DNA from: Candidatus Bathyarchaeota archaeon
Lineage (GTDB): Archaea > Thermoproteota > Bathyarchaeia > Bathyarchaeales > Bathycorpusculaceae
DNA length: 64,000 bases
NCBI GenBank assembly: GCA_963828195.1
Contig: CAWHDT010000005.1
Span: 608,001-672,000, forward strand
Direction: 5' to 3'
Notes under the pieces: generated by a model
What the model saw: only the letters and a program-made list of their open reading frames with translations
Databases searched by the model: none
Told to the model about the DNA's origin: nothing
Shown: positions 1 to 64,000 of the stretch, one piece after another
How the letters are laid out: every line of letters begins with the position of its first letter
Position numbering within the stretch: position 1 is the stretch's first letter
Made by a program: the position numbers and the translations under genes

Positions 1-169
1 AAGCGCCAATAGGCAGGCAGCCTCAAACCAGTTTACCCGAAACCAGTTTTTAACCCTACCGAAAATCAATGATTGCGACACGGAGAAACTCGTCCCATTT
101 AGCACTACAGCTAGTTTGGATAAAGATGGGTTTAAGATTTGTGGTTTCGCGTCGCTTTGGAAGAAATGG

Positions 170-279
170 TGGTGCCGGGAACGGGATTCGAGCCCGTGAC
201 TTCTGGTTGTAGGACGCTTGCCCCTTACAAACTCCAGATTATGAGTCTGGCGCCCTAGCCAGGCTGAGGCTACCCCGGC
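170..279 (-). tRNA. tRNA-Met(CAU), probably elongator, with 31-nt intron (201..231) in the variable region
   Basis: Reverse strand reads GCCGGGG acceptor / TCCCGGC-ACCA, anticodon arm CCAGA-CTCATAA-TCTGG, T arm ACGGG-CTCGAAT-CCCGT; removing 201..231 restores a canonical AGGTC variable loop. Confidence 0.9.
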
Positions 280-485
280 ACCTAAATTGCCGCCGTTTTT
301 GGTGGCTGAAATGATTTAGTTTGTTTTCCATCATTTAAACTTTTAAAAACATCGTCAAGATTTGTTTATTCAACAATCATTTGGGCAGCCGCATGGAAAA
401 ACCGGGCAGCAACATAAAATAAGCGTTTTAGGAACATAAAATTTATTGGAGCGGAAAACGCAAGGTAGTATGTGGTGAATGCTGT

Positions 486-1079
486 ATGTCTTCTGATAAT
501 GAGGATTACCCTGATTGGATAAAGAAGAGGCGTTCTAAAGAACCCTTTTTCGGTGACATAGATGACATGTTCCGCGAAATGGAAAAGATGATGGATGAAG
601 AGCTGAAAAACTTCGCTGATAATGTGCCCAAAGAATATGTTAAGGAGCGTAAACTGCCCGACGGAAGTACAGTTAAGGAGCTTGGACCCTTCGTTTACGG
701 TTACAGCTTGAAGATTGGGCCCGATGGAAAACCGGAAATTCAAGAGTTTGGAAACATCAAAAAAAGCCTCAAAGGAGCGCCGCAGGTCAAAGAAGAACGG
801 GAGCCGCTGGTTGACATCGTGGAAACAAACGGCGAAGTCCATGTGGTGGTGGAGCTTCCAGGAGTAGAAAAAAGCGACATAAAGCTTCACGGCACTGAAG
901 ATTCAATAACGATTTCGGTTGATACTCCCCAGTACAAGTACTATAAAGACGTTGAGTTGCCCGTGAAAGTTAAGGTTAGAGAAGCAACCTCAAGCTACAA
1001 GAACGGCGTCTTAGAAGTGGTGCTTCCAAAAGCAGAACCGGAAAAGAACCCGAAGGGAGAACCCATCGGCATAACCTAA
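486..1079 (+). CDS. hsp20: Archaeal small heat shock protein (Hsp20)
   Basis: GPFVYGYS..IGPDGKP and EREPLVD...ELPGVEK...YKNGVLEV alpha-crystallin motifs. Confidence 0.93.
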   Translation: MSSDNEDYPDWIKKRRSKEPFFGDIDDMFREMEKMMDEELKNFADNVPKEYVKERKLPDGSTVKELGPFVYGYSLKIGPDGKPEIQEFGNIKKSLKGAPQVKEEREPLVDIVETNGEVHVVVELPGVEKSDIKLHGTEDSITISVDTPQYKYYKDVELPVKVKVREATSSYKNGVLEVVLPKAEPEKNPKGEPIGIT

Positions 1080-1116
1080 AAGCTAATTACCTATCCTTTC
1101 CAGTTGCGAGTACACA

Positions 1117-1527
1117 ATGGACGAGAATTCAGAGATAGATACGTTAAACGCTATTTGTCGAGAAGCAAAATCAGCGGGCAAACTGTCAGGCAACAACCTG
1201 ACGGAGCTCTACGAGCTTTTCGGGTCCAGATTCACAAAAGCCTTAGATGCATTAAAAGAGAACCGAGTGAAAAAATACGTTTTTAAGCCAAGCGGAAGAA
1301 CAGTTTGGATAGTTATCGGCAGAGAACGCGATTACCTGATTATGCCAGAAGCCGAGTTTTGCACGTGCGACGACTTCTATTTTCGGGTTTTAGACAAAAA
1401 AGTTCACATGTGCTATCATCTTTTGACGCAGAAGATCGCGCAGAATCTAGGCTGGTTTGAAACCATCGAGGAAAATGATGAGTGCTTTGACATGTTGATG
1501 AATGAGTGGAAAAAAGCGACACCTTAA
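1117..1527 (+). CDS. SWIM zinc-finger protein
   Basis: CTCDDF...CYH (CxC..CxH) SWIM signature. Confidence 0.8.
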   Translation: MDENSEIDTLNAICREAKSAGKLSGNNLTELYELFGSRFTKALDALKENRVKKYVFKPSGRTVWIVIGRERDYLIMPEAEFCTCDDFYFRVLDKKVHMCYHLLTQKIAQNLGWFETIEENDECFDMLMNEWKKATP

Positions 1528-1572
1528 ATATTTAGATGCTACAAGGATAAGTAAAATGCAAGGAGAATCTCT

Positions 1573-1695
1573 ATGGATTTAGGCGCTTACTTCCAAACTT
1601 TAGAATACGTCGCAATGGGCTCAGTATTTATTTCTCTGGTACTAATCTTCCTCTACGCATATTACGGCAAAGATGAAGAGATAGTAAACGAGTAA
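1573..1695 (+). CDS. 40-aa single-pass membrane microprotein (not in ORF track)
   Basis: AGGAG at 1561-1565, then MDLGAYFQTLEYVAMGSVFISLVLIFLYAYYGKDEEIVNE; hydrophobic core and acidic tail. Confidence 0.6.
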   Translation: MDLGAYFQTLEYVAMGSVFISLVLIFLYAYYGKDEEIVNE

Positions 1696-1709
1696 CCCGT
1701 TTTCCGCTT

Positions 1710-2006
1710 CTAACTGTTAAACCCAATTCTTCTTCTATTCATAACCAAAAAGAACACTATACTCAAAACTGCAAGAATTATACCAATCACAATCAGCCAG
1801 ACAGCATTGGGCCCTGAACCAAAAACAATTGGGAATGGACCGATAAAAATAACAACGCCAGCACTTCCTGAACCCCCAAAAAACGCTGATGCAACCGCTA
1901 AAACCACTATGCCCACGAAAACGAGGGCAATTCCCAAAATCAAAAAACCAAAAAGTCTACTGGATACAGGGGTGCCTTCGTCTTCATTTTCCTGCTCACT
2001 TAACAC
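1710..2006 (-). CDS. DUF131/TIGR00304-like membrane protein
   Basis: GVVIFIGPFPIVFGS motif between two TM helices. Confidence 0.8.
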   Translation of the reverse strand: MLSEQENEDEGTPVSSRLFGFLILGIALVFVGIVVLAVASAFFGGSGSAGVVIFIGPFPIVFGSGPNAVWLIVIGIILAVLSIVFFLVMNRRRIGFNS

Positions 2007-2011
2007 GGCGT

Positions 2012-2272
2012 TTACCTCAAAACCCAGAAATATATCACCATTGCAATCACGACGACTACGGTAAGAGCTAAAGCAAGAGCCAAAACAGATTTAACTAATT
2101 TCTTATCAGTGTCAAAAATTATCGGAATAGGACCAATCATAATTACGCCTGCGGCCTTGACCTTGCCTTTTCCAGCGCCGCGCATCGAAACTAAGATAAT
2201 GGCTACAACAATAATGATGATTCCCGCGGCAACCAACGCTAATCCGAATGCATAAAAAACCGCAAGATCCAC
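2012..2272 (-). CDS. DUF131/TIGR00304-like membrane protein (tandem paralog; likely GTG start 2272)
   Basis: AAGVIMIGPIPIIF motif; GGAGG upstream of GTG. Confidence 0.78.
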   Translation of the reverse strand: MDLAVFYAFGLALVAAGIIIIVVAIILVSMRGAGKGKVKAAGVIMIGPIPIIFDTDKKLVKSVLALALALTVVVVIAMVIYFWVLR

Positions 2273-2393
2273 TTGTTTTTTCCTCCAGCAGCTCCCACTA
2301 GTATGAAACTGCGTTTTTAATAAATATAGCAATTCGCGGGTGAAAACGCAAAAAATTAAAAGCCCCTGCATATCTTAATCGTGTCGGCGCAAA

Positions 2394-3548
2394 ATGAGCA
2401 CACAGGACTTAATTGGCAAGATTCTTGCAAAAAACCCAGAGATCAGCCAAGCGCAAATTCTCGAGAAATTACAGGCTGAAAAATCCAGAACCGGCGGTTT
2501 ACTTGGTGACGAGACGCTTCTAAGATTGATCGCCGCCAGATACGGCGTTGAAGTACAACAAAACATAATAAGCAATACTGGAATCCTATCGACAAACCGC
2601 TTGTTCGCTGGCTTAAACGATGTTACTGTGGCAGGTCGGTTAATCGCGGTTTTTCCAGCACGAACCTTCGAAGGAGAGAAACCCGGCAAATTCGCAACGT
2701 TGATGCTTGCTGACCAAGACGGCGTTCTGCGTGTGGTGCTGTGGAATGATAAGGCGGATTTGGTTGAGAAGGGCGAGTTGAATGTTGGGCAGGCGGTTCG
2801 GCTGGTTCATGGGTACACGCGGCAGGATCGCTCGGGCAAAGTTGAGTTGCATCTTGGCGGCAAAAGCCAAATAGAAATTGAACCTAAAGAAAAAGCCGAC
2901 GAGTACCCAGGCATCGACAAGTTCGCCGCCAAAATAGGTTCCTTAAACAAAACTTCTGGAAACGTGCATCTTTCAGGTAACGTAAAAACGGTTTTAGGCT
3001 TAACAAAGTTCACTCGGACGGATCAAAGCGATGGGGCAGTTATGCGGTTCACTTTAGCAGATGAATCTGGGGAAGTGGCAGTGGTTGCTTGGAACGAAAA
3101 AGCCCAGGAATTAGAGAGAAACCTCAAAGTGAACGCGTGTTTGCAGTTGGGCAACGCTAAAGTTAAAGAAGCCCAAAATGGCGCCCTAGAAGTTCACGTT
3201 GACTTCACCAGTTTCGTCAATGTTCAAGCTGCCGCACCGCAGTTGACGAAAATATCCAGTTTAACTGAGAACCAAATAGCCAACGTTGAAGGAATAGTTG
3301 CAACGGTTCCTGAAAGCAAAGAAGTAAACACTTCGAAAGGAGAAACCGTGAAGCTGACGGTTTTTGAGTTAAAAGACGAGTCTGGCACCGTTCGGGTTTC
3401 GGCTTGGCGCCAACACTCGGAAGCGCTCAGCGGGTTAAAGGTTGGGGGCAAGTTGCTTTTGGAAAATGCTTATGTGAAAAAAGGTTTTGGGGGTAAAATG
3501 GAGTTATCCACCCGAAGTGCGACTGCCGTATCAATCATGCCGCCTTAA
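2394..3548 (+). CDS. rpa: Replication protein A (multi OB-fold ssDNA-binding protein)
   Basis: Three OB repeats (LADQDGVLRVVLWN, LADESGEVAVVAWN, LKDESGTVRVSAW) plus N-terminal helical domain. Confidence 0.85.
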   Translation: MSTQDLIGKILAKNPEISQAQILEKLQAEKSRTGGLLGDETLLRLIAARYGVEVQQNIISNTGILSTNRLFAGLNDVTVAGRLIAVFPARTFEGEKPGKFATLMLADQDGVLRVVLWNDKADLVEKGELNVGQAVRLVHGYTRQDRSGKVELHLGGKSQIEIEPKEKADEYPGIDKFAAKIGSLNKTSGNVHLSGNVKTVLGLTKFTRTDQSDGAVMRFTLADESGEVAVVAWNEKAQELERNLKVNACLQLGNAKVKEAQNGALEVHVDFTSFVNVQAAAPQLTKISSLTENQIANVEGIVATVPESKEVNTSKGETVKLTVFELKDESGTVRVSAWRQHSEALSGLKVGGKLLLENAYVKKGFGGKMELSTRSATAVSIMPP

Positions 3549-3613
3549 CTTTTCAGATACTACGCATTTGCCGTTTCGTTGTTTCGTCGATAATCAAGCA
3601 TTATGAACCGTTA

Positions 3614-4183
3614 TTATGCACTCTTGGGCTGCCTTTTTGTTCTGGGTCTTGTAATCTTACGTTTTTGCCTTTTCGCATTCTCGTCAGTTGCGGATTTTGT
3701 CAAAAAGAATTGTTTTAAGTTTACTGACCAAGGGAGTTTTTGGCAGTATGCTTCAGCTGTTGGAAAAACTGCTTTCACACGGTCAAAACGCTTCTTTCCC
3801 CCAATTTTCTCTCCAAGCATTATAACATCCTTTGGCTTGCTGAAGTGTTCAACTTTGCCGTCTTCACGTTTCCGCTCGATTTTTATGCAGTCATCAACCA
3901 TGCAGTTCAGCACGCAGGCGCCGCAGTAGACGCATAGGTCCTCGGTGATTCCTATTTCGCCAGTTTTCCAGTATAAAGCGTTAGTTGGGCAGGCTTTAAC
4001 GCATAACTTGCATTGGACGCCCGCGCAGGTGTATTTGTTTACGCTGATGTTTCCTTCTTTGAAAAGTTCTTTTACGCCTGTTGGCTCCAAAAGCTCTTTT
4101 CTGCGCTTCTTTTTCGCCTCTTCAGGAGTATCTTCTGACATTAAGCCGAATATGTCAACGTTAGAAACGCTTTTCTCAGGCAT
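3614..4183 (-). CDS. 4Fe-4S dicluster ferredoxin-domain protein
   Basis: CAGVQCKLCVKACP and CVYCGACVLNC motifs. Confidence 0.8.
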   Translation of the reverse strand: MPEKSVSNVDIFGLMSEDTPEEAKKKRRKELLEPTGVKELFKEGNISVNKYTCAGVQCKLCVKACPTNALYWKTGEIGITEDLCVYCGACVLNCMVDDCIKIERKREDGKVEHFSKPKDVIMLGEKIGGKKRFDRVKAVFPTAEAYCQKLPWSVNLKQFFLTKSATDENAKRQKRKITRPRTKRQPKSA

Positions 4184-4397
4184 TTGGGACCACAGCTGGA
4201 AATGGTTTAGTTTAGATACGTTTTATGATTATTATTACTTATCCATGTTTTAGCAGTTTTAACGCGGGCAATCAACACATTTTCCAGTTTAAGAAATTCT
4301 GTGCCTTTAGCCACAGATGCCTTTATAAAATTGGTTAATATTTTTAAAGACACAAGGAATTTTTAAATAATAAACATTTTTAAGAAAAAAACAAGCG

Positions 4398-5858
4398 GTG
4401 AAGAAAATGCAAAACTCCCAAAGCCAACCAACCGCCAATTCGCCAAAGCACAGCAACATAGTGTTGGGCATCGTGATGCTTGGAACCCTTATGGGCGCAC
4501 TTGACAGCACCATCGTCCTTCTGGCTTTTCCAACAATAAATGACAGCCTCCACTCCAACTTAGCAACTTCGCTTTGGATTATCCTCGCTTACCTTCTTGT
4601 CCTCGCCGTCGCAACAACGCAGATGGGCAGGATAGGAGACATCTACGGCAGAAGCAGAATGTTCAACTTGGGCTTTGTAATTTTCACTGTCGGCTCTGCT
4701 TTATGCGGTTTCTCAACTCACATCTACCTTCTAATCGGCTTTAGAGTAGTTCAAGCGGTTGGAGGAGCCCTCCTGCAAGCAACCAGCGGAGCCATAATAG
4801 CCGACTATTTCCCAAGAGAAAGACGCGGCAGAGCCTACGGCTACAATTCACTTGGCTTCACGGCTGGCGCAATGCTAGGAATCGTTTTAGGCGGAATAAT
4901 CACCACTTTTGTCAGCTGGCAATACATCTTTTTCATAAACATCCCAATCGGCATAATCGCAGTGATAGTGGGCATGAAATACATCAAGGACGCCGAAAAA
5001 ACATCCGCTAAACTGGATCTGGTCGGCATGGGGCTGCTTGGCTCATCATTGGTGCTGATCTCGTATGGTCTGGTGAATTTCGCGTCAAACGGTCTGAGCG
5101 TCTTCAACCTCTCTTTAACGGCTCTTGGAGCGGTGCTGATGCCCGTTTTTATATTGTTTGACCGCAGGATTAAAAATCCACTGATTGATTTTGAGGCACT
5201 TAAGGTTAGGGTTCTTAGAACTGCGCTTTTTTCATCTTTCTTCGTCAGTGTTGGCTACTTTTCTGTGGTGTTTCTGGTGATAATGTACCTGCAGGGTATA
5301 CGGGCGCTTTCCCCGTTGAATGCTTCTTTGCTGCTGGTGCCCGGATACGTGGCGGGGAGTTTTCTTGGTCCAATAATGGGCAGACTCTCCGACAAATACG
5401 GCTCAAGAGAAATCGCCACAATGGGCGTATTCTTCCTAGGCCTCGCCATAGTGATTTATTTAACGATGACCGCGACCTCGCCGCTCTACATTGCGCTTTT
5501 CGCTTCCGCAGTCTCAGGCTTAGGCACATCAATGTTCTTCCCAGCTAACAACAGCGCCGTTATGGCAAATGCACGAGCAGGGTCATTTGGCAGCATTTCT
5601 GGCTTACTTAGAACTGTTCAAAACATCGGGTTAGTGGGGAGCTACGTTTTGGCAATTTCGGTTGCGGCAGCGTCAATACCCAGGTATGTGGCTTTTGAAG
5701 TGTTTATCGGAACCAAAAGCCTCTCAGGCGGAGTCAGCCAAGCATTCATATCGGGCATAGACCATGCATTTTACGCCTCAATAGCTATACTAGTAATTGC
5801 AGGCATACTGTCATTTATCAGGGGCAAAGACGTAAGAAACCAAGCACCCGCCAAATGA
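4398..5858 (+). CDS. MFS transporter, DHA2 (EmrB/QacA) type
   Basis: LDSTIV, GRIGDIYGR motif A, WQYIFFINIPIG; many TM segments. Confidence 0.92.
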   Translation: MKKMQNSQSQPTANSPKHSNIVLGIVMLGTLMGALDSTIVLLAFPTINDSLHSNLATSLWIILAYLLVLAVATTQMGRIGDIYGRSRMFNLGFVIFTVGSALCGFSTHIYLLIGFRVVQAVGGALLQATSGAIIADYFPRERRGRAYGYNSLGFTAGAMLGIVLGGIITTFVSWQYIFFINIPIGIIAVIVGMKYIKDAEKTSAKLDLVGMGLLGSSLVLISYGLVNFASNGLSVFNLSLTALGAVLMPVFILFDRRIKNPLIDFEALKVRVLRTALFSSFFVSVGYFSVVFLVIMYLQGIRALSPLNASLLLVPGYVAGSFLGPIMGRLSDKYGSREIATMGVFFLGLAIVIYLTMTATSPLYIALFASAVSGLGTSMFFPANNSAVMANARAGSFGSISGLLRTVQNIGLVGSYVLAISVAAASIPRYVAFEVFIGTKSLSGGVSQAFISGIDHAFYASIAILVIAGILSFIRGKDVRNQAPAK

Positions 5859-5939
5859 GCACCTGTCATGCCAAAAAACCTAATTAATCATCCAAAACAT
5901 TATCCTTAAACCATGACTTAGCAGTCCGGGTGATGTAGC

Positions 5940-6896
5940 TTGAGTAAACTAAAATTTGGAGTTTTTCTTCCGTTCTATGCGTTCCAAACAAAAGAGCCCG
6001 GGCTCAATTTCAGCTTTATTCGAGATGCGGCGTTGGAGTGTGAACGTTTAGGCTACGATTCAGTTTGGCTTGACGACCACCTTATGTTTGGTGACTGGCC
6101 AATTCTTGATTGCTGGATGACTCTCTCAGCGCTTGCCCCGTTAACCAGCAAGATACGGTTGGGAACCATGGTTTCCTGCAACGCCCATCGAAACCCAGCT
6201 TTGCTTGCCAAAGCCGCTGCCACCCTGGATGTCTTGTCAAACGGCAGGTTAGAATTTGGCATCGGCGCGGGCACCCAAGAAAACGAGCACGTCGCTTACG
6301 GTTTAGGTTATCCACCGCTAAACGTCAGGGTGCAGCGTTTGGCTGAGGGTTTAGAGGTGATAAAACGTCTTTGGATTCAACCAAAAGCAAACTTTGAGGG
6401 ACAACACTATGCGCTGAAAGATGCCGTTTGCGAGCCTAAACCCGTCCAGAAACCTTATCCGCCTATAACTGTGGGCGGAAGCGGCGAACTGCTAATGCGG
6501 AAAGCAACCGCCCCGTATGCAGACAGGTTCGACTGGGGCTTCTTACCATCCATTGAAGCCTACAAGCATAAGGTGGAGGTTCTTGAGGAACAATGCAAAG
6601 CAGTTGGCAGAGATTTTGGCGAAGTTGAGAAGTCCTGCTGGCCTGGCGGCCAAGTATTAATTGCTCATAATCAAAAAGACCTCGGCGAAAAGATTTCCAA
6701 GCGAAAACCCGCAAACATCGGCTCTGAGGATTTCAGAAAAACACTTTTGGCGGGAACTCCAGATGAATGCATTTTGCAGCTGCGCCGATATGTGGATTTG
6801 GGTGTGACTTACTTTATGTTGTTTTTCGGTGATTTCCCGAGTTTAGATGGTTTGAAGCTGTTTGCTGAAGAAGTTGTTGGGAAAATGAAGGGTTAG
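5940..6896 (+). CDS. LLM-class (luciferase-like, probably F420-dependent) oxidoreductase
   Basis: GYDSVWLDDH, RNPALLAKAAATLDVLSNGRLEFGIGAG, PKPVQKPYPPI. Confidence 0.92.
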   Translation: MSKLKFGVFLPFYAFQTKEPGLNFSFIRDAALECERLGYDSVWLDDHLMFGDWPILDCWMTLSALAPLTSKIRLGTMVSCNAHRNPALLAKAAATLDVLSNGRLEFGIGAGTQENEHVAYGLGYPPLNVRVQRLAEGLEVIKRLWIQPKANFEGQHYALKDAVCEPKPVQKPYPPITVGGSGELLMRKATAPYADRFDWGFLPSIEAYKHKVEVLEEQCKAVGRDFGEVEKSCWPGGQVLIAHNQKDLGEKISKRKPANIGSEDFRKTLLAGTPDECILQLRRYVDLGVTYFMLFFGDFPSLDGLKLFAEEVVGKMKG

Positions 6897-7249
6897 AGGT
6901 CGCCTCTGGCGATGTGAGATAATTCATGCAGAATAATTTGGTTTAAGCTATTGTAGGGTTTTTCCCTGACAAGGATCACGTATTCAGCGTCTTCGGTTTC
7001 TTCAGCGTTAAAGACGCAGGCATCAGTGCCGCTGGTTGAAAGAACCCTGCCCCACTCCTCAATCTCGCGCAAATCATCTTCAACGCATTGCCTATGCTCG
7101 ATCACATGGTTAAAATCTTCATCGCTTAACTTGAGCGCTTTAACTTTAGGCAGCGGCTTACGCGACAGGGTTCTCCACGCCTTAACAAGCTGCCTTTTAC
7201 GTATGGGCTTAGCTGCCTTTTTGATTTCGACGCCTTCAACTAAAACCAT
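6893..7249 (-). CDS. Hypothetical protein with C-terminal HExxH (zincin-like) motif
   Basis: IILHELSHIARGD; stop overlaps stop of convergent neighbour. Confidence 0.6.
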   Translation of the reverse strand: MVLVEGVEIKKAAKPIRKRQLVKAWRTLSRKPLPKVKALKLSDEDFNHVIEHRQCVEDDLREIEEWGRVLSTSGTDACVFNAEETEDAEYVILVREKPYNSLNQIILHELSHIARGDL

Positions 7250-7484
7250 AAAAGCACTTCCAAAAATCAGGCTTCACGCAGAAAAACAACATGCCTAATC
7301 AAAGTCTGGCAACAATAAGAACAAGGGCTTTTACCGTAAAAACATTTGCAGTAGTTACGCTACTACCACAACCAGAGTTTTAAACGGGGGACTAAAAAAA
7401 CTAAATAGAGCTCAAAAGCTGCACATGATTTTTGGCATTTATATAAATAATAAAGAGATGTTAGCGTACAATGTTAAATAAGTT

Positions 7485-7919
7485 TTATTTACGGTGCATT
7501 TCTACTTGTTCTTTTAGCGCTTTATTCATTTCATTGAATCCGCGTAGCGTGTCTTTCTCCAGGCTTTTAGCAAGAAGCCTGACGAAAAGCCCATTGAAGA
7601 GTTCTTTTTGTTCAAAGTGCGCTTTGTTATTTTCGACCGATTCAATTGTTAAGATGTGTTCTCCGTCAAAAAGCCCGTTAACCCAAAGATGACCGATCCA
7701 TCTTAGCTCTCTTGGCGGGTCAGCGTTGAGCACTGTCGGTTTGAAAGTAGATCCCTCGCGCCTGTGGGCTGAATGCCCACTTCAAGCTTCGCTCAGGTCA
7801 CCTTTTATCCAACGCATAAATGGGTTCCAATCGGGGAACTTTGCGAAATCCGTAAGCACTGACCAAACTTCTTCAGGTGAGGCGTTAATATCGATGCTAC
7901 TTGCTAATTCTTTCCTCAA
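7485..7919 (-). pseudogene. SRPBCC/polyketide cyclase-domain gene interrupted by in-frame TGA (7782..7784)
   Basis: TTG at 7919 gives MRKELASSIDINASPEEVWSVLTDFAKFPDWNPF..., same frame as the downstream RELRWIGHLWVNGLFDGEH part, separated by TGA. Confidence 0.8.
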
Positions 7920-8000
7920 AACTATACCCATATTATTTTTGGGTAAGGAGCGAATTAAGCTTATCTTTTCTTTCTGCCTTGGCGAAGTTTCTGGGGTAGC

Positions 8001-9629
8001 TTATTCTGATGGGGTGGGTGAGTATCTGCTCAGGTAGCCTTTGGAAATTTTGGGTTTCCTTGGCTTCCACGCAGCCAACCGCTCGTTAAGCTCCTTCTCA
8101 GACAACTCAACTTTCAGAACTCTATCAGGGATGTCAATTGTTATTTTGTCGCCGTTTTTAAGCGCCGCAATTGGTCCTCCTTCGAAAGCTTCAGGCGCAA
8201 CGTGCCCGATGCAGGGTCCACGGGTCGCACCTGAAAATCTGCCATCAGTTATCAAAGCCACACTTTCGCTCAAGCCCATGCCTGCAATTGTGGCTGTTGG
8301 AATCAGCATTTCGGGCATTCCAGGTCCACCTCTTGGTCCTTCATAACGGATAACCACAATGTCGCCTGCAACCACTTCATGGCGTTTCATGGCTTCTTCC
8401 GCTTCGTGCTCTGAATCATAAACTTTAGCTGGACCCACATGCTTAAGCATGTTAGGCGAGACCGCCGCCATCTTCACCACTGAACCTTGCGGGGCTAAGT
8501 TGCCTCTGAGGATAGCGATGCCGCCTTCCTTGTGAACTGGATTACTCAATGGGCGAATGACCTCAGCATTTATGACTTTGGCGTCTGCGACGTTTTCGCC
8601 AACTGTTTTGCCTGTAACCGTTAAAGCGTCAAAATGCTCAAATGGCTTAAGCTCTTTAATCAATGCGGGTAAACCGCCAGCGTTGCCTAAGTCCGCCATG
8701 TCAAAAGAGCCAGTTGGAACCATATTGCACAGATGCGGAACCTTGCGTCCGATCGCGTCGTAGGTTGAGAGGTCAAGTTTTGCTCCTGCTTCGTTGGCTA
8801 TTGCTGAAAGATGCAGAACAGTGTTTGTGGAGCCGCCGAGCGCCATGTCAACCGCCGCAGCGTTTTCGAAGGCGTTTTGGGTCATTATCTGCGACGGCTT
8901 GATGTCTTTCTTTATAAGTTCAACTATTTTCTGTCCAGTCTCTTTGGCTATTCTCTGCTTTAAAGCGCCATTCGCTAATGCTGTAGCGCAGTAAGGAAGA
9001 GACATGCCTAACGCTTCAGTCATACAAGCCATCGTGTTCGCTGTAAACATGCCGTTGCATGAACCGCAGCCGGGACAAGCCACGTTCTCCAACTTCGCTG
9101 ACTCCTCAGCCGTCATTTTGCCCGCGAAGACTTTACCGACTGCTTCAAAAACGTTGTTAACCCCAACTTTTTTTCCGTCCAAAATGCCAGATTCCATTGG
9201 CCCACCCGTGACAGAGATGGCGGGTACGTTTAACCGCGCGGCAGCCATAAGCATGCCCGGCGTCACTTTGTCGCAGTTTGAAATCAGTACCATGCCGTCT
9301 AAACGGTGGGCTTGCATCATGATTTCTACTGAGTCAGCAATTAACTCGCGGCTTGGAAGGCTGTACCGCATGCCTTCGTGACCCATGGCTATGCCGTCGC
9401 ATACGGCTATGGTGTTGAATTCGAAGGGTGTTCCGCCGGCTTCCAAAATGCCTTCTTTCACTGCTTCGCCCAAGGCTCTTAGGTGAATGTGCCCAGGAAC
9501 TATGGATGTGTAACTGTTAGCTATCCCGATGAATGGTTTAGCTATATCTTGGTCTGTTAAACCTAAACTTTTCAAGAGGGCTCTATGTGGCGCCCGTTCA
9601 GTTCCCTTTTTTATTTCATCGCTACGCAT
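8001..9629 (-). CDS. ilvD: Dihydroxy-acid dehydratase
   Basis: [41 protein letters not shown]. Confidence 0.97.
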
Positions 9630-9698
9630 TTCTATTAACCTCTTTGCTCAATTAAGACACCAATAATTTTATATTTAAGGGTGACGCCTTGAAAAGAG

Positions 9699-11246
9699 AT
9701 GGGATTTCAATGGGGTATTGCTTTATTCAACCGCTTCCCTAAGCACGTGAAATTTTTAGACACCACCCTGCGAGACGGTGAACAAACACCCGGAGTATCG
9801 CTAGTTCCTGAAAGCAAATTAAGAATAGCGCAGCGCCTAGATGACCTTGGCGTAGACATCATCGAGGCTGGATTCGCCGCTGTTTCTGAAGGAGAAATGG
9901 AAGCAGTAAGCCTCATCGCCAAGCAAGGTTTGAAAGCGCAGATCTCAAGTGCAGCAAGAGGAACAAAAAGCGACATCGACGCGGTAGTGAAGAGTGGTGC
10001 TTCAACCGTAAGCATGATTATCCCAACTTCTGATCTGCACATCGAATGTAAACTCCGCAAAACGCGCGAACAGATGCTGAAAGCAACAGATGAATGCGTA
10101 AGATACGCTAAAGATCACGGCTTAGTTGTCGAGTTTTTAGCTGAAGACGCCACCCGATCTGACTTTGATTACATGACCAAAGTTTTCCAGAAGGCAATCG
10201 ACGCAGGAGTAGACAGAATAACCCCATGCGACACAGTTGGCATTTTGACTCCTGAACGGTCAGCTGAGTTCTTTTCGAAACTGAAAGAAAACATAAAGGT
10301 TCCATTGGGAGTGCACTGCCACAACGATTTCGGCATGGCAGTCGCCAACACCGTTGCAGCTTTAGGCGCGGGCGCCGAAGAGGCACATGCAACCATAAAT
10401 GGGCTAGGTGAACGGGCAGGGAACGCTTCATTGGAAGAAATCGCTCTTACACTAAGATCACTCTACAAACTGGACTTGAACATAAAGACCGAGTTGATCT
10501 ACGGTACATCTCAGTTGGTCTCAAGGTTAACTGGGGTTCACGTGCAGCCTAACAAGGCAATAGTCGGCGAAAACGCTTTCACCCACGAATCAGGAATCCA
10601 CACACAGGGAATGCTTGCAAACCCATTGACTTATGAGCCCATTGCACCTGAACTGGTCGGTGCTAGTCGGCGTATAGCTGCTGGAAAACACTCAGGGTCT
10701 CACGCCATCAGAGCGGACCTAGAAAACATGGGTCTTAAGCCTTCTGAGGAACAGTTTAAAGAGATTTTCCAGCGCATCAAAAACTTAGGGGACAAAGGCA
10801 AAACGGTAATGGACGCCGACGTTCTGGCAATAGCAGAGACCGTTATGGGTCTGAGCAAAGCTAAACCGATAAGGCTTGAGGAAATGACGTTTGTCGGCGG
10901 CGACAAAGTTACCGCAACAGCATCAGTGCGTTTGTCGTTGAATGGACAGGATGTTTGGGGCGCGGCGGTCGGGGTTGGACCGGTTGATGCAGCTATAAAC
11001 GCAGTTAAAAACGCAATTGCAGAGGTTGAACCAATCACGCTTGAGCAGTACATGGTTAAAGCCATCACAGGCGGCACAGATGCGATGGTGGAGGTTGAAG
11101 TACGTATGCGCAGGGGAAACCGAACAGTAACAGCCATAGGAGTCCGGGAAGACATAGTGAAAGCCAGCATGGAAGCAGTGCTAAGCGCCATGAACGTGCT
11201 GACAACAGACTACAAAGACGGCTGTGCTCTCACTTTTGACACATAA
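9699..11246 (+). CDS. cimA: (R)-citramalate synthase / 2-isopropylmalate synthase family (CimA-like)
   Basis: DTTLRDGEQTPG, HCHNDFG, GLGERAGNA, C-terminal regulatory domain; PTSDLH..KLRKT and CDTVG recall archaeal CimA more than LeuA (specificity is inference). Confidence 0.7.
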   Translation: MGFQWGIALFNRFPKHVKFLDTTLRDGEQTPGVSLVPESKLRIAQRLDDLGVDIIEAGFAAVSEGEMEAVSLIAKQGLKAQISSAARGTKSDIDAVVKSGASTVSMIIPTSDLHIECKLRKTREQMLKATDECVRYAKDHGLVVEFLAEDATRSDFDYMTKVFQKAIDAGVDRITPCDTVGILTPERSAEFFSKLKENIKVPLGVHCHNDFGMAVANTVAALGAGAEEAHATINGLGERAGNASLEEIALTLRSLYKLDLNIKTELIYGTSQLVSRLTGVHVQPNKAIVGENAFTHESGIHTQGMLANPLTYEPIAPELVGASRRIAAGKHSGSHAIRADLENMGLKPSEEQFKEIFQRIKNLGDKGKTVMDADVLAIAETVMGLSKAKPIRLEEMTFVGGDKVTATASVRLSLNGQDVWGAAVGVGPVDAAINAVKNAIAEVEPITLEQYMVKAITGGTDAMVEVEVRMRRGNRTVTAIGVREDIVKASMEAVLSAMNVLTTDYKDGCALTFDT

Positions 11247-11253
11247 ACTTCCT

Positions 11254-11676
11254 TTAAAATTTCCTTTTCAGTGATGTGGCATTGAAGTGTTTGTCATTTG
11301 AAATAAATTCGCCCGCTCCTGTCCTTGTGGCGACAGCTAAGTGAATGGAATCCTCATAATCAAGCCTGTATTCCGCCATAATGCCCAAGGCTAAAGCATA
11401 GTCTTGAGGCTTAAGCGGCTCAATAATTAAGCCTTTAATTCCGATTATAGCTTTAATGACACTTTCTGTAAAGACCTTATCTTTCAGCGTTTTGTCGGCT
11501 AATCCAGCAAGAGACACGAGTGCTTCGTAGAGTGACAAAGAGGAGGTCACATATTCACCCGGAGGGGAACTTTCTATGTCTGTTATCCATTTGCGAGCAA
11601 CTTCCCCGAACGTTGGATTGTTGCTAAGCCAGTATACGAAGACATTGACGTCTACGTAACGTTTTGATTGCGCCAC
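11254..11676 (-). CDS. vapC: VapC PIN-domain toxin (intact)
   Basis: YVDVNVF, YEAL, DYEDSIHLA, ISNDKHF PIN acidic residues. Confidence 0.88.
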   Translation of the reverse strand: MAQSKRYVDVNVFVYWLSNNPTFGEVARKWITDIESSPPGEYVTSSLSLYEALVSLAGLADKTLKDKVFTESVIKAIIGIKGLIIEPLKPQDYALALGIMAEYRLDYEDSIHLAVATRTGAGEFISNDKHFNATSLKRKF

Positions 11677-11924
11677 TTCTTTTCGACCTCCACCACGTAC
11701 TCGTCAAGGTCCAAGTTTTCAGGCCAATCTGTCACTTTAATGATGCCAAAGTATTTGTCTGCAACAGGCTCGGCAGCTTCAAGGATAACGGTTTTTCCTT
11801 TCGATCTGATGTTAATGTAGCTTCCTTCCCTAATCTGAGCAGCTTTTCGGATGCGTCTGGGAATTATTATTCTACCTTTCCCATCCATTTTAACTGTAGT
11901 GGTTTCAGTCATTACTTTTCCCAC
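11652..11924 (-). CDS. AbrB/MazE/SpoVT antitoxin
   Basis: KMDGKGRIIIPRRIRK swapped-hairpin motif; overlaps vapC start. Confidence 0.88.
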   Translation of the reverse strand: MGKVMTETTTVKMDGKGRIIIPRRIRKAAQIREGSYINIRSKGKTVILEAAEPVADKYFGIIKVTDWPENLDLDEYVVEVEKKWRNQNVT

Positions 11925-12039
11925 TTAACATAATAATCCCACATTCTTAAATATTACCACAATCTACCCATAAAATTGCTAAAACACCATCCTCAAAGCA
12001 CTTATCGAACTAGGCCTGAAACGCAAGAATACCCTCGTT

Positions 12040-12840
12040 TTATGCGCTTATTTTTGGCGGTGGACGCACTCGTCTGCCAAGCTTTATGCGCAACGCTATT
12101 CGGTACAGTTTTCGCAGCGATTTTACCAGTTGCTCCACGTTGGGTGCGGTTGAGTAGATGAGGGGTATCTGCTCGTACTCCGCTATGCGTATGGCTTCGG
12201 CGTCAGGCGGGGTTTTGTGGAAAACTATAATTCGCGGTTTCAGGCTACTGACGCGCACGATCATCATGGGTAAGCATCCCGCCTCCACGTTTGTGAAAAC
12301 TAGCGCTCGATCAGTTGATGCGCCAAAAAGCTGTGCGTACTCCGAGCCCGAGTAAGTTTCAACCGCTTTGGTGCTATCGATCACCGTGTAACCGTTAACT
12401 TCTTTAACGTACTTTTCTTTGCAAGCTACAATTTCGCCGCCGATAGCTCTGCACAAGTATTCGATCCGCACTGGAATGGGGAACTCACGCAAATCCACAA
12501 CAGCCAGACTTGGGGAACTGGTGAGCTTCGCGAATTCCCTTATGAAGCGGCTGCCTTTGCCCTCGTCAATCTGCAAAAGCGAAAGCACAAACCTTCGAAT
12601 GAATTTAGCGCCTGGACTTTTTCGTCGCCCGCTCTCATAATCGCTAATTACCGAAGATGATAACCCCATCGTTTCGGAAAGGGTCATTTGGGAGACAGCG
12701 AAGAGTTCACGCCACTTCCGCATGGTAGCGCCTGGTTTGCCTGAAAGAATTATTTCTCCAGCAATCCTTCTTGCTAAAACTTCTCTTAAGCTAGGCGACA
12801 CTGACATGAAACAAGGCTCCGGCTTGTAGTCTTTCTTCAA
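12040..12840 (-). CDS. Archaeal XRE-HTH transcriptional regulator (COG1709-like)
   Basis: IAGEIILS..PG.TMRKWRELF, SVISDYESGRRKSPG, GYTVIDS, RALVFT. Confidence 0.85.
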   Translation of the reverse strand: MKKDYKPEPCFMSVSPSLREVLARRIAGEIILSGKPGATMRKWRELFAVSQMTLSETMGLSSSVISDYESGRRKSPGAKFIRRFVLSLLQIDEGKGSRFIREFAKLTSSPSLAVVDLREFPIPVRIEYLCRAIGGEIVACKEKYVKEVNGYTVIDSTKAVETYSGSEYAQLFGASTDRALVFTNVEAGCLPMMIVRVSSLKPRIIVFHKTPPDAEAIRIAEYEQIPLIYSTAPNVEQLVKSLRKLYRIALRIKLGRRVRPPPKISA

Positions 12841-13016
12841 GGTTGAGATATAAAACTGTTCCTGAAAACACCCAATTCGGGTTATGTATGATTTCGCAAT
12901 TTGGGTAAAGATTTAAATTTCGAGTTTTTTAATTATTTCATATTAGAAGCAGCGGTTTTTTAATATCGAAAAGAATAGAATTAGAAAAAAAATTCAGCTT
13001 AAAGGAGAAACCTGTT

Positions 13017-14549
13017 TTGCATTTTGGAAGAGAAAAAAAGATAGTTTTTGCGGTGGTTATGGCGACGGCGTTATGTCTGGTACTTTCGAGTTTTTCGCCG
13101 ATGTCGCATTCTCAAACTAACAGTTTTACTTTACCTTGTACCATCAACACAACGGGCAACGCGTGGGACGGCGACATAGCGTTTGATCTATCCAGTGAAG
13201 CGGTTGATGCTTTGGTAATTATGAACACTAATGGCACCCTGCTGGACGTGCGTCAATCCTCAAGCAGCTACGGACCAACCTATGAAATTGCGCCCGGCAT
13301 TTTATTATTCGAGGGTGAACCTCAAATAAGTGACCCTGACTCTGCCTGGCCAGTTTGGGCTACCCACTTATTGAATTTAACTTCAGGTACAACCGAAGAC
13401 TTTCTCAATGCCCTTAGTGAACATGACATTGAGTACGATCCGGTCAACAACACATTTCTCACTCTGCAAGACTACGTCAGGCAAATCGGAAATAACATGT
13501 TTCTTATGGACAAGATTGTGCAGGTTGACTCAAACGGAAACACGCTCTGGAGCTGGGACACCTACAACTACATTCCCCTCAGCGAAGCTTCCCCGTATAA
13601 CCAGACAGATACGTTGCCTAACGGACAAAACGTGATAGATTTCACCCATGCAAACAGCATTGACTGGGACTACAATAATGGCATTATTTACCTGAATTTG
13701 CGAAACACAAACACCTTCTACGCAATCAACCAGACAACTGGCGACATAATTTGGGCGTGCGGCGAATTCGGCAACTTCACCCTTCTCGGAGCCAACGGCC
13801 AACCGCTGCCTGACGTTAATGGTTTGCCGCCCAGCCTATGGTACAACAGCCACGACGTCAAACAAGTAGCCCCAGACGTATTCACCATGTTTGATAACGA
13901 TTTTGACAATAATTCTAATCCTGACGATTGCCACAGCCAAATGTTAGAAGTGACGCTGAATACAACAAGCATGACAGCTTACGTGAACTGGAGTTGGGAA
14001 GCGCCCACGGCATACTGGAACACCTATGGAGGCGCAACTCTGGTTCTTCCAAACGGAGATTTCATAGCTGATTTTGGGGACCCCTCGCATCAATTGACGC
14101 AAAACTCAGTAAACGGGACAGGTCAATCTTGGGACTTCAATAACACAGGGGCAGTGTTTGTGGAGGTGAATCCCGCTGGGCAGGTTGTGAGAACCTGGAC
14201 GTTCCCAGTCGGGTGGTATGTTTACAGAATTGAAGATGTAACTGGCCCTGTTTCGGCTATTTTCCCAACTTCAACTCCTGTCGCCACTAATCCTACGCCT
14301 GTTGCCACTGCTACGCCCACTCCTGGTGCTTCTCCCTCTCCATCGTCTGTTGCTGCAACTCCAACTCCTGTCGGCACGCCAGCCCCATCTGTTCTACCAA
14401 GTTCAACTCCCCCAATCGCCATTAGTTCTCAAACAATCGTTGCCAGCGTCGCGCTTACAGTGGTTATTGTAGTTGTTGTTGTGTTAGCAGTGGTGTTCTA
14501 TGTGAGAATTAGAAACCGCAAAATTAATGGCGAAACCCAGAAAAATTAA
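13017..14549 (+). CDS. Secreted arylsulfotransferase (ASST)-like beta-propeller with P/T linker and C-terminal membrane anchor, copy 1
   Basis: Signal peptide; EHDI, DFTHANSID, HD..MFDN motifs; PT-rich linker; TM plus basic tail. Confidence 0.78.
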   Translation: MHFGREKKIVFAVVMATALCLVLSSFSPMSHSQTNSFTLPCTINTTGNAWDGDIAFDLSSEAVDALVIMNTNGTLLDVRQSSSSYGPTYEIAPGILLFEGEPQISDPDSAWPVWATHLLNLTSGTTEDFLNALSEHDIEYDPVNNTFLTLQDYVRQIGNNMFLMDKIVQVDSNGNTLWSWDTYNYIPLSEASPYNQTDTLPNGQNVIDFTHANSIDWDYNNGIIYLNLRNTNTFYAINQTTGDIIWACGEFGNFTLLGANGQPLPDVNGLPPSLWYNSHDVKQVAPDVFTMFDNDFDNNSNPDDCHSQMLEVTLNTTSMTAYVNWSWEAPTAYWNTYGGATLVLPNGDFIADFGDPSHQLTQNSVNGTGQSWDFNNTGAVFVEVNPAGQVVRTWTFPVGWYVYRIEDVTGPVSAIFPTSTPVATNPTPVATATPTPGASPSPSSVAATPTPVGTPAPSVLPSSTPPIAISSQTIVASVALTVVIVVVVVLAVVFYVRIRNRKINGETQKN

Positions 14550-14640
14550 TTACAATTCTGCTCCCGCGATTCGGACTTTACGTTTTCTCAATTTTACCAA
14601 AAGGCTTTATACGTTCCCAAAGAACTCCAAACGGGGAAAC

Positions 14641-16215
14641 TTGGTTCATTTCAAAAGAAGCAAAAAAACAGTTTATCCAGTAGTGTTAATGACTGCATTA
14701 TGTCTCGCACTATGCAGTTTTCTTCCATTAACCAATTCTCAAACTAGCAGCAGCTTCACTTTACCCTGCACTGTCAACACAACAGGAAACGCGTGGAACG
14801 GCGATATAGCGTTTGATTTAGAATTAAATTCTGGTTTTATGGGTGTAGATGGAACAGGAAATTATTTGGTGGTTATGAACACCAATGGCACTTTGTTAGG
14901 TGTGCGTGAATCTGCCAATAGCTACGGACCTGCCTATAATATTGCTCCTGATACCTTGATGTTTGAGGGTGAGCCTCAAATAGATGACCCGAGCTCTGCT
15001 TGGCCTACTTGGAACACGAATTTCTGGAATTTAACGTCAAACACAATCGAAACGTTTCCTAACGTTCTTAGCGAACATGACATTCAATATGACCCGGTTA
15101 ACAATACTTTTCTTACTCTACAGGACTATGTTAGGCAGGTTGGAAACGACTCGGTTCTTATGGATCGGATTGTAGAAGTTGATCCAAACGGTAATGTTCT
15201 TTGGAGTTGGGATACCTATAATTACATCCCGCTAAGCGAAGTTTCTCCATTCAACGAGACAGATACATTGCCAAACGGGCAAACCGCCATGGATTTAACT
15301 CATGCAAATACTCTTGACTGGGACTACAATAATAGCATTATTTACCTGAATTTGCGGAACACAAACACCTTCTACGCAATCAACCAGACAACTGGCGACA
15401 TAATTTGGGCGTGCGGCGAATTCGGCAACTTCACCCTTCTCGGAGCCAACGGCCAACCGCTGCCTGACGTTAATGGTTTGCCGCCCAGCCTATGGTACCA
15501 CTGCCACGACGTCAAACAAGTAGCCCCAGACGTCTTTCTTATCTTCGACAACGATTACGAAAATAATACTAATCCTGATAATTGCCACAGCCAAATCCTA
15601 GAAGTAACGCTAAACACAACAAGCATGACAGCCTACGTGAACTGGAGTTGGGAAGCCCCCACACAGTACTGGAACGACTATGCAGGCGGCGCTTTGATTC
15701 TTCCCAATGGAGATTTAATCGGCGACTTTGGGGATCCAACGCATCAGTTGCAGCAAAATTCAGTAAACGGGGCAGGTCAATCTTGGAATTTCAACGATAC
15801 CGGTGCCGTGTTTGTAGAGGTGAATCCCGCTGGGCAGGTTGTGAGAACCTGGACGTTCCCAGTCGGGTGGTATGTCTACAGAATTGAAGATATAACTGAT
15901 CCAATTTCTGTTGATGTAGCAACGCCAACTCCGACTTCTGTGGCAGCAGTTCCTGTTGCCTCTGCCACTCCAAATCCTGCAGCTACTGCTACGCCAGTCG
16001 CTACTTCAACTCCCGCCCCTGTTGTTACTCCAACCCCTATCGTCACGTCGGAGCCGCCAACTTCAACGCCGTTAAGCGCCATTAATTCTCAAACAATCGT
16101 TATCAGCGTTGCGCTTGCAATGTCTGTTATAGTGGTTGTTGTGTTGGCCGCGGTGTTTTATGTGAATATAAAGGTTGGCAACCGCAAAATCGATGGGAAA
16201 ATCCAGAACAATTAA
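14641..16215 (+). CDS. Secreted ASST-like protein, tandem paralog copy 2 (likely TTG start 14641)
   Basis: Colinear with copy 1; DLTHANTLD, HCHD..IFDN. Confidence 0.78.
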   Translation: MVHFKRSKKTVYPVVLMTALCLALCSFLPLTNSQTSSSFTLPCTVNTTGNAWNGDIAFDLELNSGFMGVDGTGNYLVVMNTNGTLLGVRESANSYGPAYNIAPDTLMFEGEPQIDDPSSAWPTWNTNFWNLTSNTIETFPNVLSEHDIQYDPVNNTFLTLQDYVRQVGNDSVLMDRIVEVDPNGNVLWSWDTYNYIPLSEVSPFNETDTLPNGQTAMDLTHANTLDWDYNNSIIYLNLRNTNTFYAINQTTGDIIWACGEFGNFTLLGANGQPLPDVNGLPPSLWYHCHDVKQVAPDVFLIFDNDYENNTNPDNCHSQILEVTLNTTSMTAYVNWSWEAPTQYWNDYAGGALILPNGDLIGDFGDPTHQLQQNSVNGAGQSWNFNDTGAVFVEVNPAGQVVRTWTFPVGWYVYRIEDITDPISVDVATPTPTSVAAVPVASATPNPAATATPVATSTPAPVVTPTPIVTSEPPTSTPLSAINSQTIVISVALAMSVIVVVVLAAVFYVNIKVGNRKIDGKIQNN

Positions 16216-16447
16216 TTTACATTTTCCTTTCAAGATTTCAAGCCCGCTTTTTACGAAAAATCTGACCTTTTGCGAAAAACTGCGTTAATTGCCTTCTTTA
16301 CAATGGCTTACATCGGAGGGTAGAGGTGGCGACGTTTTGAGTTGAGGCTGCCGGCGACATATCGGGTTATTTAATTGCGTTTATAAGGAAGTTTAGCGTT
16401 GTTATGCAGTTACCTACCGCAATTAATTGTAAAAAGGAGTGATATAT

Positions 16448-16741
16448 ATGGCAGAAAAACCAAATGATGTAATCTTCGTTGGAAACAAACCACCAATGAG
16501 CTATGTGCTCGCCATCATAACGGCATTCTCTTCAGGGACAGAAAAAGAAATAACCCTAAAAGCAAGAGGACAAGCAATAACTACCGCTGTTGACGTTGCA
16601 GAAATCACAAGAAGCCGGTTCCTAAAAGATCTTAAAGTGACAAAAATCGCGATCGGAACAGTCGAGATGCCACCAAGAGAAGGCGAAAACAGGTCCCGCA
16701 TGGTTTCAACGATAGAAATTACTCTCACAAAAGAGCAGTAG
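16448..16741 (+). CDS. albA: Alba DNA/RNA-binding protein
   Basis: IFVGNKPPMSYVLA, LKARGQAITTAVDVAE, VSTIEI. Confidence 0.95.
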   Translation: MAEKPNDVIFVGNKPPMSYVLAIITAFSSGTEKEITLKARGQAITTAVDVAEITRSRFLKDLKVTKIAIGTVEMPPREGENRSRMVSTIEITLTKEQ

Positions 16742-16840
16742 TTTGACGACGACAATTACCCTGGGAGTTTTAAGCTCTCCAAACTTTTTACATTAAGATT
16801 TTGCATGTTTGAGTTTTTTGTTTTTTGCCTGAATTTTTTA

Positions 16841-16967
16841 GTTGCGACTTTGCCGTGGCGTAAGTTGCGACTTTCGCGGGTGGCTGTTTGTGGTTTGGGC
16901 TGGTTTTTTGGTTTAGGGTTGGTTTCTGCTTTTTGGTTGCGACTTTGGGATGGGCGGATTGCGACTT
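16841..16967. repeat. Cluster of four TTGCGACTT direct repeats; the third extends into a motif repeated at 23427..23448
   Basis: Copies start at 16842, 16865, 16937, 16959. Confidence 0.7.
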
Positions 16968-17181
16968 ACAGTGTTGATTTAATGTAGAAATTATTGTCTG
17001 ATATGGGTGGGTTTTACCTCATCCAGCCGTTTTTTGGAAGTTTTCGACCAATTTTTTGGGTGCCAACTAACTTGCCTATTGATTGGAGACCTTTTATCTT
17101 CATCATATTTCACCGCTCAGTATTATTATCTCTGTTTTAAGAAATTAAGTTTCTTCAATTGGCTTTATTAGTAAGAATATT

Positions 17182-18753
17182 TTACATGTAAAATCTGTAT
17201 TGATGTTCGATTTTTTCTTTTGGAGGAATAATTCCGAGTATTTTGCCGACTTTTTCAGCGAAACGTATCGTTATAGGCATGTATGAGCTATAACGTGCAG
17301 TATTCCAATCTAGTCTGGTTAAGGCCAATATTTCATTTGCAAGCTCTCCTGAAGGAGTATCGCCGTTTTGTTCTGTGAATTCTAATGGCTTAGGTACGCG
17401 TGGACCCTGATAACTTCTCACATATGGTACATATCCACCAGTAAATAACATGTTTGAGCCATCCGGCATTTTCAGATATGTTCCTCTTAGTACAGGTTTG
17501 TCGCCATTTCGATAGAAGAATATATCATGCCCTTGAGAAATGGTAATGTAATCTCGCTTTGGAACGTCATGTGAAGCAATGTCAAAGCCTTGAGTTTCAT
17601 CTCTAGCGTATCTTGAACTTTTGTGTATAACTATACGATTGGGAAACTGTTCATCATGATGCTTGCGATAAAGGTTAATTGCGCGGTGAAGTAACTCTGC
17701 AGCACCCTCCTTCGTTAGTCTTGGTTGCCCTTTCTTCTTAGTGTCCCACTGAAAATTGTCGCCTCTAACTACTAATCCTTCGCTAGTATCAGTGAAAACT
17801 TGTGCTAAACTTGCAAACATATTTTTTTCATGTGTTGTTTGATCATAATAAAAAGCTATACCAATAAAGCAGCTACCTGGACTTAATCTACCAAGTTTCC
17901 AAGGAAAGTGATTAGTCTTATAATACAAAGCAACACCCAAATTCCATGCAATCGTTGAAGGATCTTCTTTTCGATGTTTAGCCGACTCAATGGTTGCAAT
18001 TTGCATTACAGTGTTTAACTCTTCTAAAGTGCTTTGCTTGAAAATTTGAACGGGAATTCCTGATTTTATTGCTTCAGCTTTAAGCATTTTTCTGAAATCT
18101 GCTTTTATCACCATATTAATGAAATTTTGAGTATCTTCATCAAGTGGTGCAAGAAGCATTAAATGCGTTTCAATATTCTTTCTTAACTCCTCTGCTTTTG
18201 CTTTCTCTTGCTTAGTTAATCCGCAATGCCTAGATTCTCTACAGTTTTCTTCAATTTCCTTGATTTTATGGCAGATAATTACATCGGGTCTAACTACCCT
18301 GTCACAAATATTACTTATCTTCTTACCATAGAGTTCAGCGGCTTTCCGAATTCTAAGGTTTGGGTTGTCATTTTCAATAACATTTGATACTTCACCACTT
18401 AATATTTTGTCGTTATAATCGGGAGACAGGATGATTCGTGCTCTAAACGCTTTCTCGAATCCTGGAAATACTAGAGTTGTAAAAGGATTTTCTCCAAAAC
18501 TTCGTATCGTTTTTTGATTAAAATATTCAAAGAAATGAGTAAGATCATCTATGCCTTTAGCATTACTTACAAGCCCAACTCTTATCGTCTGAATATCGTT
18601 TGTGGCATCTACTGGTCCATGAATTGTTAACCCTCTCTTTGGGTCAATATCCATTGCCCCATTTCTAAAATAAAGTGGAACCTCTGTCAGATACTTTGCT
18701 TGCAATGTCTCGAGTTTTTGAAAAATTAGTGATTCTTTAATCTGTACAGTCAT
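17182..18753 (-). CDS. Short prokaryotic Argonaute (MID-PIWI, no N/PAZ, apparently non-catalytic)
   Basis: AWNLGVALYYK...PW, CFIGIAFY, IVIHKSS, PVLRGT, PKPLE, EILALTRLDWN, PITIRFA, C-terminal YRFYM. Confidence 0.93.
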   Translation of the reverse strand: MTVQIKESLIFQKLETLQAKYLTEVPLYFRNGAMDIDPKRGLTIHGPVDATNDIQTIRVGLVSNAKGIDDLTHFFEYFNQKTIRSFGENPFTTLVFPGFEKAFRARIILSPDYNDKILSGEVSNVIENDNPNLRIRKAAELYGKKISNICDRVVRPDVIICHKIKEIEENCRESRHCGLTKQEKAKAEELRKNIETHLMLLAPLDEDTQNFINMVIKADFRKMLKAEAIKSGIPVQIFKQSTLEELNTVMQIATIESAKHRKEDPSTIAWNLGVALYYKTNHFPWKLGRLSPGSCFIGIAFYYDQTTHEKNMFASLAQVFTDTSEGLVVRGDNFQWDTKKKGQPRLTKEGAAELLHRAINLYRKHHDEQFPNRIVIHKSSRYARDETQGFDIASHDVPKRDYITISQGHDIFFYRNGDKPVLRGTYLKMPDGSNMLFTGGYVPYVRSYQGPRVPKPLEFTEQNGDTPSGELANEILALTRLDWNTARYSSYMPITIRFAEKVGKILGIIPPKEKIEHQYRFYM

Positions 18754-20161
18754 CAATCTCTTCTTCCTCGACGTCTTCCTCTAACTCTGTTTCTTTTTCA
18801 GCAATTGTTTCGGCTTCATCTTGAGCTGGCTCTTCTTCAGACCAGAGTCTTTCTCGATAGTCTTCTTCAACGCCTCGGTTTACTTGGGCAAATAAGGGTG
18901 TACTCAAAATGGTGGTTGGTATTTCTGCCCCAACTTGCAATTCTATTCTTTCCTTACCCCCTGAAAGCTTGAATGCCCAAAACCGTACGTCATCCAAAAC
19001 AGTGTGGTTTTGCTCGATATTCATCCATCGAGTAGAGTACGAAGACATTGCAAAAGGGGTTACTGGCTGCTGGATACCGTTAGTAGTAAAATGCCAACCT
19101 GGAATAATTTTCAAAAAGAGATTTTTCCCAACTTTAGTAAACGTTGCTTTGCATGATCGATGTGCATAGTATTTGCCAGTCTTTGATTTAGTGACTATTA
19201 TACGTGTAAATTCTCGCTTTCCTATTTTCCACTTTGCAAATCTATTTTCATCGCCGTCTTTTTCTAATGGAAAAAATGTTTTCTTATTTGTCCAATCATA
19301 GACCATTCCAATTTTCTTCATGTGCTCAGTCATTGCCCGATTTAGAAGTTCTATGATTATGGATGATTCTTCTGAATCAACTAATCCTTTGATAGCAACT
19401 CTTTCGGTTGAGGTCCCCTCCAAAATGGCAGATAGTTTCTGTTGAGGATTATTAAGCGGCGTAAACGAGTATACTTGTTGTGTTTGCTCTCTTAGAACAA
19501 AAAGGGGTAAAGAGGTTTCACCTAGCATTGCGAAAACATCAGGGCGTCTTTTGATTTTAGAATATGCAACATTCAGGTACTCAGGCATCTCAATAACTTG
19601 AAACAGATTGGAGGCTATGTTTTCTTCTTGAATATCAGGAAGAACAGAATCAACTGGTTGAGAAGGAATGTTAGATGTCTGGACGGAATCAAGCACTGAT
19701 CTGATAGTTTTTCCAGTAAGTCTTGCCAAGAGCTTCTTTATTTCTTTGGGAAATGCTTGGTCATTACGGAAGTCTAGCCATTTGAGGATTTGTATTGAGG
19801 CAGGAATATCGCAATTTCGCCTAAGTATGGGTATTATTCTAGCCTTTATTCCTGCGGGGTCCTGGTATACTGGTATACTCCGTTCAAGAGTAGTCCAATC
19901 AGATTTTAGCCAGTCAGGTGAGATAATAATTCCTATAAAACGAGACTTTTGTAACGCAGCCTCTATTTTAAGAAGTAAGTTTTCTCCGGGTTCTATATCC
20001 CATGGAGCATAGAAACATTTCAAGAGTCTGCCTTGATATGGTTCTTGTTCAATACGTTTAACAAGTAATTCAGCGAATTCAATATCAGCCGTGTTGTAAG
20101 AAATGAAGATGTCATACTGAATATCAGTGTCGTCTTGCATCCAAGGGTCTTCCTTGGTCAT
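18737..20161 (-). CDS. TIR-APAZ effector protein (start 20161 or 20203)
   Basis: TIR: YDIFISY, DIEPGE, IISPDWLKSDWTTLE, IIPIL, WLDFR; APAZ-like C-terminus (SNLF, LLNRA, H.SCKATF, LKIIPGWHFTTNG, EQNHTVLDDVRFW); overlaps pAgo start. Confidence 0.88.
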   Translation of the reverse strand: MTKEDPWMQDDTDIQYDIFISYNTADIEFAELLVKRIEQEPYQGRLLKCFYAPWDIEPGENLLLKIEAALQKSRFIGIIISPDWLKSDWTTLERSIPVYQDPAGIKARIIPILRRNCDIPASIQILKWLDFRNDQAFPKEIKKLLARLTGKTIRSVLDSVQTSNIPSQPVDSVLPDIQEENIASNLFQVIEMPEYLNVAYSKIKRRPDVFAMLGETSLPLFVLREQTQQVYSFTPLNNPQQKLSAILEGTSTERVAIKGLVDSEESSIIIELLNRAMTEHMKKIGMVYDWTNKKTFFPLEKDGDENRFAKWKIGKREFTRIIVTKSKTGKYYAHRSCKATFTKVGKNLFLKIIPGWHFTTNGIQQPVTPFAMSSYSTRWMNIEQNHTVLDDVRFWAFKLSGGKERIELQVGAEIPTTILSTPLFAQVNRGVEEDYRERLWSEEEPAQDEAETIAEKETELEEDVEEEEIDDCTD

Positions 20162-20364
20162 AGTCTGTTGATATATTATATAGCTTTTAGGTTTAATCAT
20201 CACTTAATAGAGCGCGACCTCAACTCTAAAAATCACATTCCGGATATTGGCGCGCGCTCAAGTGCATCATAGAAGAATCTATTAAAACACTTTAAACAAA
20301 TAGGAATATATGAATGCTTAATAACAGTCCATTTGACAAGTAACACAGACTGAGGGAAGATGGT

Positions 20365-21267
20365 ATGGTTACAAGCGGCAAAGCTAACAAGTGTTATATC
20401 GCTGCATCGGCAAATGACGACCTTCTTTTAAAAATTAAGAAGTATCTTGAAGACCGTGAAATTGAGGTAACCGACGCTTATAGTTTTGAGCTGTCAGAAT
20501 CAAGTTTGATTGTTCAGAATGAAATGAAAATAAAGAAAAGCACATTCTTTGTGGCAATTATATCCTTAGTTGAACCTAACCCTAACGTTTTCTATGAGTT
20601 GGGCATCGCGAGGGCAATGTGTAAGCCGACTTTCCTGATTATTCGTGACAAAGGTAATTTGCCAACGTCGATTGCGGAAATGAACTATGTAAGAGCGTCT
20701 AGTGCTAACTTAGAAACAATATTTTATAGCTTAGACAGGTTCCTCAATGTTGTTGTCGGCAAATCTAAACAAAAGAAAGTGTGTACCTCAGAATATGATA
20801 AGCCCTTGGAAGTCAAAGGACCTATTTACATAGAAGAAACTGAGCAACAGTTTGTTTTGCCAAAAAATGAAGAACAACTTGTTAGAGATATAGAGGCTCT
20901 GTTTGATAGACAAGGTATCGTTTACTTTGTAGAGAAACTAGATAACAGTAGGGTTGATATGTCCCTCTGGGTTGATTCCCTTGAAAAATCGATTGGAAAC
21001 CCAATTCTAGTTGAATTAAAGGCTGGTCGCCTAACAGAAGCAATCATTTGTAATGCTGAACAAAAATTAATCGAATCCATAAAGACTGTTCATGGCCGAG
21101 GCGGTTTGTTAATTTATTCAGATTCGAGCGGCAGGCATTTTAAGCGTTCCAAGTGGAAATCTCCACTAATAATACGTCTAGATTTCAAAGAACTGCTAAA
21201 CAATAATGCCCCTATTGATTTAGTCATTTTGTCAGAACGGAACCAAATTGTACATTCGGGAGAATGA
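20365..21267 (+). CDS. NDT/TIR-like nucleotide-processing domain fused to PD-(D/E)XK restriction-endonuclease-like domain
   Basis: NPNVFYELGIARAMCKP motif; RVDMSLW...PILVELK...GGLLIY. Confidence 0.7.
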   Translation: MVTSGKANKCYIAASANDDLLLKIKKYLEDREIEVTDAYSFELSESSLIVQNEMKIKKSTFFVAIISLVEPNPNVFYELGIARAMCKPTFLIIRDKGNLPTSIAEMNYVRASSANLETIFYSLDRFLNVVVGKSKQKKVCTSEYDKPLEVKGPIYIEETEQQFVLPKNEEQLVRDIEALFDRQGIVYFVEKLDNSRVDMSLWVDSLEKSIGNPILVELKAGRLTEAIICNAEQKLIESIKTVHGRGGLLIYSDSSGRHFKRSKWKSPLIIRLDFKELLNNNAPIDLVILSERNQIVHSGE

Positions 21268-21816
21268 TTCCCTTGACCCAATATTCACAAAGTAAGATCA
21301 GAAGTTATTTTGACATTTCAGACGCAGCACCCAATGACGCTGGAGGAAGGACATTAAAGGGTAGAACACTTGAAGACCTGATTTACTATATTTTTGAGAG
21401 GGTTCCAGGTATTCCTATCATCGAAAGAAACCTACAGAACGCTTTCCAAACTGAAGAAATTGATCTTGCTTTCTGGAACGAAAAAACGGTTAAGGGTCTA
21501 ATATTTCCTGCCTAATCTTATAATAGTTGAATGTAAAAACTGGTCAAGTTCAGTCGATACTGACGCAGTTTCCTATTTTAAGAACAAAATTGAAGAAAGA
21601 GGTTTAGATTTTGGAGTGCTTGTAGCAGCGAACGGAATCACAGGCGATAGAGAAGTTCTCTCAAGAGCTAATTTCATAATTGCCACAGCATTGGCTCACG
21701 GAATCCGCATAATCGTTTTAACACGAGGTGAAATTGAAACCCTCAGAACTACAGCAGATCTAGTATTATTGATAAAGAAGAAATTATGCAAATTAATTCT
21801 TACTCAATCAGTATAA
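21264..21816 (+). pseudogene. Mrr-like restriction endonuclease split by +1 frameshift near 21500
   Basis: KGRTLEDLI...EEIDLAFWN in one frame; FLPNLIIVECKNWS...GVLVAANGITG in the next frame; ATGA overlap with upstream gene. Confidence 0.8.
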
Positions 21817-21942
21817 AAGTACTCCGAAACATTACTGAAAAAATGGGGAAGCTGAAGAGCGCGCGTCAACATAAGTCTCATGAAATTGACTTCATACAGG
21901 AAAACAAAATCCTTAAAATTTCCTGAAACTCCCTTGGGGCAT

Positions 21943-22968
21943 CTAAGATGTTAAATTTTCATTAAATTTCTTCAAGTAATCGACTGTTATCTGTTCAACG
22001 ATCTTTGCATAGTCAATTTTAAGGTTGCTTAACCGAAGAAAACGAATTCCAGAGGCGTTTGCTTTTCGTATAGCTGCCGGTGTCGCTTTTCTAAAAACTA
22101 TCATACCATATGTATTCTTGGCTAAATAGCTAGTAATTTTGTCTTTTTCACGACTCTTTGCCCATTCAATTTTTTTAAGGAAAGAGTTTACCGTGTAACC
22201 TGTTACTGGAAACCGAGTGTAAACATCTATAGCAAGGTATTTTTTTTCTATTGTGTTTTCTCTGAAATGGTAAAAAATATCAAACGTCATACCGCCAGTG
22301 ATCTTTAACGTTTCTCGTTTTCTTGGTCTTATCGCGTCGTCATAGCTGAGCATGACGTCAATAGGGTACAAGTTCATTATTAGTTCGTGGACTATTTTTA
22401 GGACTGAAAACTCGGCTAAATCTTTAACAATAATTGATTGCTCATCCAGCCCCATTTTCCAAGCATGAGATTTAGGAACGTAAAAGTCGGTATTTCCTAA
22501 GTGCACTTTCTCAATAAATCCCAGTTTCTCTAATCGCCTCGTTGTGTATTCAACAACATTTCCTGGTGCGGGGACCAAGCGTTTCAGATCATACAATGAG
22601 AAGTAGAAAACATCTTTGTTTAAACTCAAAAATTTTTCAAGGAGGCGCTTTTGAAACTGGGTCAAAAGACTGCCCATTTTGTTTTTTACTTCTTTCTCAG
22701 GTTTGTTTTTTAAAAATAACAGCTTGCCTTGTCTACCAAAAATAGTTGGCTTTTGTTCGTTTGTTGCTTTAAAAGCTTCAATGCACCTGCAATCGCCAGA
22801 GGTTAGGAACTTAATGCTTTTTACTATTGTATAGTTGCCGCAACTACCTTCAAGCAAACTCTTAAGCCTAGCAGTTGTACACATACCTTCTTTCTGCACA
22901 AGGTTTACAGCGGCCTCTCTTCTTCCCTTACAAGCAAGTTCACAAGGACAACTAATAGGATTTCCCAT
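21943..22968 (-). CDS. Winged-helix plus C-terminal REase-fold-like protein
   Basis: wHTH-like SLYDLKR...VEYTTRRLEKLGFIEKV; TFDIFY...LAIDV...GMIVF..ATPAAIRKANASGI resembles Mrr-cat tail. Confidence 0.5.
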   Translation of the reverse strand: MGNPISCPCELACKGRREAAVNLVQKEGMCTTARLKSLLEGSCGNYTIVKSIKFLTSGDCRCIEAFKATNEQKPTIFGRQGKLLFLKNKPEKEVKNKMGSLLTQFQKRLLEKFLSLNKDVFYFSLYDLKRLVPAPGNVVEYTTRRLEKLGFIEKVHLGNTDFYVPKSHAWKMGLDEQSIIVKDLAEFSVLKIVHELIMNLYPIDVMLSYDDAIRPRKRETLKITGGMTFDIFYHFRENTIEKKYLAIDVYTRFPVTGYTVNSFLKKIEWAKSREKDKITSYLAKNTYGMIVFRKATPAAIRKANASGIRFLRLSNLKIDYAKIVEQITVDYLKKFNENLTS

Positions 22969-23037
22969 TAATCTTAACCGTTAATTTGTTCAACAGTCGA
23001 GTTATTAATAACCATTCCCTAGAAATTAAGTGATTGT

Positions 23038-23152
23038 AATCTAGTAATAAGAAAGGAAATATAGTAAAATGAAATTATTGAAAATTATTTGATATTCTAT
23101 TGAATTACTAGTTTCCTCATTACTAATCAGATTACTAGTAAATTACTAGATT
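23038..23152. promoter_or_regulatory. Putative operator array upstream of the wHTH gene
   Basis: ATTACTA(G/A) at 23104, 23119, 23131, 23142; AATCTAGTAAT (23038..23048) is the perfect inverse of ATTACTAGATT (23142..23152). Confidence 0.5.
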
Positions 23153-23468
23153 TAAGGTTATGTCGGGAATTTATGTCAACAACTAATTGAACGAGTTTAG
23201 CTATTGTATACTTAGTCAAGATTGCAAGGATCCACTTGCAGCCTCTACCACATGAACCCAACATGGAGTTGGAGAACCGCGCGCTGGCAAGCTGCAAGGC
23301 AATCTTGATTTTTGTAGTCTTTGACTCGTACTTTTAGAAAAAAAAGACAGGCTGGAGATATTGCGATATTTCCATAATGAAATTCGATTTTCCAGCTTAA
23401 CTTTTTGTGTTTTGGTTTGTTTTTTTGTTGCGACTTTTCGGATGGGCGCTGGGGAAGCTGCGGCGTGG

Positions 23469-24314
23469 CTATTTTTTCAGTTTTGCTTGGACTTTTTCGA
23501 CGATTTGCATGAAGGCTTTTGCCGCCGCCGAATTCTTCTGCGCCACGATGAACGGTTCGCCCCTGTCGGAGTCCACGCCGATTTTCGGGTCAATCGGGAT
23601 GCTGCCGAGGAAAGCCACGTCCATCTCTTTAGCCATTTTTTCTCCTCCGCCTGACTCGAAAATCTCTGTTTTCGTTCCGCAGTGAGGGCAGACAAAGCCG
23701 CTCATGTTTTCGACAACGCCGATGATCGGCATGTTTAGGCGTTCGGCGAAGGTGATGGCTTTCTTGACCACGCTGCTTGAGAGTCCAGTAGGCATGGTGA
23801 CGATGACGACGCCGTCTATGTCAGGCAGCAGCTGCGCGATGCTGAGCGGCTCATCGCCCGTGCCAGGCGGCAAATCAATGAATAGAAAATCCAGTTCACC
23901 CCAAACAATGTCTACGAGAAACTGCTTTATCGCCTTCATCTTCAGCGGTCCACGCCAAATCGTCGGCGCTTCCTCAGGCAAAAAGAAGTCAATCGACATA
24001 ACCCTCATCCCCAGCGGACCGTCAACTGGAAAAGCCCCGGGAGGACCATACTTAACCTGCTGCCCCTCCAACCCCAGAAGCTTAGGCACGCTTGGCCCAT
24101 GAATGTCGGCGTCTAAAACCCCAACCTTGAACCCCTTCGCAGCAAAAGCCGTTGCAAGGTTAACGGTTACGGTGCTTTTTCCAACCCCGCCTTTGCCGCT
24201 GATAACCGCGATTTTATGTTTGATCTTGCTCATTCGCTCTTTCAGTTTATTTTGCTCTTCTGACTGCTGTTTCTTGTATTCTTCAAGCTGAGCCATATTT
24301 CTCTCTAAAGCCAT
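23469..24314 (-). CDS. Mrp/NBP35 Fe-S cluster carrier ATPase
   Basis: SGKGGVGKST, DADIHGPS, IWRGP, DLPPGTGDE, ENMSGFVCPHC. Confidence 0.95.
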   Translation of the reverse strand: MALERNMAQLEEYKKQQSEEQNKLKERMSKIKHKIAVISGKGGVGKSTVTVNLATAFAAKGFKVGVLDADIHGPSVPKLLGLEGQQVKYGPPGAFPVDGPLGMRVMSIDFFLPEEAPTIWRGPLKMKAIKQFLVDIVWGELDFLFIDLPPGTGDEPLSIAQLLPDIDGVVIVTMPTGLSSSVVKKAITFAERLNMPIIGVVENMSGFVCPHCGTKTEIFESGGGEKMAKEMDVAFLGSIPIDPKIGVDSDRGEPFIVAQKNSAAAKAFMQIVEKVQAKLKK

Positions 24315-24425
24315 AAAAACACCAATCCCTGAAATCTCGTTAAAGTTTGATTCCCAAGTAAGCTAAAATAGTTTATGGTGTCTTATTCAAGTTAAGGCTA
24401 AACTGTTTTCGTGGGATGAAAAATA

Positions 24426-25394
24426 ATGGTGGAACTTGAAGATATATTGCAGGCACAAAGGAACATAGCGGGCTACGCCAAGGTCACGCCGCTGATCAGG
24501 TCGAATTTTGTAAGCGAATTGATAGAGGGAAACGTTTTTCTAAAGATGGAAAACGAGCAGGTAACGCATTCTTTTAAGGTTCGCGGCGTAATCAACAAGC
24601 TTCTAAGTTTGTCTGCTGAGGAAAAAGCCAAAGGAGTGGTTACGGCTTCAGCGGGCAATCATGGACAAGCCGTGGCTTATGGCGCGCAGAAGCTGGGTTT
24701 TCAAGCGAAAATTGTTGTGCCCGCTCATGCGCCGAAGGTTAAGGTGGACGGAATAAAACAGTTTGGCGCGGAACTTTTGCTGTTCGGCGAGACTTATGAT
24801 GAGGCAGAAAAGAAAGCCAAGCAACTCGCGGCTCAAGAAGGACGGCTTTTCATCTCTCCGTACAATGACGAGCGGATTGTGGCTGGGCATGGAACAGTGG
24901 GGTTAGAAATCCTCAAGGAACAGCCAAGTGTTGACGTTGTCGTTGTTCCCGTTGGGGGAGGCGGTTTAATCGGAGGCATCGCCATCGCCGTTAAAACACA
25001 GAAGCCAACGGTGCGCGTCATCGGGGTCCAGTCTGCGGCCTCACCAGTCATGTACGAGTCTTTGAAGGCGGGAAAGATTGTTCCGCCGCATAGACATGAG
25101 CGCTACACTATAGCGGAGGGGCTGGTGGGTGCAGTGGAGAAAGGCTCAATCACCTTCCTCATTGCCCAGCAGTACGTTGACGAGGTAACACTGGTTCGGG
25201 AAGAGCTTATCAGGAGGGCTGTTTACTTGCTGTGGAAGAACGAGAAGCAGGTAGTTGAGGGTTCAGGCGCCGCGGGTGTTGCGTGGCTCATAGAAAACAA
25301 GGCTGCCTTCGCTGGAAAAACTGTTGCGGTTGTGATAAGCGGGGGAAACATCGACCAGTACCTTTTCGACGGCATCGTAGCCGAAGAAGAGTAA
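24426..25394 (+). CDS. ilvA: PLP-dependent threonine/serine dehydratase (no ACT domain)
   Basis: LKMENEQVTHSFKVRG, ASAGNHGQ, VPVGGGGL, SGGNID. Confidence 0.85.
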   Translation: MVELEDILQAQRNIAGYAKVTPLIRSNFVSELIEGNVFLKMENEQVTHSFKVRGVINKLLSLSAEEKAKGVVTASAGNHGQAVAYGAQKLGFQAKIVVPAHAPKVKVDGIKQFGAELLLFGETYDEAEKKAKQLAAQEGRLFISPYNDERIVAGHGTVGLEILKEQPSVDVVVVPVGGGGLIGGIAIAVKTQKPTVRVIGVQSAASPVMYESLKAGKIVPPHRHERYTIAEGLVGAVEKGSITFLIAQQYVDEVTLVREELIRRAVYLLWKNEKQVVEGSGAAGVAWLIENKAAFAGKTVAVVISGGNIDQYLFDGIVAEEE

Positions 25395-25397
25395 CGG

Positions 25398-25883
25398 TCA
25401 ACCCAGTTTGTAGCCGATTTTGCGCAGAAACTCCCGTCGTTCTTTAATGTCTGCGTCGGTTTCTATGCCTTTGCTTTTTGACCCGTTGACCACGCCAACG
25501 ATGCCCCGTCCCTGCTCCGTCTCGGCAACTATTACTTCGAGCGGGTTAGCGGTGGCGGCGTAAATGGAGCAAACTTCAGGCGCATGCTTGATTTTATCAA
25601 GGACATTTAGCGGATAAGCGTTTTTTAGGATTATAAGAAAACTGTGCCCGCAACCGATTTCAAGGGCTTTCTCAGCCGCCAACCGACGCAGTTCCTCGTC
25701 GTTTCCTTCGTGCCTAACCAAACAAGGTCCTGAGCTTTCGCAGAAGCCAATGCCGAATTTGATGTTTGGGACAGAATTGACCAGGGCTTCATAGAGGTCT
25801 TCAGCGGTTTTTATGAAGTGCGCCATGCCAACGATGACGTTACAGTCTTTAGGCGGGTCAACTTTAACTATCTTAAACTCCAA
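25398..25883 (-). CDS. Adenosine-specific kinase family (DUF355) protein
   Basis: [40 protein letters not shown]. Confidence 0.88.
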
Positions 25884-26249
25884 CTTTAAGCCTCCAAAGC
25901 CTAATGAAATAACTGCGCTTTTAACATATAGCTTTTCGCTGACATCTTGTCAGGATATTTGTGCGTACGCAAGAGCCCACCTAATAGGTTTTCTAGATGA
26001 ACCAAACATAAACCTGATTTTTTATGGGAAAAGCGAGTTTTTCTAACTTATCTCTTAAGGAAGTAAAGAAATAGAGTGCCACATACGTTTAGGACTTGCC
26101 TTCGGACTTTTTTGGTATTTTTCGCTCGTGTCGATGTATGCCGTGAAGCGCAGTTATCAATCAACCGTTTAACCCTTAGTTATAGGAAATGATTTGGGGA
26201 AAGGCTTAAAAAAAGTTTATAACAAATATGAAAGTGGACTGCTTCAATC

Positions 26250-26648
26250 GTGGACGAGAAAGAAGAAAAAAGAATCTATACCGAAATTGAAAAAGCAAAC
26301 ATAATCCAAAGTCAACTTGATATTTTAGAGCGGAAATCTCATCAAAAGACGTTAGTTAAATTGTTCATTTTATTTGCTTGTGTCACAATTCTCATTGTGT
26401 CGGCCATAGTAACGTTTAGCCCAAAAACTGTTACCGGTTTCTATGTTACAGTAACTTTGAATTTCTCCTTTTTATTGATAGTTATAGCAATTTTGGGTTT
26501 AGATACATTTGCAGACTCAGTTAAAGAACGTGAAAATGCAGTAAACACTCTTAGAATAGATGTTCTAAAAGACAAGGTTCTTAGCCTACAAAAAGAATGC
26601 AGCGAATTAAAGCAAAAGTACGACGAATCATTGAAAGAAAAAACCTAA
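26250..26648 (+). CDS. Hypothetical two-TM coiled-coil protein
   Basis: 132-aa ORF with two hydrophobic helices; AT-rich. Confidence 0.55.
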   Translation: MDEKEEKRIYTEIEKANIIQSQLDILERKSHQKTLVKLFILFACVTILIVSAIVTFSPKTVTGFYVTVTLNFSFLLIVIAILGLDTFADSVKERENAVNTLRIDVLKDKVLSLQKECSELKQKYDESLKEKT

Positions 26649-27119
26649 GTGAACATAAAATATTATTCGCTGAACCATTCTAGCTGCTTGCTTCCCTGCG
26701 TGGTGCCGAAGCTTGGGTCAATTTTCTCTTCTTCCTCAGCTTCTTCAATGGGTTCATGACTGTTTAGGAACAGGGCTAACTTTTCTTCGTTCTTCGGGTT
26801 TGCGAACTCCAAAACCTCAAAGCGACCTTCCTCCTTGCGTCTTCGGAGAATTAGTTAGTTTCGCGAAAAACCCTTAGAAGTTCAGGTTTACCCAAATAAT
26901 CTTCTAAAGAGAATCCAAATAGCAGAAGCCGTTTACCTTCAACATAAAAACGTGTTTTTCAATGTACATTTTTAGCAAAATCGATGTTGAGAACTTGGCA
27001 GGACTTGAAGTTGGAGGCTGTTTTTTGACGATAAATCTTATATGCGTCAACGCAGTGCCCTAGAGGTGTGTGCAATAAACAGTTTTTGCACCATAAACAG
27101 AAAGAAGGAGTTGAAAGTA

Positions 27120-27263
27120 GTGACCGAAAAAGAAATGCATAAAGCAACTTGCGCTGAATGCGGAAAAGAATGCGAAGTCCCATTCAAACCTGACCCAAGC
27201 AGGCCAGTTTACTGCCGAGAATGCTTTGCTAAGAAACGCCCAGCAAGGCCAAGACGATATTAA
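27120..27263 (+). CDS. CxxC-x17-CxxC small zinc-finger protein
   Basis: MHKATCAECGKECEVPFKPDPSRPVYCRECF; AAGGAG upstream of GTG 27120. Confidence 0.9.
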   Translation: MTEKEMHKATCAECGKECEVPFKPDPSRPVYCRECFAKKRPARPRRY

Positions 27264-27408
27264 GCTAACCGCTTAACCATCAAACCTCACAATTTATTCA
27301 TCATTTTTTTTATCTTTCAATCATTTTTCTGCGTAAGCCCTGCTTTTGCCCAAACAAAAGCTAAATATCATTGAGTGGCTAATCAACAGGCTTATACTAA
27401 GGTGTCAA

Positions 27409-27486
27409 GGGCTGGTAGTTCAGTCTGGCATGAACGCTTGATTTGCATTCAAGAGGTCGGGGGTTCAAATCCCCCCCAGTCCACCA
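27409..27486 (+). tRNA. tRNA-Ala(UGC)
   Basis: GGGCTGG/CCAGTCC acceptor with G3:U70, anticodon arm CTTGA-TTTGCAT-TCAAG, GGTTCAAATCC, encoded CCA. Confidence 0.95.
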
Positions 27487-27911
27487 CTCCATGCTTTTCA
27501 GTGATTCCAGACCAATGGAAAACGAGCACGTTATTTTCGTTTTTTGAAGATTTTGTTGCTGTTAAGCCCAAACACAAGCAAGCCCTGCCTCAACGAGTTT
27601 AGGAACCTCCTCTTCAGTGTGAGAGAGTCTGAATTTGCCAAGTTCGGGTGCCTCAGAATTTGTTCCCGACATCATCAATAGGACAACTAGTCCTTTCTCC
27701 GACTAACGTGTTTTTCTTCACAGGCAACATGTTCTAATGCAAGCGGTTAAATAAAAATAATCGCGCACGTTGCACCATAAAATGATTAGACAATTGGGTG
27801 AGAGAAATTATTTGTGTTCTCCCCGCGACTAATTTTAGGTTAAATAAGAAAAATGGGGTTTGCGAGTGAAATCGCGAGTTTGAGCAAGTTCAAATTACCC
27901 CCCAGTCCATT

Positions 27912-28389
27912 TTATTTTTCAGTTTTAACTAATCTTTCGTATTCAAGAGGTCTTATGATCTTCACGTTTTTGATTTTTCTCCAGTCCGAGACGTCTTCGG
28001 TTATTATCGTATCCAAACCCTTTCTCATCATGCACGCCGCATGTATGGAATCATAGCTAACTCCCGATTCAACCAATATGCTTGCTGCGTCTTGAAGAGT
28101 GTGTTCATCGATTTGTATCATATTAATCGGCAGCGAGAAGAATGCAGCCAAAGCAATTGAGGCTTTTTCTGCGTCGATTCGAGCCAGAGAACCAAGGAGC
28201 TCTATCTGAACCAGAAAACTGCAGTGCGCTTCGATTCGCTTACTTTCAATGTCATCAATTATGTGTTTGCATGCTTTGCCGTAAACTGGATGCGCCAAAG
28301 CAGGGTAGTCGAAAATATTGGTGTCTATGTAGAACCTGAATTTATCGCCGGTGCCTTCCGTTTTTTGAGCCGCTGTTTTTTGGGTTCAA
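27912..28389 (-). pseudogene. vapC: VapC PIN toxin whose N-terminal FYIDTNIF motif is out of frame with the apparent TTG start
   Basis: PIN frame reads TGA-TQKTAAQKTEGTGDKFRFYIDTNIFDY...YDSIHAA...ITED with no ATG/GTG/TTG before the first catalytic Asp. Confidence 0.7.
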
Positions 28390-28594
28390 TCGGGTAAGTC
28401 TCTTTCCAAGAGTCTTCGACAAGTCGGGTTGCGTCAATGTTGATTGATTTGCCGATGAGATTCCAGAGTTTATCAGATGGATTAGAAGTGAGTTTGTGGG
28501 ATTCCATGATTATTCGGTTATTTTCAGATTTCACTATGAGTTTGTCGCCTATCCTAACGCCTAACTTTGCACGCACAGCTTCAGGTACCGTCAC
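28325..28594 (-). CDS. AbrB-type antitoxin, N-terminally truncated
   Basis: YQVTVPEAVRAKLGVRIGDKL with an in-frame TAA a few codons upstream; overlaps the end of the YVTN gene. Confidence 0.7.
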   Translation of the reverse strand: MTVPEAVRAKLGVRIGDKLIVKSENNRIIMESHKLTSNPSDKLWNLIGKSINIDATRLVEDSWKETYPIEPKKQRLKKRKAPAINSGST

Positions 28595-30620
28595 CTGATA
28601 TAGGTTTCTTTATCTTGAATTTCTTCGAAACCAGAAAAATAATTATAATAACAATTACAAAAGCAATTACTGCCCCGATTATAATGTTGGTTGACCAAAG
28701 TGTTGCAGTCTGAGTGGCTGTTACTGAAGGCTCAACCGTCGCAGAAGTGGCAGGAGCCCCCGTGTTTATCACCCAAACAGTATTGCTTACGTCATTGGTA
28801 ACATAGATGTAGGCTCCGTTGGGCGTTACAGCTATTCCGTAAGGGCCTGCCCCAACAGTTACCGTCTCTATCACCGTGTTTGCAGCGGCGTTTATAACTG
28901 AAACCGCATTGCTGTCGGCGTTTGTAACATAGGTATATTCTCCGTTGGGAGAAACAGCCACCCCGTAAGGTTCAGTGTTAACCGTTATTGTCGCTGCTAC
29001 TTTGTTCGTTGCCGTGCTTATCACATTGACCGAACCGCTGCCAAGATTTGTAACGTAGACGTATTCTCCATTTGGGGTTATGGCAACTGCAAAAGGAAAA
29101 CTTCCGACGGGTACTGTAGCAGTTACTTTATCCGAACCTGTGCTTATCACTGAGACTGTTGTGCTGACGTCATTTGCGACGTATGCGTGTGCTCCGCTGG
29201 GAGTTATAGCTACACCAAAAGGATTGACTCCAACCGTTACCGTTGTTTTCACGGTGTTTGAATATGTACTTATCACCGAAACCGTGTTGCTGCCGCTGTT
29301 TGTAACATAAGCATATTCGCCGTTGGGAGTTATAGCCACACCATACGGGTCCGCTCCAACGGTCACGTTTGCTGTCACCGCATTAATAGCCGTGCTTATT
29401 ACCGAAACTGAATTGCTTCCCGCATTTGCAACATAGGCGTATTCCCCGTTAGGCGTGATAGCTACTCCATTAGGTCCGCTCCCAACAGGTACGGTTGCCG
29501 TGACCTCATTAGTCGCCGTGTTTATCACGGAAACTGAATTGCTGTCGCCATTCGTAATATAAGCATATGACCCGTTGGGGGTTACAGCCACTCCGCCAGG
29601 CTCGTATCCAACGTGAATCGTCGTAGTAACCGTATTAGTGTTCATGCTTATGATTGAAACCGAATTGCTCCCGACATTAGTAACGTAGGCATAGGCGCCG
29701 TTCGGAGTTACTGCCACTGCGGCAGGATAGCTTCCAACCGGTATTGTCGCCGACAACTTGTTCGTGCCGGTGCTAATCACAGAAATGGCGTCGCTGCCTT
29801 CATCGGTGACACAGGCATATTCTCCATTAGGTGTTATCGTGACACCGAAAGGACTGGCTCCAACGGCTGTGGTTACCGCAACCGTGTTGGTAGCCGCGTC
29901 TATCACTGAAATTGAAGCACTGCCTTCATCAGTAACATAAACAAATTCACTGTTGGGAGTTACAGCTACACCCGCTGGCTCGCTTCCAACAGATACCGTA
30001 GCCGTCAAAGTATTTGTAGTGGTATTTATTACTGAAACTATAGCGCTGCCTTCATTGGTAACATAGGCATATTTTCCGTTTGGCGATATGGCCACGGCGC
30101 CTGGGTAACTTACAGCCGGGATAGTTGCTACCACTTTATTGGTGGCTGTGCTAAGCACCGAAACAGAATCACTTTCCTCATTTGTGACATAGACATACGC
30201 TCCATCAGGAGTTATGGCCACACTCAAAGGCTCCGTTCCGACAGGTACCGTCGCGGTCTCGGTATTCGTGGTTGTATTTATTATTGAAACGGAATCGCTG
30301 CCGATATTTGTAACATACAAATCTGCCCCGTTGGGTGTTACCGCCACACCTATCGGATCCATTCCAACAGGTATTGTTGCATCAATTGTGTTCGTAGCCG
30401 TGTTTATAGCTGAAACCGTGTTGCCGCCTTCATTTGTAATGTAAGCGTATGCTCCGTTAGGAGTTATAGCCACACCGTAAGGGTCACTTAAACGGGTAAT
30501 CGCCGTCGCTGCATTCGCAGCTTTAACCGGCTGAAGCCGTAATGCGAAAACATAGAACGAGGAGAAGATAAGTAGAATAATAAAGCAAAGTCTCAAGGTA
30601 TTTATTGTTCCATTCTTCAT
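28581..30620 (-). CDS. YVTN-repeat (YncE-like) surface protein, 14 repeats
   Basis: Signal peptide, 14 repeats of about 42 aa (PxGVAITPNG.YAYVTN..SNxVSVI), C-terminal TM. Confidence 0.92.
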   Translation of the reverse strand: MKNGTINTLRLCFIILLIFSSFYVFALRLQPVKAANAATAITRLSDPYGVAITPNGAYAYITNEGGNTVSAINTATNTIDATIPVGMDPIGVAVTPNGADLYVTNIGSDSVSIINTTTNTETATVPVGTEPLSVAITPDGAYVYVTNEESDSVSVLSTATNKVVATIPAVSYPGAVAISPNGKYAYVTNEGSAIVSVINTTTNTLTATVSVGSEPAGVAVTPNSEFVYVTDEGSASISVIDAATNTVAVTTAVGASPFGVTITPNGEYACVTDEGSDAISVISTGTNKLSATIPVGSYPAAVAVTPNGAYAYVTNVGSNSVSIISMNTNTVTTTIHVGYEPGGVAVTPNGSYAYITNGDSNSVSVINTATNEVTATVPVGSGPNGVAITPNGEYAYVANAGSNSVSVISTAINAVTANVTVGADPYGVAITPNGEYAYVTNSGSNTVSVISTYSNTVKTTVTVGVNPFGVAITPSGAHAYVANDVSTTVSVISTGSDKVTATVPVGSFPFAVAITPNGEYVYVTNLGSGSVNVISTATNKVAATITVNTEPYGVAVSPNGEYTYVTNADSNAVSVINAAANTVIETVTVGAGPYGIAVTPNGAYIYVTNDVSNTVWVINTGAPATSATVEPSVTATQTATLWSTNIIIGAVIAFVIVIIIIFLVSKKFKIKKPISGDGT

Positions 30621-30926
30621 TCGACCAATCTTCCAGCCAAGCCTAAGTTAGTCTTAGCTTTAACACAATATAAGTGAATAAGTTTTTGTATGAGGGAGAG
30701 TGTTTTTAACTTTGAACCAGATTTCAGCAAAGCTAGCTTTAGAACAGGATTTTGCGGTAACATCCACTTTGGTCAGGTTTAAATCCGCCTCGTCTATTTG
30801 AAACAACACCTGTCGTGCAGATGATTGTCTATTTTCGTCCTCTTACGATTTCAGTGCCACGATAAATGAGACAAATCGTGAGGTGACTTGGTTGCCCGAG
30901 TAGTTGATTTGTAGCCTATTTACCCT

Positions 30927-32849
30927 TTAACACTTTGAGAGGGGCAAACTCACTATGAAAGCGGTTCCTTTACCCTCTTGGCTCTCAAAAACGACCGTGC
31001 CGCCCAAAGCTTCAACCATCCGTTTAACCACAGGCAAACCAAAGCCCTGACCCTTCGATTTGGTTGTGAACATCGGCGTAAACATTTTGCTCTTAACAGG
31101 TTCAGGAATTCCAACGCCCGTGTCCGCCACCGTTATGATGACATCGTTTCCTTTTTTGTGGACCCGAATGGTAAGTTTTCCGCCTTTTGGCATGGCTTGA
31201 ACAGCATTATTAAGCAAGTTATACATGATGCGATTAATGTAGGAAGAGTCGGTCACAATTTTCTTAGCATCAGATTCCACTTTAACGCTTAATTTGACGT
31301 TCTCGGGTAAACCGATGTTTTCTATCAATTCATCAATTATGAGTTTTAGATCAGCTTCTTCAGCATGAGGATGAAGAGTTTTGGAGAAGTCTTGAAGATC
31401 CATTACAATTTTGTTAATGTAATCGATGTTCTTTTCGATACCGTCTAAACTTTCACCTACAAGATTTTTTTCTTCACCTTCAGGCATCGAGGCAAACTCC
31501 GTCTTCAGCAAATAGACATCGCTTGTTATAGCCTGCAGCGGGTTTCGAATATCATGACCCACCATACCTGCGGTTGCGCCTATGGCAGCTAAACGTTCAG
31601 CATCTTTAAGCTGCCTTGTGCGTTCCTCAATAGTCTTCTCCAAGTTTTTTGCATACTCTTCAAGCTTAGACTGCAACTGCTTGCGTTCAGTAATGTCCAG
31701 GTTTGTTTCTAGGATTTCTTCAATTTTACCTTGAGCATTAGTTGCTGCGAGCCAATGGCTCTCCACCACTACTTTCCGTCCCGACTTGGTCTGTTGGATT
31801 TTTTCTCCCGACCAGCACCCACTATGCTCAAGTTGATGGATTATTTCTTGGAATTGTTCTGGAAATTTAGTCTGTAGAAGAAAGCGGCTTTTCTGTCCTA
31901 CTGCTTCCTCTTTTGTCCAACCGTAGAGACTCTGTGCACCTTGACTCCAGAAAGTAATTGTATCATCTAACTTTTTCTCAATTATGGCATCTGGACTTAG
32001 GTCAATTAATGAAGCTTGTTTTCTTAGTGCCTCTTCAACTTTATTGCGTTCTGTAATGTTTCTTGCCACATGCACTGAGCCAATCAGGTTTCCCTTTGCG
32101 TCCCTAATCGGTGTAGTGCTGACTAAGAAGTCGCCTCCAAGGCGGGATTCATGCACTTCAGCTGTGTGTTCTTTTCCGTCTTTTAGGGTTTGTGCGTGTG
32201 GACAAAAATCGGGCGGATAATCTAAGCCATGAACACACTCGTAACAGACCAGTCCTATGGCTTTTTCTGGAGTTACTCCTAGCTGTCGCGCCATGGCTTG
32301 GTTGGCACGCACGATTTTATACTGGTTATCAAGGATGGCAATGAAATCTGGAAAGCTGCCGAAAGTGAGTTCCCAATCATTCTTTGCCGCCCAAAGCTCA
32401 TGCTCGGTCTTTTTGCGTTCGCTTATGTCCTCGAAAACAACTGCGAAATAGCCTTTTTGCGGGCAATACGCAGAGATAGAGAACCACTTGTTCAGGGGCT
32501 TAAAAAATATTTCAAACTTTTCTGCCCTACAAGTTAACGCTACTCTGCCATAGATTTCAAATAAGTCGGGGTTTGCTTTTTCAATTCCAGGGATCGCTTC
32601 AGTAACCCTTTTTCCCACGATAGCGTCTCTTTTCAGACCAGTTAAACGCTCAAACGCGTCATTAATTTCGAGATATTCGAAGTCAACGGGGTTATTTTGT
32701 TTGTCAAAGATCATTCTGCAGTAAGCAAAGCCATCTAACATGTTCTCAAATAAAGCACGATACTTTTTTTCAGATTTACTCAGGTTAGATTTTGCAACGG
32801 TGCGATCTGCAAGGTTTTTACTTGTTGTATGCTTTATTGTTGCAGGCAA
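30927..32849 (-). CDS. PAS-domain sensor histidine kinase
   Basis: Three PAS/PAC-like segments; VGHDIRNPL H-box, NLLNNAVQAM, DTGVGI, FTTKSKGQGFGL. Confidence 0.95.
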   Translation of the reverse strand: MPATIKHTTSKNLADRTVAKSNLSKSEKKYRALFENMLDGFAYCRMIFDKQNNPVDFEYLEINDAFERLTGLKRDAIVGKRVTEAIPGIEKANPDLFEIYGRVALTCRAEKFEIFFKPLNKWFSISAYCPQKGYFAVVFEDISERKKTEHELWAAKNDWELTFGSFPDFIAILDNQYKIVRANQAMARQLGVTPEKAIGLVCYECVHGLDYPPDFCPHAQTLKDGKEHTAEVHESRLGGDFLVSTTPIRDAKGNLIGSVHVARNITERNKVEEALRKQASLIDLSPDAIIEKKLDDTITFWSQGAQSLYGWTKEEAVGQKSRFLLQTKFPEQFQEIIHQLEHSGCWSGEKIQQTKSGRKVVVESHWLAATNAQGKIEEILETNLDITERKQLQSKLEEYAKNLEKTIEERTRQLKDAERLAAIGATAGMVGHDIRNPLQAITSDVYLLKTEFASMPEGEEKNLVGESLDGIEKNIDYINKIVMDLQDFSKTLHPHAEEADLKLIIDELIENIGLPENVKLSVKVESDAKKIVTDSSYINRIMYNLLNNAVQAMPKGGKLTIRVHKKGNDVIITVADTGVGIPEPVKSKMFTPMFTTKSKGQGFGLPVVKRMVEALGGTVVFESQEGKGTAFIVSLPLSKC

Positions 32850-33069
32850 AAAAAATAATCAGTCCTTACTAAAAAAAAGTACCGTACTTATTTAAAAAGT
32901 TACCGTACGCACCTAATACGCTTATTTTTCCGTTGAAAATCACAAATAAGAAACAGGTTTCAAAGTACCCGCAAAAAAAATAAGAGCTAAAGAAAACGCC
33001 CGTATATTTTAGTCAACACTGATTGGACCTGCAAAATTGGGATAAAACAAGTTGGGCAGTGGTAGGAAC

Positions 33070-33822
33070 CTATGGCATAACTGCTGCGCCGATTAGGGTG
33101 ACGGGTGTCACTGGCTGAGATACTTCGCCGCTGTATGCTGCACTGGCTTCCACTTGCACATTGGAGATTGCCATTACGACGTTTTGGCCGTATATTACTT
33201 GACCGAAGACCGTGTATGAAGTGTCGAAGCTTGGGTAGAGATTATTGTTGTTTGCAACGTTGATGAAGAATTGTGTGCTTGCTGAGTTCGGCTGGCCCGT
33301 GTTTGCCATGGCTATTGTCATATTGCTGTTCACGTTATCGTTGCCTATCTCGTCTTGAATCGTAGGTTCAGAGGTTGCGCCTTCTCCGCCCTGAATCATG
33401 AAGCCTGCAAGGACTCTTTGGAAGACAGTGTCGTTATAGTATCCTTCCTTAACCAAGTTTACGAAGTTGGTTGTGGTTATGGGTTTGTCGTCTCGCATCT
33501 GAATAACTATGTCGCCCATGGAAGTTACGAAGAGAACCTGTGTTCCTCCTGCACTGTACTCGCCTGTCGGAGAAGTCAGCGGAGTCACGGAGGGAATACC
33601 TGTTGATGAAGTTGCAGTCGGTGAAGCGGTGGGAGATGGTGAAGAGGTGGTTACCGCCTCATTAGGACTTGCCTTATGCGAGATACTTTGATCAATAACG
33701 CCGTAAGCGATAATTGAAATGGCGATAACCGCTATAATCGCATATGCAATCATCTTTCGGTTTTTCCCCCGCGTTTTAGGATTGTAAGTTTTAACTTTAA
33801 CTTTGCTTTTTTTAGAGCTCAT
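33070..33822 (-). CDS. Membrane-anchored cyclophilin-type peptidyl-prolyl isomerase
   Basis: NFVNLV..GYY..TVFQRV..GFMIQGG, IAMANTG.PNSA.TQFFIN, YTVFGQV. Confidence 0.92.
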   Translation of the reverse strand: MSSKKSKVKVKTYNPKTRGKNRKMIAYAIIAVIAISIIAYGVIDQSISHKASPNEAVTTSSPSPTASPTATSSTGIPSVTPLTSPTGEYSAGGTQVLFVTSMGDIVIQMRDDKPITTTNFVNLVKEGYYNDTVFQRVLAGFMIQGGEGATSEPTIQDEIGNDNVNSNMTIAMANTGQPNSASTQFFINVANNNNLYPSFDTSYTVFGQVIYGQNVVMAISNVQVEASAAYSGEVSQPVTPVTLIGAAVMP

Positions 33823-34000
33823 GACCAGAATTATAAAACATTTTTTATTTAAACATTTCAGATTTTCGCTCACAACGACGGCGTTCCCCAAGTTTGCTGA
33901 AAAACTCTGGGAAATCGAGCCAGATCATCTTGAGATTTTATTTCATTTGTTTCAAGAGAAATTGTCTTGGCTCTAAAGAGTTGGAAAGTGTGGTTTTTGG

Positions 34001-34594
34001 CTAGAAGGGGAATCCTCTGCGACGCCCGGATTGCCGCTGCTGGTCTGGTTGTCTTGCTGCTGGGAATCTGGAGAGGTGCTCGTGTATTATTTTCCAGGTT
34101 GAGTCTTGTTTTTTCAGAACGGCGGTGACTCGTGAAGTTACGTCAAACTGCTCGTTTCTCATGGTTGCCTTGTAGTTTATGGTGAAGGTGGCTAAGGCTG
34201 CGTCGCCGAGAACTGTTTCTTTGAAGTCTTTAAGTTCGTACGTGTAGTTGGAGAGGACTTTGAAGGCGGCGAACTCTGTCTGCAATGCTTGTGCACGCTC
34301 CTGCCGCTGATAGGGAGGCCAATCGTCAAATCTGCTGTAGTTCTCATCCAAAACCGCTGTAATTGTTTTTTCATCTTTGTTCTTTAACGCATCAAACCTC
34401 AAGACTATAACGCCTCTGACCTCATCTCCAGCGCCAGTTGAAGGCGGGTTTACAGGCGAGTTTTGAGAAGCAACCTGACTTTGAGGGCTTGAAGCAGCTG
34501 ACGGGCTTTGGGTTGAGGCGGTCAGTTTACTTCCGCACCAGTTGCAGAAAACGTTTCCTTCGTCATTTTCTTTTCCGCATGTTGGGCACAGCAT
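34001..34594 (-). CDS. Zinc-ribbon plus SnoaL/NTF2-like domain protein
   Basis: CPTCG...FCNWCG; RVTAVLKK...WKIIHEHLS. Confidence 0.8.
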   Translation of the reverse strand: MLCPTCGKENDEGNVFCNWCGSKLTASTQSPSAASSPQSQVASQNSPVNPPSTGAGDEVRGVIVLRFDALKNKDEKTITAVLDENYSRFDDWPPYQRQERAQALQTEFAAFKVLSNYTYELKDFKETVLGDAALATFTINYKATMRNEQFDVTSRVTAVLKKQDSTWKIIHEHLSRFPAARQPDQQRQSGRRRGFPF

Positions 34595-34761
34595 TTTATT
34601 TTCTCCGTCCTGAAGGGTTTTCTTGCTTATAATTCAAGGCAATCTTAAGTATATTTTCCCAGCAAAAAAACTGAAGATCATTTTGCCAACGAGTTCGCAG
34701 GGAAAAAAAGGCGGTTGCGTCCGTTTTGCATATTAACAAGAAATGTTACATAAATTTGGCA

Positions 34762-35571
34762 ATGAAGAAATCGTTACTCATCGCGATTGTTGCGGCATTA
34801 ATCATTATTGTTTTAGCAGCTTCAATACTTGCGATTAACAGAATTGACGCTGCACCAAAATCCACTGTGACAAATTACACTTACACTGTGGTTAACACGT
34901 ACCCTCATGATACTAGCGCCTTCACCGAGGGGCTCTTTTACTCAGATGGTTTTCTCTACGAATGCAGCGGCAGCGGAAACCTACCCGCCATTTCGACTTT
35001 GCGCCGCGAGAATTTGACCTCTGGCACCATCTTGCAGGAGTACACTTTGCCAACTCAGTACTTCGGCGAAGGCATAGCAGTAGTCAACGGCACAATTATA
35101 CAGCTAACTTGGCAGTCAAACATAGGCTTCATTTACAACCAAACCACATTTGCTCTGATAGGAAACTTTACTTATCCCACGCAGGGTTGGGGGTTAACCT
35201 TTGACGGAAAAAACCTCATTATGAGCGACGGCACCGACCACCTTTACTTCTTGAATCCCACAAGTTTTCAGCAGACAGGAGAAATCCAGGTTCTTGACGG
35301 AAACACGCCTGTATTAAACATCAACTCGCTAGCCTACATCAACGGCGAAATCTACGCCAACATTTGGTTCACGAACACAATCGCCATAATCAACCCCGAA
35401 AATGGACAAGTTAAAGCCTGGATTAACCTCGCGGGACTCCCAGACGAAAACAATTCAAACCTCAACGCCGTGCTCAACGGCATAGCCTACGACCAACAAA
35501 ACAACAGGCTATTTGTAACAGGCAAAGACTGGCCAAACCTCTACCAGATAAAACTAGTACCGCAAAACTAA
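34762..35571 (+). CDS. Glutaminyl-peptide cyclotransferase (beta-propeller type)
   Basis: YPHD..AFTEGL, YFGEGI, QLTW, GWGL, MSDG, ANIW, VLNGIAYD, VTGK.WP. Confidence 0.92.
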   Translation: MKKSLLIAIVAALIIIVLAASILAINRIDAAPKSTVTNYTYTVVNTYPHDTSAFTEGLFYSDGFLYECSGSGNLPAISTLRRENLTSGTILQEYTLPTQYFGEGIAVVNGTIIQLTWQSNIGFIYNQTTFALIGNFTYPTQGWGLTFDGKNLIMSDGTDHLYFLNPTSFQQTGEIQVLDGNTPVLNINSLAYINGEIYANIWFTNTIAIINPENGQVKAWINLAGLPDENNSNLNAVLNGIAYDQQNNRLFVTGKDWPNLYQIKLVPQN

Positions 35572-35663
35572 CCAAACAACTTAACACAGTGGTCCTAAAA
35601 ATAATTAAAGTTTTTCTTCCACATTTTTTAGGGTTAAACTGATGGTTTGTTACCGAAGCTGCC

Positions 35664-36455
35664 TTAACGTTTCGCTATGTAGAAAGATGCGGCAGCTAAT
35701 GGAGCCACAATGGCGTAGGAAACTGCAGTGCCCAGCCAGATCCCCCAAATTGGGTACAGGTACCTGACAGCTACACAGAAGGGAATAATCGTTAAAATGC
35801 CCGACAACACCAGAGGCTTAGTTACCGATCGCGAAAACTCCGTTCCCCTGCTCCTGTTCAAAATTACCAAAGTCGAAGTAAAAACTGCTGGAAACGCAGC
35901 CGCAATCCCGCCCAACACAGGACCGCCAATTTGACTTAAAACCACAGAAAGCAAAACAAGCGATCCAGCGCCGACTCCACGCAGCACAACATCACGAAGC
36001 CTGTAGTCTCTGGTTTCACCCGTTTGCTTTGTTAGTTTCAGCTTTTTAGCGAAGGCAAGATAGGTTAAAACTGAAATCGCCGCTCCCGCAACTAAGCAAA
36101 CTGCAAAATCTTTCAGGCCAGACGCAACAATCAAGCCGGAAAACACAAACCATAAGGCGAGGGAAAACGTGATTCCGCGGCTGAACCCTTTCTGGGCGAA
36201 AAAAGCGTAGAAGAAAAGATACGCGCTTGTTATGCCGAAGGCTAAGGGAAACACGGTTGTGGCTTGAACTGCCGCGGCTGAAGATTGGTTGATGCCGATG
36301 AAGAAAAACGAGAAAGCCGACGTGGAGGGAAGACCGCCGAGGATTCCGCCTAAGACGCTTCCTTTCTTTTCTGCAACGATCGTGATTATGGTGACCCATA
36401 GGCTTCCGACGGCGAATGCGAGAAAAAGATGCAGTAGAAACGAGTCGGTAACCAT
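35664..36455 (-). CDS. DUF3147-like multi-pass membrane protein
   Basis: Internal repeat AEK.G..LGGILGGLP / GP.LGGIAAAFP. Confidence 0.65.
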   Translation of the reverse strand: MVTDSFLLHLFLAFAVGSLWVTIITIVAEKKGSVLGGILGGLPSTSAFSFFFIGINQSSAAAVQATTVFPLAFGITSAYLFFYAFFAQKGFSRGITFSLALWFVFSGLIVASGLKDFAVCLVAGAAISVLTYLAFAKKLKLTKQTGETRDYRLRDVVLRGVGAGSLVLLSVVLSQIGGPVLGGIAAAFPAVFTSTLVILNRSRGTEFSRSVTKPLVLSGILTIIPFCVAVRYLYPIWGIWLGTAVSYAIVAPLAAASFYIAKR

Positions 36456-36689
36456 GTTTGAGCCTTTGCAACATATGGCAGATTAGGGATTAATTAATTC
36501 TTCCAAGGAATTTTGATAAAGGTCAATTGAAAAAAGGCTGTTTCAGACAGACATACTGCAGCGGAGTAGGTTTTGAAGCAACGGTATTTTATTATTACAA
36601 AAAAACGTGATGTTAGAGTTAAGTAGCGCTTAGCGAAAAATAGAAATCTCAGTAGAGCAACTCATAGAAAGTATTCTGGAGACTTTGGC

Positions 36690-37157
36690 TTGCCAAACGA
36701 CGCAGATGTGAAGCTTGAAGACACAACTTTCAGTGTTTACTTGTACGTGGCTAAAGAACGCAAGCCCGTTGGCCCCCGAGAAGTCATGCGTGGCGCACAT
36801 CTTAGCAGTCCGAGCGTGGCTTATCGGCATCTTCAGAAACTTGAAGACTCGGGGCTGCTAAAGAAAAACGAGTACGGCGAATACCTCCTTAAAAAGAAAA
36901 TGAAGGTCAACGGATACCGCTGGCTTGGACGAAGACTGCAGCCTAACGCAACGTTCTACTTCTATTTTTTCCTGGCGCTTTTCATCGCCGAGGCTGTGAT
37001 TTTAGCACTCCACTATAGGGTCGAAACCGACGAGTTCAAAATCTTCTTCGCACTTGGTCTCACGATAACTGGAGCAGCCATGGTCCTTTTCCTTAAAGAA
37101 GCAAGGACGCTAACTAAGAAACTGTGGAAAACTCCAGCCAATAACAAAGACGAATAA
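36690..37157 (+). CDS. Winged-HTH protein with two C-terminal TM helices
   Basis: VGPREVMRGAHLSSPSVAYRHLQKLEDSGLL..NEYGEY. Confidence 0.78.
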   Translation: MPNDADVKLEDTTFSVYLYVAKERKPVGPREVMRGAHLSSPSVAYRHLQKLEDSGLLKKNEYGEYLLKKKMKVNGYRWLGRRLQPNATFYFYFFLALFIAEAVILALHYRVETDEFKIFFALGLTITGAAMVLFLKEARTLTKKLWKTPANNKDE

Positions 37158-37320
37158 TTCCTAACTTCCTCATTAAAGTCGGATCTTCCTCTTGAAATTG
37201 GACTAAACTTGACATTCTAAAATATGCAAGTGCGTGTTCTTCTTGTGGAACACTGTGTTCTTTGGGGAGAGCTATATACCGCATGCGTAGCAATATCCCT
37301 TGGTGTAGGAGAGAAATCTC

Positions 37321-39228
37321 ATGAAATCAAACATAAAACGGTTCGTTCCTGCTCTTCTTCTCATAACTCTAATCATGATAATGAGCGCGCCGGAATATGC
37401 GTCTGCGTCTTCCAGTTTTTCCCCCGGCCCGTCGGCTCCAAACGATTCCGTGGTCACCGCAAACTCTTCGGTAGCTGCCAAAACAATAACTGTCCCCGAA
37501 GACTACCCGACCATTACCGATGCGATCGGAAACGCTTCGGCAGGCGACACGATTCTGGTTCAAAGCGGAACCTATTTTGAAAACCCAGTAGTCGATAAAC
37601 CGTTAACGCTGCAAGGTGAAAACAGCGCGAACACCTTAGTGGTGGGAGCAGGCGGCTACGTGGGAGCCAGCGTTTTCACGGTTACGGCGGATAACGTGGT
37701 GATTTCAGGCTTCACAATTACAAGCCTTAACTATTCATCTTCTTCGAGCTACGCATACGGCGTCATGATACAGGCAGATAAATGCACGATAACAGGCAAC
37801 AACATCGTTAACACGGCATCGGGTATTTACTGCTCCGTTCAATCCTCCGCCATGATCGCTCAAAACAATATAACTGAAAATCAACACAACGGCATCATGT
37901 TCTTCGGCGGCTCAGACAACACCATATCAGACAACAACATATCAGGCAACACGGGATCCGCCATCACGCTTGAAGGCTACTCAGATAACATAACGGAAAA
38001 CACCCTGTCCCAAAACACCATGGGCATAGGGATGAGCGCAACTTACTCAGTGATCTACGGGAACAACATGACTGGAAACAGCAATTCAGGCATTTACCTA
38101 ACAGGCGCCTACAACGTCATAGCAGCCAACTACCTCGCCGACAACAAATACGGCATCTACATAGTCCCAAGCTTCGGCTTAGCCAGCGACAACACAATAT
38201 TCCACAACGACTTCACAGACAACCAGCAAAACGCCTACTCCACCTCCCCGTTTAACATCCAAGTTTGGGACAACGGATCCCAAGGAAACTACTGGAGCGA
38301 TTACTCTACGACTTGCCCTAATGCAATTGAGACTGGCAACTCTGGAATAATGAATCAGCCCTACACGATTTGCGCCAACAACACCGACAAATACCCGCTC
38401 ATGGCACCTTTTGATGTCTCAACCGCCACCGGCTCGCCAAGCGAAAAAACTCCGCCAGCCGCCGGCTCCAACAATGTTGTCGCTTCATGGAGCCTAGATA
38501 ACGTTCAAGGAAACAACGTTACACTGGACTCGACTGGAGCTAACTCCGCGGTTTTGGGGCTTGAGCAAGGCAACATTTCCTATACTCCGCCGCTGGTCCA
38601 GGGAAAATTCGGCGAAGCCATGTACTTTGACGGGGGCGGCTACGCATACGTTCCGTCTTCACCCAGCTTAAACATCCCTGCAGACATCACCATCGACGCA
38701 TGGGTTAACGTAAACCAATTCAAAGACGTGGAATACAACAACATAGTGATTGAGTTCGTGAATACCCCCGCCAAGTATCCAACTCGGATTCTTGGACTCG
38801 CCATAAACGGATTAGCACCCAGCAACAGCAGCTCCCCAGCGCTGGGAGACTTAATCGGCTACGTAACAACCGACACAGGAGGCTTCAACCAGATAATAAC
38901 CACCCAGCCGATTCCCCTAAACCAGTGGATCCAGGTCGAGTTCGCCCGCAGCACCCAAACAGGCATGCACATCTACGTGAACGGGGTAGAACAGAACGTG
39001 ACAGTCACAAACGGAGTGCAGAACCCCACCGGATCAATATTGCAGGCGACGGGACTGTACTTTGGGCATGACTCAATAACCACCCTCGAAGACATCCAAA
39101 TCCTCAACGTCGCCTCGGCACCCGGAGGCACGCCTGATTGGCAACAATGGTGGTTCTGGACTCCCGTAGCCGCCATTTTCGCCGTATTAGTTGCAGCAGC
39201 ATACTACGTAAGCAAAAAACGGCATTAA
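37321..39228 (+). CDS. Surface protein with NosD/CASH parallel beta-helix and LamG-like domain
   Basis: TITVPEDYPTITDAI, N-rich PbH1 repeats, GNYWSDY, D.YPL, GKFG.AMYFDG, IYVNG; C-terminal TM. Confidence 0.85.
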   Translation: MKSNIKRFVPALLLITLIMIMSAPEYASASSSFSPGPSAPNDSVVTANSSVAAKTITVPEDYPTITDAIGNASAGDTILVQSGTYFENPVVDKPLTLQGENSANTLVVGAGGYVGASVFTVTADNVVISGFTITSLNYSSSSSYAYGVMIQADKCTITGNNIVNTASGIYCSVQSSAMIAQNNITENQHNGIMFFGGSDNTISDNNISGNTGSAITLEGYSDNITENTLSQNTMGIGMSATYSVIYGNNMTGNSNSGIYLTGAYNVIAANYLADNKYGIYIVPSFGLASDNTIFHNDFTDNQQNAYSTSPFNIQVWDNGSQGNYWSDYSTTCPNAIETGNSGIMNQPYTICANNTDKYPLMAPFDVSTATGSPSEKTPPAAGSNNVVASWSLDNVQGNNVTLDSTGANSAVLGLEQGNISYTPPLVQGKFGEAMYFDGGGYAYVPSSPSLNIPADITIDAWVNVNQFKDVEYNNIVIEFVNTPAKYPTRILGLAINGLAPSNSSSPALGDLIGYVTTDTGGFNQIITTQPIPLNQWIQVEFARSTQTGMHIYVNGVEQNVTVTNGVQNPTGSILQATGLYFGHDSITTLEDIQILNVASAPGGTPDWQQWWFWTPVAAIFAVLVAAAYYVSKKRH

Positions 39229-39281
39229 ACGAAACGACCCAATCGCCGAGCCTCAAGATTAAATTGCCTCTTAGTTTTTTC

Positions 39282-39590
39282 CTATTTTTCTATTAAAATG
39301 TTTGATTTAACTCGTTTTCTTTTTGATACTCCGAACAGCTCATAAATCACAGCATATAAAATAAGAAAAACGATGAAACCTGTTGAAATTGCTGCATCAG
39401 AAAAATTTGAATACAAGATTAAAACAATGCAAATTGACGTAAGTATTATCGTGTAAACAGGGAAAATCCACCGGTCCGCTTTGGAGTTTCTGAATTTTGA
39501 AACTCTATTTTCAACCGGCATTTTAGTAACATTCGGTTCTTTAGGAAGCCAACCTCTAATTCGATTTTCCAAACTTTTTCTAACGTTCAT
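39282..39590 (-). CDS. Small two-TM membrane protein with N-terminal IRGWLPKEP motif
   Basis: ATGA-coupled to the upstream HTH gene. Confidence 0.65.
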   Translation of the reverse strand: MNVRKSLENRIRGWLPKEPNVTKMPVENRVSKFRNSKADRWIFPVYTIILTSICIVLILYSNFSDAAISTGFIVFLILYAVIYELFGVSKRKRVKSNILIEK

Positions 39591-40069
39591 GTTTTCAACT
39601 CTGGAATAAGTTGGGTGAAAATCATGTGTGCCAGTTTAGCTGGATGAATTTCCGTTGCATTTTCTATTTCTATGCCTCTTTCTTTGGCGATCTCCATGAG
39701 GTATTGTCTTGTTTGGTTTAGGAAGGCTGTGTCGGTTACTTCTTCGGGGTTGTCGTGCCAGTACCAGACTTTTAGTCCGTGGCTGGTTGTGTAGGTGATG
39801 ATGGCTTTTTGTTTGAGTGCTGGGTGGTAGCCGAGCAGGATGGCTTGTTTTGGGATAAGTTTTGTTACTTGGAGGTCATTTACTTGTGCGACGTCTAGAA
39901 GTGTTGTTGCCAGTTTGGCTTCGGCGGCTAATCTGGTTTGGTTGACGTATTGTCGTGTTGTGCTGAGTTTTTCGGCTATGTTTGAGACTGAGAAGCCTTC
40001 GCAAATTAGTGCCCAAACAGTTTTTTGGCTTTGGCTTAATGGCGAAGAGATTGAACAGCTTGGACTCAT
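39587..40069 (-). CDS. HTH (LuxR/sigma-r4-like) DNA-binding protein
   Basis: LSQSQKTVW...GFSVSNIAEKLSTTRQYVNQ...AEAKL. Confidence 0.7.
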   Translation of the reverse strand: MSPSCSISSPLSQSQKTVWALICEGFSVSNIAEKLSTTRQYVNQTRLAAEAKLATTLLDVAQVNDLQVTKLIPKQAILLGYHPALKQKAIITYTTSHGLKVWYWHDNPEEVTDTAFLNQTRQYLMEIAKERGIEIENATEIHPAKLAHMIFTQLIPELKT

Positions 40070-40249
40070 AATTCATCTGTAAATAGTTACATATTTACTA
40101 ATATTTAAATTTAATCTGTGCGATGACATAGCCCTGCTTTATTGAGAAACTGGATTCTCGCCGCAAAAAAATTTTGATGGAAATATTGTTTAAATTTTGT
40201 TGAAAAGTATTAAATACTGTTAGCGCTGACTAAGGGGAAGGGGATTCGT

Positions 40250-40954
40250 TTGAGTGGGGAAGAAAAAGCAGTATCTAAAACAGAAAATAAGTATCCTTGG
40301 AGCAATTATACTTTAAAATGGGGCAGAGGAGAACCCGTCTCGACAACGCAGTACGTGCTCTACGCTGTGCAGATAGCAGCTGTCATAATTCTGTCATACC
40401 TTAGCGTCGTATTACTGGGTCCACTAAGCTACTCTGGCATTTCACTTTTCTACTTCGTTTACCCCTTCTTCCTTGTCTTCACCATGTGGTGGGGAATTTG
40501 GGGAATCGTCGGAGCATACGTTGGATGCGTCATAGGCGCTGGCTTAATGGTGGGTTTAGGACCCGTTGCATCCGCAGCTTACGCAATCAGCGATTTAATT
40601 CCGCCATTGCTTGTCTTCATAATTTACCGTGGCTTTCTCGCAAACAGAGGCATCGACCCGCTTTGGAGGGACTTAACGGAGAAAGAAGTTGCAGGCGTCA
40701 AAACAAAAAGAGTAACCGCTTGGATTCTGTTCATCGCGATAAATGGGCTGATCCTCAACGCAATCAGTGCAGAGATGGGCGTCGGAATAGAGAACGCTCT
40801 TGGGCTGATTCCGTCAGGTGCATACTGGGGATGGTGGGCAGGATGGTTCGCAGGAGACTTAGTAGCCATGATAATAATTACGCCAGTGCTGGTCAAAGGA
40901 CTCACAAACCTTGTCGAACGTCAAGGACTCATAAACGGCGGATGGTTCACTTAG
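40250..40954 (+). CDS. Probable ECF transporter substrate-binding (S) component
   Basis: Hydrophobic multi-TM protein directly upstream of ecfT and ecfA. Confidence 0.6.
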   Translation: MSGEEKAVSKTENKYPWSNYTLKWGRGEPVSTTQYVLYAVQIAAVIILSYLSVVLLGPLSYSGISLFYFVYPFFLVFTMWWGIWGIVGAYVGCVIGAGLMVGLGPVASAAYAISDLIPPLLVFIIYRGFLANRGIDPLWRDLTEKEVAGVKTKRVTAWILFIAINGLILNAISAEMGVGIENALGLIPSGAYWGWWAGWFAGDLVAMIIITPVLVKGLTNLVERQGLINGGWFT

Positions 40955-40992
40955 CAGTCGCACACTTAAGCTAAAAACTACAGGGATCTTAT

Positions 40993-42054
40993 TTGGCAAG
41001 GGACGACGTTGAAGCACGTACTTCAAAGAAGTATGTGCGCACCTTCATTTTTTCTATGAAAACGGGAACCCCAATCGAGAAACTACACGTTATCACTAAA
41101 TTCTTCATGATAGCCGCAATGTCGGTTTTAGCCCTCTACATGTTCGACATACCCGTCTCAAAAGGCGGCCCTGACATATCGGGTCTCATATTTTTGCTCA
41201 TCATCGTTTTCGCACTGCTGATTATTTCTGGAACCTCAAAATACTTAGCTAACTCGTACCTTCTCCTGGCTTTGCCGGTGCCGATAAGCGAATTTATTTG
41301 GTGGCTTTTTCTCAACGGAAAGCTGCCCGGAGCAAAAGAAGCATTTTACCTGTGGCCAGGGTTCTTTCCAATCGGAATTTCAACAATAGTGTTAATAGGT
41401 GTTTTCGGAGTGGTTTATTACCGCACAAAAAGCTTTATCATAGCTATTATACCCGCAGTTTTGCTTTGGTGGCTCACCTGCATATCGGGGGCGGTGGATT
41501 TTTCGCTATTGACCACGTGGATTAGGATTCCGCTGGGACCCGCATCAAGCTTCATGCTGCCAAGCTGGGCAGCAACAGTTGCTTTATCGAAGGCTTTGGG
41601 ATTCGCCGTGTTGATTTACACTTCATTTCTCTTTCTGCTTACAACAAGAGATTCGGAGATAGCTGGAGCGATGAGGCAGATCGGTCTCTCATTCAAAAAA
41701 GCCTTTTTCATCGCGTTGATTTTCAGGAGCCTAAACACGCTGCTAATAGATTACGAAAATATCAGGATGGCGCAGACAGCGCGGGCAGCGGGTGTAAATA
41801 GAAAAAACGTTTTTTCAAAAATAATTGATTTGGCCTACGTGTCGATACCGCTGGTTGCAACGATGATCCGTCGGTCAACGGAGATGGGTGTTGCGCTGTA
41901 TGCAAGAGGGTTTGAATCGTCCAAGAAGGTGACTTCATTTAGGGAAACTAAAGGAATAAGCTACATGGATGTTATAGTCATCGTGATTCTGAGCGTTTTC
42001 CTAATATATGAGGTGTTCCTTGGGCACACCATAAATAGCTTGTTCATAAGGTGA
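40993..42054 (+). CDS. ecfT: ECF transporter transmembrane T component
   Basis: LLTT, AQTARA, IPL..TMIRRS.EM.VALYARGF. Confidence 0.88.
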   Translation: MARDDVEARTSKKYVRTFIFSMKTGTPIEKLHVITKFFMIAAMSVLALYMFDIPVSKGGPDISGLIFLLIIVFALLIISGTSKYLANSYLLLALPVPISEFIWWLFLNGKLPGAKEAFYLWPGFFPIGISTIVLIGVFGVVYYRTKSFIIAIIPAVLLWWLTCISGAVDFSLLTTWIRIPLGPASSFMLPSWAATVALSKALGFAVLIYTSFLFLLTTRDSEIAGAMRQIGLSFKKAFFIALIFRSLNTLLIDYENIRMAQTARAAGVNRKNVFSKIIDLAYVSIPLVATMIRRSTEMGVALYARGFESSKKVTSFRETKGISYMDVIVIVILSVFLIYEVFLGHTINSLFIR

Positions 42055-43850
42055 CCAAGATGCCCGTGCTGGAGGTTAAAGATTTCTGGTGGAAGTACCG
42101 ATCATTTGTTGGCGTAGAGAACCCCTACACGCTCAAAGGATTATCGTTCACGGTTGAAAAAGGAGAATTCTTAGGCATAATTGGCCCAAGCGGCGCGGGA
42201 AAAACAACCCTCTGCTACGCCATCGCCGGAATCATACCGAAAGTCTTCACCGTGCCATTTGGCAAAGAAAACGAACACGTCAAAGGCGAAATCAAACTTT
42301 TCGGCGAAACACTAACGAAAGTCGAAAAAGTAAATGACCCCAAGACTGGAAGAATGGTTGATAAAATAGTTGGTATGAAGCAGGCGGCGCCTAGAGTTGG
42401 GCTTCTTCTGCAAGATCCTGAGAACCAATTTTTGAGGATGGATCTTTTGCATGAAATCAGCTTCGGCATGGAGCTTCTGGGGCTGTCGGAAGGGGAAATC
42501 GAGAGCAGAGCAAAAGAAGCCTTGGAGATAGTCGGATTGGGTCCTTTGTGGCCGATCGCAGATCTTGTTCATCCCTCCGAGTTGTCCGGGGGGCAGAAGC
42601 AGCGGGCTGCCATCGCTTCCTTCATTGCACTGCGTCCTGAAGTCCTCGTTTTGGATGAGCCCACCTCTAACTTGGATCCCGAGGGGAAACTTGGGATAAT
42701 TCAAGCTATAGACAACATAAAAAAAGAGTATGATATAACGATAATTCTTGTTGAGCACAACCCCGAAGTGATACAGAAGTACGCTGACAAAGTGTTGGCG
42801 ATAAACGATGGGCAAGCAATTGCATATGGCACCACTGAAGAAGTTTATTCTCAATGCAAAATGTTTGATGACAATGGGCTCTACTCCTCAGACATAGCGA
42901 GGATAGGTTGGAGGGCAGGCTTAAGTTACAACGGCAGAGTCCCCTTCACCGTTGATGAAATGCTGCAGTCAATGGATGGCAGAACACAGAAGCCTCTATT
43001 GCCTAACCCAGAAGATGACCCCGTGGACCAGTCAGCTCAGGAAATAATAAGCGTTAAAGACCTCAGTTTTTCCTACGAAGATGGAACGCAAGCACTGAAA
43101 GGGGTAAATTTCACGATAAAACAGGGAGAATGCGTCGGGCTCATTGGGCAAAACGGGGCAGGCAAGTCAACGGTATCAAAGATAATCAGCGGCTTGTACA
43201 AAAAGTTTCAGGGCGAGGCAACGGTTATGGGGAAGAACCTGCGAGACCCAAAGGTGGTTCAGAAAATACCCTGCTACGTCGGATACGTTTTTCAGAACCC
43301 TGACAACCAGATTTTCATGAGAAAAGTCTATGATGAAGTCGCTTACGGACTCAAGAACCTCAAGGTGCCGCAGCAGGAAATTGACCAAAGAGTCAAGGAG
43401 GCATTGAAGAGTGTTGGTTTACAATCAAAGATCGACGAGGACCCGATGTTTTTAGGTAAAGGCGAAAAAAGAAGGCTTACGGTGGCGTCGATTCTCGCGA
43501 TGAACCCGAAGATAATGATTGTCGATGAACCCACGACGGGTCAGGACTTCAGGATGTCAGAAGATATAATGTGCCTGCTTGACGAACTAAACAGGTCAGG
43601 CACCACAATCCTTGTCATCACCCATGACATGACCCTGGTTTCAGAACATACCAAAAGAGTCATAGTAATGCACAACGGCGCCGTACTCTACGATGGCTCC
43701 ACAAGAGGCTTCTTCTCAAACGAAGAACTACTCGACAAAGCCGACATCATTCCGCCTATGGCAGCAAGATTCAGCCTTGAATACAAGAAAAAAAATCCGC
43801 TTGCGCCAGACCTAATGAATGTAAAAGAATGGGTCACGGCACTAAAATAG
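42051..43850 (+). CDS. ECF transporter fused double ATPase
   Basis: Two ABC domains: GPSGAGKTT/QDPENQ/LSGGQKQR/DEPT and GQNGAGKST/QNPDNQ/DEPTTGQD. Confidence 0.92.
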   Translation: MTKMPVLEVKDFWWKYRSFVGVENPYTLKGLSFTVEKGEFLGIIGPSGAGKTTLCYAIAGIIPKVFTVPFGKENEHVKGEIKLFGETLTKVEKVNDPKTGRMVDKIVGMKQAAPRVGLLLQDPENQFLRMDLLHEISFGMELLGLSEGEIESRAKEALEIVGLGPLWPIADLVHPSELSGGQKQRAAIASFIALRPEVLVLDEPTSNLDPEGKLGIIQAIDNIKKEYDITIILVEHNPEVIQKYADKVLAINDGQAIAYGTTEEVYSQCKMFDDNGLYSSDIARIGWRAGLSYNGRVPFTVDEMLQSMDGRTQKPLLPNPEDDPVDQSAQEIISVKDLSFSYEDGTQALKGVNFTIKQGECVGLIGQNGAGKSTVSKIISGLYKKFQGEATVMGKNLRDPKVVQKIPCYVGYVFQNPDNQIFMRKVYDEVAYGLKNLKVPQQEIDQRVKEALKSVGLQSKIDEDPMFLGKGEKRRLTVASILAMNPKIMIVDEPTTGQDFRMSEDIMCLLDELNRSGTTILVITHDMTLVSEHTKRVIVMHNGAVLYDGSTRGFFSNEELLDKADIIPPMAARFSLEYKKKNPLAPDLMNVKEWVTALK

Positions 43851-43897
43851 AATGGCGCCACAGCCATTTGCCGTATTTTTTGAGCGCTGAACCGTTT

Positions 43898-44548
43898 TCA
43901 AGCTTTAGTTTTTGCTCTTTTTCTCAGCATAGTCACTATTGCAAGGCTAACCATCACTAGGAGTATCGGCAAAACTACCAATGGAAACTCTGGAGTGCTG
44001 GGGGTCGGTGTGGCTGCTGGAGAATCGGTTGGGGCGGGCGAAGCAGTTGGGTTTGTTGCAGCATAGCTCGTGTTTATTGAGAAATCAACTGTGTCTACCC
44101 AAGCGGCATAATAATCTGCACTCCCGGGACCAGCTGGTTTGAAGGGTGCGCCAGGCGGGTTTGCGCTGTAGTAATTGTTGAGGTTGGCTTCTTCAATAAT
44201 TGTTAAGCAGTGTGAGCCATTGGATAATTCTGGCAGCTGCACTGTTCCTGATGCTGTGGCGATAATTAAGCCCAACTCGGGGTTTTCCAGCGTTAAAGGT
44301 ACAGGTCCTCCATAGTTTCCATCAATGGTGTAGTTCAACGAGCACTGCAAGCCTTCGCCCCACTCGAAACTGACGTTTAGCGTTAAAAAATTGGATTCAT
44401 ATGTGGTGTTTACAGGAGACAATAAAGTGACTCCTCCAGAGAAAACAATTGAATCCGCAGAATCCGCCTTAACAGCTTGAAAGCCCACTCCGAGCGAAAC
44501 AAGTAACAGGGAAACAACGAGAATTGTCAAAACCATTTTCAGATTCAT
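43898..44548 (-). CDS. Secreted protein with PEF-CTERM-type sorting signal
   Basis: Signal peptide; SPVNTTY, LSNGSH; TPEFP + TM + LRKR. Confidence 0.75.
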   Translation of the reverse strand: MNLKMVLTILVVSLLLVSLGVGFQAVKADSADSIVFSGGVTLLSPVNTTYESNFLTLNVSFEWGEGLQCSLNYTIDGNYGGPVPLTLENPELGLIIATASGTVQLPELSNGSHCLTIIEEANLNNYYSANPPGAPFKPAGPGSADYYAAWVDTVDFSINTSYAATNPTASPAPTDSPAATPTPSTPEFPLVVLPILLVMVSLAIVTMLRKRAKTKA

Positions 44549-44802
44549 GTTTCACCAAGACTCCATCGATCAGCGATACCTATCTCTAACATTCAAGCGG
44601 CATATTACTCTCCTCATGGAACAGTCTGTTCCGCAAAAAGAACACCCCTAACCCCGCAACCAATAAAATGGCACGCATCATCTATAATTTTTAGACTCAT
44701 CTGCTCCGCCAAAAATCCGATTTTGGATTGAAAATTTAAAATTATATATAATGGTTGTTACAGTCTCATGAAAGTACATTAACGTATGTTGGTGGAGAGA
44801 CG

Positions 44803-45234
44803 TTGGACGAAGTATTAGATATGTTGGATAAAACTGCTAAGCGGATACAGAAGGTTGTTGACGAGACAAAAGAGGCAACTTGGAAGCAGTCAGCGCTTTA
44901 TGAGCAAATTATGCTGGCGCCGGACGCTTCAGATGAACAGAAAATTAAAGCCTTCATCAAGAAAGCACGCTATTTAGACCAGCTTGAAACGTTAAATTCG
45001 CAGCTAAGCCTGCTTTACATGCTTCAGATATTCGCGTTTAAAGTTAAAGTGCTTGAGGTAACAGTCGGAAACATCAACCAGCAGCTTACAAAATCGGGAA
45101 TTCTCCTGAAAACAGACGAAATAGAAAACATAAAGACCAACATTGACTCCCTCAAAATCCTAATTGAAGCCCAATACGAATCGATGAAGGAAATCAGAGA
45201 AACAAAAATCAAAGCGTTAGACTACATCCACTAA
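44803..45234 (+). CDS. Hypothetical helical protein
   Basis: Clean ORF; GGTGGAG upstream of TTG 44803. Confidence 0.65.
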   Translation: MDEVLDMLDKTAKRIQKVVDETKEATWKQSALYEQIMLAPDASDEQKIKAFIKKARYLDQLETLNSQLSLLYMLQIFAFKVKVLEVTVGNINQQLTKSGILLKTDEIENIKTNIDSLKILIEAQYESMKEIRETKIKALDYIH

Positions 45235-45416
45235 ACATTTCCCACTTTATTCTTACTTTTCAGATGTTTTTATTTGCGAACAAAACCAGCAGCATCCATA
45301 GGCAACAAAATTACAAAACGGACAAAAAGAGAAATGGCTGCTAAAATAAAATTAAATAAAAAGGGCAGCCTGGTGGTTTTCACCACTCATGCGTGCAATG
45401 TCGGTTTTTGTCCGGC

Positions 45417-46340
45417 TTAATCTACGATCTTTTCCCAGCTTGTAACTAAGTCAAGAACTTCTTGTCCTTGTTTGCCGCCGTAACTCTTGAGGCGTTCGCG
45501 CGTGTCTTTTTGTGCGATCATTGCTTTCTGGAACTCTACCATCTGAGCTGCTTTGTCTGTTAAGTAGAGGATTCCGTCTACGCCTGCTCGTGCCATGCGG
45601 ACTGAAACTGTCAATATTTCGCTCGGGGTTGGTGTTTCTCTTGGGTCGTCTCCGGGTCCAATAACGTATAATGCAATGTTTAGTTTGACGTCTTTGAAGA
45701 GTTTCTTGAAGTTGCGTGTTAGCATTTCCCAATACCAAGGTGTTGCATAGTTTTTGCTGAACATAACGACGAGAAATTCGTCGGTTAGAGGGGCTAAGTC
45801 ATCAAAATTAACGCCGAAGCGTTCATAATTGGTAACTGGGTCTGGAAGGACACCGATGACAAATTTGCTTTTTGCTCTGTCGCGTACTCGTTCGCTTACT
45901 AATGCCATGTAGTCGGTGATTTCTTTTCGTCTCCATTCGTACCGGCTTAAGCCGCTTTTCTTGTGGAGTTCGTTGCAGCGTGGGCATGTGCAGTGACCGT
46001 GATCTGCGAAGTGGATGCTGTTTAGCCAGATTCCTGGGCTTTTACGTGCGACGTCTTCGATGTAGTCGAGTTGTTCTGCGCGGTGTTCAGGTTGGGTTGC
46101 ACAGAGAATGTCCCATCTGACGTTGAAGTTGTCGTTTGTTCTCCATGCTGGACCAAGGTCTGACTGTGAGATCCAGTCCGGGTGGTTTCGTGCGGTTACG
46201 TTGTCTCCGAAAATTGCGATGTTGCTGTGCATGTCGGGTTTTGGCGGTAAACGTCTGCCTACTTCTGGTTTAACACGGAAAAGGTCATAGTCGAAGCCTG
46301 GAACTTTTTTTGCTTCAAACATGTATGTGCCGAATTTCAT
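45417..46340 (-). CDS. Glycoside-hydrolase-like TIM-barrel protein with CxCxxC
   Basis: HPDW, GIWLNSIHF...CTCPRC, WRRKEIT. Confidence 0.6.
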   Translation of the reverse strand: MKFGTYMFEAKKVPGFDYDLFRVKPEVGRRLPPKPDMHSNIAIFGDNVTARNHPDWISQSDLGPAWRTNDNFNVRWDILCATQPEHRAEQLDYIEDVARKSPGIWLNSIHFADHGHCTCPRCNELHKKSGLSRYEWRRKEITDYMALVSERVRDRAKSKFVIGVLPDPVTNYERFGVNFDDLAPLTDEFLVVMFSKNYATPWYWEMLTRNFKKLFKDVKLNIALYVIGPGDDPRETPTPSEILTVSVRMARAGVDGILYLTDKAAQMVEFQKAMIAQKDTRERLKSYGGKQGQEVLDLVTSWEKIVD

Positions 46341-46570
46341 CTTGATTCTACCTTTTTAGAATCCAAAACGTTTGGCGGCGTTATAAAGTTTTGCGTAATC
46401 CATATCTTAACGCTTAAGTGGTTGCTTAAACCAGACGACCTGCGGTTCCTCCACGATTGTGAAGAAACAAAGTTGCGGCAGGTTAGAACTTAAGAAAATC
46501 CTCTTCAGAAGCACGTAACTTTTAAACCTAAACAGCCCTATACACTGCCATTAAGGAAGAGGGTTGGAGT

Positions 46571-46975
46571 ATGCCGATAAAGTATTTTGAAGCGCCGGAA
46601 ATTAAAAAGCAGGTTGACCAGTTGGCGGAGGAATGCGAGTTCTACCATGTTGTGCCACAGTTTGTTTTCTGCGTAAGAAGCAGAGGCTCCAAAGCCAGGC
46701 GTACAATCGCGCGCATTCACGGTTTAGGCAGAATTTGGCAAGGAGTCCTTAACCTGCCGCCCTCCTACACCATCGAGGTTATTTCGGAGATTTATGACAG
46801 AATGTCCGCTGAAGATAAAGAGAAAACCTTGATTCATGAACTCATGCATATTCCAGGCGGCTTCTCCGGTGGTTTTCGCCCCCACAAAGGCTACGTTGAA
46901 CGCAAAAACGTTGAGGCGGTTTATAAGAAGCTGCAGAGTGATCGGGCTGCTAAAAAGCAGAGAACGTTGATGTAG
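46571..46975 (+). CDS. Putative metallopeptidase (COG4900-like)
   Basis: RS.GSK...ARIHGL, YTIEVISE, LIHELMHIP..FSGG.RPH. Confidence 0.82.
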   Translation: MPIKYFEAPEIKKQVDQLAEECEFYHVVPQFVFCVRSRGSKARRTIARIHGLGRIWQGVLNLPPSYTIEVISEIYDRMSAEDKEKTLIHELMHIPGGFSGGFRPHKGYVERKNVEAVYKKLQSDRAAKKQRTLM

Positions 46976-47149
46976 CTGGTTTTTCCCAGAAAACTTTGCC
47001 GTTTTCCGCTATAAGTTTTTAAGCGTCGGTGAACGGTTATGGAAAGTCGCAGCTTTAACACTGTCTCTAACCGAAAGGCAGAAAAACAATGTTTAAGCAT
47101 GTATGCAAACAAGTTAAAGTCATTTGCCAACAATATTGAGGTTTAACTG

Positions 47150-48814
47150 ATGAAACACGTTATGAAAAACTTGAAGCATAACGGGATATTTGTTCCAATT
47201 TACGATTACAAAGGCTTCAGCGTCAAAATCGACGGCCAAACCGTGAAGCTGACGCCGAAAAGCGAGCAAATGGCGGTCGCATGGATAAGAAAAAGCCTAT
47301 CCACCGTTTCTCCGCCAGACAACGTTTTCAAAAAGAACTTCATGCGGGAATTCCTCGGGCAACTCAAAGAGGAGAACCCGTCGGCAAATTTCTTGGATTC
47401 CTTTTGCTCAAAGTACTTAGCCAGCATTGACAATCCGCTTGCAACCCAAAATAACGGATCACAGCCGATGCCTCAAGGAATCGACTTCACCCAGATCTGC
47501 AGCTCCATTGAAAGCGAAAAAGCAAAGAAAGAAGCCCTGACTAAAGAACTTAAAAAGCAGCAGGCTGAAGAACGCAAAGTCAAGCGTTTGGCGTTTAAAG
47601 AGAAATTTGGTTATGCGGAAGTTGATGGGCAGAAACTGGAGATTGCCAACTGGACTTCGGAGCCGTCATGCCTTTTCGCTGGACGCGGCGATCATCCGCA
47701 ACGGGGAAAATGGAAGGACGGACCAAGCGAGGAAGACATTGTTTTGAATTTGCCGCCTGATGCCACCGTTCCCGCTGGGCATTGGAAAGGCGTGGTTTGG
47801 GAACCCGACAAGATGTACGTTGCTAAGTGGGAAGACAAGCTCACAGGCAAAATCAAGTACGTCTGGTTCAGCGACACAGCATTTCTCAAGCAGAACAGAG
47901 AAAAAGAAAAGTTCCAGAAAGCCGAAAACCTGGGCAAACAAATCAAAACCGTTGAGCAGCACATTCAGAGAAATCTGGATTCAAAGGATGAAGAGAGACG
48001 TAAAGTCGCCACTGTTGCATGGCTTATTTTTGCCGTTAACATGAGGGTAGGCGACGAAAAGGATCCTGACGAAGCAGACACCGTGGGCGCAATTACTCTT
48101 AGGGCGGAACACGTGAAAATCAATGGAAACCAACTGAACTTCCATTTTCTAGGCAAAGACAGTGTGGAATGGGACAAAACCCTTCCAGCGCCGCCAGAGG
48201 TTATTCGGAATATTCAAAATTACATGCAGACAAGCAAACAATACCTCTTCGAAGGCGTCAACTCAAAAAAGGTTGCTCGTTTTCTCTCTGAGAAAGTCCC
48301 AAAACTCTCCGCCAAAGTGTTCCGCACTTGGAAATGCACCACTACCCTTGAAACAGCTCTTAAAAATGAAACCGAGAGGGAAAAAGTAGCGAAGGATAGT
48401 CCTGATTACAAGAAAGCCTACGTCGCAAAGATGGCTAATTATGAAGTCGCGGTCGTGGCGAACCACAAGAAGAAGGTGCCGCCGACTTTTGACCAGCGCC
48501 TCGAGAAAAAAGAAGACAGCCTCAAATCTCTTCAACAGTTGCTTGAAACGAAGAAGGCTGAGGGCAAAAAAACGGAGTCGCTTGAAAACCGAATAGAGCG
48601 GGCTAAGCTTGACTTGGAATTGACAAAGCTAACCAAAGAATACAACTTGGGCACGTCGCTGAAATCCTACATTGACCCGACTGCATACGTGAAGTGGGCG
48701 AAAAAAGTAAAGTTTGACATCGAAAAATTCTACCCCAAAACCCTGCGCAACAAATTCAGCTGGGCACTGCAAAGCAGCAAAGCATCGCAAGCCGCCGAGT
48801 GCATAACCGCATGA
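47150..48814 (+). CDS. DNA topoisomerase IB, eukaryote-like
   Basis: LKHNG, F.GRGDHP.RGK, MRVGDEK, FLGKD, AKVFRT, ANH, GTSLKSYIDP (R-K-R-H-Y catalytic set). Confidence 0.95.
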   Translation: MKHVMKNLKHNGIFVPIYDYKGFSVKIDGQTVKLTPKSEQMAVAWIRKSLSTVSPPDNVFKKNFMREFLGQLKEENPSANFLDSFCSKYLASIDNPLATQNNGSQPMPQGIDFTQICSSIESEKAKKEALTKELKKQQAEERKVKRLAFKEKFGYAEVDGQKLEIANWTSEPSCLFAGRGDHPQRGKWKDGPSEEDIVLNLPPDATVPAGHWKGVVWEPDKMYVAKWEDKLTGKIKYVWFSDTAFLKQNREKEKFQKAENLGKQIKTVEQHIQRNLDSKDEERRKVATVAWLIFAVNMRVGDEKDPDEADTVGAITLRAEHVKINGNQLNFHFLGKDSVEWDKTLPAPPEVIRNIQNYMQTSKQYLFEGVNSKKVARFLSEKVPKLSAKVFRTWKCTTTLETALKNETEREKVAKDSPDYKKAYVAKMANYEVAVVANHKKKVPPTFDQRLEKKEDSLKSLQQLLETKKAEGKKTESLENRIERAKLDLELTKLTKEYNLGTSLKSYIDPTAYVKWAKKVKFDIEKFYPKTLRNKFSWALQSSKASQAAECITA

Positions 48815-49083
48815 GCATAACCGAAACCAAAGACGGCGTCATCATCACAATTTTTGTAAAACCGAACGCTAAAAAATTCAGCGTGGAACTTGACGGGGAC
48901 GAAATCGTTGTGCACTCCACTGAAGAGCCTATTAAGGGAAAGGTGAACAAAGAGATTTTAAAGGAGTTTCAGAGGATTTTGAATGCAGAAGTCGAGCTCG
49001 CATCGGGCGCGACATCAAGACAGAAGCAATTGTTCGCCAGAGGTACCACCAAAATCCAAGCTGAGAAGCTGTTGAGCCATTAG
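48811..49083 (+). CDS. DUF167/YggU family protein
   Basis: VKPNAKK, P.KGKVN.E, SGATSRQK; ATGA overlap with topo IB. Confidence 0.88.
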   Translation: MSITETKDGVIITIFVKPNAKKFSVELDGDEIVVHSTEEPIKGKVNKEILKEFQRILNAEVELASGATSRQKQLFARGTTKIQAEKLLSH

Positions 49084-49297
49084 CCTATCTGTACAACAGG
49101 ATATATTACGAGAACCGAAATATCGCTTTTAAACCAAACCAGCACTTAAGACAAGTGGAAAGAATTGTAGTTCAAGGGAGAGGGGCAAACCCCCAACACC
49201 TTACCCCAAAAACACGTGATATACTTTTTTAAGCAGTTTAAAAAAGAAACCCATCGCCATTTCTTATTAAGATGTTACAGTTGAGGTGTCAAGTTAA

Positions 49298-49724
49298 TTA
49301 GAGGTTTTTGGTGAAGTCTGTGGGTTCTATTCTTGTTATTCCTTTGATTTTGTCGTATATATGTTCTGTACTTAGGATTGTTTTGTCTTTTGATATTGCT
49401 GTTGCCGCGTGGTAGGCGTCGAAGGGTGAGGTGTTGTACTCGCTTATCAGCAGTGAGGCAGTCAGGCATATTTCTGGAGTTAATGGGATCCATTCGACGT
49501 TTCGCAGGCGGATGAGAACATTCATTGCTTTGGTAAGATCATCTAATAATTGTCTGTTGTAGAACCAAAATATGATTTCCTGAATTGCGGCAGTTGAAGC
49601 ATAAACGCCTTTGAGTTCGCCGAGGTCTATTTTCCCGATGATTTTCTCTGCTGCAGGCTTCAATCGGTCTTCTTTTTTTAAGGCGGCTAGCAGCAAATCC
49701 GATTCGATTAAGATTCGCTTTCAC
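49298..49724 (-). pseudogene. vapC: VapC PIN toxin; start codon out of frame with the PIN domain
   Basis: KRILIESDLL...QEI...PFDAYHAA...ILSTEH.YD begins in frame right after the antitoxin TGA; overlapping GTG (49724) opens a different frame. Confidence 0.72.
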
Positions 49725-49978
49725 CGCTTTAATTTTCTATCGACTAGCTTTTGAGCCGTTTCTAAGGCTTCTGTCTTCATTTCATGAACTGAATCTTTAA
49801 CATCAATCTGTATTTTCTTTAGTTCCTCAAGTGGGTGTCTGGGAACAGGCAGCATAGCAATGTGGTCGCCTAAGTCAATGTAGATTACGCTGTCTCCTTC
49901 ATCAATGTTGTATTTTTTCCTGATTGCTTTGGGAATTGTGGTTTGGCATTGACGGGTAACTTTAACTTCGTAAGCCAT
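49721..49978 (-). CDS. AbrB/MazE antitoxin
   Basis: VKVTRQCQTTIPKAIRKKYNIDEGD. Confidence 0.9.
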   Translation of the reverse strand: MAYEVKVTRQCQTTIPKAIRKKYNIDEGDSVIYIDLGDHIAMLPVPRHPLEELKKIQIDVKDSVHEMKTEALETAQKLVDRKLKR

Positions 49979-50109
49979 ATTTCTTCACTACTAAATTAGT
50001 AAGTAAAATACTATAAATCCTTTGCTTTTACTATATGTATTTCTGACAATAAAATAAAGGATGGCGAAGGATAACGCTTTTACGGGAAAAGAGGGTATAA
50101 TTAGCCGCT

Positions 50110-50795
50110 ATGAAACCTGCTGACAAGGCACAACCGACAAAAAGACATAAGCAAAAAAACAAGTGGTTAGTCATTTTCTATGCGGCGCTGCTTATTGCAG
50201 TGATTGTTACGGTCGCGTTTGTTTGGGATCCTGCCCATAACAAGTCAACGAATAATTCTCAGAGCAACGAGTTGAATAGCGAGTTGAACAGCATGCCAGT
50301 TGGCTTCAAAGCTTTTGCAGAAAACTACTTGGGCGTAATGGAGAACTTGAATTCAAGTCAAACCAAAGCCAAAATGGCAGCGCTTCTTGACCCAAGCTGG
50401 AATCAGACGGATCTTTTCGCTTGGGAGGGAAGTAAGCTAACCTTCGCCAATGATCCATCGGGCTCTTTTGAAGATCCATTCCAAATTTTAGACAGCGGCG
50501 ACGGCATTTGCCTGCAATGGAGAGCATAGTTTACGTGTCCGCATGCCTTGCCCTCGGCTACCCGTGCAGGCTCGTCGTAGCTGCTGACACGTCAACATGG
50601 ACTTTCATTCACGTTTGGGCTGAAGACTACTACAACGGAACCTGGGTTCCCGTTGACCCATCCGATAAAGCGTGGAACAGCCCCTCAACCTACTTAAGCT
50701 GGGATTGGGGACCATACATCGGGTCAACTGTCAGGATTTACGCTTTTGAAGACAGTTCATTCCAAGATATAACCGCCACCTACAGCGCCAGCTAA
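50110..50795 (+). pseudogene. Transglutaminase-like protein split by frameshift near 50521
   Basis: GICLQW in first frame, SIVYVSACLALGYPCRLV...HVWAE...W.PVDP in second; removing the extra AG in TGGAGAGC joins them. Confidence 0.8.
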
Positions 50796-50842
50796 ATATT
50801 TATTTAAGCTAAGAGCGGAATATTTATTTAAGGTGAATCCCG

Positions 50843-51150
50843 ACGGCTACTAAATACAACAAGACTCTTGAGCACCTCGCTAAACCTTTCGTGGAGAGCG
50901 GCGTCTATGAGTCAACGGCTGCTTTTAAGTGACCTTTTGAAGGATGTAGCGTCAAGAAAAATCAAGGCATATAACGCAAAAATCAGGAGATATGAAGTAA
51001 AATACGGCAGCTTTGAACAGTTTAGCCCAAAAAATATGCGGCAAAGCTACGCCTCTGCAAGAAGATAAGTGGCTGGAGTGGGAAGTTGCCATAAACATGC
51101 TTAAGGCATGGAAATCTGTGCATAGCGAGCTAGGTTCAAGTGCCTCCTAA
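50843..51150 (+). pseudogene. Decayed small antitoxin-like gene (two frameshifts, ACG at the expected start)
   Basis: Segments KPFVESGVYES / RRYEVKYGSFEQF / EDKWLEWE..INMLKAW in shifting frames; AGGTGA upstream. Confidence 0.5.
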
Positions 51151-51258
51151 CGACATTCTCCGCACGAGGTCAAGAAAGTGGTTGAATCAGAAAAAATAAC
51201 GGTTGAAAAAGTGCTAGAAAAATTAAAGTTAATTATGAAATGAAGAGTTTTTTGAATG

Positions 51259-52632
51259 CTAAAAGTCTTCCAAGTCGAAGGCGAGATAGCCTTTTGCTTT
51301 GAGTTTTTCTTTTTGGTGAATCTTTCTTGCAACTATTCCTATCTGGATGTTTTCAGGCAGTTTCGGGACGAATTTTACTTTACTCGTTAGGGTTCCCAAA
51401 ATTTTCTGGGCTTCAATGCATTGAAGTTCCTGCCATTTGAATTCGAATGCATATGTTGTTTTTTCGCTGGTTCCTATTAGATCAATCTCGTAGATTTCAC
51501 TGCCTTTTGCCGCCATAGGCATTTTCCCCCATTGCTTGTGTGCTCTTAATAAGTCTAGCTTTGTGATTAGAAACTCCTTTGCGGCTCTTTCAAAGGCTCT
51601 TCCGTAGTAACAACTGAGGTTTTCCTTAAACTTACAGATAAACTGGGGATTCCTAGAGGCATAGTCGGAGAAGTTCTTGTATATCTGGTTGAACCAGAAT
51701 TCAAGCAAGGGGTGCTTTATTACATATATCCCTCTTTTACCATAAAATGGCATCTCGGTATCTATTAACTCGAAGTTATCTTTCAATTCGCCCATTTGCC
51801 GTGTTATAGATGTTGCAGGAACGTTGAGGTAGCCAGCAATTGAAGATAATCTGTTGTTTCCAATAGCTATAGCTTCGAGAATTGAGTAATAGATTCCGCT
51901 TCTTCCACCAAACTCCTGAGATAGAATTGTGTTCACTTCTTCTTCAAGGGGCGCACTCTTGCTCAAGAACAGATAATCTATAATTTCTAAAGTTGTTTTT
52001 CCTTTTAAGCCAAAGTCTTCGACCGCAACATAATATTTCGGGTATCCCCCGAACAAGAAATACAACTCCAGCAGTTCAGTTTTTTGCAAGTTGAGTTCTT
52101 GCCCTATTTCAAAGCATGATGTTAGGCTAAGGGGGTTTATCTTGTAGCCGCGTTTTATTCTCCCATAAAGAGGCTCTTTTGAATGCTGAAACATTTTTTT
52201 CATCAAACCAATAAGCGACCCAGCTAGAACTATCATAGCTGGATTGCTCTCATGCAGATCCACTTGCTTTTGTAGGGAGCCCAAAATGGAGGGGTCTACA
52301 TCTACAAAGTTTTGGAATTCATCAAAAACAATTGGCGGCGTTTGTCTGGTGATGCAGATTTCAAAGAATTTGTCCCATGAGGGCAGAGTCTCCAATTCGC
52401 CTAGAACCTTTTTTGTCTTAAGTATTTCTTGGAATTCCAGAAGCAAGTCGTCTGATGTCTTGTTTCGGTTTACAAAGAAATAGATGCCGTTTTCTTTGAG
52501 GAACTCAAGTAGGAGCCGGGTTTTTCCGACTCGTCGAAGACCGTAAATGGCGACTAAGAATAGTTTGTTTTGGGATAGCTTTTGGAGATTGTTTAATTCG
52601 TCTAGTTCCGTTTTGCGGTCAATGAATCTCAA
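51259..52632 (-). CDS. Archaeal ATPase (COG1672; ATPase + wHTH + DUF234)
   Basis: FIDRKTEL, YGLRRVGKT, VFDEFQ, LAGS, PLYGR, GGYPKY, EIDL...EFKW. Confidence 0.92.
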   Translation of the reverse strand: MRFIDRKTELDELNNLQKLSQNKLFLVAIYGLRRVGKTRLLLEFLKENGIYFFVNRNKTSDDLLLEFQEILKTKKVLGELETLPSWDKFFEICITRQTPPIVFDEFQNFVDVDPSILGSLQKQVDLHESNPAMIVLAGSLIGLMKKMFQHSKEPLYGRIKRGYKINPLSLTSCFEIGQELNLQKTELLELYFLFGGYPKYYVAVEDFGLKGKTTLEIIDYLFLSKSAPLEEEVNTILSQEFGGRSGIYYSILEAIAIGNNRLSSIAGYLNVPATSITRQMGELKDNFELIDTEMPFYGKRGIYVIKHPLLEFWFNQIYKNFSDYASRNPQFICKFKENLSCYYGRAFERAAKEFLITKLDLLRAHKQWGKMPMAAKGSEIYEIDLIGTSEKTTYAFEFKWQELQCIEAQKILGTLTSKVKFVPKLPENIQIGIVARKIHQKEKLKAKGYLAFDLEDF

Positions 52633-52737
52633 TTATATTCACTAACTGAATAATTCAGTAACTGAATATATTTAAATTTTAAGGTTGTATTGCCGCCTAA
52701 GCTCTTTCCAACATCTTTGACTTCAATACCCGAAGGT

Positions 52738-54009
52738 TTAGCTTTGCTGCTGTTTGAATCTGAGCATAGCTGCGATGCCGCCAAAAGCGTTCTTGAGCAT
52801 CTGACCTTCTTCGGTCTCCGTCGAAATTACCTCGACATCCGTGTTTGACATCTCCGCTAGCTCAGCCAAGTCGTCTATGACATCTTTTTTTTCGAGAATA
52901 GTCATGGATGGTGCACTGCATTTTGGGCAAGGTTTCCCGGTTAAGCTCTGCTCGAAACCCGCGACTTCTTGGCTTTTAATGGTGTGCTGCTCTTCATAGC
53001 CGCAGGCGCTGCATTTAACGGTCACGCGAACCAGATCCAGACTCTCAGACATGATAAGTAAACGAATTGCTCCCGCCTGCAAGAGCCGCCTCACCTCGGC
53101 TTCACCGTAAGTTATCATGCCCGTGTCATGGCCAACTTCGTAGAGGAATTTCTGCATGATATCTTTCTCTTCAATGTATCGGACTTTCTTCATTATCTCA
53201 GGCGCTTTATCCATCACTTCCTTAACGCCCTGCTCCTCCACATAAGCCGTGTCAACGACATCGAGAATTTTATCTTTCAACTGATAATTCAAGTAACCGC
53301 CTTTCTCAAAATCATATTTTGTGGGTCCAGGACCGCCAAGAATGATCCCTTTTAGGGTGTCAATGGGAAGGAAAGTTTCGTTCGCATGTGCGCCAACACG
53401 GGTAAAATACTCGTTTAGCTGCATGTCCCGCAGCCGTTCATATCGTCTAGATGATTGCCCACCTGCCTTAGTTTTACCCGTAACCCCGGAGTGCATTTGC
53501 CTGACGATTTCCATGTGTTTACCTTGCAAGGTGGCGATGGTAGCGTTATTGGCATCCACCAGCAAGATTCCGTAGGTTTCTTTCTCCCGCAACATCTCTT
53601 GCAGATGCTCAGTATGAAAACGAGAGTCACAGCGATAAAGAAAAATCCTGATAGGCTCAGGCGGAACAATCACGTAGGATTCCATGCGTTCAGTGCCTGG
53701 AGCGCCTCCTTCCTGCAGAAGAGCACCTGTAAAAATCACTATGCCTTTTTCGCCTGGGTCTTTGAAGAGCTTGAGTTTCTGCTGGGCTTTAGTGATGGCG
53801 TCGAGTACGTTTTTGCGGGTTACGTTGGATTTGATGTTGCTGGCTGTTCCATATTCGTTTCGCAGAAGGTTCAAAGCGTCGCTGATTTGTTTGCCCGGCG
53901 GAACATAGACGGTGATGAGTTCGGTGTGGCTGCCCTCTTTACTGGCTAGGGCGTTAAGTGTTTTTCTTAGCCGAAATAGCTCAAGAGACGATTTTTTCTC
54001 TGTACTCAA
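52738..54009 (-). CDS. prf1: Peptide chain release factor aRF1
   Basis: TASNIKS, YRCDSRF, AGGQSSRRYERLR, FGGIAAMLRF. Confidence 0.97.
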   Translation of the reverse strand: MSTEKKSSLELFRLRKTLNALASKEGSHTELITVYVPPGKQISDALNLLRNEYGTASNIKSNVTRKNVLDAITKAQQKLKLFKDPGEKGIVIFTGALLQEGGAPGTERMESYVIVPPEPIRIFLYRCDSRFHTEHLQEMLREKETYGILLVDANNATIATLQGKHMEIVRQMHSGVTGKTKAGGQSSRRYERLRDMQLNEYFTRVGAHANETFLPIDTLKGIILGGPGPTKYDFEKGGYLNYQLKDKILDVVDTAYVEEQGVKEVMDKAPEIMKKVRYIEEKDIMQKFLYEVGHDTGMITYGEAEVRRLLQAGAIRLLIMSESLDLVRVTVKCSACGYEEQHTIKSQEVAGFEQSLTGKPCPKCSAPSMTILEKKDVIDDLAELAEMSNTDVEVISTETEEGQMLKNAFGGIAAMLRFKQQQS

Positions 54010-54091
54010 ATAACTTCACTAATTACTAAGTCAATCGGATAACTAACGTTAAAAGGAATCAAATAAAAGTTCCGACATAAAAAGCGGGAGA

Positions 54092-55102
54092 TTAGGCTTT
54101 TGGCTTAACTGGCGGTGCCGCTGGCTCAGACATCGGTGCCCCAATGGCTTCTCTGAGATAAGCCTTGAATGGACCCAGCTTCCCACCATAGTTACCAGAC
54201 GAAATCTTAACTATGCCGGGCACGCCGAGGGCTGCGGTTACGCCTTCTTTCATGCCTTTTTTGACTGCGTCCAAGGTTAAGCCGTTCATAACAATTTCGT
54301 AAACGCATTTGACGCCTTCTGGCACAACAGAGTCAGACACAAGTGTGCGCAGCGTTGGGCAGTACGGGTGGTTAGTTGAGGCTTTAAGTTTGTATTTAAG
54401 CGAGCCAGCCTTGCTTCCTGAACGGCAGACTCCTCCTGGAAACTGCATAATCACATCAGGAGCATTTGCGCGGATTGCATCTGCCGCCGCTTCAGCCGAT
54501 TTCAATCCTGATGGCTGATCTTCAGCAAAAATCATAAAGTTGCCGCCTGCAACCGCTTCCATAGCGCCAAAACCGTTTTCAACGATAAATTCGCCTTCCA
54601 TCACGGGAAGCTTCCAGCATTTTCTTCCTCCAACCATGGCTTTTTTCTGGTACCCATCGCCGAAGTATCGTAAGCTGTTGCCAACGTCCAATGTTCGTTT
54701 GCCGACTAACCCGTTGAAGGCTGCGGTTGTTGGACAAGTCAAAGTGCATTGACCAATACGCTGCATAAGTTGGTGCTTGAGTTCAAATCGGTCACGATTA
54801 TAAATTTGAATTAGCACACCTGGCCGCTTGTCAGGGGTCTGGTCTGCTGGAACAGTCCGCTCGATTGCTGCTTCCGCAGTTGCCTCAATTACGCTCGTGG
54901 CAAAACCCGTGGTTAAACTCGCGGCGATTAATGCCCACTTCTCGTTTTGAGCGGTAATTAAAACTCTTCCGACCCAAAGAGGAAACATTTCTGCAAAGGT
55001 ATCTTGAACCTTCACAACGTTTCCCATGGGCGATTTTACAAGGAACATTTTTTCTTTATCGTCATAGCTTTGGATTTCAACCGCGTTAGTGTTTGATGAC
55101 AT
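54092..55102 (-). CDS. ftr: Formylmethanofuran:tetrahydromethanopterin formyltransferase
   Basis: DTFAEMF, GFATSVI, TPD.RPG, RIGQC.LTCPT, FGDG, FPGG..RSGSK, ASTN, GNYGGKLG. Confidence 0.95.
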   Translation of the reverse strand: MSSNTNAVEIQSYDDKEKMFLVKSPMGNVVKVQDTFAEMFPLWVGRVLITAQNEKWALIAASLTTGFATSVIEATAEAAIERTVPADQTPDKRPGVLIQIYNRDRFELKHQLMQRIGQCTLTCPTTAAFNGLVGKRTLDVGNSLRYFGDGYQKKAMVGGRKCWKLPVMEGEFIVENGFGAMEAVAGGNFMIFAEDQPSGLKSAEAAADAIRANAPDVIMQFPGGVCRSGSKAGSLKYKLKASTNHPYCPTLRTLVSDSVVPEGVKCVYEIVMNGLTLDAVKKGMKEGVTAALGVPGIVKISSGNYGGKLGPFKAYLREAIGAPMSEPAAPPVKPKA

Positions 55103-55332
55103 TGAGAGACCTTGCAGTTCAGTTGGGAATTGTATAGTTTCAATACCTTTATTATTGATATTTAAACTATTAATCCCTATCAACTTTATCTGCGTCCCTC
55201 TTAGTCGGATTATTCATTAATTAACTTTACTGAATGAATCTTAACCCTTGAATTTACTCGGTAATAACCCTAACCGCTTTAACCCACTTTTTTCCATAAG
55301 CATGGTTGACGATAGCACATACCCTTAAATTA

Positions 55333-55833
55333 TTATGAAATTTTGAAACCCCAAACATAATTAATAATATATGGATTGAAAGAAACTTGTTGCTCGGCAG
55401 TAATAATTTGAGTACTGTTACTTCCATAATCTTGAGTTATGTATATAGAGTTTGTAGAATTAAGAATATAGTAAGTGTCCATTAAATCCCAACCATCAGC
55501 AACATATACACGAACAGGAAAGGTTTGATTGTTTGTTATTATCAAACTTAGAACATTTGGTATTATCTGAATTAAAGCACTTCCATTTACAGGTGTAAGA
55601 GCATAATAAGGTGTACCATTATAGCAATTACAATATAAGAGTGTTAAGTTCTGAACAGTGAAAGGTAAGGGATAAAGTGTTACTCCATAAACTTCCTTTG
55701 CAGTTTGTGGAGTAATTGGGGTGTTTGCTGTGATTCTGATTATTGAATTATGATTTAAAGTAACTGAAATACCTGCTATTGTACTTGCAACTATAAGAAT
55801 TATCAAGATTGATATAACTATTTTTTTATTCAA
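55333..55833 (-). CDS. Hypothetical secreted or membrane-anchored protein (element cargo)
   Basis: MNKK + hydrophobic helix; N/T/Y rich. Confidence 0.6.
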   Translation of the reverse strand: MNKKIVISILIILIVASTIAGISVTLNHNSIIRITANTPITPQTAKEVYGVTLYPLPFTVQNLTLLYCNCYNGTPYYALTPVNGSALIQIIPNVLSLIITNNQTFPVRVYVADGWDLMDTYYILNSTNSIYITQDYGSNSTQIITAEQQVSFNPYIINYVWGFKIS

Positions 55834-55983
55834 TTCTATCTCTAATATTCCAATTTACGCTTTTCAGATTTAAAACTTATCATCAATGAAAAATAGCAGT
55901 GCTACCGAGAACAAAAATACTCTCTAATAGCGGTTAGGATAACGCTAAATATGCAGCCTAACAAACTATGTTTTGGTGAGAAT

Positions 55984-56205
55984 ATGAACAAGATAGTATT
56001 AACAGAAAAAAGTAAGGGTTTTGTTATAGATAAACAAGAATGCCTTAATTGTAAAGCTGAATTCTTTTTTAAAATTAAAGACAATGCACTAATCGAGGCG
56101 AAGGGGTATGCAAAAAAGAAATCTGACAAAATTATTAGCTGTAAAATTTGTAATTCGGAATATAGTTTTGAAGTTAAAGGGTTTTCTGGTCGTGTTGGTC
56201 TCTAA
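55984..56205 (+). CDS. Small zinc-finger protein
   Basis: CLNC...CKIC. Confidence 0.55.
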   Translation: MNKIVLTEKSKGFVIDKQECLNCKAEFFFKIKDNALIEAKGYAKKKSDKIISCKICNSEYSFEVKGFSGRVGL

Positions 56206-57677
56206 CTCCTTGAAAATAATCCTTTTTTATTTTGGTTAAGACGATTAGTGATAACAAAATTTCTATTGATAATAGGATGAATAGTGTTAGACTGCTTACC
56301 GAAATTACTCCAAGTTTCACCAGTGTTCATGTCATGAATAACTATTCTTCCACCTGTCGCTGGTTTAATAGGAAATTGCTGTTCATCCCAGAAGTTTAGC
56401 AACAAAAGAGAATCGACTAAATCGTCGTAATGCGGATTGCCTTGTTTTTTATAAGACTTCATTTCTTGAATTAAATCGTCATATTCTGATGATATCTCTA
56501 ACCCTTGACTCTCTATTACATGGCTAAGTTGTCCTTGCATGACTTCTTTGTAATAGCGTGAATTGACAGAGAAAACTTTGCTCTTACCGTAAGCTTCCGA
56601 TATGAGGTCAGACCACATAATGGGCAGACTATCAACCTTAACAAGCTGTACTTTATAGGACTTTAGAAACTCTGCTATTTCTGCAACTGCACCGTTAATC
56701 TGTTCAAATCCCCATGTCTTACGGAAGAGAACTTTAAGCTTATACTTACCGTTTTTCTCCCCTATTGTTAAGGCTAATTTGTCTCGGTCAGTGTGTCCAG
56801 TTCCACCACCGTCTATTCCAGCCCATCTAATACCTCCTTCGCTTAGTACCTGTTCTCTAATAGCTTTGTTAATTTGCTCTGTGTCCCATAGTAACTTAAT
56901 GCTGCTCTCGGATATTTCCCCGAGTACATCCCTTTTCCACTCATCTTCCGTCATTATCGTTTTCTTATTGCTTAGTTCTTCTTGACTATGCCAATCACAG
57001 TCTATTTCGCTCCACTTGAAAAGAGTAAAATTGTATTTCTTTGGGTTTTTGAGTATCTCATTAAACTTAGAATATCGAGAACTCGGAGTGCCTAAGACTA
57101 CCAGCTTAATCTTTTTACCGCTAAGATTTCCGTAAGCTGTAGATAGTGTTTCAGAAGGCATTAATTCAGCCTCATCTAAAAAGAGAATGCTTGCACTTGC
57201 TCCCCGTATGCCTTTCTCGGAAGAGGATAATAGCTGTACCTTGCTACCGTTCTTTAAAGAGTAGCCGTCTTTAGGAATAATGTTAGCTACCCCTTCCCAA
57301 CTTACATACTGTCTAAGCTCTGGGTTACTGCTAAAGATGTCTGTTATGTGTTGATAAACGTAGTTCTCTTTAGCAGAGACTAAGCACACTTGAATCTTGT
57401 TTTTGAGTGTTAAGTAAATGGCTGCTACTGCACAGCAAAGGCTCTTTCCAGTCTGTCTTCCAGCACTGATAAGAACATTCGTTAGCTCTGGGTTTTCTAA
57501 TCCCTGTAAGACCTCTACTTGTTTAGCGGTAGGAATTAGCTCTGTAATCTTAGTAAAAAATTCTGTTATGCTGAGACTGAGAAGGCTATTAACTTCTTTA
57601 GTTATTGCTAAGTTACCTTCTTTAGCCTTCAATCGGTCTCGATATTTTTTCTGCTTCTCAGCGTTAGTCATAGGCAT
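56202..57677 (-). CDS. Phage-type terminase large subunit
   Basis: PTAKQ, SAGRQTGKS Walker A, IRG...LFLDEAE Walker B, LGTP, WAGIDGG...D and DDLVDSL RNase H-like acidic residues. Confidence 0.9.
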   Translation of the reverse strand: MPMTNAEKQKKYRDRLKAKEGNLAITKEVNSLLSLSITEFFTKITELIPTAKQVEVLQGLENPELTNVLISAGRQTGKSLCCAVAAIYLTLKNKIQVCLVSAKENYVYQHITDIFSSNPELRQYVSWEGVANIIPKDGYSLKNGSKVQLLSSSEKGIRGASASILFLDEAELMPSETLSTAYGNLSGKKIKLVVLGTPSSRYSKFNEILKNPKKYNFTLFKWSEIDCDWHSQEELSNKKTIMTEDEWKRDVLGEISESSIKLLWDTEQINKAIREQVLSEGGIRWAGIDGGGTGHTDRDKLALTIGEKNGKYKLKVLFRKTWGFEQINGAVAEIAEFLKSYKVQLVKVDSLPIMWSDLISEAYGKSKVFSVNSRYYKEVMQGQLSHVIESQGLEISSEYDDLIQEMKSYKKQGNPHYDDLVDSLLLLNFWDEQQFPIKPATGGRIVIHDMNTGETWSNFGKQSNTIHPIINRNFVITNRLNQNKKGLFSRS

Positions 57678-57693
57678 TAAAGAATAACCTTCT

Positions 57694-57837
57694 TTATTTC
57701 TTGGATTCTGGGTTTGGTTGTGGTTGATTTAAAAGATTCCCATCTGCATAGAGTTTCTTGTAGAACTCAAGGTTCTTTTTACTTAATCCAATTTGGGTTA
57801 GAATCTCTTCCTTGACTTCTTCGCTGCTTTTGGTCAT
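57694..57837 (-). CDS. 47-aa hypothetical protein (not in ORF track)
   Basis: MTKSSEEVKEEILTQIGLSKKNLEFYKKLYADGNLLNQPQPNPESKK; ATGA overlap with upstream gene. Confidence 0.5.
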   Translation of the reverse strand: MTKSSEEVKEEILTQIGLSKKNLEFYKKLYADGNLLNQPQPNPESKK

Positions 57838-58508
57838 TTAAAAATTCCCTTTCTCTTAGTCTTAGCTTCCTTAGATGCATCCGCCCGTAACTGTTCTTCT
57901 GCATCATGTTTCGCTTTCTGTTCTGCCTCGTATATGCCTTTAGGAATCCATTGCCCTGTGTCTTCTCGTCTAACAAAACCAAAACCAGTCATTCCAAAAT
58001 CGTCTGGATATTTCTTCTTAGCTTCTGGTTGCTTTGGTTCTTGTAATGTAGCTGCATTTTTCACTGTTAGAAACTTAGCTATAATTGGGTCGTTAATTGG
58101 TGCAATCTTAAGCATGTAAACGTAATCGACTGTCTCGCCTTGAGTATCTGAGTTCATAGTTCCGACTTTTACTTTAGCTGTTGAGTAATCCTCTGACCAT
58201 TCTATATCCGAGCTTTTGTATATGCTGCCTTCGTAGAAATCAAAACGACCGTTCCCATTGTATCTTAGACTATACCGACCGTTTCCATCACTAAGACTAA
58301 TTGCAACCCCGACTGGTAATGTTGCTACTAAAAGCTCGCTGCGTGGCATTGATTGATACTCTGCTATCAGGTCGTTTAGTCGTTTTATAGCTGCCTTCTG
58401 TGCCTCTACCGAGGGATAGATAACACTCGGGTTTCCTACACTATTCTGTAGAGTTTCTATTTCTGTTAGAAGCTCTCGTTTCTTAATTTTTAATTCTTCT
58501 TGATTCAT
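57834..58508 (-). CDS. Hypothetical element protein
   Basis: 224-aa ORF co-oriented with the terminase gene. Confidence 0.7.
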   Translation of the reverse strand: MNQEELKIKKRELLTEIETLQNSVGNPSVIYPSVEAQKAAIKRLNDLIAEYQSMPRSELLVATLPVGVAISLSDGNGRYSLRYNGNGRFDFYEGSIYKSSDIEWSEDYSTAKVKVGTMNSDTQGETVDYVYMLKIAPINDPIIAKFLTVKNAATLQEPKQPEAKKKYPDDFGMTGFGFVRREDTGQWIPKGIYEAEQKAKHDAEEQLRADASKEAKTKRKGIFK

Positions 58509-58514
58509 TTTGAT

Positions 58515-58715
58515 TTATACCCCTTTTTTATTCTCACTATCATGAAATGAGAAATTGGAATTGTAAACACTCGCTCCCTGAGTAACTACTGGAAACTTTG
58601 CTAATCTCCTTAGTTCTCTGGGAGACTTTGTTTGGTTTGGACAATGCTTTCTTATAGAATAACCTCGCCTTTCCGTATCTTGTCTATACTGAAAACCTCT
58701 TAATTCCCTGCTCAA
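58515..58715 (-). CDS. Hypothetical small basic protein
   Basis: TTGA overlap with upstream ORF. Confidence 0.4.
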   Translation of the reverse strand: MSRELRGFQYRQDTERRGYSIRKHCPNQTKSPRELRRLAKFPVVTQGASVYNSNFSFHDSENKKGV

Positions 58716-58927
58716 TGTGACCTACACTCCCCAGAATCACAAAGTTTCTGATAATAGTATTTTATATCCAATTTACTATTAGCGATAGGAGAAGGTAGAC
58801 CGAACTTAGTTAAGAGAGCTATATCATTCTCTAACTTTGATATGGTCTTCATTCTTTCCCGTCTAACTGGACACGTAGAAGAACAACTTTTCTCTGGAAA
58901 GGCTCTTTTCTTAATTGAGTGGGTCAT
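58712..58927 (-). CDS. Small Cys-containing protein
   Basis: CSSTC...CDSGEC; ATGA overlap. Confidence 0.55.
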   Translation of the reverse strand: MTHSIKKRAFPEKSCSSTCPVRRERMKTISKLENDIALLTKFGLPSPIANSKLDIKYYYQKLCDSGECRSH

Positions 58928-59166
58928 TGTTCCCTACTCCAATCTCTCATTTCTGGATATACTTCGTTTCGTAACCAGACTAATCTATTAGAATTTCTTA
59001 TTTCGGTGTGCCATTGATAGGCTTCATTAATAGACTCTGCTTCCCCGTCAAATTCTAAATAACAGCCCATTGAACAGAAAAGGTCAGTCTCTAACTCTGG
59101 CTCGTAAAGTTTACCACATTGAACACATTTCCGTTTAATTACGGCTAATGAGCCTAAGTTTGCCAT
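58924..59166 (-). CDS. Small zinc-finger protein (CxxC...FCSxxC)
   Basis: CVQCG...FCSMGC; TAATG overlap with upstream ORF. Confidence 0.65.
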   Translation of the reverse strand: MANLGSLAVIKRKCVQCGKLYEPELETDLFCSMGCYLEFDGEAESINEAYQWHTEIRNSNRLVWLRNEVYPEMRDWSREQ

Positions 59167-59330
59167 TAACAAAACTTCCCCTGAGTGCTCCGTTTTCTTG
59201 GGATAGGATGGTCTCTTTTACATCTATTACCGCAACATACTTTTTTAGGGTCATAAGTTTGGAAGATTGTATCGCACCGAATACACTTCTTTGTTAAAAT
59301 AATCGATGAAATAGGAGCTAAGATTTCCAT
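59166..59330 (-). CDS. 54-aa zinc-finger protein (not in ORF track)
   Basis: MEILAPISSIILTKKCIRCDTIFQTYDPKKVCCGNRC...; same Cys spacing as next gene. Confidence 0.6.
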   Translation of the reverse strand: MEILAPISSIILTKKCIRCDTIFQTYDPKKVCCGNRCKRDHPIPRKRSTQGKFC

Positions 59331-59332
59331 CA

Positions 59333-59515
59333 CTAAACACTTACTGCCTTGATTGCTGCCTTCTGTACTTTTGAAAGGTTAAGAAGCTTACAATTATCAG
59401 AAAGCATATTGTTTACTAAGTTATCTGGTAAAGTAACATTCATTTGAACTGGATGCTTGTTTCCACACTCGGGGCATACAGCATCAATAACAAAACTATG
59501 GGTCTTAGTTCCCAT
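59333..59515 (-). CDS. Small CPxCG zinc-ribbon protein
   Basis: CPECGNKH; TAATG overlap with upstream ORF. Confidence 0.6.
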   Translation of the reverse strand: MGTKTHSFVIDAVCPECGNKHPVQMNVTLPDNLVNNMLSDNCKLLNLSKVQKAAIKAVSV

Positions 59516-59640
59516 TAGACCACATCCCCTAACATTATTCTGCCACAATCGGCGCAGAGAAATCTTTGTTTCTTTCCCTGTCTGGTAATCTGCTTACCAG
59601 CTTTAACGATATGGCTACTGCCACATTGACATTTTTTCAT
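59515..59640 (-). CDS. 41-aa InsA-like zinc-ribbon protein (not in ORF track)
   Basis: MKKCQCGSSHIVKAGKQITRQGKKQRFLCADCGR. Confidence 0.7.
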   Translation of the reverse strand: MKKCQCGSSHIVKAGKQITRQGKKQRFLCADCGRIMLGDVV

Positions 59641-59755
59641 TGTAGGCTACCCCTAATATATTGATTGATAGAAAGATATATTAAAGCTTCATGGTACTTA
59701 ATTATACCCTAAACTTAATAGTTCTGTGGTCGTAGAAAAATTAGCTATTCAGTTA

Positions 59756-59816
59756 TCCCTTTTTGCATTTTTCATACCCTTAAAATATCTACATCTTGCT
59801 ATGCAAAAAAGGGAAC
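59756..59816. repeat. Hairpin repeat copy 1 (also a plausible terminator for the topo-A-like gene)
   Basis: TCCCTTTTTGCAT...ATGCAAAAAAGGGA; related copies at 62915 and 63387. Confidence 0.7.
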
Positions 59817-59826
59817 ATTCTTGTAA

Positions 59827-61287
59827 CTATGTCGATTCTTTTCTCTTTCTCGTTTGCTGTTCTCTTATCATTTTAGCTGTTTTTTCTTTTCCGAAAAAAA
59901 GGTACGAAGTGCGAGCATTATCATAATTTAAGCTCGGTTCTGAACCTTCTTTTAAAAGCATAAGCGTATCGCAGCTTGAGCACCGTTTAGGTCTACCGAT
60001 GTCTGTAGTCTGATATTCAAATTTCTCGTAGCAGTTGGAACAGTGACCATAACCAAAACCAAAATCAAGCCTCTTAACTAAACAATCAATAGTTATTTCT
60101 GGTACGAAACCAACATTTGCTTTATTACTGGTTTTGGCTTTTCTTTTAGATTCTTCACTTAGAATAAGAGTATTTAAGTCTTCCATAACCCTATTTAGAC
60201 CGATAGTGTAAAGGTCGGGGTTCTTTGTCTTCATATCTTCCATTTTCTTTCTAAACCGTTCCACTGCATCTTTACCGTAATAATATTCTATCGCCTTTCT
60301 GGTAATTTTTTCTGCTATTGCTAAAGTGTCTCGGGATATGAATAACGCATCTGCTTCGCATTTCACTGCACCGTATTTTTCTATAAAATCAGCATGCTTG
60401 AGTTTCTTGGTATACTTTAGTTCTGGATTATCTCTAAATTTGTTTACTTCCTTCATTAATTCAATGTCTTCGACTAATGGAAGATTGTATCTTTTTATAT
60501 CCTCTATGTTTAGACCAACTCGTTTAATTACTAATTTCTCTGGGTCATATCTCGTACTTGGTTTTATTTCCTCTAAGTATTCTTTGAAATTATCTGACAT
60601 CTGCCGACCAACAATATCGAAATCGTAAAAAAGTAGTAGTACGGGAGTGAGTTTATTCTCTTCGGCTTTCTGTGCCAACTTTGCTATGTGGTCTAATATT
60701 AACAGTGGCGCTCTTCCTTTAGTGCTTACGATTGGTATATGGTACTCTTGGCAAATAGGCGCTAATACTTCTTTAAGGTCTCCTTTTTCAACAGACATCA
60801 TAAGATAATACTTTTCGTCTTTCCAGAATCCAGTATTAGATTCAGCTATGTTATTCATTTTATCGGTAATGAGTTCTTGAATTTCCATAAGTCCTTCTGT
60901 TGGGTCTGTTTCTTCGATTATGCCTTTAAAATGTCGAGTCTCGTCTTGGTCTTCTTTAACAAAGTCCATAGGTAACAGGTTTGCTTTTCTACAAACTGCA
61001 ATAGCAGCACCACATTTTTTAAATTCTGCTTCTGTTTTAGCTATTTTTCCCTTAGATTCTAATAAATAACCCCAACCTCTAACATTACGCTTGATACCTG
61101 TTTCTGCATCAAAAGCCTTAAGGTCGTTAGCAAAGCGCCAATACCTTTCCCTATTATCGGGGTCACTAATGCTTCCTGTTGGAATATACCCTTTCAGTTC
61201 TTTAGGTTTTGTATAGACAGCATTGTATTCTTTCCCGAACATCTTAGTCGTAGCACTTTCAAACACTTTTTTGATAGCGTCATTCAT
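59827..61287 (-). CDS. Type IIB topoisomerase A-like (Spo11/Topo VI-A/Mini-A-like TOPRIM) protein
   Basis: VRGWGYLL (candidate catalytic Tyr), SVEKGDL, STKG, FYDFDIVG (DxD), KRVGLN.EDI.RYNLP, CEADAL; C-terminal Zn ribbon. Confidence 0.75.
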   Translation of the reverse strand: MNDAIKKVFESATTKMFGKEYNAVYTKPKELKGYIPTGSISDPDNRERYWRFANDLKAFDAETGIKRNVRGWGYLLESKGKIAKTEAEFKKCGAAIAVCRKANLLPMDFVKEDQDETRHFKGIIEETDPTEGLMEIQELITDKMNNIAESNTGFWKDEKYYLMMSVEKGDLKEVLAPICQEYHIPIVSTKGRAPLLILDHIAKLAQKAEENKLTPVLLLFYDFDIVGRQMSDNFKEYLEEIKPSTRYDPEKLVIKRVGLNIEDIKRYNLPLVEDIELMKEVNKFRDNPELKYTKKLKHADFIEKYGAVKCEADALFISRDTLAIAEKITRKAIEYYYGKDAVERFRKKMEDMKTKNPDLYTIGLNRVMEDLNTLILSEESKRKAKTSNKANVGFVPEITIDCLVKRLDFGFGYGHCSNCYEKFEYQTTDIGRPKRCSSCDTLMLLKEGSEPSLNYDNARTSYLFFGKEKTAKMIREQQTRKRKEST

Positions 61288-62621
61288 TGGAGAACACCTT
61301 TAGCGTAATCATCGTACTTTACTGCTGGACACATGAAATGATAGATAACAGTCATTGGCGCAGTAGAATACTTCTTTGTAGAAAGACGGGTTTCTATTGG
61401 ACAGCATTTTAAGAAGACTTGTTGGGGTGCTGACATGTGATTAACACATAGATATAGCTGTAAGCCTTTGTTGTCTTCTGGTCTAAGAATCTTAGCGATT
61501 TCAAGGGCAAAGGGATATTCTACGTGTGATAGGTCTTTACAATCTTTATGTTCTTCCATTGATACCCTACAATCATAAGCCACTCCAATATTGAGCGAAT
61601 ACCCGTTATCGCATAATGTCCAGCCATTCTTCTCGCATCGTTTTTCAAATGCTTCTTTACCAACGATACCCAACACTGATTTAACAGTGCGTGAGTCCTC
61701 AATGGGTTTAGTTAACACTTTCATATTTGCATAGAGTTTTTCTATTCCTTCTTTGGATACTTTTGTTAGTAAGGTGTCTGCACCGTTTTTATAAAGTGAG
61801 TCTTGTAAGAAGGGATAGGTAATTTCATGACTTTGAAAACCCCTGAACATTGATGTTATGAACCTTTTAAGGGTTAAATCTGGACATGAAGCTGCATAAT
61901 CCAAAAATAACTCTGTAAACTCTTCGAGCTTGTACCAGAGAGCACTCGTTTCTTGTATTGGGTCTTTTCCGTCTGTAATTCTGTCGTAGACCGTTTCTTT
62001 ACCCATAAACTCATAGGTAATCTTTTTTGTTGGATTAACTAAGGCTGTAGCTTCAATGCTTCTCTCTATTTCCTTAGTGTCTAAATAATTTTGAACTGGA
62101 AACTTTACGGATATTACCGTTCCCCTGTCTATCCTTTTTGAAATTTGGATACTCGGGGGATTCATTCTTACATTGTCATGTGATAACGTTATAGTAAACT
62201 TGGAAGCTCCCGATTCTATGATGATAGACGGTATAGGCAGATTCTTAAGTTCAGCCGATATGTAGGAAAACCCAAAGATGCACTTTAATGCGTTACCTAT
62301 TCGACCTCTGCTAAGGCGCATTAATCCCCTGTTGGAGCTTGCTTTGTTATCAAAATCAAATATTTGGTCTATGACCTTTGGGGTTAACTTTGTTTCCCCA
62401 TCATTGGTTACGGTTACGGTATAGAAGTCTTTATCGCTGGTAATTGATACTCTTACTTTAACGGAGCCTTTTACATCTAAACCGTTAGCTAACATTTCCC
62501 TTACAGCAAAGTTTATCGCATGGTCTAAATCTGTTCCCGTTCTCAATCGTAGCTGTTCAGGTTCTATAAAATCTAAACTTCTCGGCAGACCCTTACGGAC
62601 TTCATTTATTAAAGATGTCAT
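61284..62621 (-). CDS. GHKL ATPase resembling Topo VI/VIII B subunit (likely start 62621)
   Basis: VREMLANGLD N-box, VTNDG G1, SRGRIGNALK G2, RGTVI G3, ALVNP; ATGA-coupled to the A-like gene. Confidence 0.78.
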   Translation of the reverse strand: MTSLINEVRKGLPRSLDFIEPEQLRLRTGTDLDHAINFAVREMLANGLDVKGSVKVRVSITSDKDFYTVTVTNDGETKLTPKVIDQIFDFDNKASSNRGLMRLSRGRIGNALKCIFGFSYISAELKNLPIPSIIIESGASKFTITLSHDNVRMNPPSIQISKRIDRGTVISVKFPVQNYLDTKEIERSIEATALVNPTKKITYEFMGKETVYDRITDGKDPIQETSALWYKLEEFTELFLDYAASCPDLTLKRFITSMFRGFQSHEITYPFLQDSLYKNGADTLLTKVSKEGIEKLYANMKVLTKPIEDSRTVKSVLGIVGKEAFEKRCEKNGWTLCDNGYSLNIGVAYDCRVSMEEHKDCKDLSHVEYPFALEIAKILRPEDNKGLQLYLCVNHMSAPQQVFLKCCPIETRLSTKKYSTAPMTVIYHFMCPAVKYDDYAKGVLQ

Positions 62622-62626
62622 GCTTC

Positions 62627-62773
62627 TCACGATTTGTTTTCTTCGATTGTTGGGTTTAGCACTCTGCCACATTCTTGGCATAGATACCTCTGGATTTTAC
62701 CCTTACGTGTAGTTCTGAATCCGAGCTTCACGATATGGGTACTTCCACAGATACATTTAGCTGGTTTACTCAT
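62627..62773 (-). CDS. 48-aa InsA-like zinc-ribbon protein (not in ORF track)
   Basis: MSKPAKCICGSTHIVKLGFRTTRKGKIQRYLCQECGR; paralog of 59515..59640. Confidence 0.72.
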   Translation of the reverse strand: MSKPAKCICGSTHIVKLGFRTTRKGKIQRYLCQECGRVLNPTIEENKS

Positions 62774-62914
62774 TCTTCGTACTCTTCTACACTATAAATA
62801 GGTATATCTATAGATATAAGGATTATGGGTAATTAAGATATAATATATGGTCAAAGTGGTTCAAAATGAAATTCCCTATTATGCTTTAGTTCATGCTGTC
62901 AGCACCTTAACCTC

Positions 62915-62978
62915 TTCCCCTTTTTTGTATTTATTATACCTCTAAAAGATGTAGACCAGCCACTACAAAAAAGGGAAC
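62915..62978. repeat. Hairpin repeat copy 2
   Basis: TTCCCCTTTTTTGTA...TACAAAAAAGGGAA. Confidence 0.7.
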
Positions 62979-63386
62979 TTTCCCATTAGATTGGAAACAC
63001 CTGAAACACCTTACTTCTACAGGTAAACAAGCTAATCCAATAAGACATTAATTATCTATTAGTTTTTTAATTCTAACAGACAGAGAAACTCTATATCTAA
63101 TAATTTACTAAATTAAGAGACATAGAAACACCTTACTGGATGTTTATTGTCCAGCTATCTTACTACAGGTTGAGGTCGTTATTAGTTCTTAATATCCTGA
63201 AGCCTTGATGAAGGGGAACTAACCATTTAGCCACTTTATAACCGAAGTAACCTTACTGGTTCGGATAGACTTTTTTCCAATGCGATTCACCAATAAATAA
63301 ACAGCTAACGCATTGGGAGAATTAGCTGCCTACCTACTGATTACTAACCACTTTCTCGGGGAGCATAAAAAGTTTTATGGTCTTTG

Positions 63387-63456
63387 CCCTTTCTGCATTT
63401 TCTACGCTAAAAACATCTACATCGTAAACTTGATTGCCTAAGCAAAAAAGGGGAAC
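63387..63456. repeat. Hairpin repeat copy 3
   Basis: CCCTTTCTGC...GCAAAAAAGGGGAAC; loop shares AAAA.ATCTACATC with copy 1. Confidence 0.65.
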
Positions 63457-63893
63457 TTACCCATCTGATAATAAAGTGAGGTAGTTGTTTAATTTTATAT
63501 TTTTTATAGTGTGCAGTATTCCTTACTGCACTTGGCGTTTCAAGCATTAATGAAGCATATTTCTAAGTTCTCCGTGCTGACTCTTGATACTCCTAAATGC
63601 TAAGAGATTGAGTATTAGAATTAGATTAGATGTTTATTGATGCCTGAGTGGTGGCATGGAGAACCATAGTAAAAGACCATGCTTGGAGACTAATAGAAAG
63701 ACCGTACCCACAATAAGAGGAATGTTAGCCTTAGAAACTTGATAGTTTAACGTTAAAAACTGTACTTGTTTCTTTAATGTATTAGAGCAATAGCGGAGTG
63801 TAAACGAGCTGGCGCATAGCCCTATTGCATAGTACAATTACTAAAAGCATGGGAAAATAATGATTGTCGGTAACAGTTTAGTTACTTGAAAGG

Positions 63894-64000
63894 TTACTCT
63901 TCTTTCAGTATATCGTCTGCTTGTTTGTCTCTCTCTTCTTGGTCATGAATTATCTCTTCCAGTGTGTAATCTTTAGCTAACAATCCACGTTCTTTGAAAG
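63894..64000 (-). CDS. 3' end of a hypothetical gene entering from beyond the window
   Basis: Open frame ...FKERGLLAKDYTLEEIIHDQEERDKQADDILKEE-stop. Confidence 0.5.
   Translation of the reverse strand, partial: FKERGLLAKDYTLEEIIHDQEERDKQADDILKEE

Follow-up and report, generated by a model that had tools for sequence, protein, structure and literature searches.

A putative short-Argonaute defence module with a TIR-APAZ partner on an inserted island of a Bathyarchaeia chromosome

Does an archaeon carry a defence module of the SPARTA type, in which a TIR-APAZ protein works with a short Argonaute (short pAgo), and, if so, is it the canonical system or a different one? The question is raised by a locus of Candidatus Bathyarchaeota archaeon that was analysed within a window of 64,000 nt (the whole stretch of DNA considered here, positions 608,001 to 672,000 of contig CAWHDT010000005.1, assembly GCA_963828195.1), for which a preliminary description had proposed a SPARTA-like operon. 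We consider it likely that the two genes form a functional short-Argonaute defence module of the SPARTA type, and that the small island on which they lie was inserted recently in the Bathyarchaeia chromosome; judged from sequence comparisons, the pair is best placed in a distinct family, here named TIRw, and not in canonical S2A SPARTA.

According to the list of open reading frames, the interval 17182-20203 is filled by exactly two intact ORFs of the minus strand, whose features are the following:

18737..20203, minus strand: TIR-APAZ gene, 488 aa from GTG 20203 (ORF call, Pfam, PADLOC, AF2/Foldseek)
19709..20122, minus strand: TIR domain, residues 28-165 (Pfam; E107 alignment)
19883-19885, minus strand: codon of the putative catalytic Glu E107 (aligned with the Glu of the AbTIR W-x-x-x-E motif)
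18842..19648, minus strand: APAZ domain, residues 186-454 (PADLOC PNTD models, profile match, Foldseek, predicted Ago interface)
18740..18841, minus strand: acidic C-terminal tail, residues 455-488 (19 D/E and 1 K/R in 34 residues)
17182..18756, minus strand: short pAgo gene, MID-PIWI only, 524 aa from TTG 18756 or 523 aa from ATG 18753
17917..18093, minus strand: MID 5'-phosphate pocket, R222, K226, Q237, T268, N272 and K280 (alignment of 45 sequences)
17854..17862, minus strand: G299-I300-A301, presumed first catalytic-tetrad position, without Asp (alignment of 45 sequences)

The order is that of SPARTA, with the TIR-APAZ gene immediately upstream of the gene of a short, presumably catalytically dead pAgo, and the two overlap by 20 nt if the Ago starts at TTG, or by 17 nt if it starts at ATG 18753. 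From the alignment of homologues, translation of the TIR-APAZ gene probably begins at M22 (ATG 20140, giving 467 aa); a TATA-like run lies upstream of this ATG, at 20171-20182. ORF list and domain matches agree with the earlier reading of a TIR-APAZ gene overlapping a MID-PIWI-only Argonaute, both frames being intact. The two genes stay together as an operon throughout their clade, a sign that they are selected as a unit: of 27 metagenome loci with at least 48% identity, 25 have an Ago gene directly behind the TIR-APAZ gene (at -29 to +41 nt), and the other two stop at a contig edge. No further gene of the window was common beside the pair in these metagenome loci. In a set of 80 metagenome loci no conserved third gene was found next to the pair, which leaves it without a linked receptor or effector of its own.

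The Argonaute is a short one. PADLOC assigns residues 19-524 to pAgo_I (5.1e-129), solved short pAgos are matched along the whole length (4.5e-57 to 3e-46), and the protein is devoid of an N or PAZ part; it is not called by the Pfam and NCBIfam searches. Its AF2 model (pLDDT 88.5, pTM 0.89) has short pAgos alone as top Foldseek matches (TM 0.79-0.90). Within the MID pocket K226, Q237, N272 and K280 are kept in 45/45 sequences, and position 222 is R in 38, H in six and K in one; the pocket motif is described as Y/H/R-K-Q-T-N-K, the RK type being typical of short pAgos in the account of PMC6299218. Y520 and the C-terminal residue M524 are likewise invariant (45/45), and in SPARTA the C-terminal carboxylate is reported to hold the metal that binds the guide 5'-phosphate (PMC10474274). 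The first catalytic position had been read as GIA rather than GID. G299-I300-A301 was indeed found, and at position 301, presumably the first of the catalytic tetrad, the relatives have S (40), A (3), C (1) or T (1), and D in 0/45. Inactive short pAgos can be aligned with this Ago over its entire length, and short pAgos are all described by Koopal et al. (2022) as lacking the DEDX tetrad.

The partner begins with a TIR domain (Pfam TIR_2, 9.1e-20, residues 32-159), in which the motif W103-T-T-L-E107 aligns with the W-x-x-x-E of AbTIR in a PDB alignment, E107 matching its Glu; the Glu noted as conserved in the preliminary description is in fact invariant in 40/40 aligned relatives. The APAZ models of PADLOC ('PNTD1-PNTD2') cover residues ~190-485 with values up to 4.1e-37. 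The acidic tail that follows has a net charge of -5 or lower in 37/40 relatives; a tail of like kind is described as plugging the nucleic-acid cleft of apo BabSPARTA, and the same source gives an acidic tail on the APAZ protein as a feature of both S2A and S2B (PMC10899771). The AF2 model of the partner (pLDDT 76.7, whole-protein pTM 0.58) falls below pLDDT 50 in the loop after the catalytic Glu (residues 106-117) and in the TIR-APAZ linker. Its top Foldseek matches are SPARTA TIR-APAZ chains over both domains and the full length (E 1.7e-19), and against the APAZ of SPARDA and SPARHA the target-normalised TM is 0.75-0.82; the C-terminus of the partner is thus predicted to fold as APAZ.

The predicted complex of the two proteins scores 0.85, the best of three controls reaching 0.01, with at least 81% of contacts agreeing between runs and a partner pLDDT of at least 81. 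The mark used is reached by 58/80 solved complexes and by 2/110 mismatched pairs, counts that are rough here because our own alignments were fed to the predictions. Since solved complexes alike exist, the score is a sign of likeness and may reflect solved relatives memorised by the predictor; with this reading the model supports an APAZ-Ago heterodimer.

By analogy with solved SPARTA, SPARDA and SPARHA, the pair would most likely act by guide-dependent sensing of invader DNA, followed by TIR NADase activity and abortive infection, the last two being suggested by conserved residues only. In SPARTA as defined by Koopal et al. (2022), tetramerisation and NAD(P)ase activity depend on a guide RNA and a target ssDNA. 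The heterodimer described here would load small guides bearing a 5'-phosphate, probably transcriptome-derived RNA, and in the resting state the acidic tail would fill the duplex channel. Pairing of the guide with complementary invader ssDNA would expel the tail and alter the Ago surface, so that heterodimers could oligomerise; the TIR domains would then meet as composite active sites and hydrolyse NAD(P)+, and the infected or plasmid-bearing cell would stop growing or die.

The TIR is only remotely similar to that of SPARTA, and its product and activation mode could therefore differ. In hhalign it scores 131.6 (E 9.6e-23) against stand-alone TIRs and 19.3 (E 0.024) against the SPARTA TIR, and both TIRs match stand-alone TIRs far better than they match each other. 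The same sensor might then have another output, the TIR not simply depleting NAD but producing a signalling nucleotide (a cyclic ADP-ribose isomer) to which an effector from another locus responds, or acting on nucleic acids, a reading with which the nearest TIR-only relatives (38-47% identity), found in proteins of very different length (110-947 aa), and a weak match of the partner to PADLOC ThsB-type TIR models (7.2e-6) are also consistent. We regard it as unlikely, since no conserved third gene accompanies the pair in 80 metagenome loci and the TIR is covalently joined to an oligomerising scaffold as in SPARTA, for which bulk hydrolysis of NAD(P)+ to ADPR and nicotinamide has been measured (PMC9097488).

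The host had been described as a Bathyarchaeia-like archaeon, which is borne out by a 107-nt tRNA and an Alba gene; the organism is uncultured. The defence pair occupies part of a low-GC island (GC 0.374, against 0.439 in the rest of the window), with the following features:

16742..23468, no strand: low-GC island of ~6.7 kb, between the alba stop (16741) and the mrp stop (23469)
16842..16967, plus strand: four copies of TTGCGACTT at the left island border (pattern count)
23428..23436, plus strand: fifth copy of TTGCGACTT, at the right island border (pattern count)
20365..21267, plus strand: cargo outside the module, 300-aa protein with a TIR-like/nucleoside-deoxyribosyltransferase-like N-terminus and possibly an Mrr-type nuclease C-terminus
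21943..22968, minus strand: cargo outside the module, 341-aa protein, family not recognised

Horizontal acquisition, proposed from the start, is well supported because alba and mrp converge only 63-602 nt apart, with no island, in 16 of 17 orthologous loci of the same genus, and this absence in turn indicates that the insertion is recent. Low GC points the same way, as does the finding of full-length relatives in just three of 300 other genomes searched in the same class. The five matches of TTGCGACTT in the window all lie at the two island borders (0.72 expected; 0/100 shuffles reach five), and 16967 is the last position before metagenome contigs part from the window (loose ends in X1 and X3). 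The island, its empty sites and the patchy distribution together amount to the mobility typical of defence genes. Of the cargo, the 300-aa protein matches Pfam Nuc_deoxyrib_tr at 2e-4, below the cut-off, and phrog_3634 at 1.1e-8; its Atlas neighbours (0.97) have Nuc_deoxyrib_tr, TIR_2 or Mrr_cat in a minority of members, a lead only, and its gene is absent in 80/80 metagenome loci. The 341-aa protein has no match in Pfam, PHROG or NCBIfam, and its first Atlas match (0.94), again a lead only, is a Bathyarchaeota cluster with HTH_24 in 14% of members.

One neighbouring gene of the island is broken into fragments, which indicates that the island is not under uniform selection and would suit a decaying or domesticated remnant without immune role, for example a silent passenger of the island or a factor regulating the host's own nucleic acids. 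This reading is very improbable in our view: both ORFs of the pair are intact with all key residues conserved, the insertion is recent, and near-identical copies occur in soil metagenome contigs of several studies, with no differences among the pieces listed.

The putative module was also compared with the known short-Argonaute lineages. The TIR-APAZ (TIR-PNTD) models of PADLOC give 7.8e-14 and 1e-13 here, against 1e-143 and 2.1e-129 for the Crenotalea protein, a weak fit. When 40 clade members are combined in a profile, the SPARHA HNH-APAZ protein 9om4_A is matched at 2.6e-31 and the Crt SPARTA partner at about 1e-6, via APAZ alone; the Map and Bab SPARTA partners are not matched at 1e-3. The APAZ scores 101 against SPARTA in hhalign and 340-386 within the TIRw family, and the Ago obtains 197 bits with SPARDA, 194 with SPARHA and 161-172 with SPARTA Agos. 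In the trees the window clade stands on its own (support 100/100), and the S2A anchors, one of them essentially identical to CrtAgo, form another 100/100 clade that leaves it outside, both with Ago and with Ago+APAZ. The best trees join the window clade to non-S2A systems (90/89, 84/94), which similarity scores likewise favour for both Ago and APAZ, and Ago+APAZ groups it with four archaeal rows (92/93); the AU test leaves a sister relation to S2A acceptable. Neither a good fit to the SPARTA family models nor a place inside S2A was found, and the effector is a TIR, not the nuclease (DREN, HNH, Mrr-like) or other non-TIR effector that marks S2B; in the published accounts of PMC9097488 and PMC12738770, TIR effectors are assigned to S2A alone. 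Of the SPARTA-like operon first proposed, the architecture therefore stands and the sequence family does not, and the phylogeny of the Ago leaves the window clade outside the S2A anchor clade.

That the pair is an ordinary canonical SPARTA (S2A), recently moved from bacteria into an archaeon, is the least probable of the readings considered: the architecture is identical, the top Foldseek matches of the partner are SPARTA chains, and a single clade uniting the window clade and S2A is not rejected (Ago alone, delta lnL 3.29, p-AU 0.406; Ago+APAZ, delta lnL 2.69, p-AU 0.458), but family models, clade profile, Ago bit scores and S2A clade all speak against it, the named close relatives are archaeal in 3/3 cases (Bathyarchaeota, Bathyarchaeia and Hodarchaeota), and a scan of a 185,579-species collection gave no genome above 38% identity over the full length.

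The TIRw family occurs in archaea, Verrucomicrobiota, Planctomycetota, Acidobacteriota, Cyanobacteriota and others, its archaeal hosts being Bathyarchaeia, Thermoplasmatota, Nitrososphaerota and, from one named relative, Asgard Hodarchaeota. A bolder proposal, which we advance only tentatively and hold to be rather doubtful as a whole, is that TIRw arose independently, when a generic TIR NADase was joined to an APAZ/pAgo scaffold of S2B type, and is not a diverged SPARTA; that the target induces a filament lining up the TIRs as an NADase filament, as in its nearest solved relatives SPARDA and SPARHA, and not a closed tetramer; and that it is the main archaeal Argonaute-NADase immune module, invisible to current annotation.

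If the module is active, Argonaute-triggered NAD depletion reaches into archaea, among them lineages close to the eukaryotic stem. TIRw also shows that two or more deeply separated families share the TIR-APAZ design, only one of which, with three close bacterial systems, has been studied so far. TIRw is a so far uncharacterised lineage, frequent among uncultured archaea and in several phyla of bacteria. It is largely missed by current annotation (Ago uncalled in Pfam and NCBIfam, weak PADLOC TIR-APAZ fit), and archaeal defence surveys therefore likely under-count it. Whether TIRw is activated as a tetramer or as a filament, compared with SPARTA, SPARDA and SPARHA, would tell how far the effector and how far the scaffold dictates assembly. 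TIRw is in addition a source of new scaffolds for detecting nucleic acids in the manner of SPARTA, and the clean empty-site comparison provides a dated example of the arrival of a defence island in a Bathyarchaeia genome.

Compared with known systems, the pair is closest in design to SPARTA (S2A; Crenotalea, Maribacter, Bacillales; PDB 8ifk, 8fex, 8qlo), a two-gene operon of the same order, in which the partner also consists of a TIR with the catalytic Glu, APAZ and an acidic C-terminal tail, the Ago is MID-PIWI only with a 5'-phosphate pocket, and the folds of both proteins agree with those predicted here. It differs in sequence families, in the profile scores of TIR and APAZ, in an Ago outside the S2A clade and in its archaeal host.

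By similarity scores the S2B systems are nearer. Among solved systems SPARHA (HNH-APAZ; Acidithiobacillus caldus, PDB 9om4) comes nearest in its APAZ by profile (2.6e-31), is among the nearest in its Ago (194 bits) and likewise carries an acidic tail, but its effector is an HNH nuclease, described as forming filaments on activation (PMC12738770), whereas here it is a TIR. SPARDA (DREN/DUF4365-APAZ; PDB 9qbp, 9qbl, 9jsb) has the closest solved Ago (197 bits, 4.5e-57), closest by fold too (E 2.4e-42, TM 0.79-0.90), with a PD-(D/E)XK nuclease, reported as filament-activated (bioRxiv 10.1101/2025.04.08.647717), in place of the TIR. Seven archaeal short pAgo systems (L006, L016, L025, L043, L047, L002, L004), with Schlafen/AlbA_2-APAZ or unrecognised partners and hosts that include the same genus and class, have the next closest APAZ after TIRw (hhalign 269 and 230); their effectors differ from the TIR, being SLFN_AlbA_2 in 5/5 tested and without Pfam family in 2/2 tested. 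SiAgo, a short pAgo of the archaeon Sulfolobus islandicus, sets off abortive infection (PMC11788926), the response proposed here too, but it belongs to a system of three components, with Aga1 and the membrane effector Aga2 and no TIR, which sets it apart from the present two-gene pair.

Two overlapping genes in the window encode a TIR-APAZ protein, hereafter the partner, and a short prokaryotic Argonaute (pAgo) with MID and PIWI domains only:

17182..18756, minus strand: short pAgo gene, 524 aa, intact ORF
18737..20203, minus strand: TIR-APAZ gene, 488 aa, intact ORF

Together the two ORFs span the reported interval exactly, and the pAgo start precedes the TIR-APAZ stop by 20 nt (TTG) or 17 nt (ATG 18753), so that the intact, overlapping pair of the preliminary description is found as two intact minus-strand ORFs with a 17-20 nt overlap. 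The module had been read as SPARTA-like, archaeal and horizontally gained, and these three points stand; nevertheless, that first reading needs correction, because the module is, by its sequence, a member of a distinct and unstudied TIR-APAZ/pAgo family, here named TIRw, and not bacterial SPARTA.

The TIR domain of the partner is recognised by Pfam TIR_2 (9.1e-20, residues 32-159) and its C-terminal part by the PADLOC APAZ ('PNTD1-PNTD2') models (best 4.1e-37); homologue alignment and a TATA-like run at 20171-20182 suggest that its true start is M22 (ATG 20140). The TIR Glu that had been located in WTTLE is present as W103-T-T-L-E107, where E107 aligns to the Glu of the same AbTIR motif and is retained in every one of 40 aligned sequences (the window protein and 39 of 79 cluster-search matches). 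The Ago matches PADLOC pAgo_I (5.1e-129, residues 19-524) and ten solved short-pAgo sequences (4.5e-57 to 6.5e-26), and Pfam and NCBIfam searches with it gave no match. Its 5'-phosphate pocket motif, of the form Y/H/R-K-Q-T-N-K defined by Ryazansky et al. 2018 (PMC6299218), consists of R222, K226, Q237, T268, N272 and K280; the K, Q, N and K are retained in 45 of 45 Agos, and position 222 is occupied by R in 38 sequences, by H in 6 and by K in 1. At the C-terminus Y520 and M524 do not vary, and at G299-I300-A301, the presumed first position of the catalytic tetrad, Asp occurs in 0 of 45 sequences. The partner ends in a tail of 34 residues with 19 Asp/Glu and 1 Lys/Arg, whose net charge is -5 or lower in 37 of 40 relatives. 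An acidic tail of this kind blocks the nucleic-acid cleft of apo BabSPARTA; such tails are present in partners of S2A (the canonical SPARTA clade) and S2B (SPARDA, SPARHA and others) and absent from S1 partners (Finocchio et al., PMC10899771).

In the AlphaFold2 model predicted for the partner (pLDDT 76.7, pTM 0.58), both domains are covered by matches to SPARTA TIR-APAZ chains (best E 1.7e-19, 16-19% identity); the model also matches the APAZ of SPARDA and that of SPARHA, with a target-normalised TM of 0.75-0.82. The top matches of the Ago model (pLDDT 88.5, pTM 0.89) are all short pAgos, SPARDA first (E 2.4e-42), followed by Crt-SPARTA and SPARHA. It had been proposed to check whether the partner C-terminus folds as APAZ and binds the Ago: the APAZ fold is matched, and the predicted complex of the Ago with partner residues 186-488 scores 0.85 against 0.01 for the best of three controls, with contact agreement between runs of at least 81% and partner pLDDT of at least 81. 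Among solved complexes 58 of 80 reach the mark for this score, and among mismatched pairs 2 of 110; these counts are only rough here because our own alignments were supplied. Moreover, the pass expresses likeness and may reflect memory, because like complexes have already been solved. The likeliest mechanism, which we consider probable and in which we infer every step beyond the heterodimer, is as follows: the heterodimer would sense a target in a guide-dependent manner, the tail would be released, oligomerisation would follow, the TIRs would act as NAD(P)ase, and this activity would lead to abortive infection.

The window is part of contig 5 of 9 in a genome of 2.83 Mb that is an estimated ~96% complete. 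A 107-nt tRNA and the Alba gene fit an archaeon, in agreement with the Bathyarchaeia-like host originally named; this match (173-279, minus strand) is longer than its model, which has 71 positions, as would fit an intron. The pair belongs to an island (16742..23468) bounded by the stop codons of alba and mrp; these 6,727 nt have a GC content of 0.374, versus 0.439 elsewhere in the window; around the pair GC is 0.34-0.39, and 0.42-0.54 in the flanks. The empty site was sought in 17 genomes of the same genus that have an orthologue of mrp (68-85% identity). In 16 of them alba is convergent to mrp with 3' ends 63-602 nt apart, and the locus of the 17th ends 47 nt past mrp. The island was thus inserted in the lineage of the window specifically. 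With the low GC and the rarity of relatives within the class, these empty sites uphold the proposal of horizontal acquisition. A 9-mer marks both borders:

16842-16967: four copies of TTGCGACTT, left island border, same strand as the right copy
23428-23436: one copy of TTGCGACTT, right island border

It occurs five times in the window, always at the island borders (0.72 expected; 0 of 100 shuffles reach 5), and just one of the 16 empty sites has a copy, which lies beyond alba, whereas the other 15 lack it. Soil-metagenome contigs from other studies span the right border without differences (run X3, 23203-23773; run X2, 23355-23589), and another spans the TIR-APAZ/Ago overlap (X4, 18678-18831). 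On the left, contigs of several runs follow the window to 16792 or, as in X1 and X3, to precisely 16967, beyond which they differ; this suggests that other strains hold different content at the island site; no listed metagenome record spans this border by at least 31 nt, and many bins are without cover in individual runs. No integrase was recognised in the island, and no RNA datasets covering the stretch are listed. A second long low-GC stretch (0.36-0.40) occupies 54000-64000, at the window end, and may be another foreign segment.

The remaining island genes gave nothing useful against NCBIfam and PHROGs. A 300-aa gene (20365-21267, plus strand), divergent from TIR-APAZ, has an N-terminus weakly like nucleoside 2-deoxyribosyltransferase/TIR, and a minority of its Atlas neighbours (0.97) carry Nuc_deoxyrib_tr, TIR_2 or Mrr_cat, which is a lead only; unlinked to the pAgo pair at other loci, it may represent another defence candidate, made up of one gene. 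Two short ORFs follow on the plus strand, 21264-21515 (83 aa), overlapping its stop by 4 nt, and 21616-21816 (66 aa); they resemble pieces of a single disrupted gene, and neither has a family match. A 341-aa gene (21943-22968, minus strand) matches no Pfam, PHROG or NCBIfam family; the Atlas cluster nearest to it (0.94) consists of Bathyarchaeota proteins, few of them with an HTH, again a lead only, and its weaker Atlas neighbours carry Mrr_cat/NERD. Outside the island, two tandem paralogues on the plus strand (13017-14549, 510 aa; 14527-16215, 562 aa) look like surface proteins: the N-terminus resembles a signal sequence, N-x-T/S sites are numerous, a linker is rich in Thr and Pro, and the C-terminus has a hydrophobic anchor.

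A TIR-APAZ search of 5.8 billion clusters retrieved 79 proteins at E <=1e-3 among 6,368 candidates, 78 of them at 1.1e-64 or better; the three with an organism name are from Hodarchaeota, Bathyarchaeota and Bathyarchaeia. Among the matches listed for the Ago, 68 rows have 41-80% identity, after which identity falls to <=37%. In 25 of 27 metagenome loci whose partner is at least 48% identical to that of the window (L120-L146), the Ago lies -29 to +41 nt after the partner, and the other two stop at a contig edge. The other island genes and the flanks of the window have no relative in any of 80 metagenome loci. When all 1.84 billion 50%-identity representatives were scored, 6,727 matched at 1e-3, 1,014 at 1e-10 and 76 at 1e-30; the list is a mix of full-length matches at 26-36% identity and many TIR-only ones at 38-47%, in proteins of 110-947 aa. 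Full-length TIR-APAZ relatives (28-34% identity) were present in 3 of 300 other same-class genomes sampled; the 14 same-genus genomes of this sample contained none, and two of them had APAZ-only matches. None of 60 pattern matches in viral contigs encodes a relative.

A scan of 185,579 species genomes yielded 581 relatives, with full-length identity <=38%. In the best 80 of these 581 loci, partner types were assigned by Pfam for a tested subset and by BLAST clustering for the remainder. A TIRw-type partner is found in 37, of which 5 are archaeal and 32 bacterial (Verrucomicrobiota, Planctomycetota, Acidobacteriota, Cyanobacteriota, Myxococcota, Chloroflexota, Bacteroidota); the other loci have Schlafen/AlbA_2-APAZ (5 of 5 Pfam-tested), DUF4365-APAZ (3 of 3 tested), HNH-APAZ (L062), SMEK-APAZ (L097, L098) or partners without Pfam family. 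One bacterial TIRw partner frame (L003:3004-4950, 649 aa stop to stop) has an N-terminal HTH before the TIR, matching the PADLOC HTH_VI and capH models. The Schlafen/AlbA_2-APAZ group is large and mostly archaeal (L006, L016, L025, L043, L047 and 13 more loci), with hosts in Nitrososphaerota, Thermoplasmatota, Methanoperedens, Micrarchaeota, Thorarchaeota and same-genus and same-class genomes of the window's host; in L039 and L051 its partner and Ago are fused in one ORF of 967-992 aa. In another archaeal group (L002, L004, L014 from a same-genus genome, and L024) the ~180-aa N-terminal domain of the partner is without Pfam family (2 of 2 tested), and in L024 (Hadarchaeota) this partner is apparently fused to the Ago in an 850-aa frame.

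S2A anchors were taken from 401 sampled genomes of the phylum Bacteroidota, 24 of which had a match; anchor locus L101 has an Ago that is virtually the same as CrtAgo, scoring 1,174 bits against 8ifk_B over 507 residues. Twelve duplicate or truncated loci were removed before a 122-row tree, and later trees were reduced to 72 rows. In a careful LG+G4 tree of 72 Agos, rooted with S1-type sequences, the S2A anchors group at 100/100 and all other S2 rows together at 90/89, the window clade (100/100) being within the latter. A careful Ago+APAZ tree (74 rows, 867 columns) gives 100/100 for S2A, 84/94 for the remainder and 100/100 for the window clade, which joins four archaeal rows, two Schlafen and two TIRw, at 92/93. 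In AU tests, whose groups were all named after the trees had been viewed, holding S2A and the window clade together was not rejected on the Ago tree (delta lnL 3.29, p 0.406) or the Ago+APAZ tree (2.69, p 0.458), nor was monophyly of all TIR-associated Agos on a quick tree (41 rows versus 31, delta lnL 34.6, p-AU 0.12). The S2 backbone is unresolved in a quick LG+C20 tree of 72 Agos, and on a quick LG+G4 tree the constraint joining S2A and the window clade was better by 19.5 lnL; the quick search is therefore unreliable, and weight is put on the careful LG+G4 trees only. Given the careful trees and the AU outcomes, the firm statement is that these sequence phylogenies place the window pair outside the clade of canonical SPARTA, in a separate lineage that is deep and well supported.

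Koopal et al. 2022, with 283 RefSeq short pAgos and SPARTA in Acidobacteria, Bacteroidetes and Proteobacteria, define clade S2A by TIR-APAZ and S2B by 'various domains'; in Ryazansky et al. 2018 TIR-APAZ proteins fall in one APAZ group, IIa, and the SPARHA paper (PMC12738770) puts TIR in S2A, with nucleases and the remaining effectors in S2B. Some bacterial TIRw members, for example from Acidobacteriota, may already be counted in published S2A sets such as that of Koopal et al. A 2026 survey of subsurface MAGs reports proteins with TIR2 and AlbA domains that cluster with its archaeal matches to pAgo, and the accessible parts of its text mention neither SPARTA nor TIR-APAZ; those of an Asgard defence paper do not mention TIR-APAZ. 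Literature searches joining SPARTA, Bathyarchaeota and Argonaute found nothing, and those joining TIR-APAZ, archaea and Asgard found, in the accessible text, only two papers, both structural work on other systems.

Profile comparisons set the window-clade partner against the known systems domain by domain. For APAZ, the hhalign scores of the window clade are 386 with archaeal and 340 with bacterial TIRw, 269 with Schlafen-APAZ, 230 with the archaeal group without Pfam family, 172 with DUF4365, 124 with HNH (one sequence), 101 with S2A, 77 with SMEK and 24 with S1B. For TIR, the window clade scores 326.7 with bacterial and 325.5 with archaeal TIRw, and 131.6 (E 9.6e-23) with four stand-alone archaeal TIR proteins, a set biased towards the window protein because it was retrieved with it, whereas the score with five S2A TIRs is 19.3 (E 0.024); the S2A TIRs score 87.6 with the stand-alone TIRs and ~36 with TIRw. 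Fast divergence of both fused TIRs could alternatively produce this pattern. Against PDB, a profile of 40 window-clade partners matched HNH-APAZ of SPARHA at 2.6e-31, AbTIR at 1.5e-11 and DREN-APAZ of SPARDA at ~1e-10, whereas the Crt SPARTA partner was reached at just ~1e-6, through its APAZ part, and the Map and Bab SPARTA partners gave no match at 1e-3. Six further TIRw members (three bacterial, two archaeal, one of the window clade) score 1e-6 to 1e-21 on the PADLOC TIR-APAZ models, their best matches being to REase- or SIR2-APAZ models, through APAZ alone. On the same models the L101 SPARTA partner reaches 1e-143 and 2.1e-129, whereas the window partner reaches 1e-13 and 7.8e-14.

Follow-up and report, generated by a model that had tools for sequence, protein, structure and literature searches.

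A coupled pair of B-like and A-like genes on an archaeal integrative element probably encodes a two-subunit type IIB topoisomerase-family enzyme

Two adjoining genes on a roughly 10-kb integrative mobile element in a Candidatus Bathyarchaeota archaeon probably encode the two subunits of a single enzyme belonging to the type IIB topoisomerase family, a reading to which we give a probability of roughly 0.7. They lie in the window analyzed here, a stretch of 64,000 nucleotides (assembly GCA_963828195.1, contig CAWHDT010000005.1, positions 608,001 to 672,000). Both halves are homologous to type IIB topoisomerase subunits, the two genes remain adjacent or fused among their relatives, and they are carried by a mobile element. 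Judged from sequence comparison, the pair represents a B+A subfamily, new among type IIB topoisomerase-like enzymes, and the putative "Mini-B" asked about by Takahashi et al. (2020). The available text of that paper gives three alternatives: a Mini-A alone, a Mini-A left after loss of B, or an undiscovered, non-canonical "Mini-B". In the available text of later reviews and virus papers, up to 2026, Mini-A is still a stand-alone A subunit of unknown function, and in the literature searched we found neither a description of an ATPase partner for Mini-A nor a publication on the B+A family of the window. The locus and its relatives bear on this question, with a B partner coupled or fused to an A protein of the Mini-A superclade.

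The A-like gene (59827..61287, minus strand) encodes 486 aa comprising a predicted N-terminal docking helix, a 5Y-CAP/winged helix with the tyrosine, a Toprim domain, a zinc ribbon and a basic C-terminal helix, and the B-like gene (61284..62681, minus strand) encodes 465 aa comprising a GHKL ATPase, an H2TH-like region and a transducer. Both open reading frames are genuine, and the ATGA coupling of the ATPase gene to the Tyr-motif gene, described in a first-pass annotation made from the sequence alone, was read directly in the window as an overlap of the B stop with the A start. That annotation had ended B at 62621, which is the internal Met21; the full frame runs to 62681. The genes are parted directly behind YGKS, a conserved motif of the transducer.

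The B-like protein matches the NCBIfam Topo VI-B family over residues 55-347 (E 2.2e-10; 39.7 bits against a cut-off of 274) and Pfam HATPase_c at 21.7 bits, under the cut-off of 26.4. When its family was compared with Topo VI-B by hhalign, the alignment reached a probability of 98.5 (E 3.5e-15) over 375 columns and spanned the GHKL, H2TH and transducer regions, and a Foldseek search with the structural model returned Topo VI-B for all of the top 15 PDB matches (E 2e-15 to 4e-12). On these two comparisons the protein has the GHKL, H2TH and transducer of a type IIB B module. A phmmer search of B against PDB sequences gave chance-level matches only. Two observations on this subunit count against the preferred reading: the pLDDT of the model is only 58, and the B profile finds among PDB sequences only weak matches to the N-terminal regions of MutL, MLH1 and MORC, with none to Topo VI-B.

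Most of the GHKL residue set is present in B. The N box E62-M-L-A-N66-G-L-D69 (62475..62498, minus strand) aligns with the RELVENSLD motif of Topo VI-B, and E62 and N66 are conserved in 79/79 aligned metagenome relatives. The G2 box S124-R-G-R-I-G-N-A-L-K133 (62283..62312, minus strand), of the GxxGxA type with G126, G129 and A131, aligns with the RGTFGLGGK motif and reads SRGYLGNALK in 74 of 80 relatives. The transducer lysine K461 (61299..61301, minus strand) aligns with a Lys that is invariant in the Topo VI-B motif GKE, is Lys in all 75 aligned relatives and would be the switch lysine. The first-pass claim that all Bergerat boxes are present thus stands for the N and G2 boxes but not for the G1 box, which reads N93-D94-G95 (62397..62405, minus strand) where the family has D-N-G: position 93 is Asn in the window copy and Asp in 79/79 aligned metagenome relatives (1 of the 80 rows is gapped), with Asp94 adjoining. 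This Asn at the G1-box Asp is a further observation that counts against the preferred reading.

The A-like protein matches phrog_6247, 'DNA topoisomerase' (E 3.1e-44), and a Pfam search of it matched no family; together with the low NCBIfam score of B, this agrees with the strong divergence from cellular Topo VI annotated earlier. Its AF2 model has a pLDDT of 90.5, and the top 6 PDB matches of the model in Foldseek are Topo VI-A (E 8e-4 to 1e-2), with 0 matches in BFVD at E <= 0.001. Sequence links to Topo VI-A are weak and also count against the preferred reading: phmmer of A against PDB sequences gave chance-level matches only, the A profile found no relevant match there, and hhalign of the A family with Topo VI-A gave a probability of 5.8 (E 0.0065) with the Tyr out of register. 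The register of the Tyr and Toprim motifs was taken from an L-INS-i alignment with Mini-A, Topo VIII and Topo VI-A. In this alignment the candidate catalytic tyrosine, in R70-G-W-G-Y74 (61066..61080, minus strand), aligns with the catalytic Tyr motifs RQLYY of Mini-A, RQLFY of Topo VIII and R..YY of Topo VI-A, and the Toprim metal site, E167 (in VEKGD) and D222-F-D224-I-V-G (60616..60789, minus strand), lines up with the EK and DxDPxG motifs of Topo VI-A. In an alignment of 86 relatives 9 columns are invariant, and these include Y74, E167, D222 and D224. Through these residues, their register and the Foldseek matches, A has the 5Y-CAP Tyr and the Toprim E and DxD of a type IIB A module. The C-terminal zinc ribbon, C416xxC419...C436xxC439 (59971..60042, minus strand), consists of two CxxC pairs and is modelled with beta strands over residues 400-447; nearly all A proteins of the zinc-ribbon clade have two such pairs about 20 residues apart. 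The Tyr motif, the Toprim residues and the extra zinc ribbon were thus all located in A as first described.

Asn93 favors another explanation, decidedly unlikely in our judgment, in which the window's copy of the pair is decaying or ATPase-dead and its carrier is a small or defective element. The A protein of the window fits this as well, since 10 of 46 highly conserved columns are changed in it and it is the most deviant of the 86 sequences, an observation that also weighs against the preferred reading. However, it is changed at 0 of the 9 invariant columns, and B retains E62, N66, the G2 box and K461. Furthermore, both frames are open and of full length with the ATGA coupling intact, Asp94 could substitute for the residue beside it, and a second protein (P0001), 97% identical to the window B by BLASTP and 94% in the alignment, has the identical NDG.

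The two genes are kept together across their relatives. B followed directly by A, or fused to it, was found in 70/70 informative metagenome loci, where the genes adjoin in 60 and are fused in 10, from a set of 80 in which the remaining 10 were cut by a contig end or broken, and in 7/7 informative genome loci, two of which (L019 and L021) are identical. In all, each of the 77 informative loci among 88 examined has B joined, by coupling or by fusion, to an A protein from the Mini-A superclade. The fused relatives are single proteins of about 900 aa, of the Rosetta-stone kind, in which the stretch equivalent to A residues 1-17 comes after the YGKS motif. At least 323 B relatives were found in metagenome contigs; the search counts of 2520, 881 and 228 include relatives of both B and A, because the profile of the 1.84-billion-protein search ended up spanning both halves (886 positions).

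A model of the B-A complex reached an ipSAE of 0.74, against 0.00 for the best of 3 controls. This mark was reached by 58/80 solved complexes and by 2/110 mismatched pairs, counts that hold only roughly because own alignments were used. At least 27% of contacts recur between runs, with a partner pLDDT of at least 72. In the modelled interface, residues 1-17 of A (61237..61287, minus strand), a predicted docking helix, pack on the transducer sheet of B against residues 359-370, 391-397, 423-433, 438 and 451. A short A helix on the B transducer is unlike the A-B interface of Topo VI given in the available text of Takahashi et al. (2020).

Phylogenies were built as quick trees and as a separate LG+F+G4 run with ultrafast bootstraps. 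They place the A protein within the Mini-A superclade and outside both Topo VIII and Topo VI as sampled, with separating branches supported at 97-100. The branch between Topo VIII plus Topo VI and the WELDAL Mini-A plus RGW group has a support of 99.6/100 and 97 (100 in the quick tree), so that the A half does not nest within the Topo VIII sampled, a set of 8 sequences that leaves out three of the four archaeal Topo VIII named by Takahashi et al. Topo VI-A and Topo VI-B form their own clades (support 100), and the window pair falls in neither. Membership in Topo VI was therefore rejected, and the host's own Topo VI is encoded at a separate locus elsewhere in the genome. With this cellular A2B2 enzyme the pair shares both subunit folds, the motif positions and the order of B then A, whereas sequence similarity is very low.

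The common, supported clade of the window A holds canonical phage Mini-A proteins (of Pseudomonas phage JG054, Xylella phage Salvo and others) and a protein annotated 'Topo mini-A' on the Asgard element 10H_0. Window A and Mini-A have in common the Arg/Tyr spacing, the Toprim E and DxDxxG, and carriage by mobile elements. They differ in that Mini-A is a stand-alone A of about 300-340 aa, whereas the window A is 486 aa long with a B partner directly upstream, and in that the C-terminal zinc ribbon and the N-terminal docking helix are features of the window A and not of Mini-A. The signatures of Mini-A are RQLYY and xWELDAL, and those of the window's family RGWxY and K[CV]ExNAL; window A itself has RGWGY and KCEADAL, where 6 named phage Mini-A have RQ.YY and xWELDAL. 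The window A was not found on viral contigs at comparable identity.

The B half lies in a mobile-element clade of B domains together with the N-terminal halves of Topo VIII, apart from Topo VI-B. Other features in common with Topo VIII are the GxxGxA-type G2 box known in one Topo VIII group and the mobile-element-borne B-plus-A architecture, fused or split. The B clade speaks for a further reading, that the pair is a plain split Topo VIII, as do a weak match of B to the Topo VIII of H. jeotgali (E 4e-3; 21% identity across 89% of the query), the similarity in pattern of KCEADAL to the RVELNAM box of Topo VIII, and the position of the split, which falls in the transducer like that of the two-subunit Topo VIII described in the available text of Takahashi et al. 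(2020). We nevertheless regard this reading as very improbable. The A halves of the sampled Topo VIII do not cluster with the window A, by the branches given above, and the zinc ribbon is an extra feature of the latter. An Arg at Tyr+3 was found in the four named Topo VIII and three further loci, with an RVELNAM-type box in 6/7; the box of H. jeotgali Topo VIII is RVEINAF in the alignment and was missed by the regular expression, and the split L022 protein has RVELNAM but lacks the Arg at Tyr+3. Window A lacks RVELNAM, RQL[FY]Y and the Arg at Tyr+3 (the Topo VIII signature RQL[FY]Y..R, as given in the available text) and has YLLE and KCEADAL.

The pair lies in an integrated island of about 10 kb and about 37% G+C, delimited by the G+C profile at 55131..64000 and continuing to about 65131 in window-equivalent coordinates. 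The insertion is precisely bounded: two genomes of the same genus have the empty site, a 10-base stretch is common to both junctions, and the island was not found in the 40 relatives examined. At the end of the window lies the 3' part of the island's tyrosine integrase gene (63894..64000, minus strand; 382 aa, the remainder beyond the window; Pfam Phage_integrase, E 4.9e-6), whose family is present in 22 other B-A loci. A terminase-large-subunit-like gene (56202..57677, minus strand) scores 28.4 bits with Pfam Terminase_6N (cut-off 22) and E 3.3e-25 with phrog_2; no homologue of it was found in 86 related B-A loci, nor in IMG/VR by near-exact peptide patterns. Family searches of part of the island ORFs named no capsid or portal gene, and the ESM Atlas yielded nothing for a 224-aa island protein. 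The small size of the island and a terminase-like gene without recognized capsid genes are in line with a defective element, but its precise borders argue against decay of the pair. A full provirus was rejected because these family searches named no capsid or portal gene and the insertion is a precise 10 kb.

The element had been called virus-like, which was confirmed only in part: it has the terminase-like gene and the integrase, and no capsid or portal gene was named among the ORFs searched. The proposal of a possibly new two-subunit viral type IIB topoisomerase is supported as to a two-subunit type IIB-like pair that is neither sampled Topo VIII nor Topo VI, but not as to "viral". B relatives were found neither in 50,697 phage records nor in IMG/VR, and B is absent within 6 kb on each side in 67/67 viral contigs carrying a Mini-A-type gene. 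A candidate B upstream of a Mini-A-like gene in a Cellulophaga phage was rejected, the neighbor not being B-like (hhalign E 0.81). The viral label is unsupported because the recurrent neighbors of the pair are integrases and primase-helicases: tyrosine integrases, D5-like primase-helicases and a Prim-Pol protein. The D5-like helicase, the Prim-Pol protein and an 859-aa protein lie directly upstream and co-directional in several loci, and the named H. jeotgali Topo VIII also adjoins a P4-family primase.

These neighbors also bear on whether the pair might serve in defense or exclusion, as a nuclease of the JetD or OLD kind that attacks competing elements. Toprim nucleases are known in defense systems, and one canonical phage Mini-A has a weak, below-cut-off match (E 2.4e-4) to DUF2399, which we take to be the C-terminal domain of JetD. 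But integrases and replication proteins are the recurrent company of the pair, PADLOC gave no match for A or B, and, as first noted, JetABC-like partners were not seen, the neighbor proteins searched with Pfam containing no SMC-type family. JetD or another defense nuclease was rejected on the PADLOC result, and we consider such a role extremely unlikely.

In the preferred reading of one type IIB enzyme, B would supply the GHKL ATPase, the H2TH-like region and the transducer, and A would supply the Tyr-bearing 5Y-CAP, the Toprim metal site and the zinc ribbon, while helix 1 of A is predicted to return to the transducer sheet of B and dock there. [quoted passage not shown] Stoichiometry, ATP dependence, strand passage and biological role are all what we infer for such an enzyme; it would most likely serve to replicate or unlink the element's circular form.

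A different mechanism, which we hold to be unlikely, is that of an ATP-regulated enzyme that breaks or nicks DNA without strand passage, acting as replication initiator of a circular element or as a Spo11-like maker of double-strand breaks. In its favor, no Rep, primase or helicase was recognized among the island proteins searched, and the pair is therefore the only recognized enzyme of DNA-replication type among them. Stand-alone Topo mini-A has been proposed as a replication initiator in the available text of Medvedeva et al. (bioRxiv 10.1101/2021.07.29.453957). In vitro activities of the tested Topo VIII enzymes were faint or cleavage-only, in the available text of Takahashi et al. (2020) and Garnier et al. 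(2021), which counts against the preferred reading, and one of them produced double-strand breaks only (Takahashi et al., 2020). However, the family keeps a full GHKL-transducer module, with the catalytic Glu, the Mg-binding Asn, the G2 box and the transducer Lys, which strand passage requires and which would be superfluous to a simple nickase, and many relatives adjoin a primase-helicase of their own.

The trees also suggest an order of events. B-fused members occur in both Mini-A branches, RGWxY and WELDAL, and the zinc-ribbon-clade B halves are sister to the WELDAL-fusion B halves, as the A halves likewise are to each other. Because both branches hold B-fused members and the B and A sister relations agree, we tentatively suggest, as a possibility somewhat short of even odds, that the Mini-A lineage began with B, that stand-alone viral Mini-As are reduced forms that lost the ATPase, and that B-A may be the sole replication enzyme, initiator and decatenase, of small integrative archaeal elements. 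If true, this would answer the alternative of Takahashi et al. of a Mini-B yet to be discovered. The locus and its relatives offer a concrete, expressible B+A pair, with natural single-chain forms, for biochemistry and cryo-EM. They also provide a course of type IIB topoisomerase evolution that can be tested, and a candidate for the replication enzyme of integrative elements of a class that is widespread in Bathyarchaeia.

A small ORF upstream of B (62627..62773, minus strand, from the ORF list) encodes a 48-aa CxxC protein, and the Met21 codon of B, an alternative start, lies directly past its stop. The protein resembles the N-terminal zinc ribbon of integrases that lie downstream of the pair in relatives.

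The gene pair lies on the minus strand, where the B-like GHKL ATPase/transducer subunit (B; 61284..62681, 465 aa) and the A-like subunit (A; 59827..61287, 486 aa) overlap in the sequence ...CAATGAATG..., whose ATGA serves B as stop and A as start. Position 62621, taken by the first-pass annotation as the end of the pair, is Met21 of B. As this residue directly follows the end of a 48-aa CxxC ORF in the ORF list (62627..62773, minus strand), both the 465-aa start and the Met21 start of B are possible. The features claimed for A are all found in it: the candidate tyrosine motif (R70-G-W-G-Y74), the Toprim glutamate and DxD (V-E167-K-G-D and D222-F-D224-I-V-G) and the C-terminal zinc ribbon (C416xxC419...C436xxC439). 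B had been credited with all Bergerat boxes; the N box (E62-MLA-N66-GL-D69) and the G2 box (G126-RI-G129-N-A131) are present, but the G1 box reads N93-D94-G95. Except for this box and a "viral" label, the earlier observation of a split type IIB topoisomerase-like pair holds.

In Pfam, B matched HATPase_c alone, at 21.7 bits and under the 26.4-bit threshold, and the NCBIfam Topo VI-B model covered residues 55-347 (E 2.2e-10) with a score far below its cut-off; no Topo VI-B was found among PDB sequences by phmmer or hmmsearch with B. When an alignment of 13 family members was compared with 12 Topo VI-B sequences by hhalign, 375 columns were aligned with a probability of 98.5 (E 3.5e-15), and register was kept at the N, G1 and G2 boxes, in the H2TH region and at the transducer end. 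The AF2 model of B, built from six sequences, was mediocre (pLDDT 58); its 15 best PDB matches were Topo VI-B chains only (E 2e-15 to 4e-12), and MutL, MLH1 and type IIA ATPase domains ranked next.

No family in Pfam or NCBIfam matched A. Residues 56-355 were matched by phrog_6247, "DNA topoisomerase" (E 3.1e-44), and tblastn found Cellulophaga and Chryseobacterium phage proteins at 33% identity and proteins of Pseudomonas, Xylella, Achromobacter, Roseobacter and other phages at 21-25%, several of these phage proteins being annotated "DNA topoisomerase". The best six PDB matches of the AF2 model of A (86 sequences, pLDDT 90.5) were Topo VI-A chains, with modest E values of 7.7e-4 to 9.5e-3 and probabilities of 0.99-1.00, and the matches after these had probabilities of at most 0.35. 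Comparison of the A family with Topo VI-A by hhalign gave a weak match (probability 5.8), in which the Toprim was in register but not the tyrosine. In an L-INS-i alignment of 94 A domains, R70/Y74, E167, D222/D224 and a K-C-E-A-D-A-L box align with Mini-A, Topo VIII and Topo VI-A; the counterpart of R70/Y74...K-C-E-A-D-A-L reads RQLYY...WELDAL in phage Mini-A, RQL[FY]Y..R...RVELNAM in the named Topo VIII and R..YY...K.E.EA. in Topo VI-A.

For phylogenetic placement, named references were drawn from plasmid and phage records, with P. polymyxa pPPM1a, P. amygdali pMPPla107, pBASL58 and H. jeotgali plasmid 5 for Topo VIII and six phages for Mini-A, one of them a Nipunavirus related to NP1, the phage that Takahashi used; references for both Topo VI subunits came from the host, its phylum and Bathyarchaeia MAGs. 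The trees are read as unrooted. A-domain trees of 94 rows (quick) and 47 rows (LG+F+G4, ultrafast bootstraps) gave a support of 100 to Topo VI-A, of 96 to Topo VIII (78/92 in the second tree) and of 97 to a Mini-A superclade, with 99.6/100 on the separating branch. Nesting of the pair within split Topo VIII would have spoken against the reading of the first-pass annotation; in these trees it fell outside the Topo VIII sampled. The superclade consists of a WELDAL branch, in which six fused proteins (715-815 aa) join the phage Mini-A, and an RGWxY branch, with many proteins of ~340 aa (among them the Cellulophaga and Chryseobacterium phage proteins and the "Topo mini-A" of Asgard element 10H_0) and several fusions without zinc ribbon. 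Inside the RGWxY branch the zinc-ribbon proteins, split or fused and including the window's A, form a clade with a support of 100. In a quick B-domain tree of 55 rows, every mobile-element B domain stood apart from Topo VI-B (100), and B of the zinc-ribbon clade (99) was sister to B of the WELDAL fusions (97), mirroring the A tree.

The six WELDAL-branch fusions (P0106, P0139, P0158, P0160, P0172 and P0182) come from metagenomes and have an N-terminal GHKL-transducer; all carry the canonical Mini-A tyrosine signature RQIFY and five WELDAL (the pattern missed P0158), and they are a second, independent group of Mini-A with B. In the RGWxY fusions that lack a zinc ribbon (P0093, P0137, P0144, P0095 and L027), the B halves cluster with Topo VIII B halves (100, 98), unlike the A halves, which lie in the Mini-A superclade. 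These placements suggest module exchange between the Topo VIII and Mini-A lineages or a long-branch artefact, long branches having been flagged by the tool.

The association of B with A is recurrent. Among the hits of the homologue searches were proteins of 557-819 aa whose sequence starts within the B domain and continues into A, and HMMER against 1.84 billion representatives gave full-length B-A fusions of 887-985 aa (P0054-57, P0059 and P0063). The fusions locate the split point: B stops 2-3 residues past a conserved WLNYGKS.L.E motif, and the window's A begins with the helix that comes next in the fused chains. Among GTDB genomes, B relatives (32-37% identity) occur at eight Bathyarchaeia loci, five with A directly downstream and ends overlapping (two are identical copies, and one A is truncated at a contig end), one fused, one a fusion with a single interruption and one with the contig end inside B; adjacency or fusion is thus found in 7/7 informative loci. 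At least 323 stretches of metagenome contigs encode a B relative, and in the best 80 of these A is adjacent in 60 and fused in 10, nine end at the contig edge and one is broken there, giving 70/70 informative loci, near-identical ones included.

Prediction of the B+A complex scored 0.74 (runs of 0.72, 0.74 and 0.75), and the best of three controls 0.00; this mark was attained by 58 of 80 solved complexes versus 2 of 110 mismatched pairs, counts that apply only approximately here as own alignments were supplied. Contact agreement between runs was at least 27% and partner pLDDT at least 72, and the confident predicted contacts join A 1-17 with B 359-370, 391-397, 423-433, 438 and 451. The prediction supports binding of B to A; a passing score is expected for a split gene, and may partly stem from likeness to solved Topo VI. 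The predicted interface differs from the Topo VI one that Takahashi's text describes.

Takahashi et al. (2020, PMC7671362) found no Mini-B near Mini-A genes and speak of a non-canonical B that "is yet to be discovered". Medvedeva et al. (bioRxiv 10.1101/2021.07.29.453957) describe Topo mini-A as a stand-alone protein that may initiate replication, and mention a clade with Methanosarcina and Thaumarchaeota homologues. The stand-alone view of Mini-A is repeated in reviews and later papers, and our literature searches found a B partner of Mini-A nowhere described. The pair belongs to a B+A subfamily of type IIB topoisomerase-like enzymes that is abundant and, in the literature searched, undescribed; its A half is of the Mini-A kind. 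As to activity, stoichiometry and role, we infer that the enzyme most likely performs ATP-driven DNA cleavage or strand passage for replication or unlinking of integrative elements.

B position 93, which we take to be the GHKL Asp contacting adenine, is Asp in 79/79 aligned relatives and Asn in the window's B, with Asp at 94; E62, N66, the G2 box and K461 are retained. A is off consensus at 10 of 46 columns of at least 90% conservation (G103N, F175L, W192R, R198L, I230M, W271L, I272V, L275I, Y301F and N313D), the highest count among 86 sequences, and these departures touch none of the nine columns invariant in that alignment (Y74, K84, E167, G191, D222, D224, G227, K309 and E311). From these residues, this copy may be ATP-blind, or simply fast-evolving.

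The stretch around the pair has a G+C content of ~37% versus ~45% in the chromosome. Two same-genus genomes have the flanking formyltransferase and ApbE-like/HcyBio pair and lack the island; alignment places its junctions at 55131-55140 and, past the window end, at window-equivalent 65122-65131, with 10 bases in common, the insertion site being ~30 bp upstream of the formyltransferase start. In these empty-site genomes (G003, locus L029; G016, locus L030) ~1.6 kb of extra DNA, missing from the window's genome, adjoins the attachment site; set against L002:11176-11255, it amounts to another indel at this intergenic position. B was not found in the 40 relatives searched, 24 of the same genus. 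The host is probably a Bathyarchaeon, its Topo VI being closest to those of Bathyarchaeia MAGs. Its own Topo VI-B (L011:1507-3132) has in the H2TH region a ~30-residue insertion with a CPKC motif, missing from the consensus of the other aligned Topo VI-B.

Besides B and A, the genes of the ~10-kb island code for a tyrosine integrase, the 48-aa CxxC protein, four further small CxxC proteins, a terminase-large-subunit-like protein (56202-57677), and 224-aa (57834-58508) and 166-aa proteins that matched no family. No capsid, portal or replication gene was recognised in addition to the terminase-like one; a satellite-like element is one possible reading of the island, a small virus that escaped recognition another. 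Neighbours recurring across a set of 87 B-A loci are members of the window integrase's family (23 loci), a zinc-ribbon integrase, often in overlap with the end of A (11), a D5-like SF3 primase-helicase (7), an 859-aa protein (6) and a 757-aa Prim-Pol protein (5), the last three often directly upstream of the pair in the same direction; the window's terminase and other island genes had no homologue across the B-A loci compared. No B relative was found in phage records or IMG/VR, and in 67/67 IMG/VR loci with a Mini-A-type gene the ORF spans 224-414 aa, apart from one of 695 aa that has an insertion, and the 6 kb fetched per side contain no B. The "viral" label thus finds no support: going by this absence and by the integrases and primase-helicases nearby, the B-A family is characteristic of integrative, plasmid-like elements rather than of viruses recognised as such.

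D5/P4-type primase-helicases adjoin type IIB genes in a Bathyarchaeia element (L017:2872-6023), a Magnetococcales Topo VIII locus (L023:491-2110) and H. jeotgali plasmid 5 (L007:7144-8934), a linkage that recurs across domains. In the 695-aa viral ORF (L084:5989-8073) the homologous parts are ~350 residues apart, possibly through an intein or other insertion. Finally, 7-deazaguanine (preQ0) synthesis genes (folE, queE, QueF) adjoin RGWxY-type Mini-A-like genes in Cellulophaga phage phi38:2 (L004:2790-8800) and Chryseobacterium phage MA9V-3 (L005:3965-8190), which suggests that Mini-A is tied to modified-DNA replication modules.
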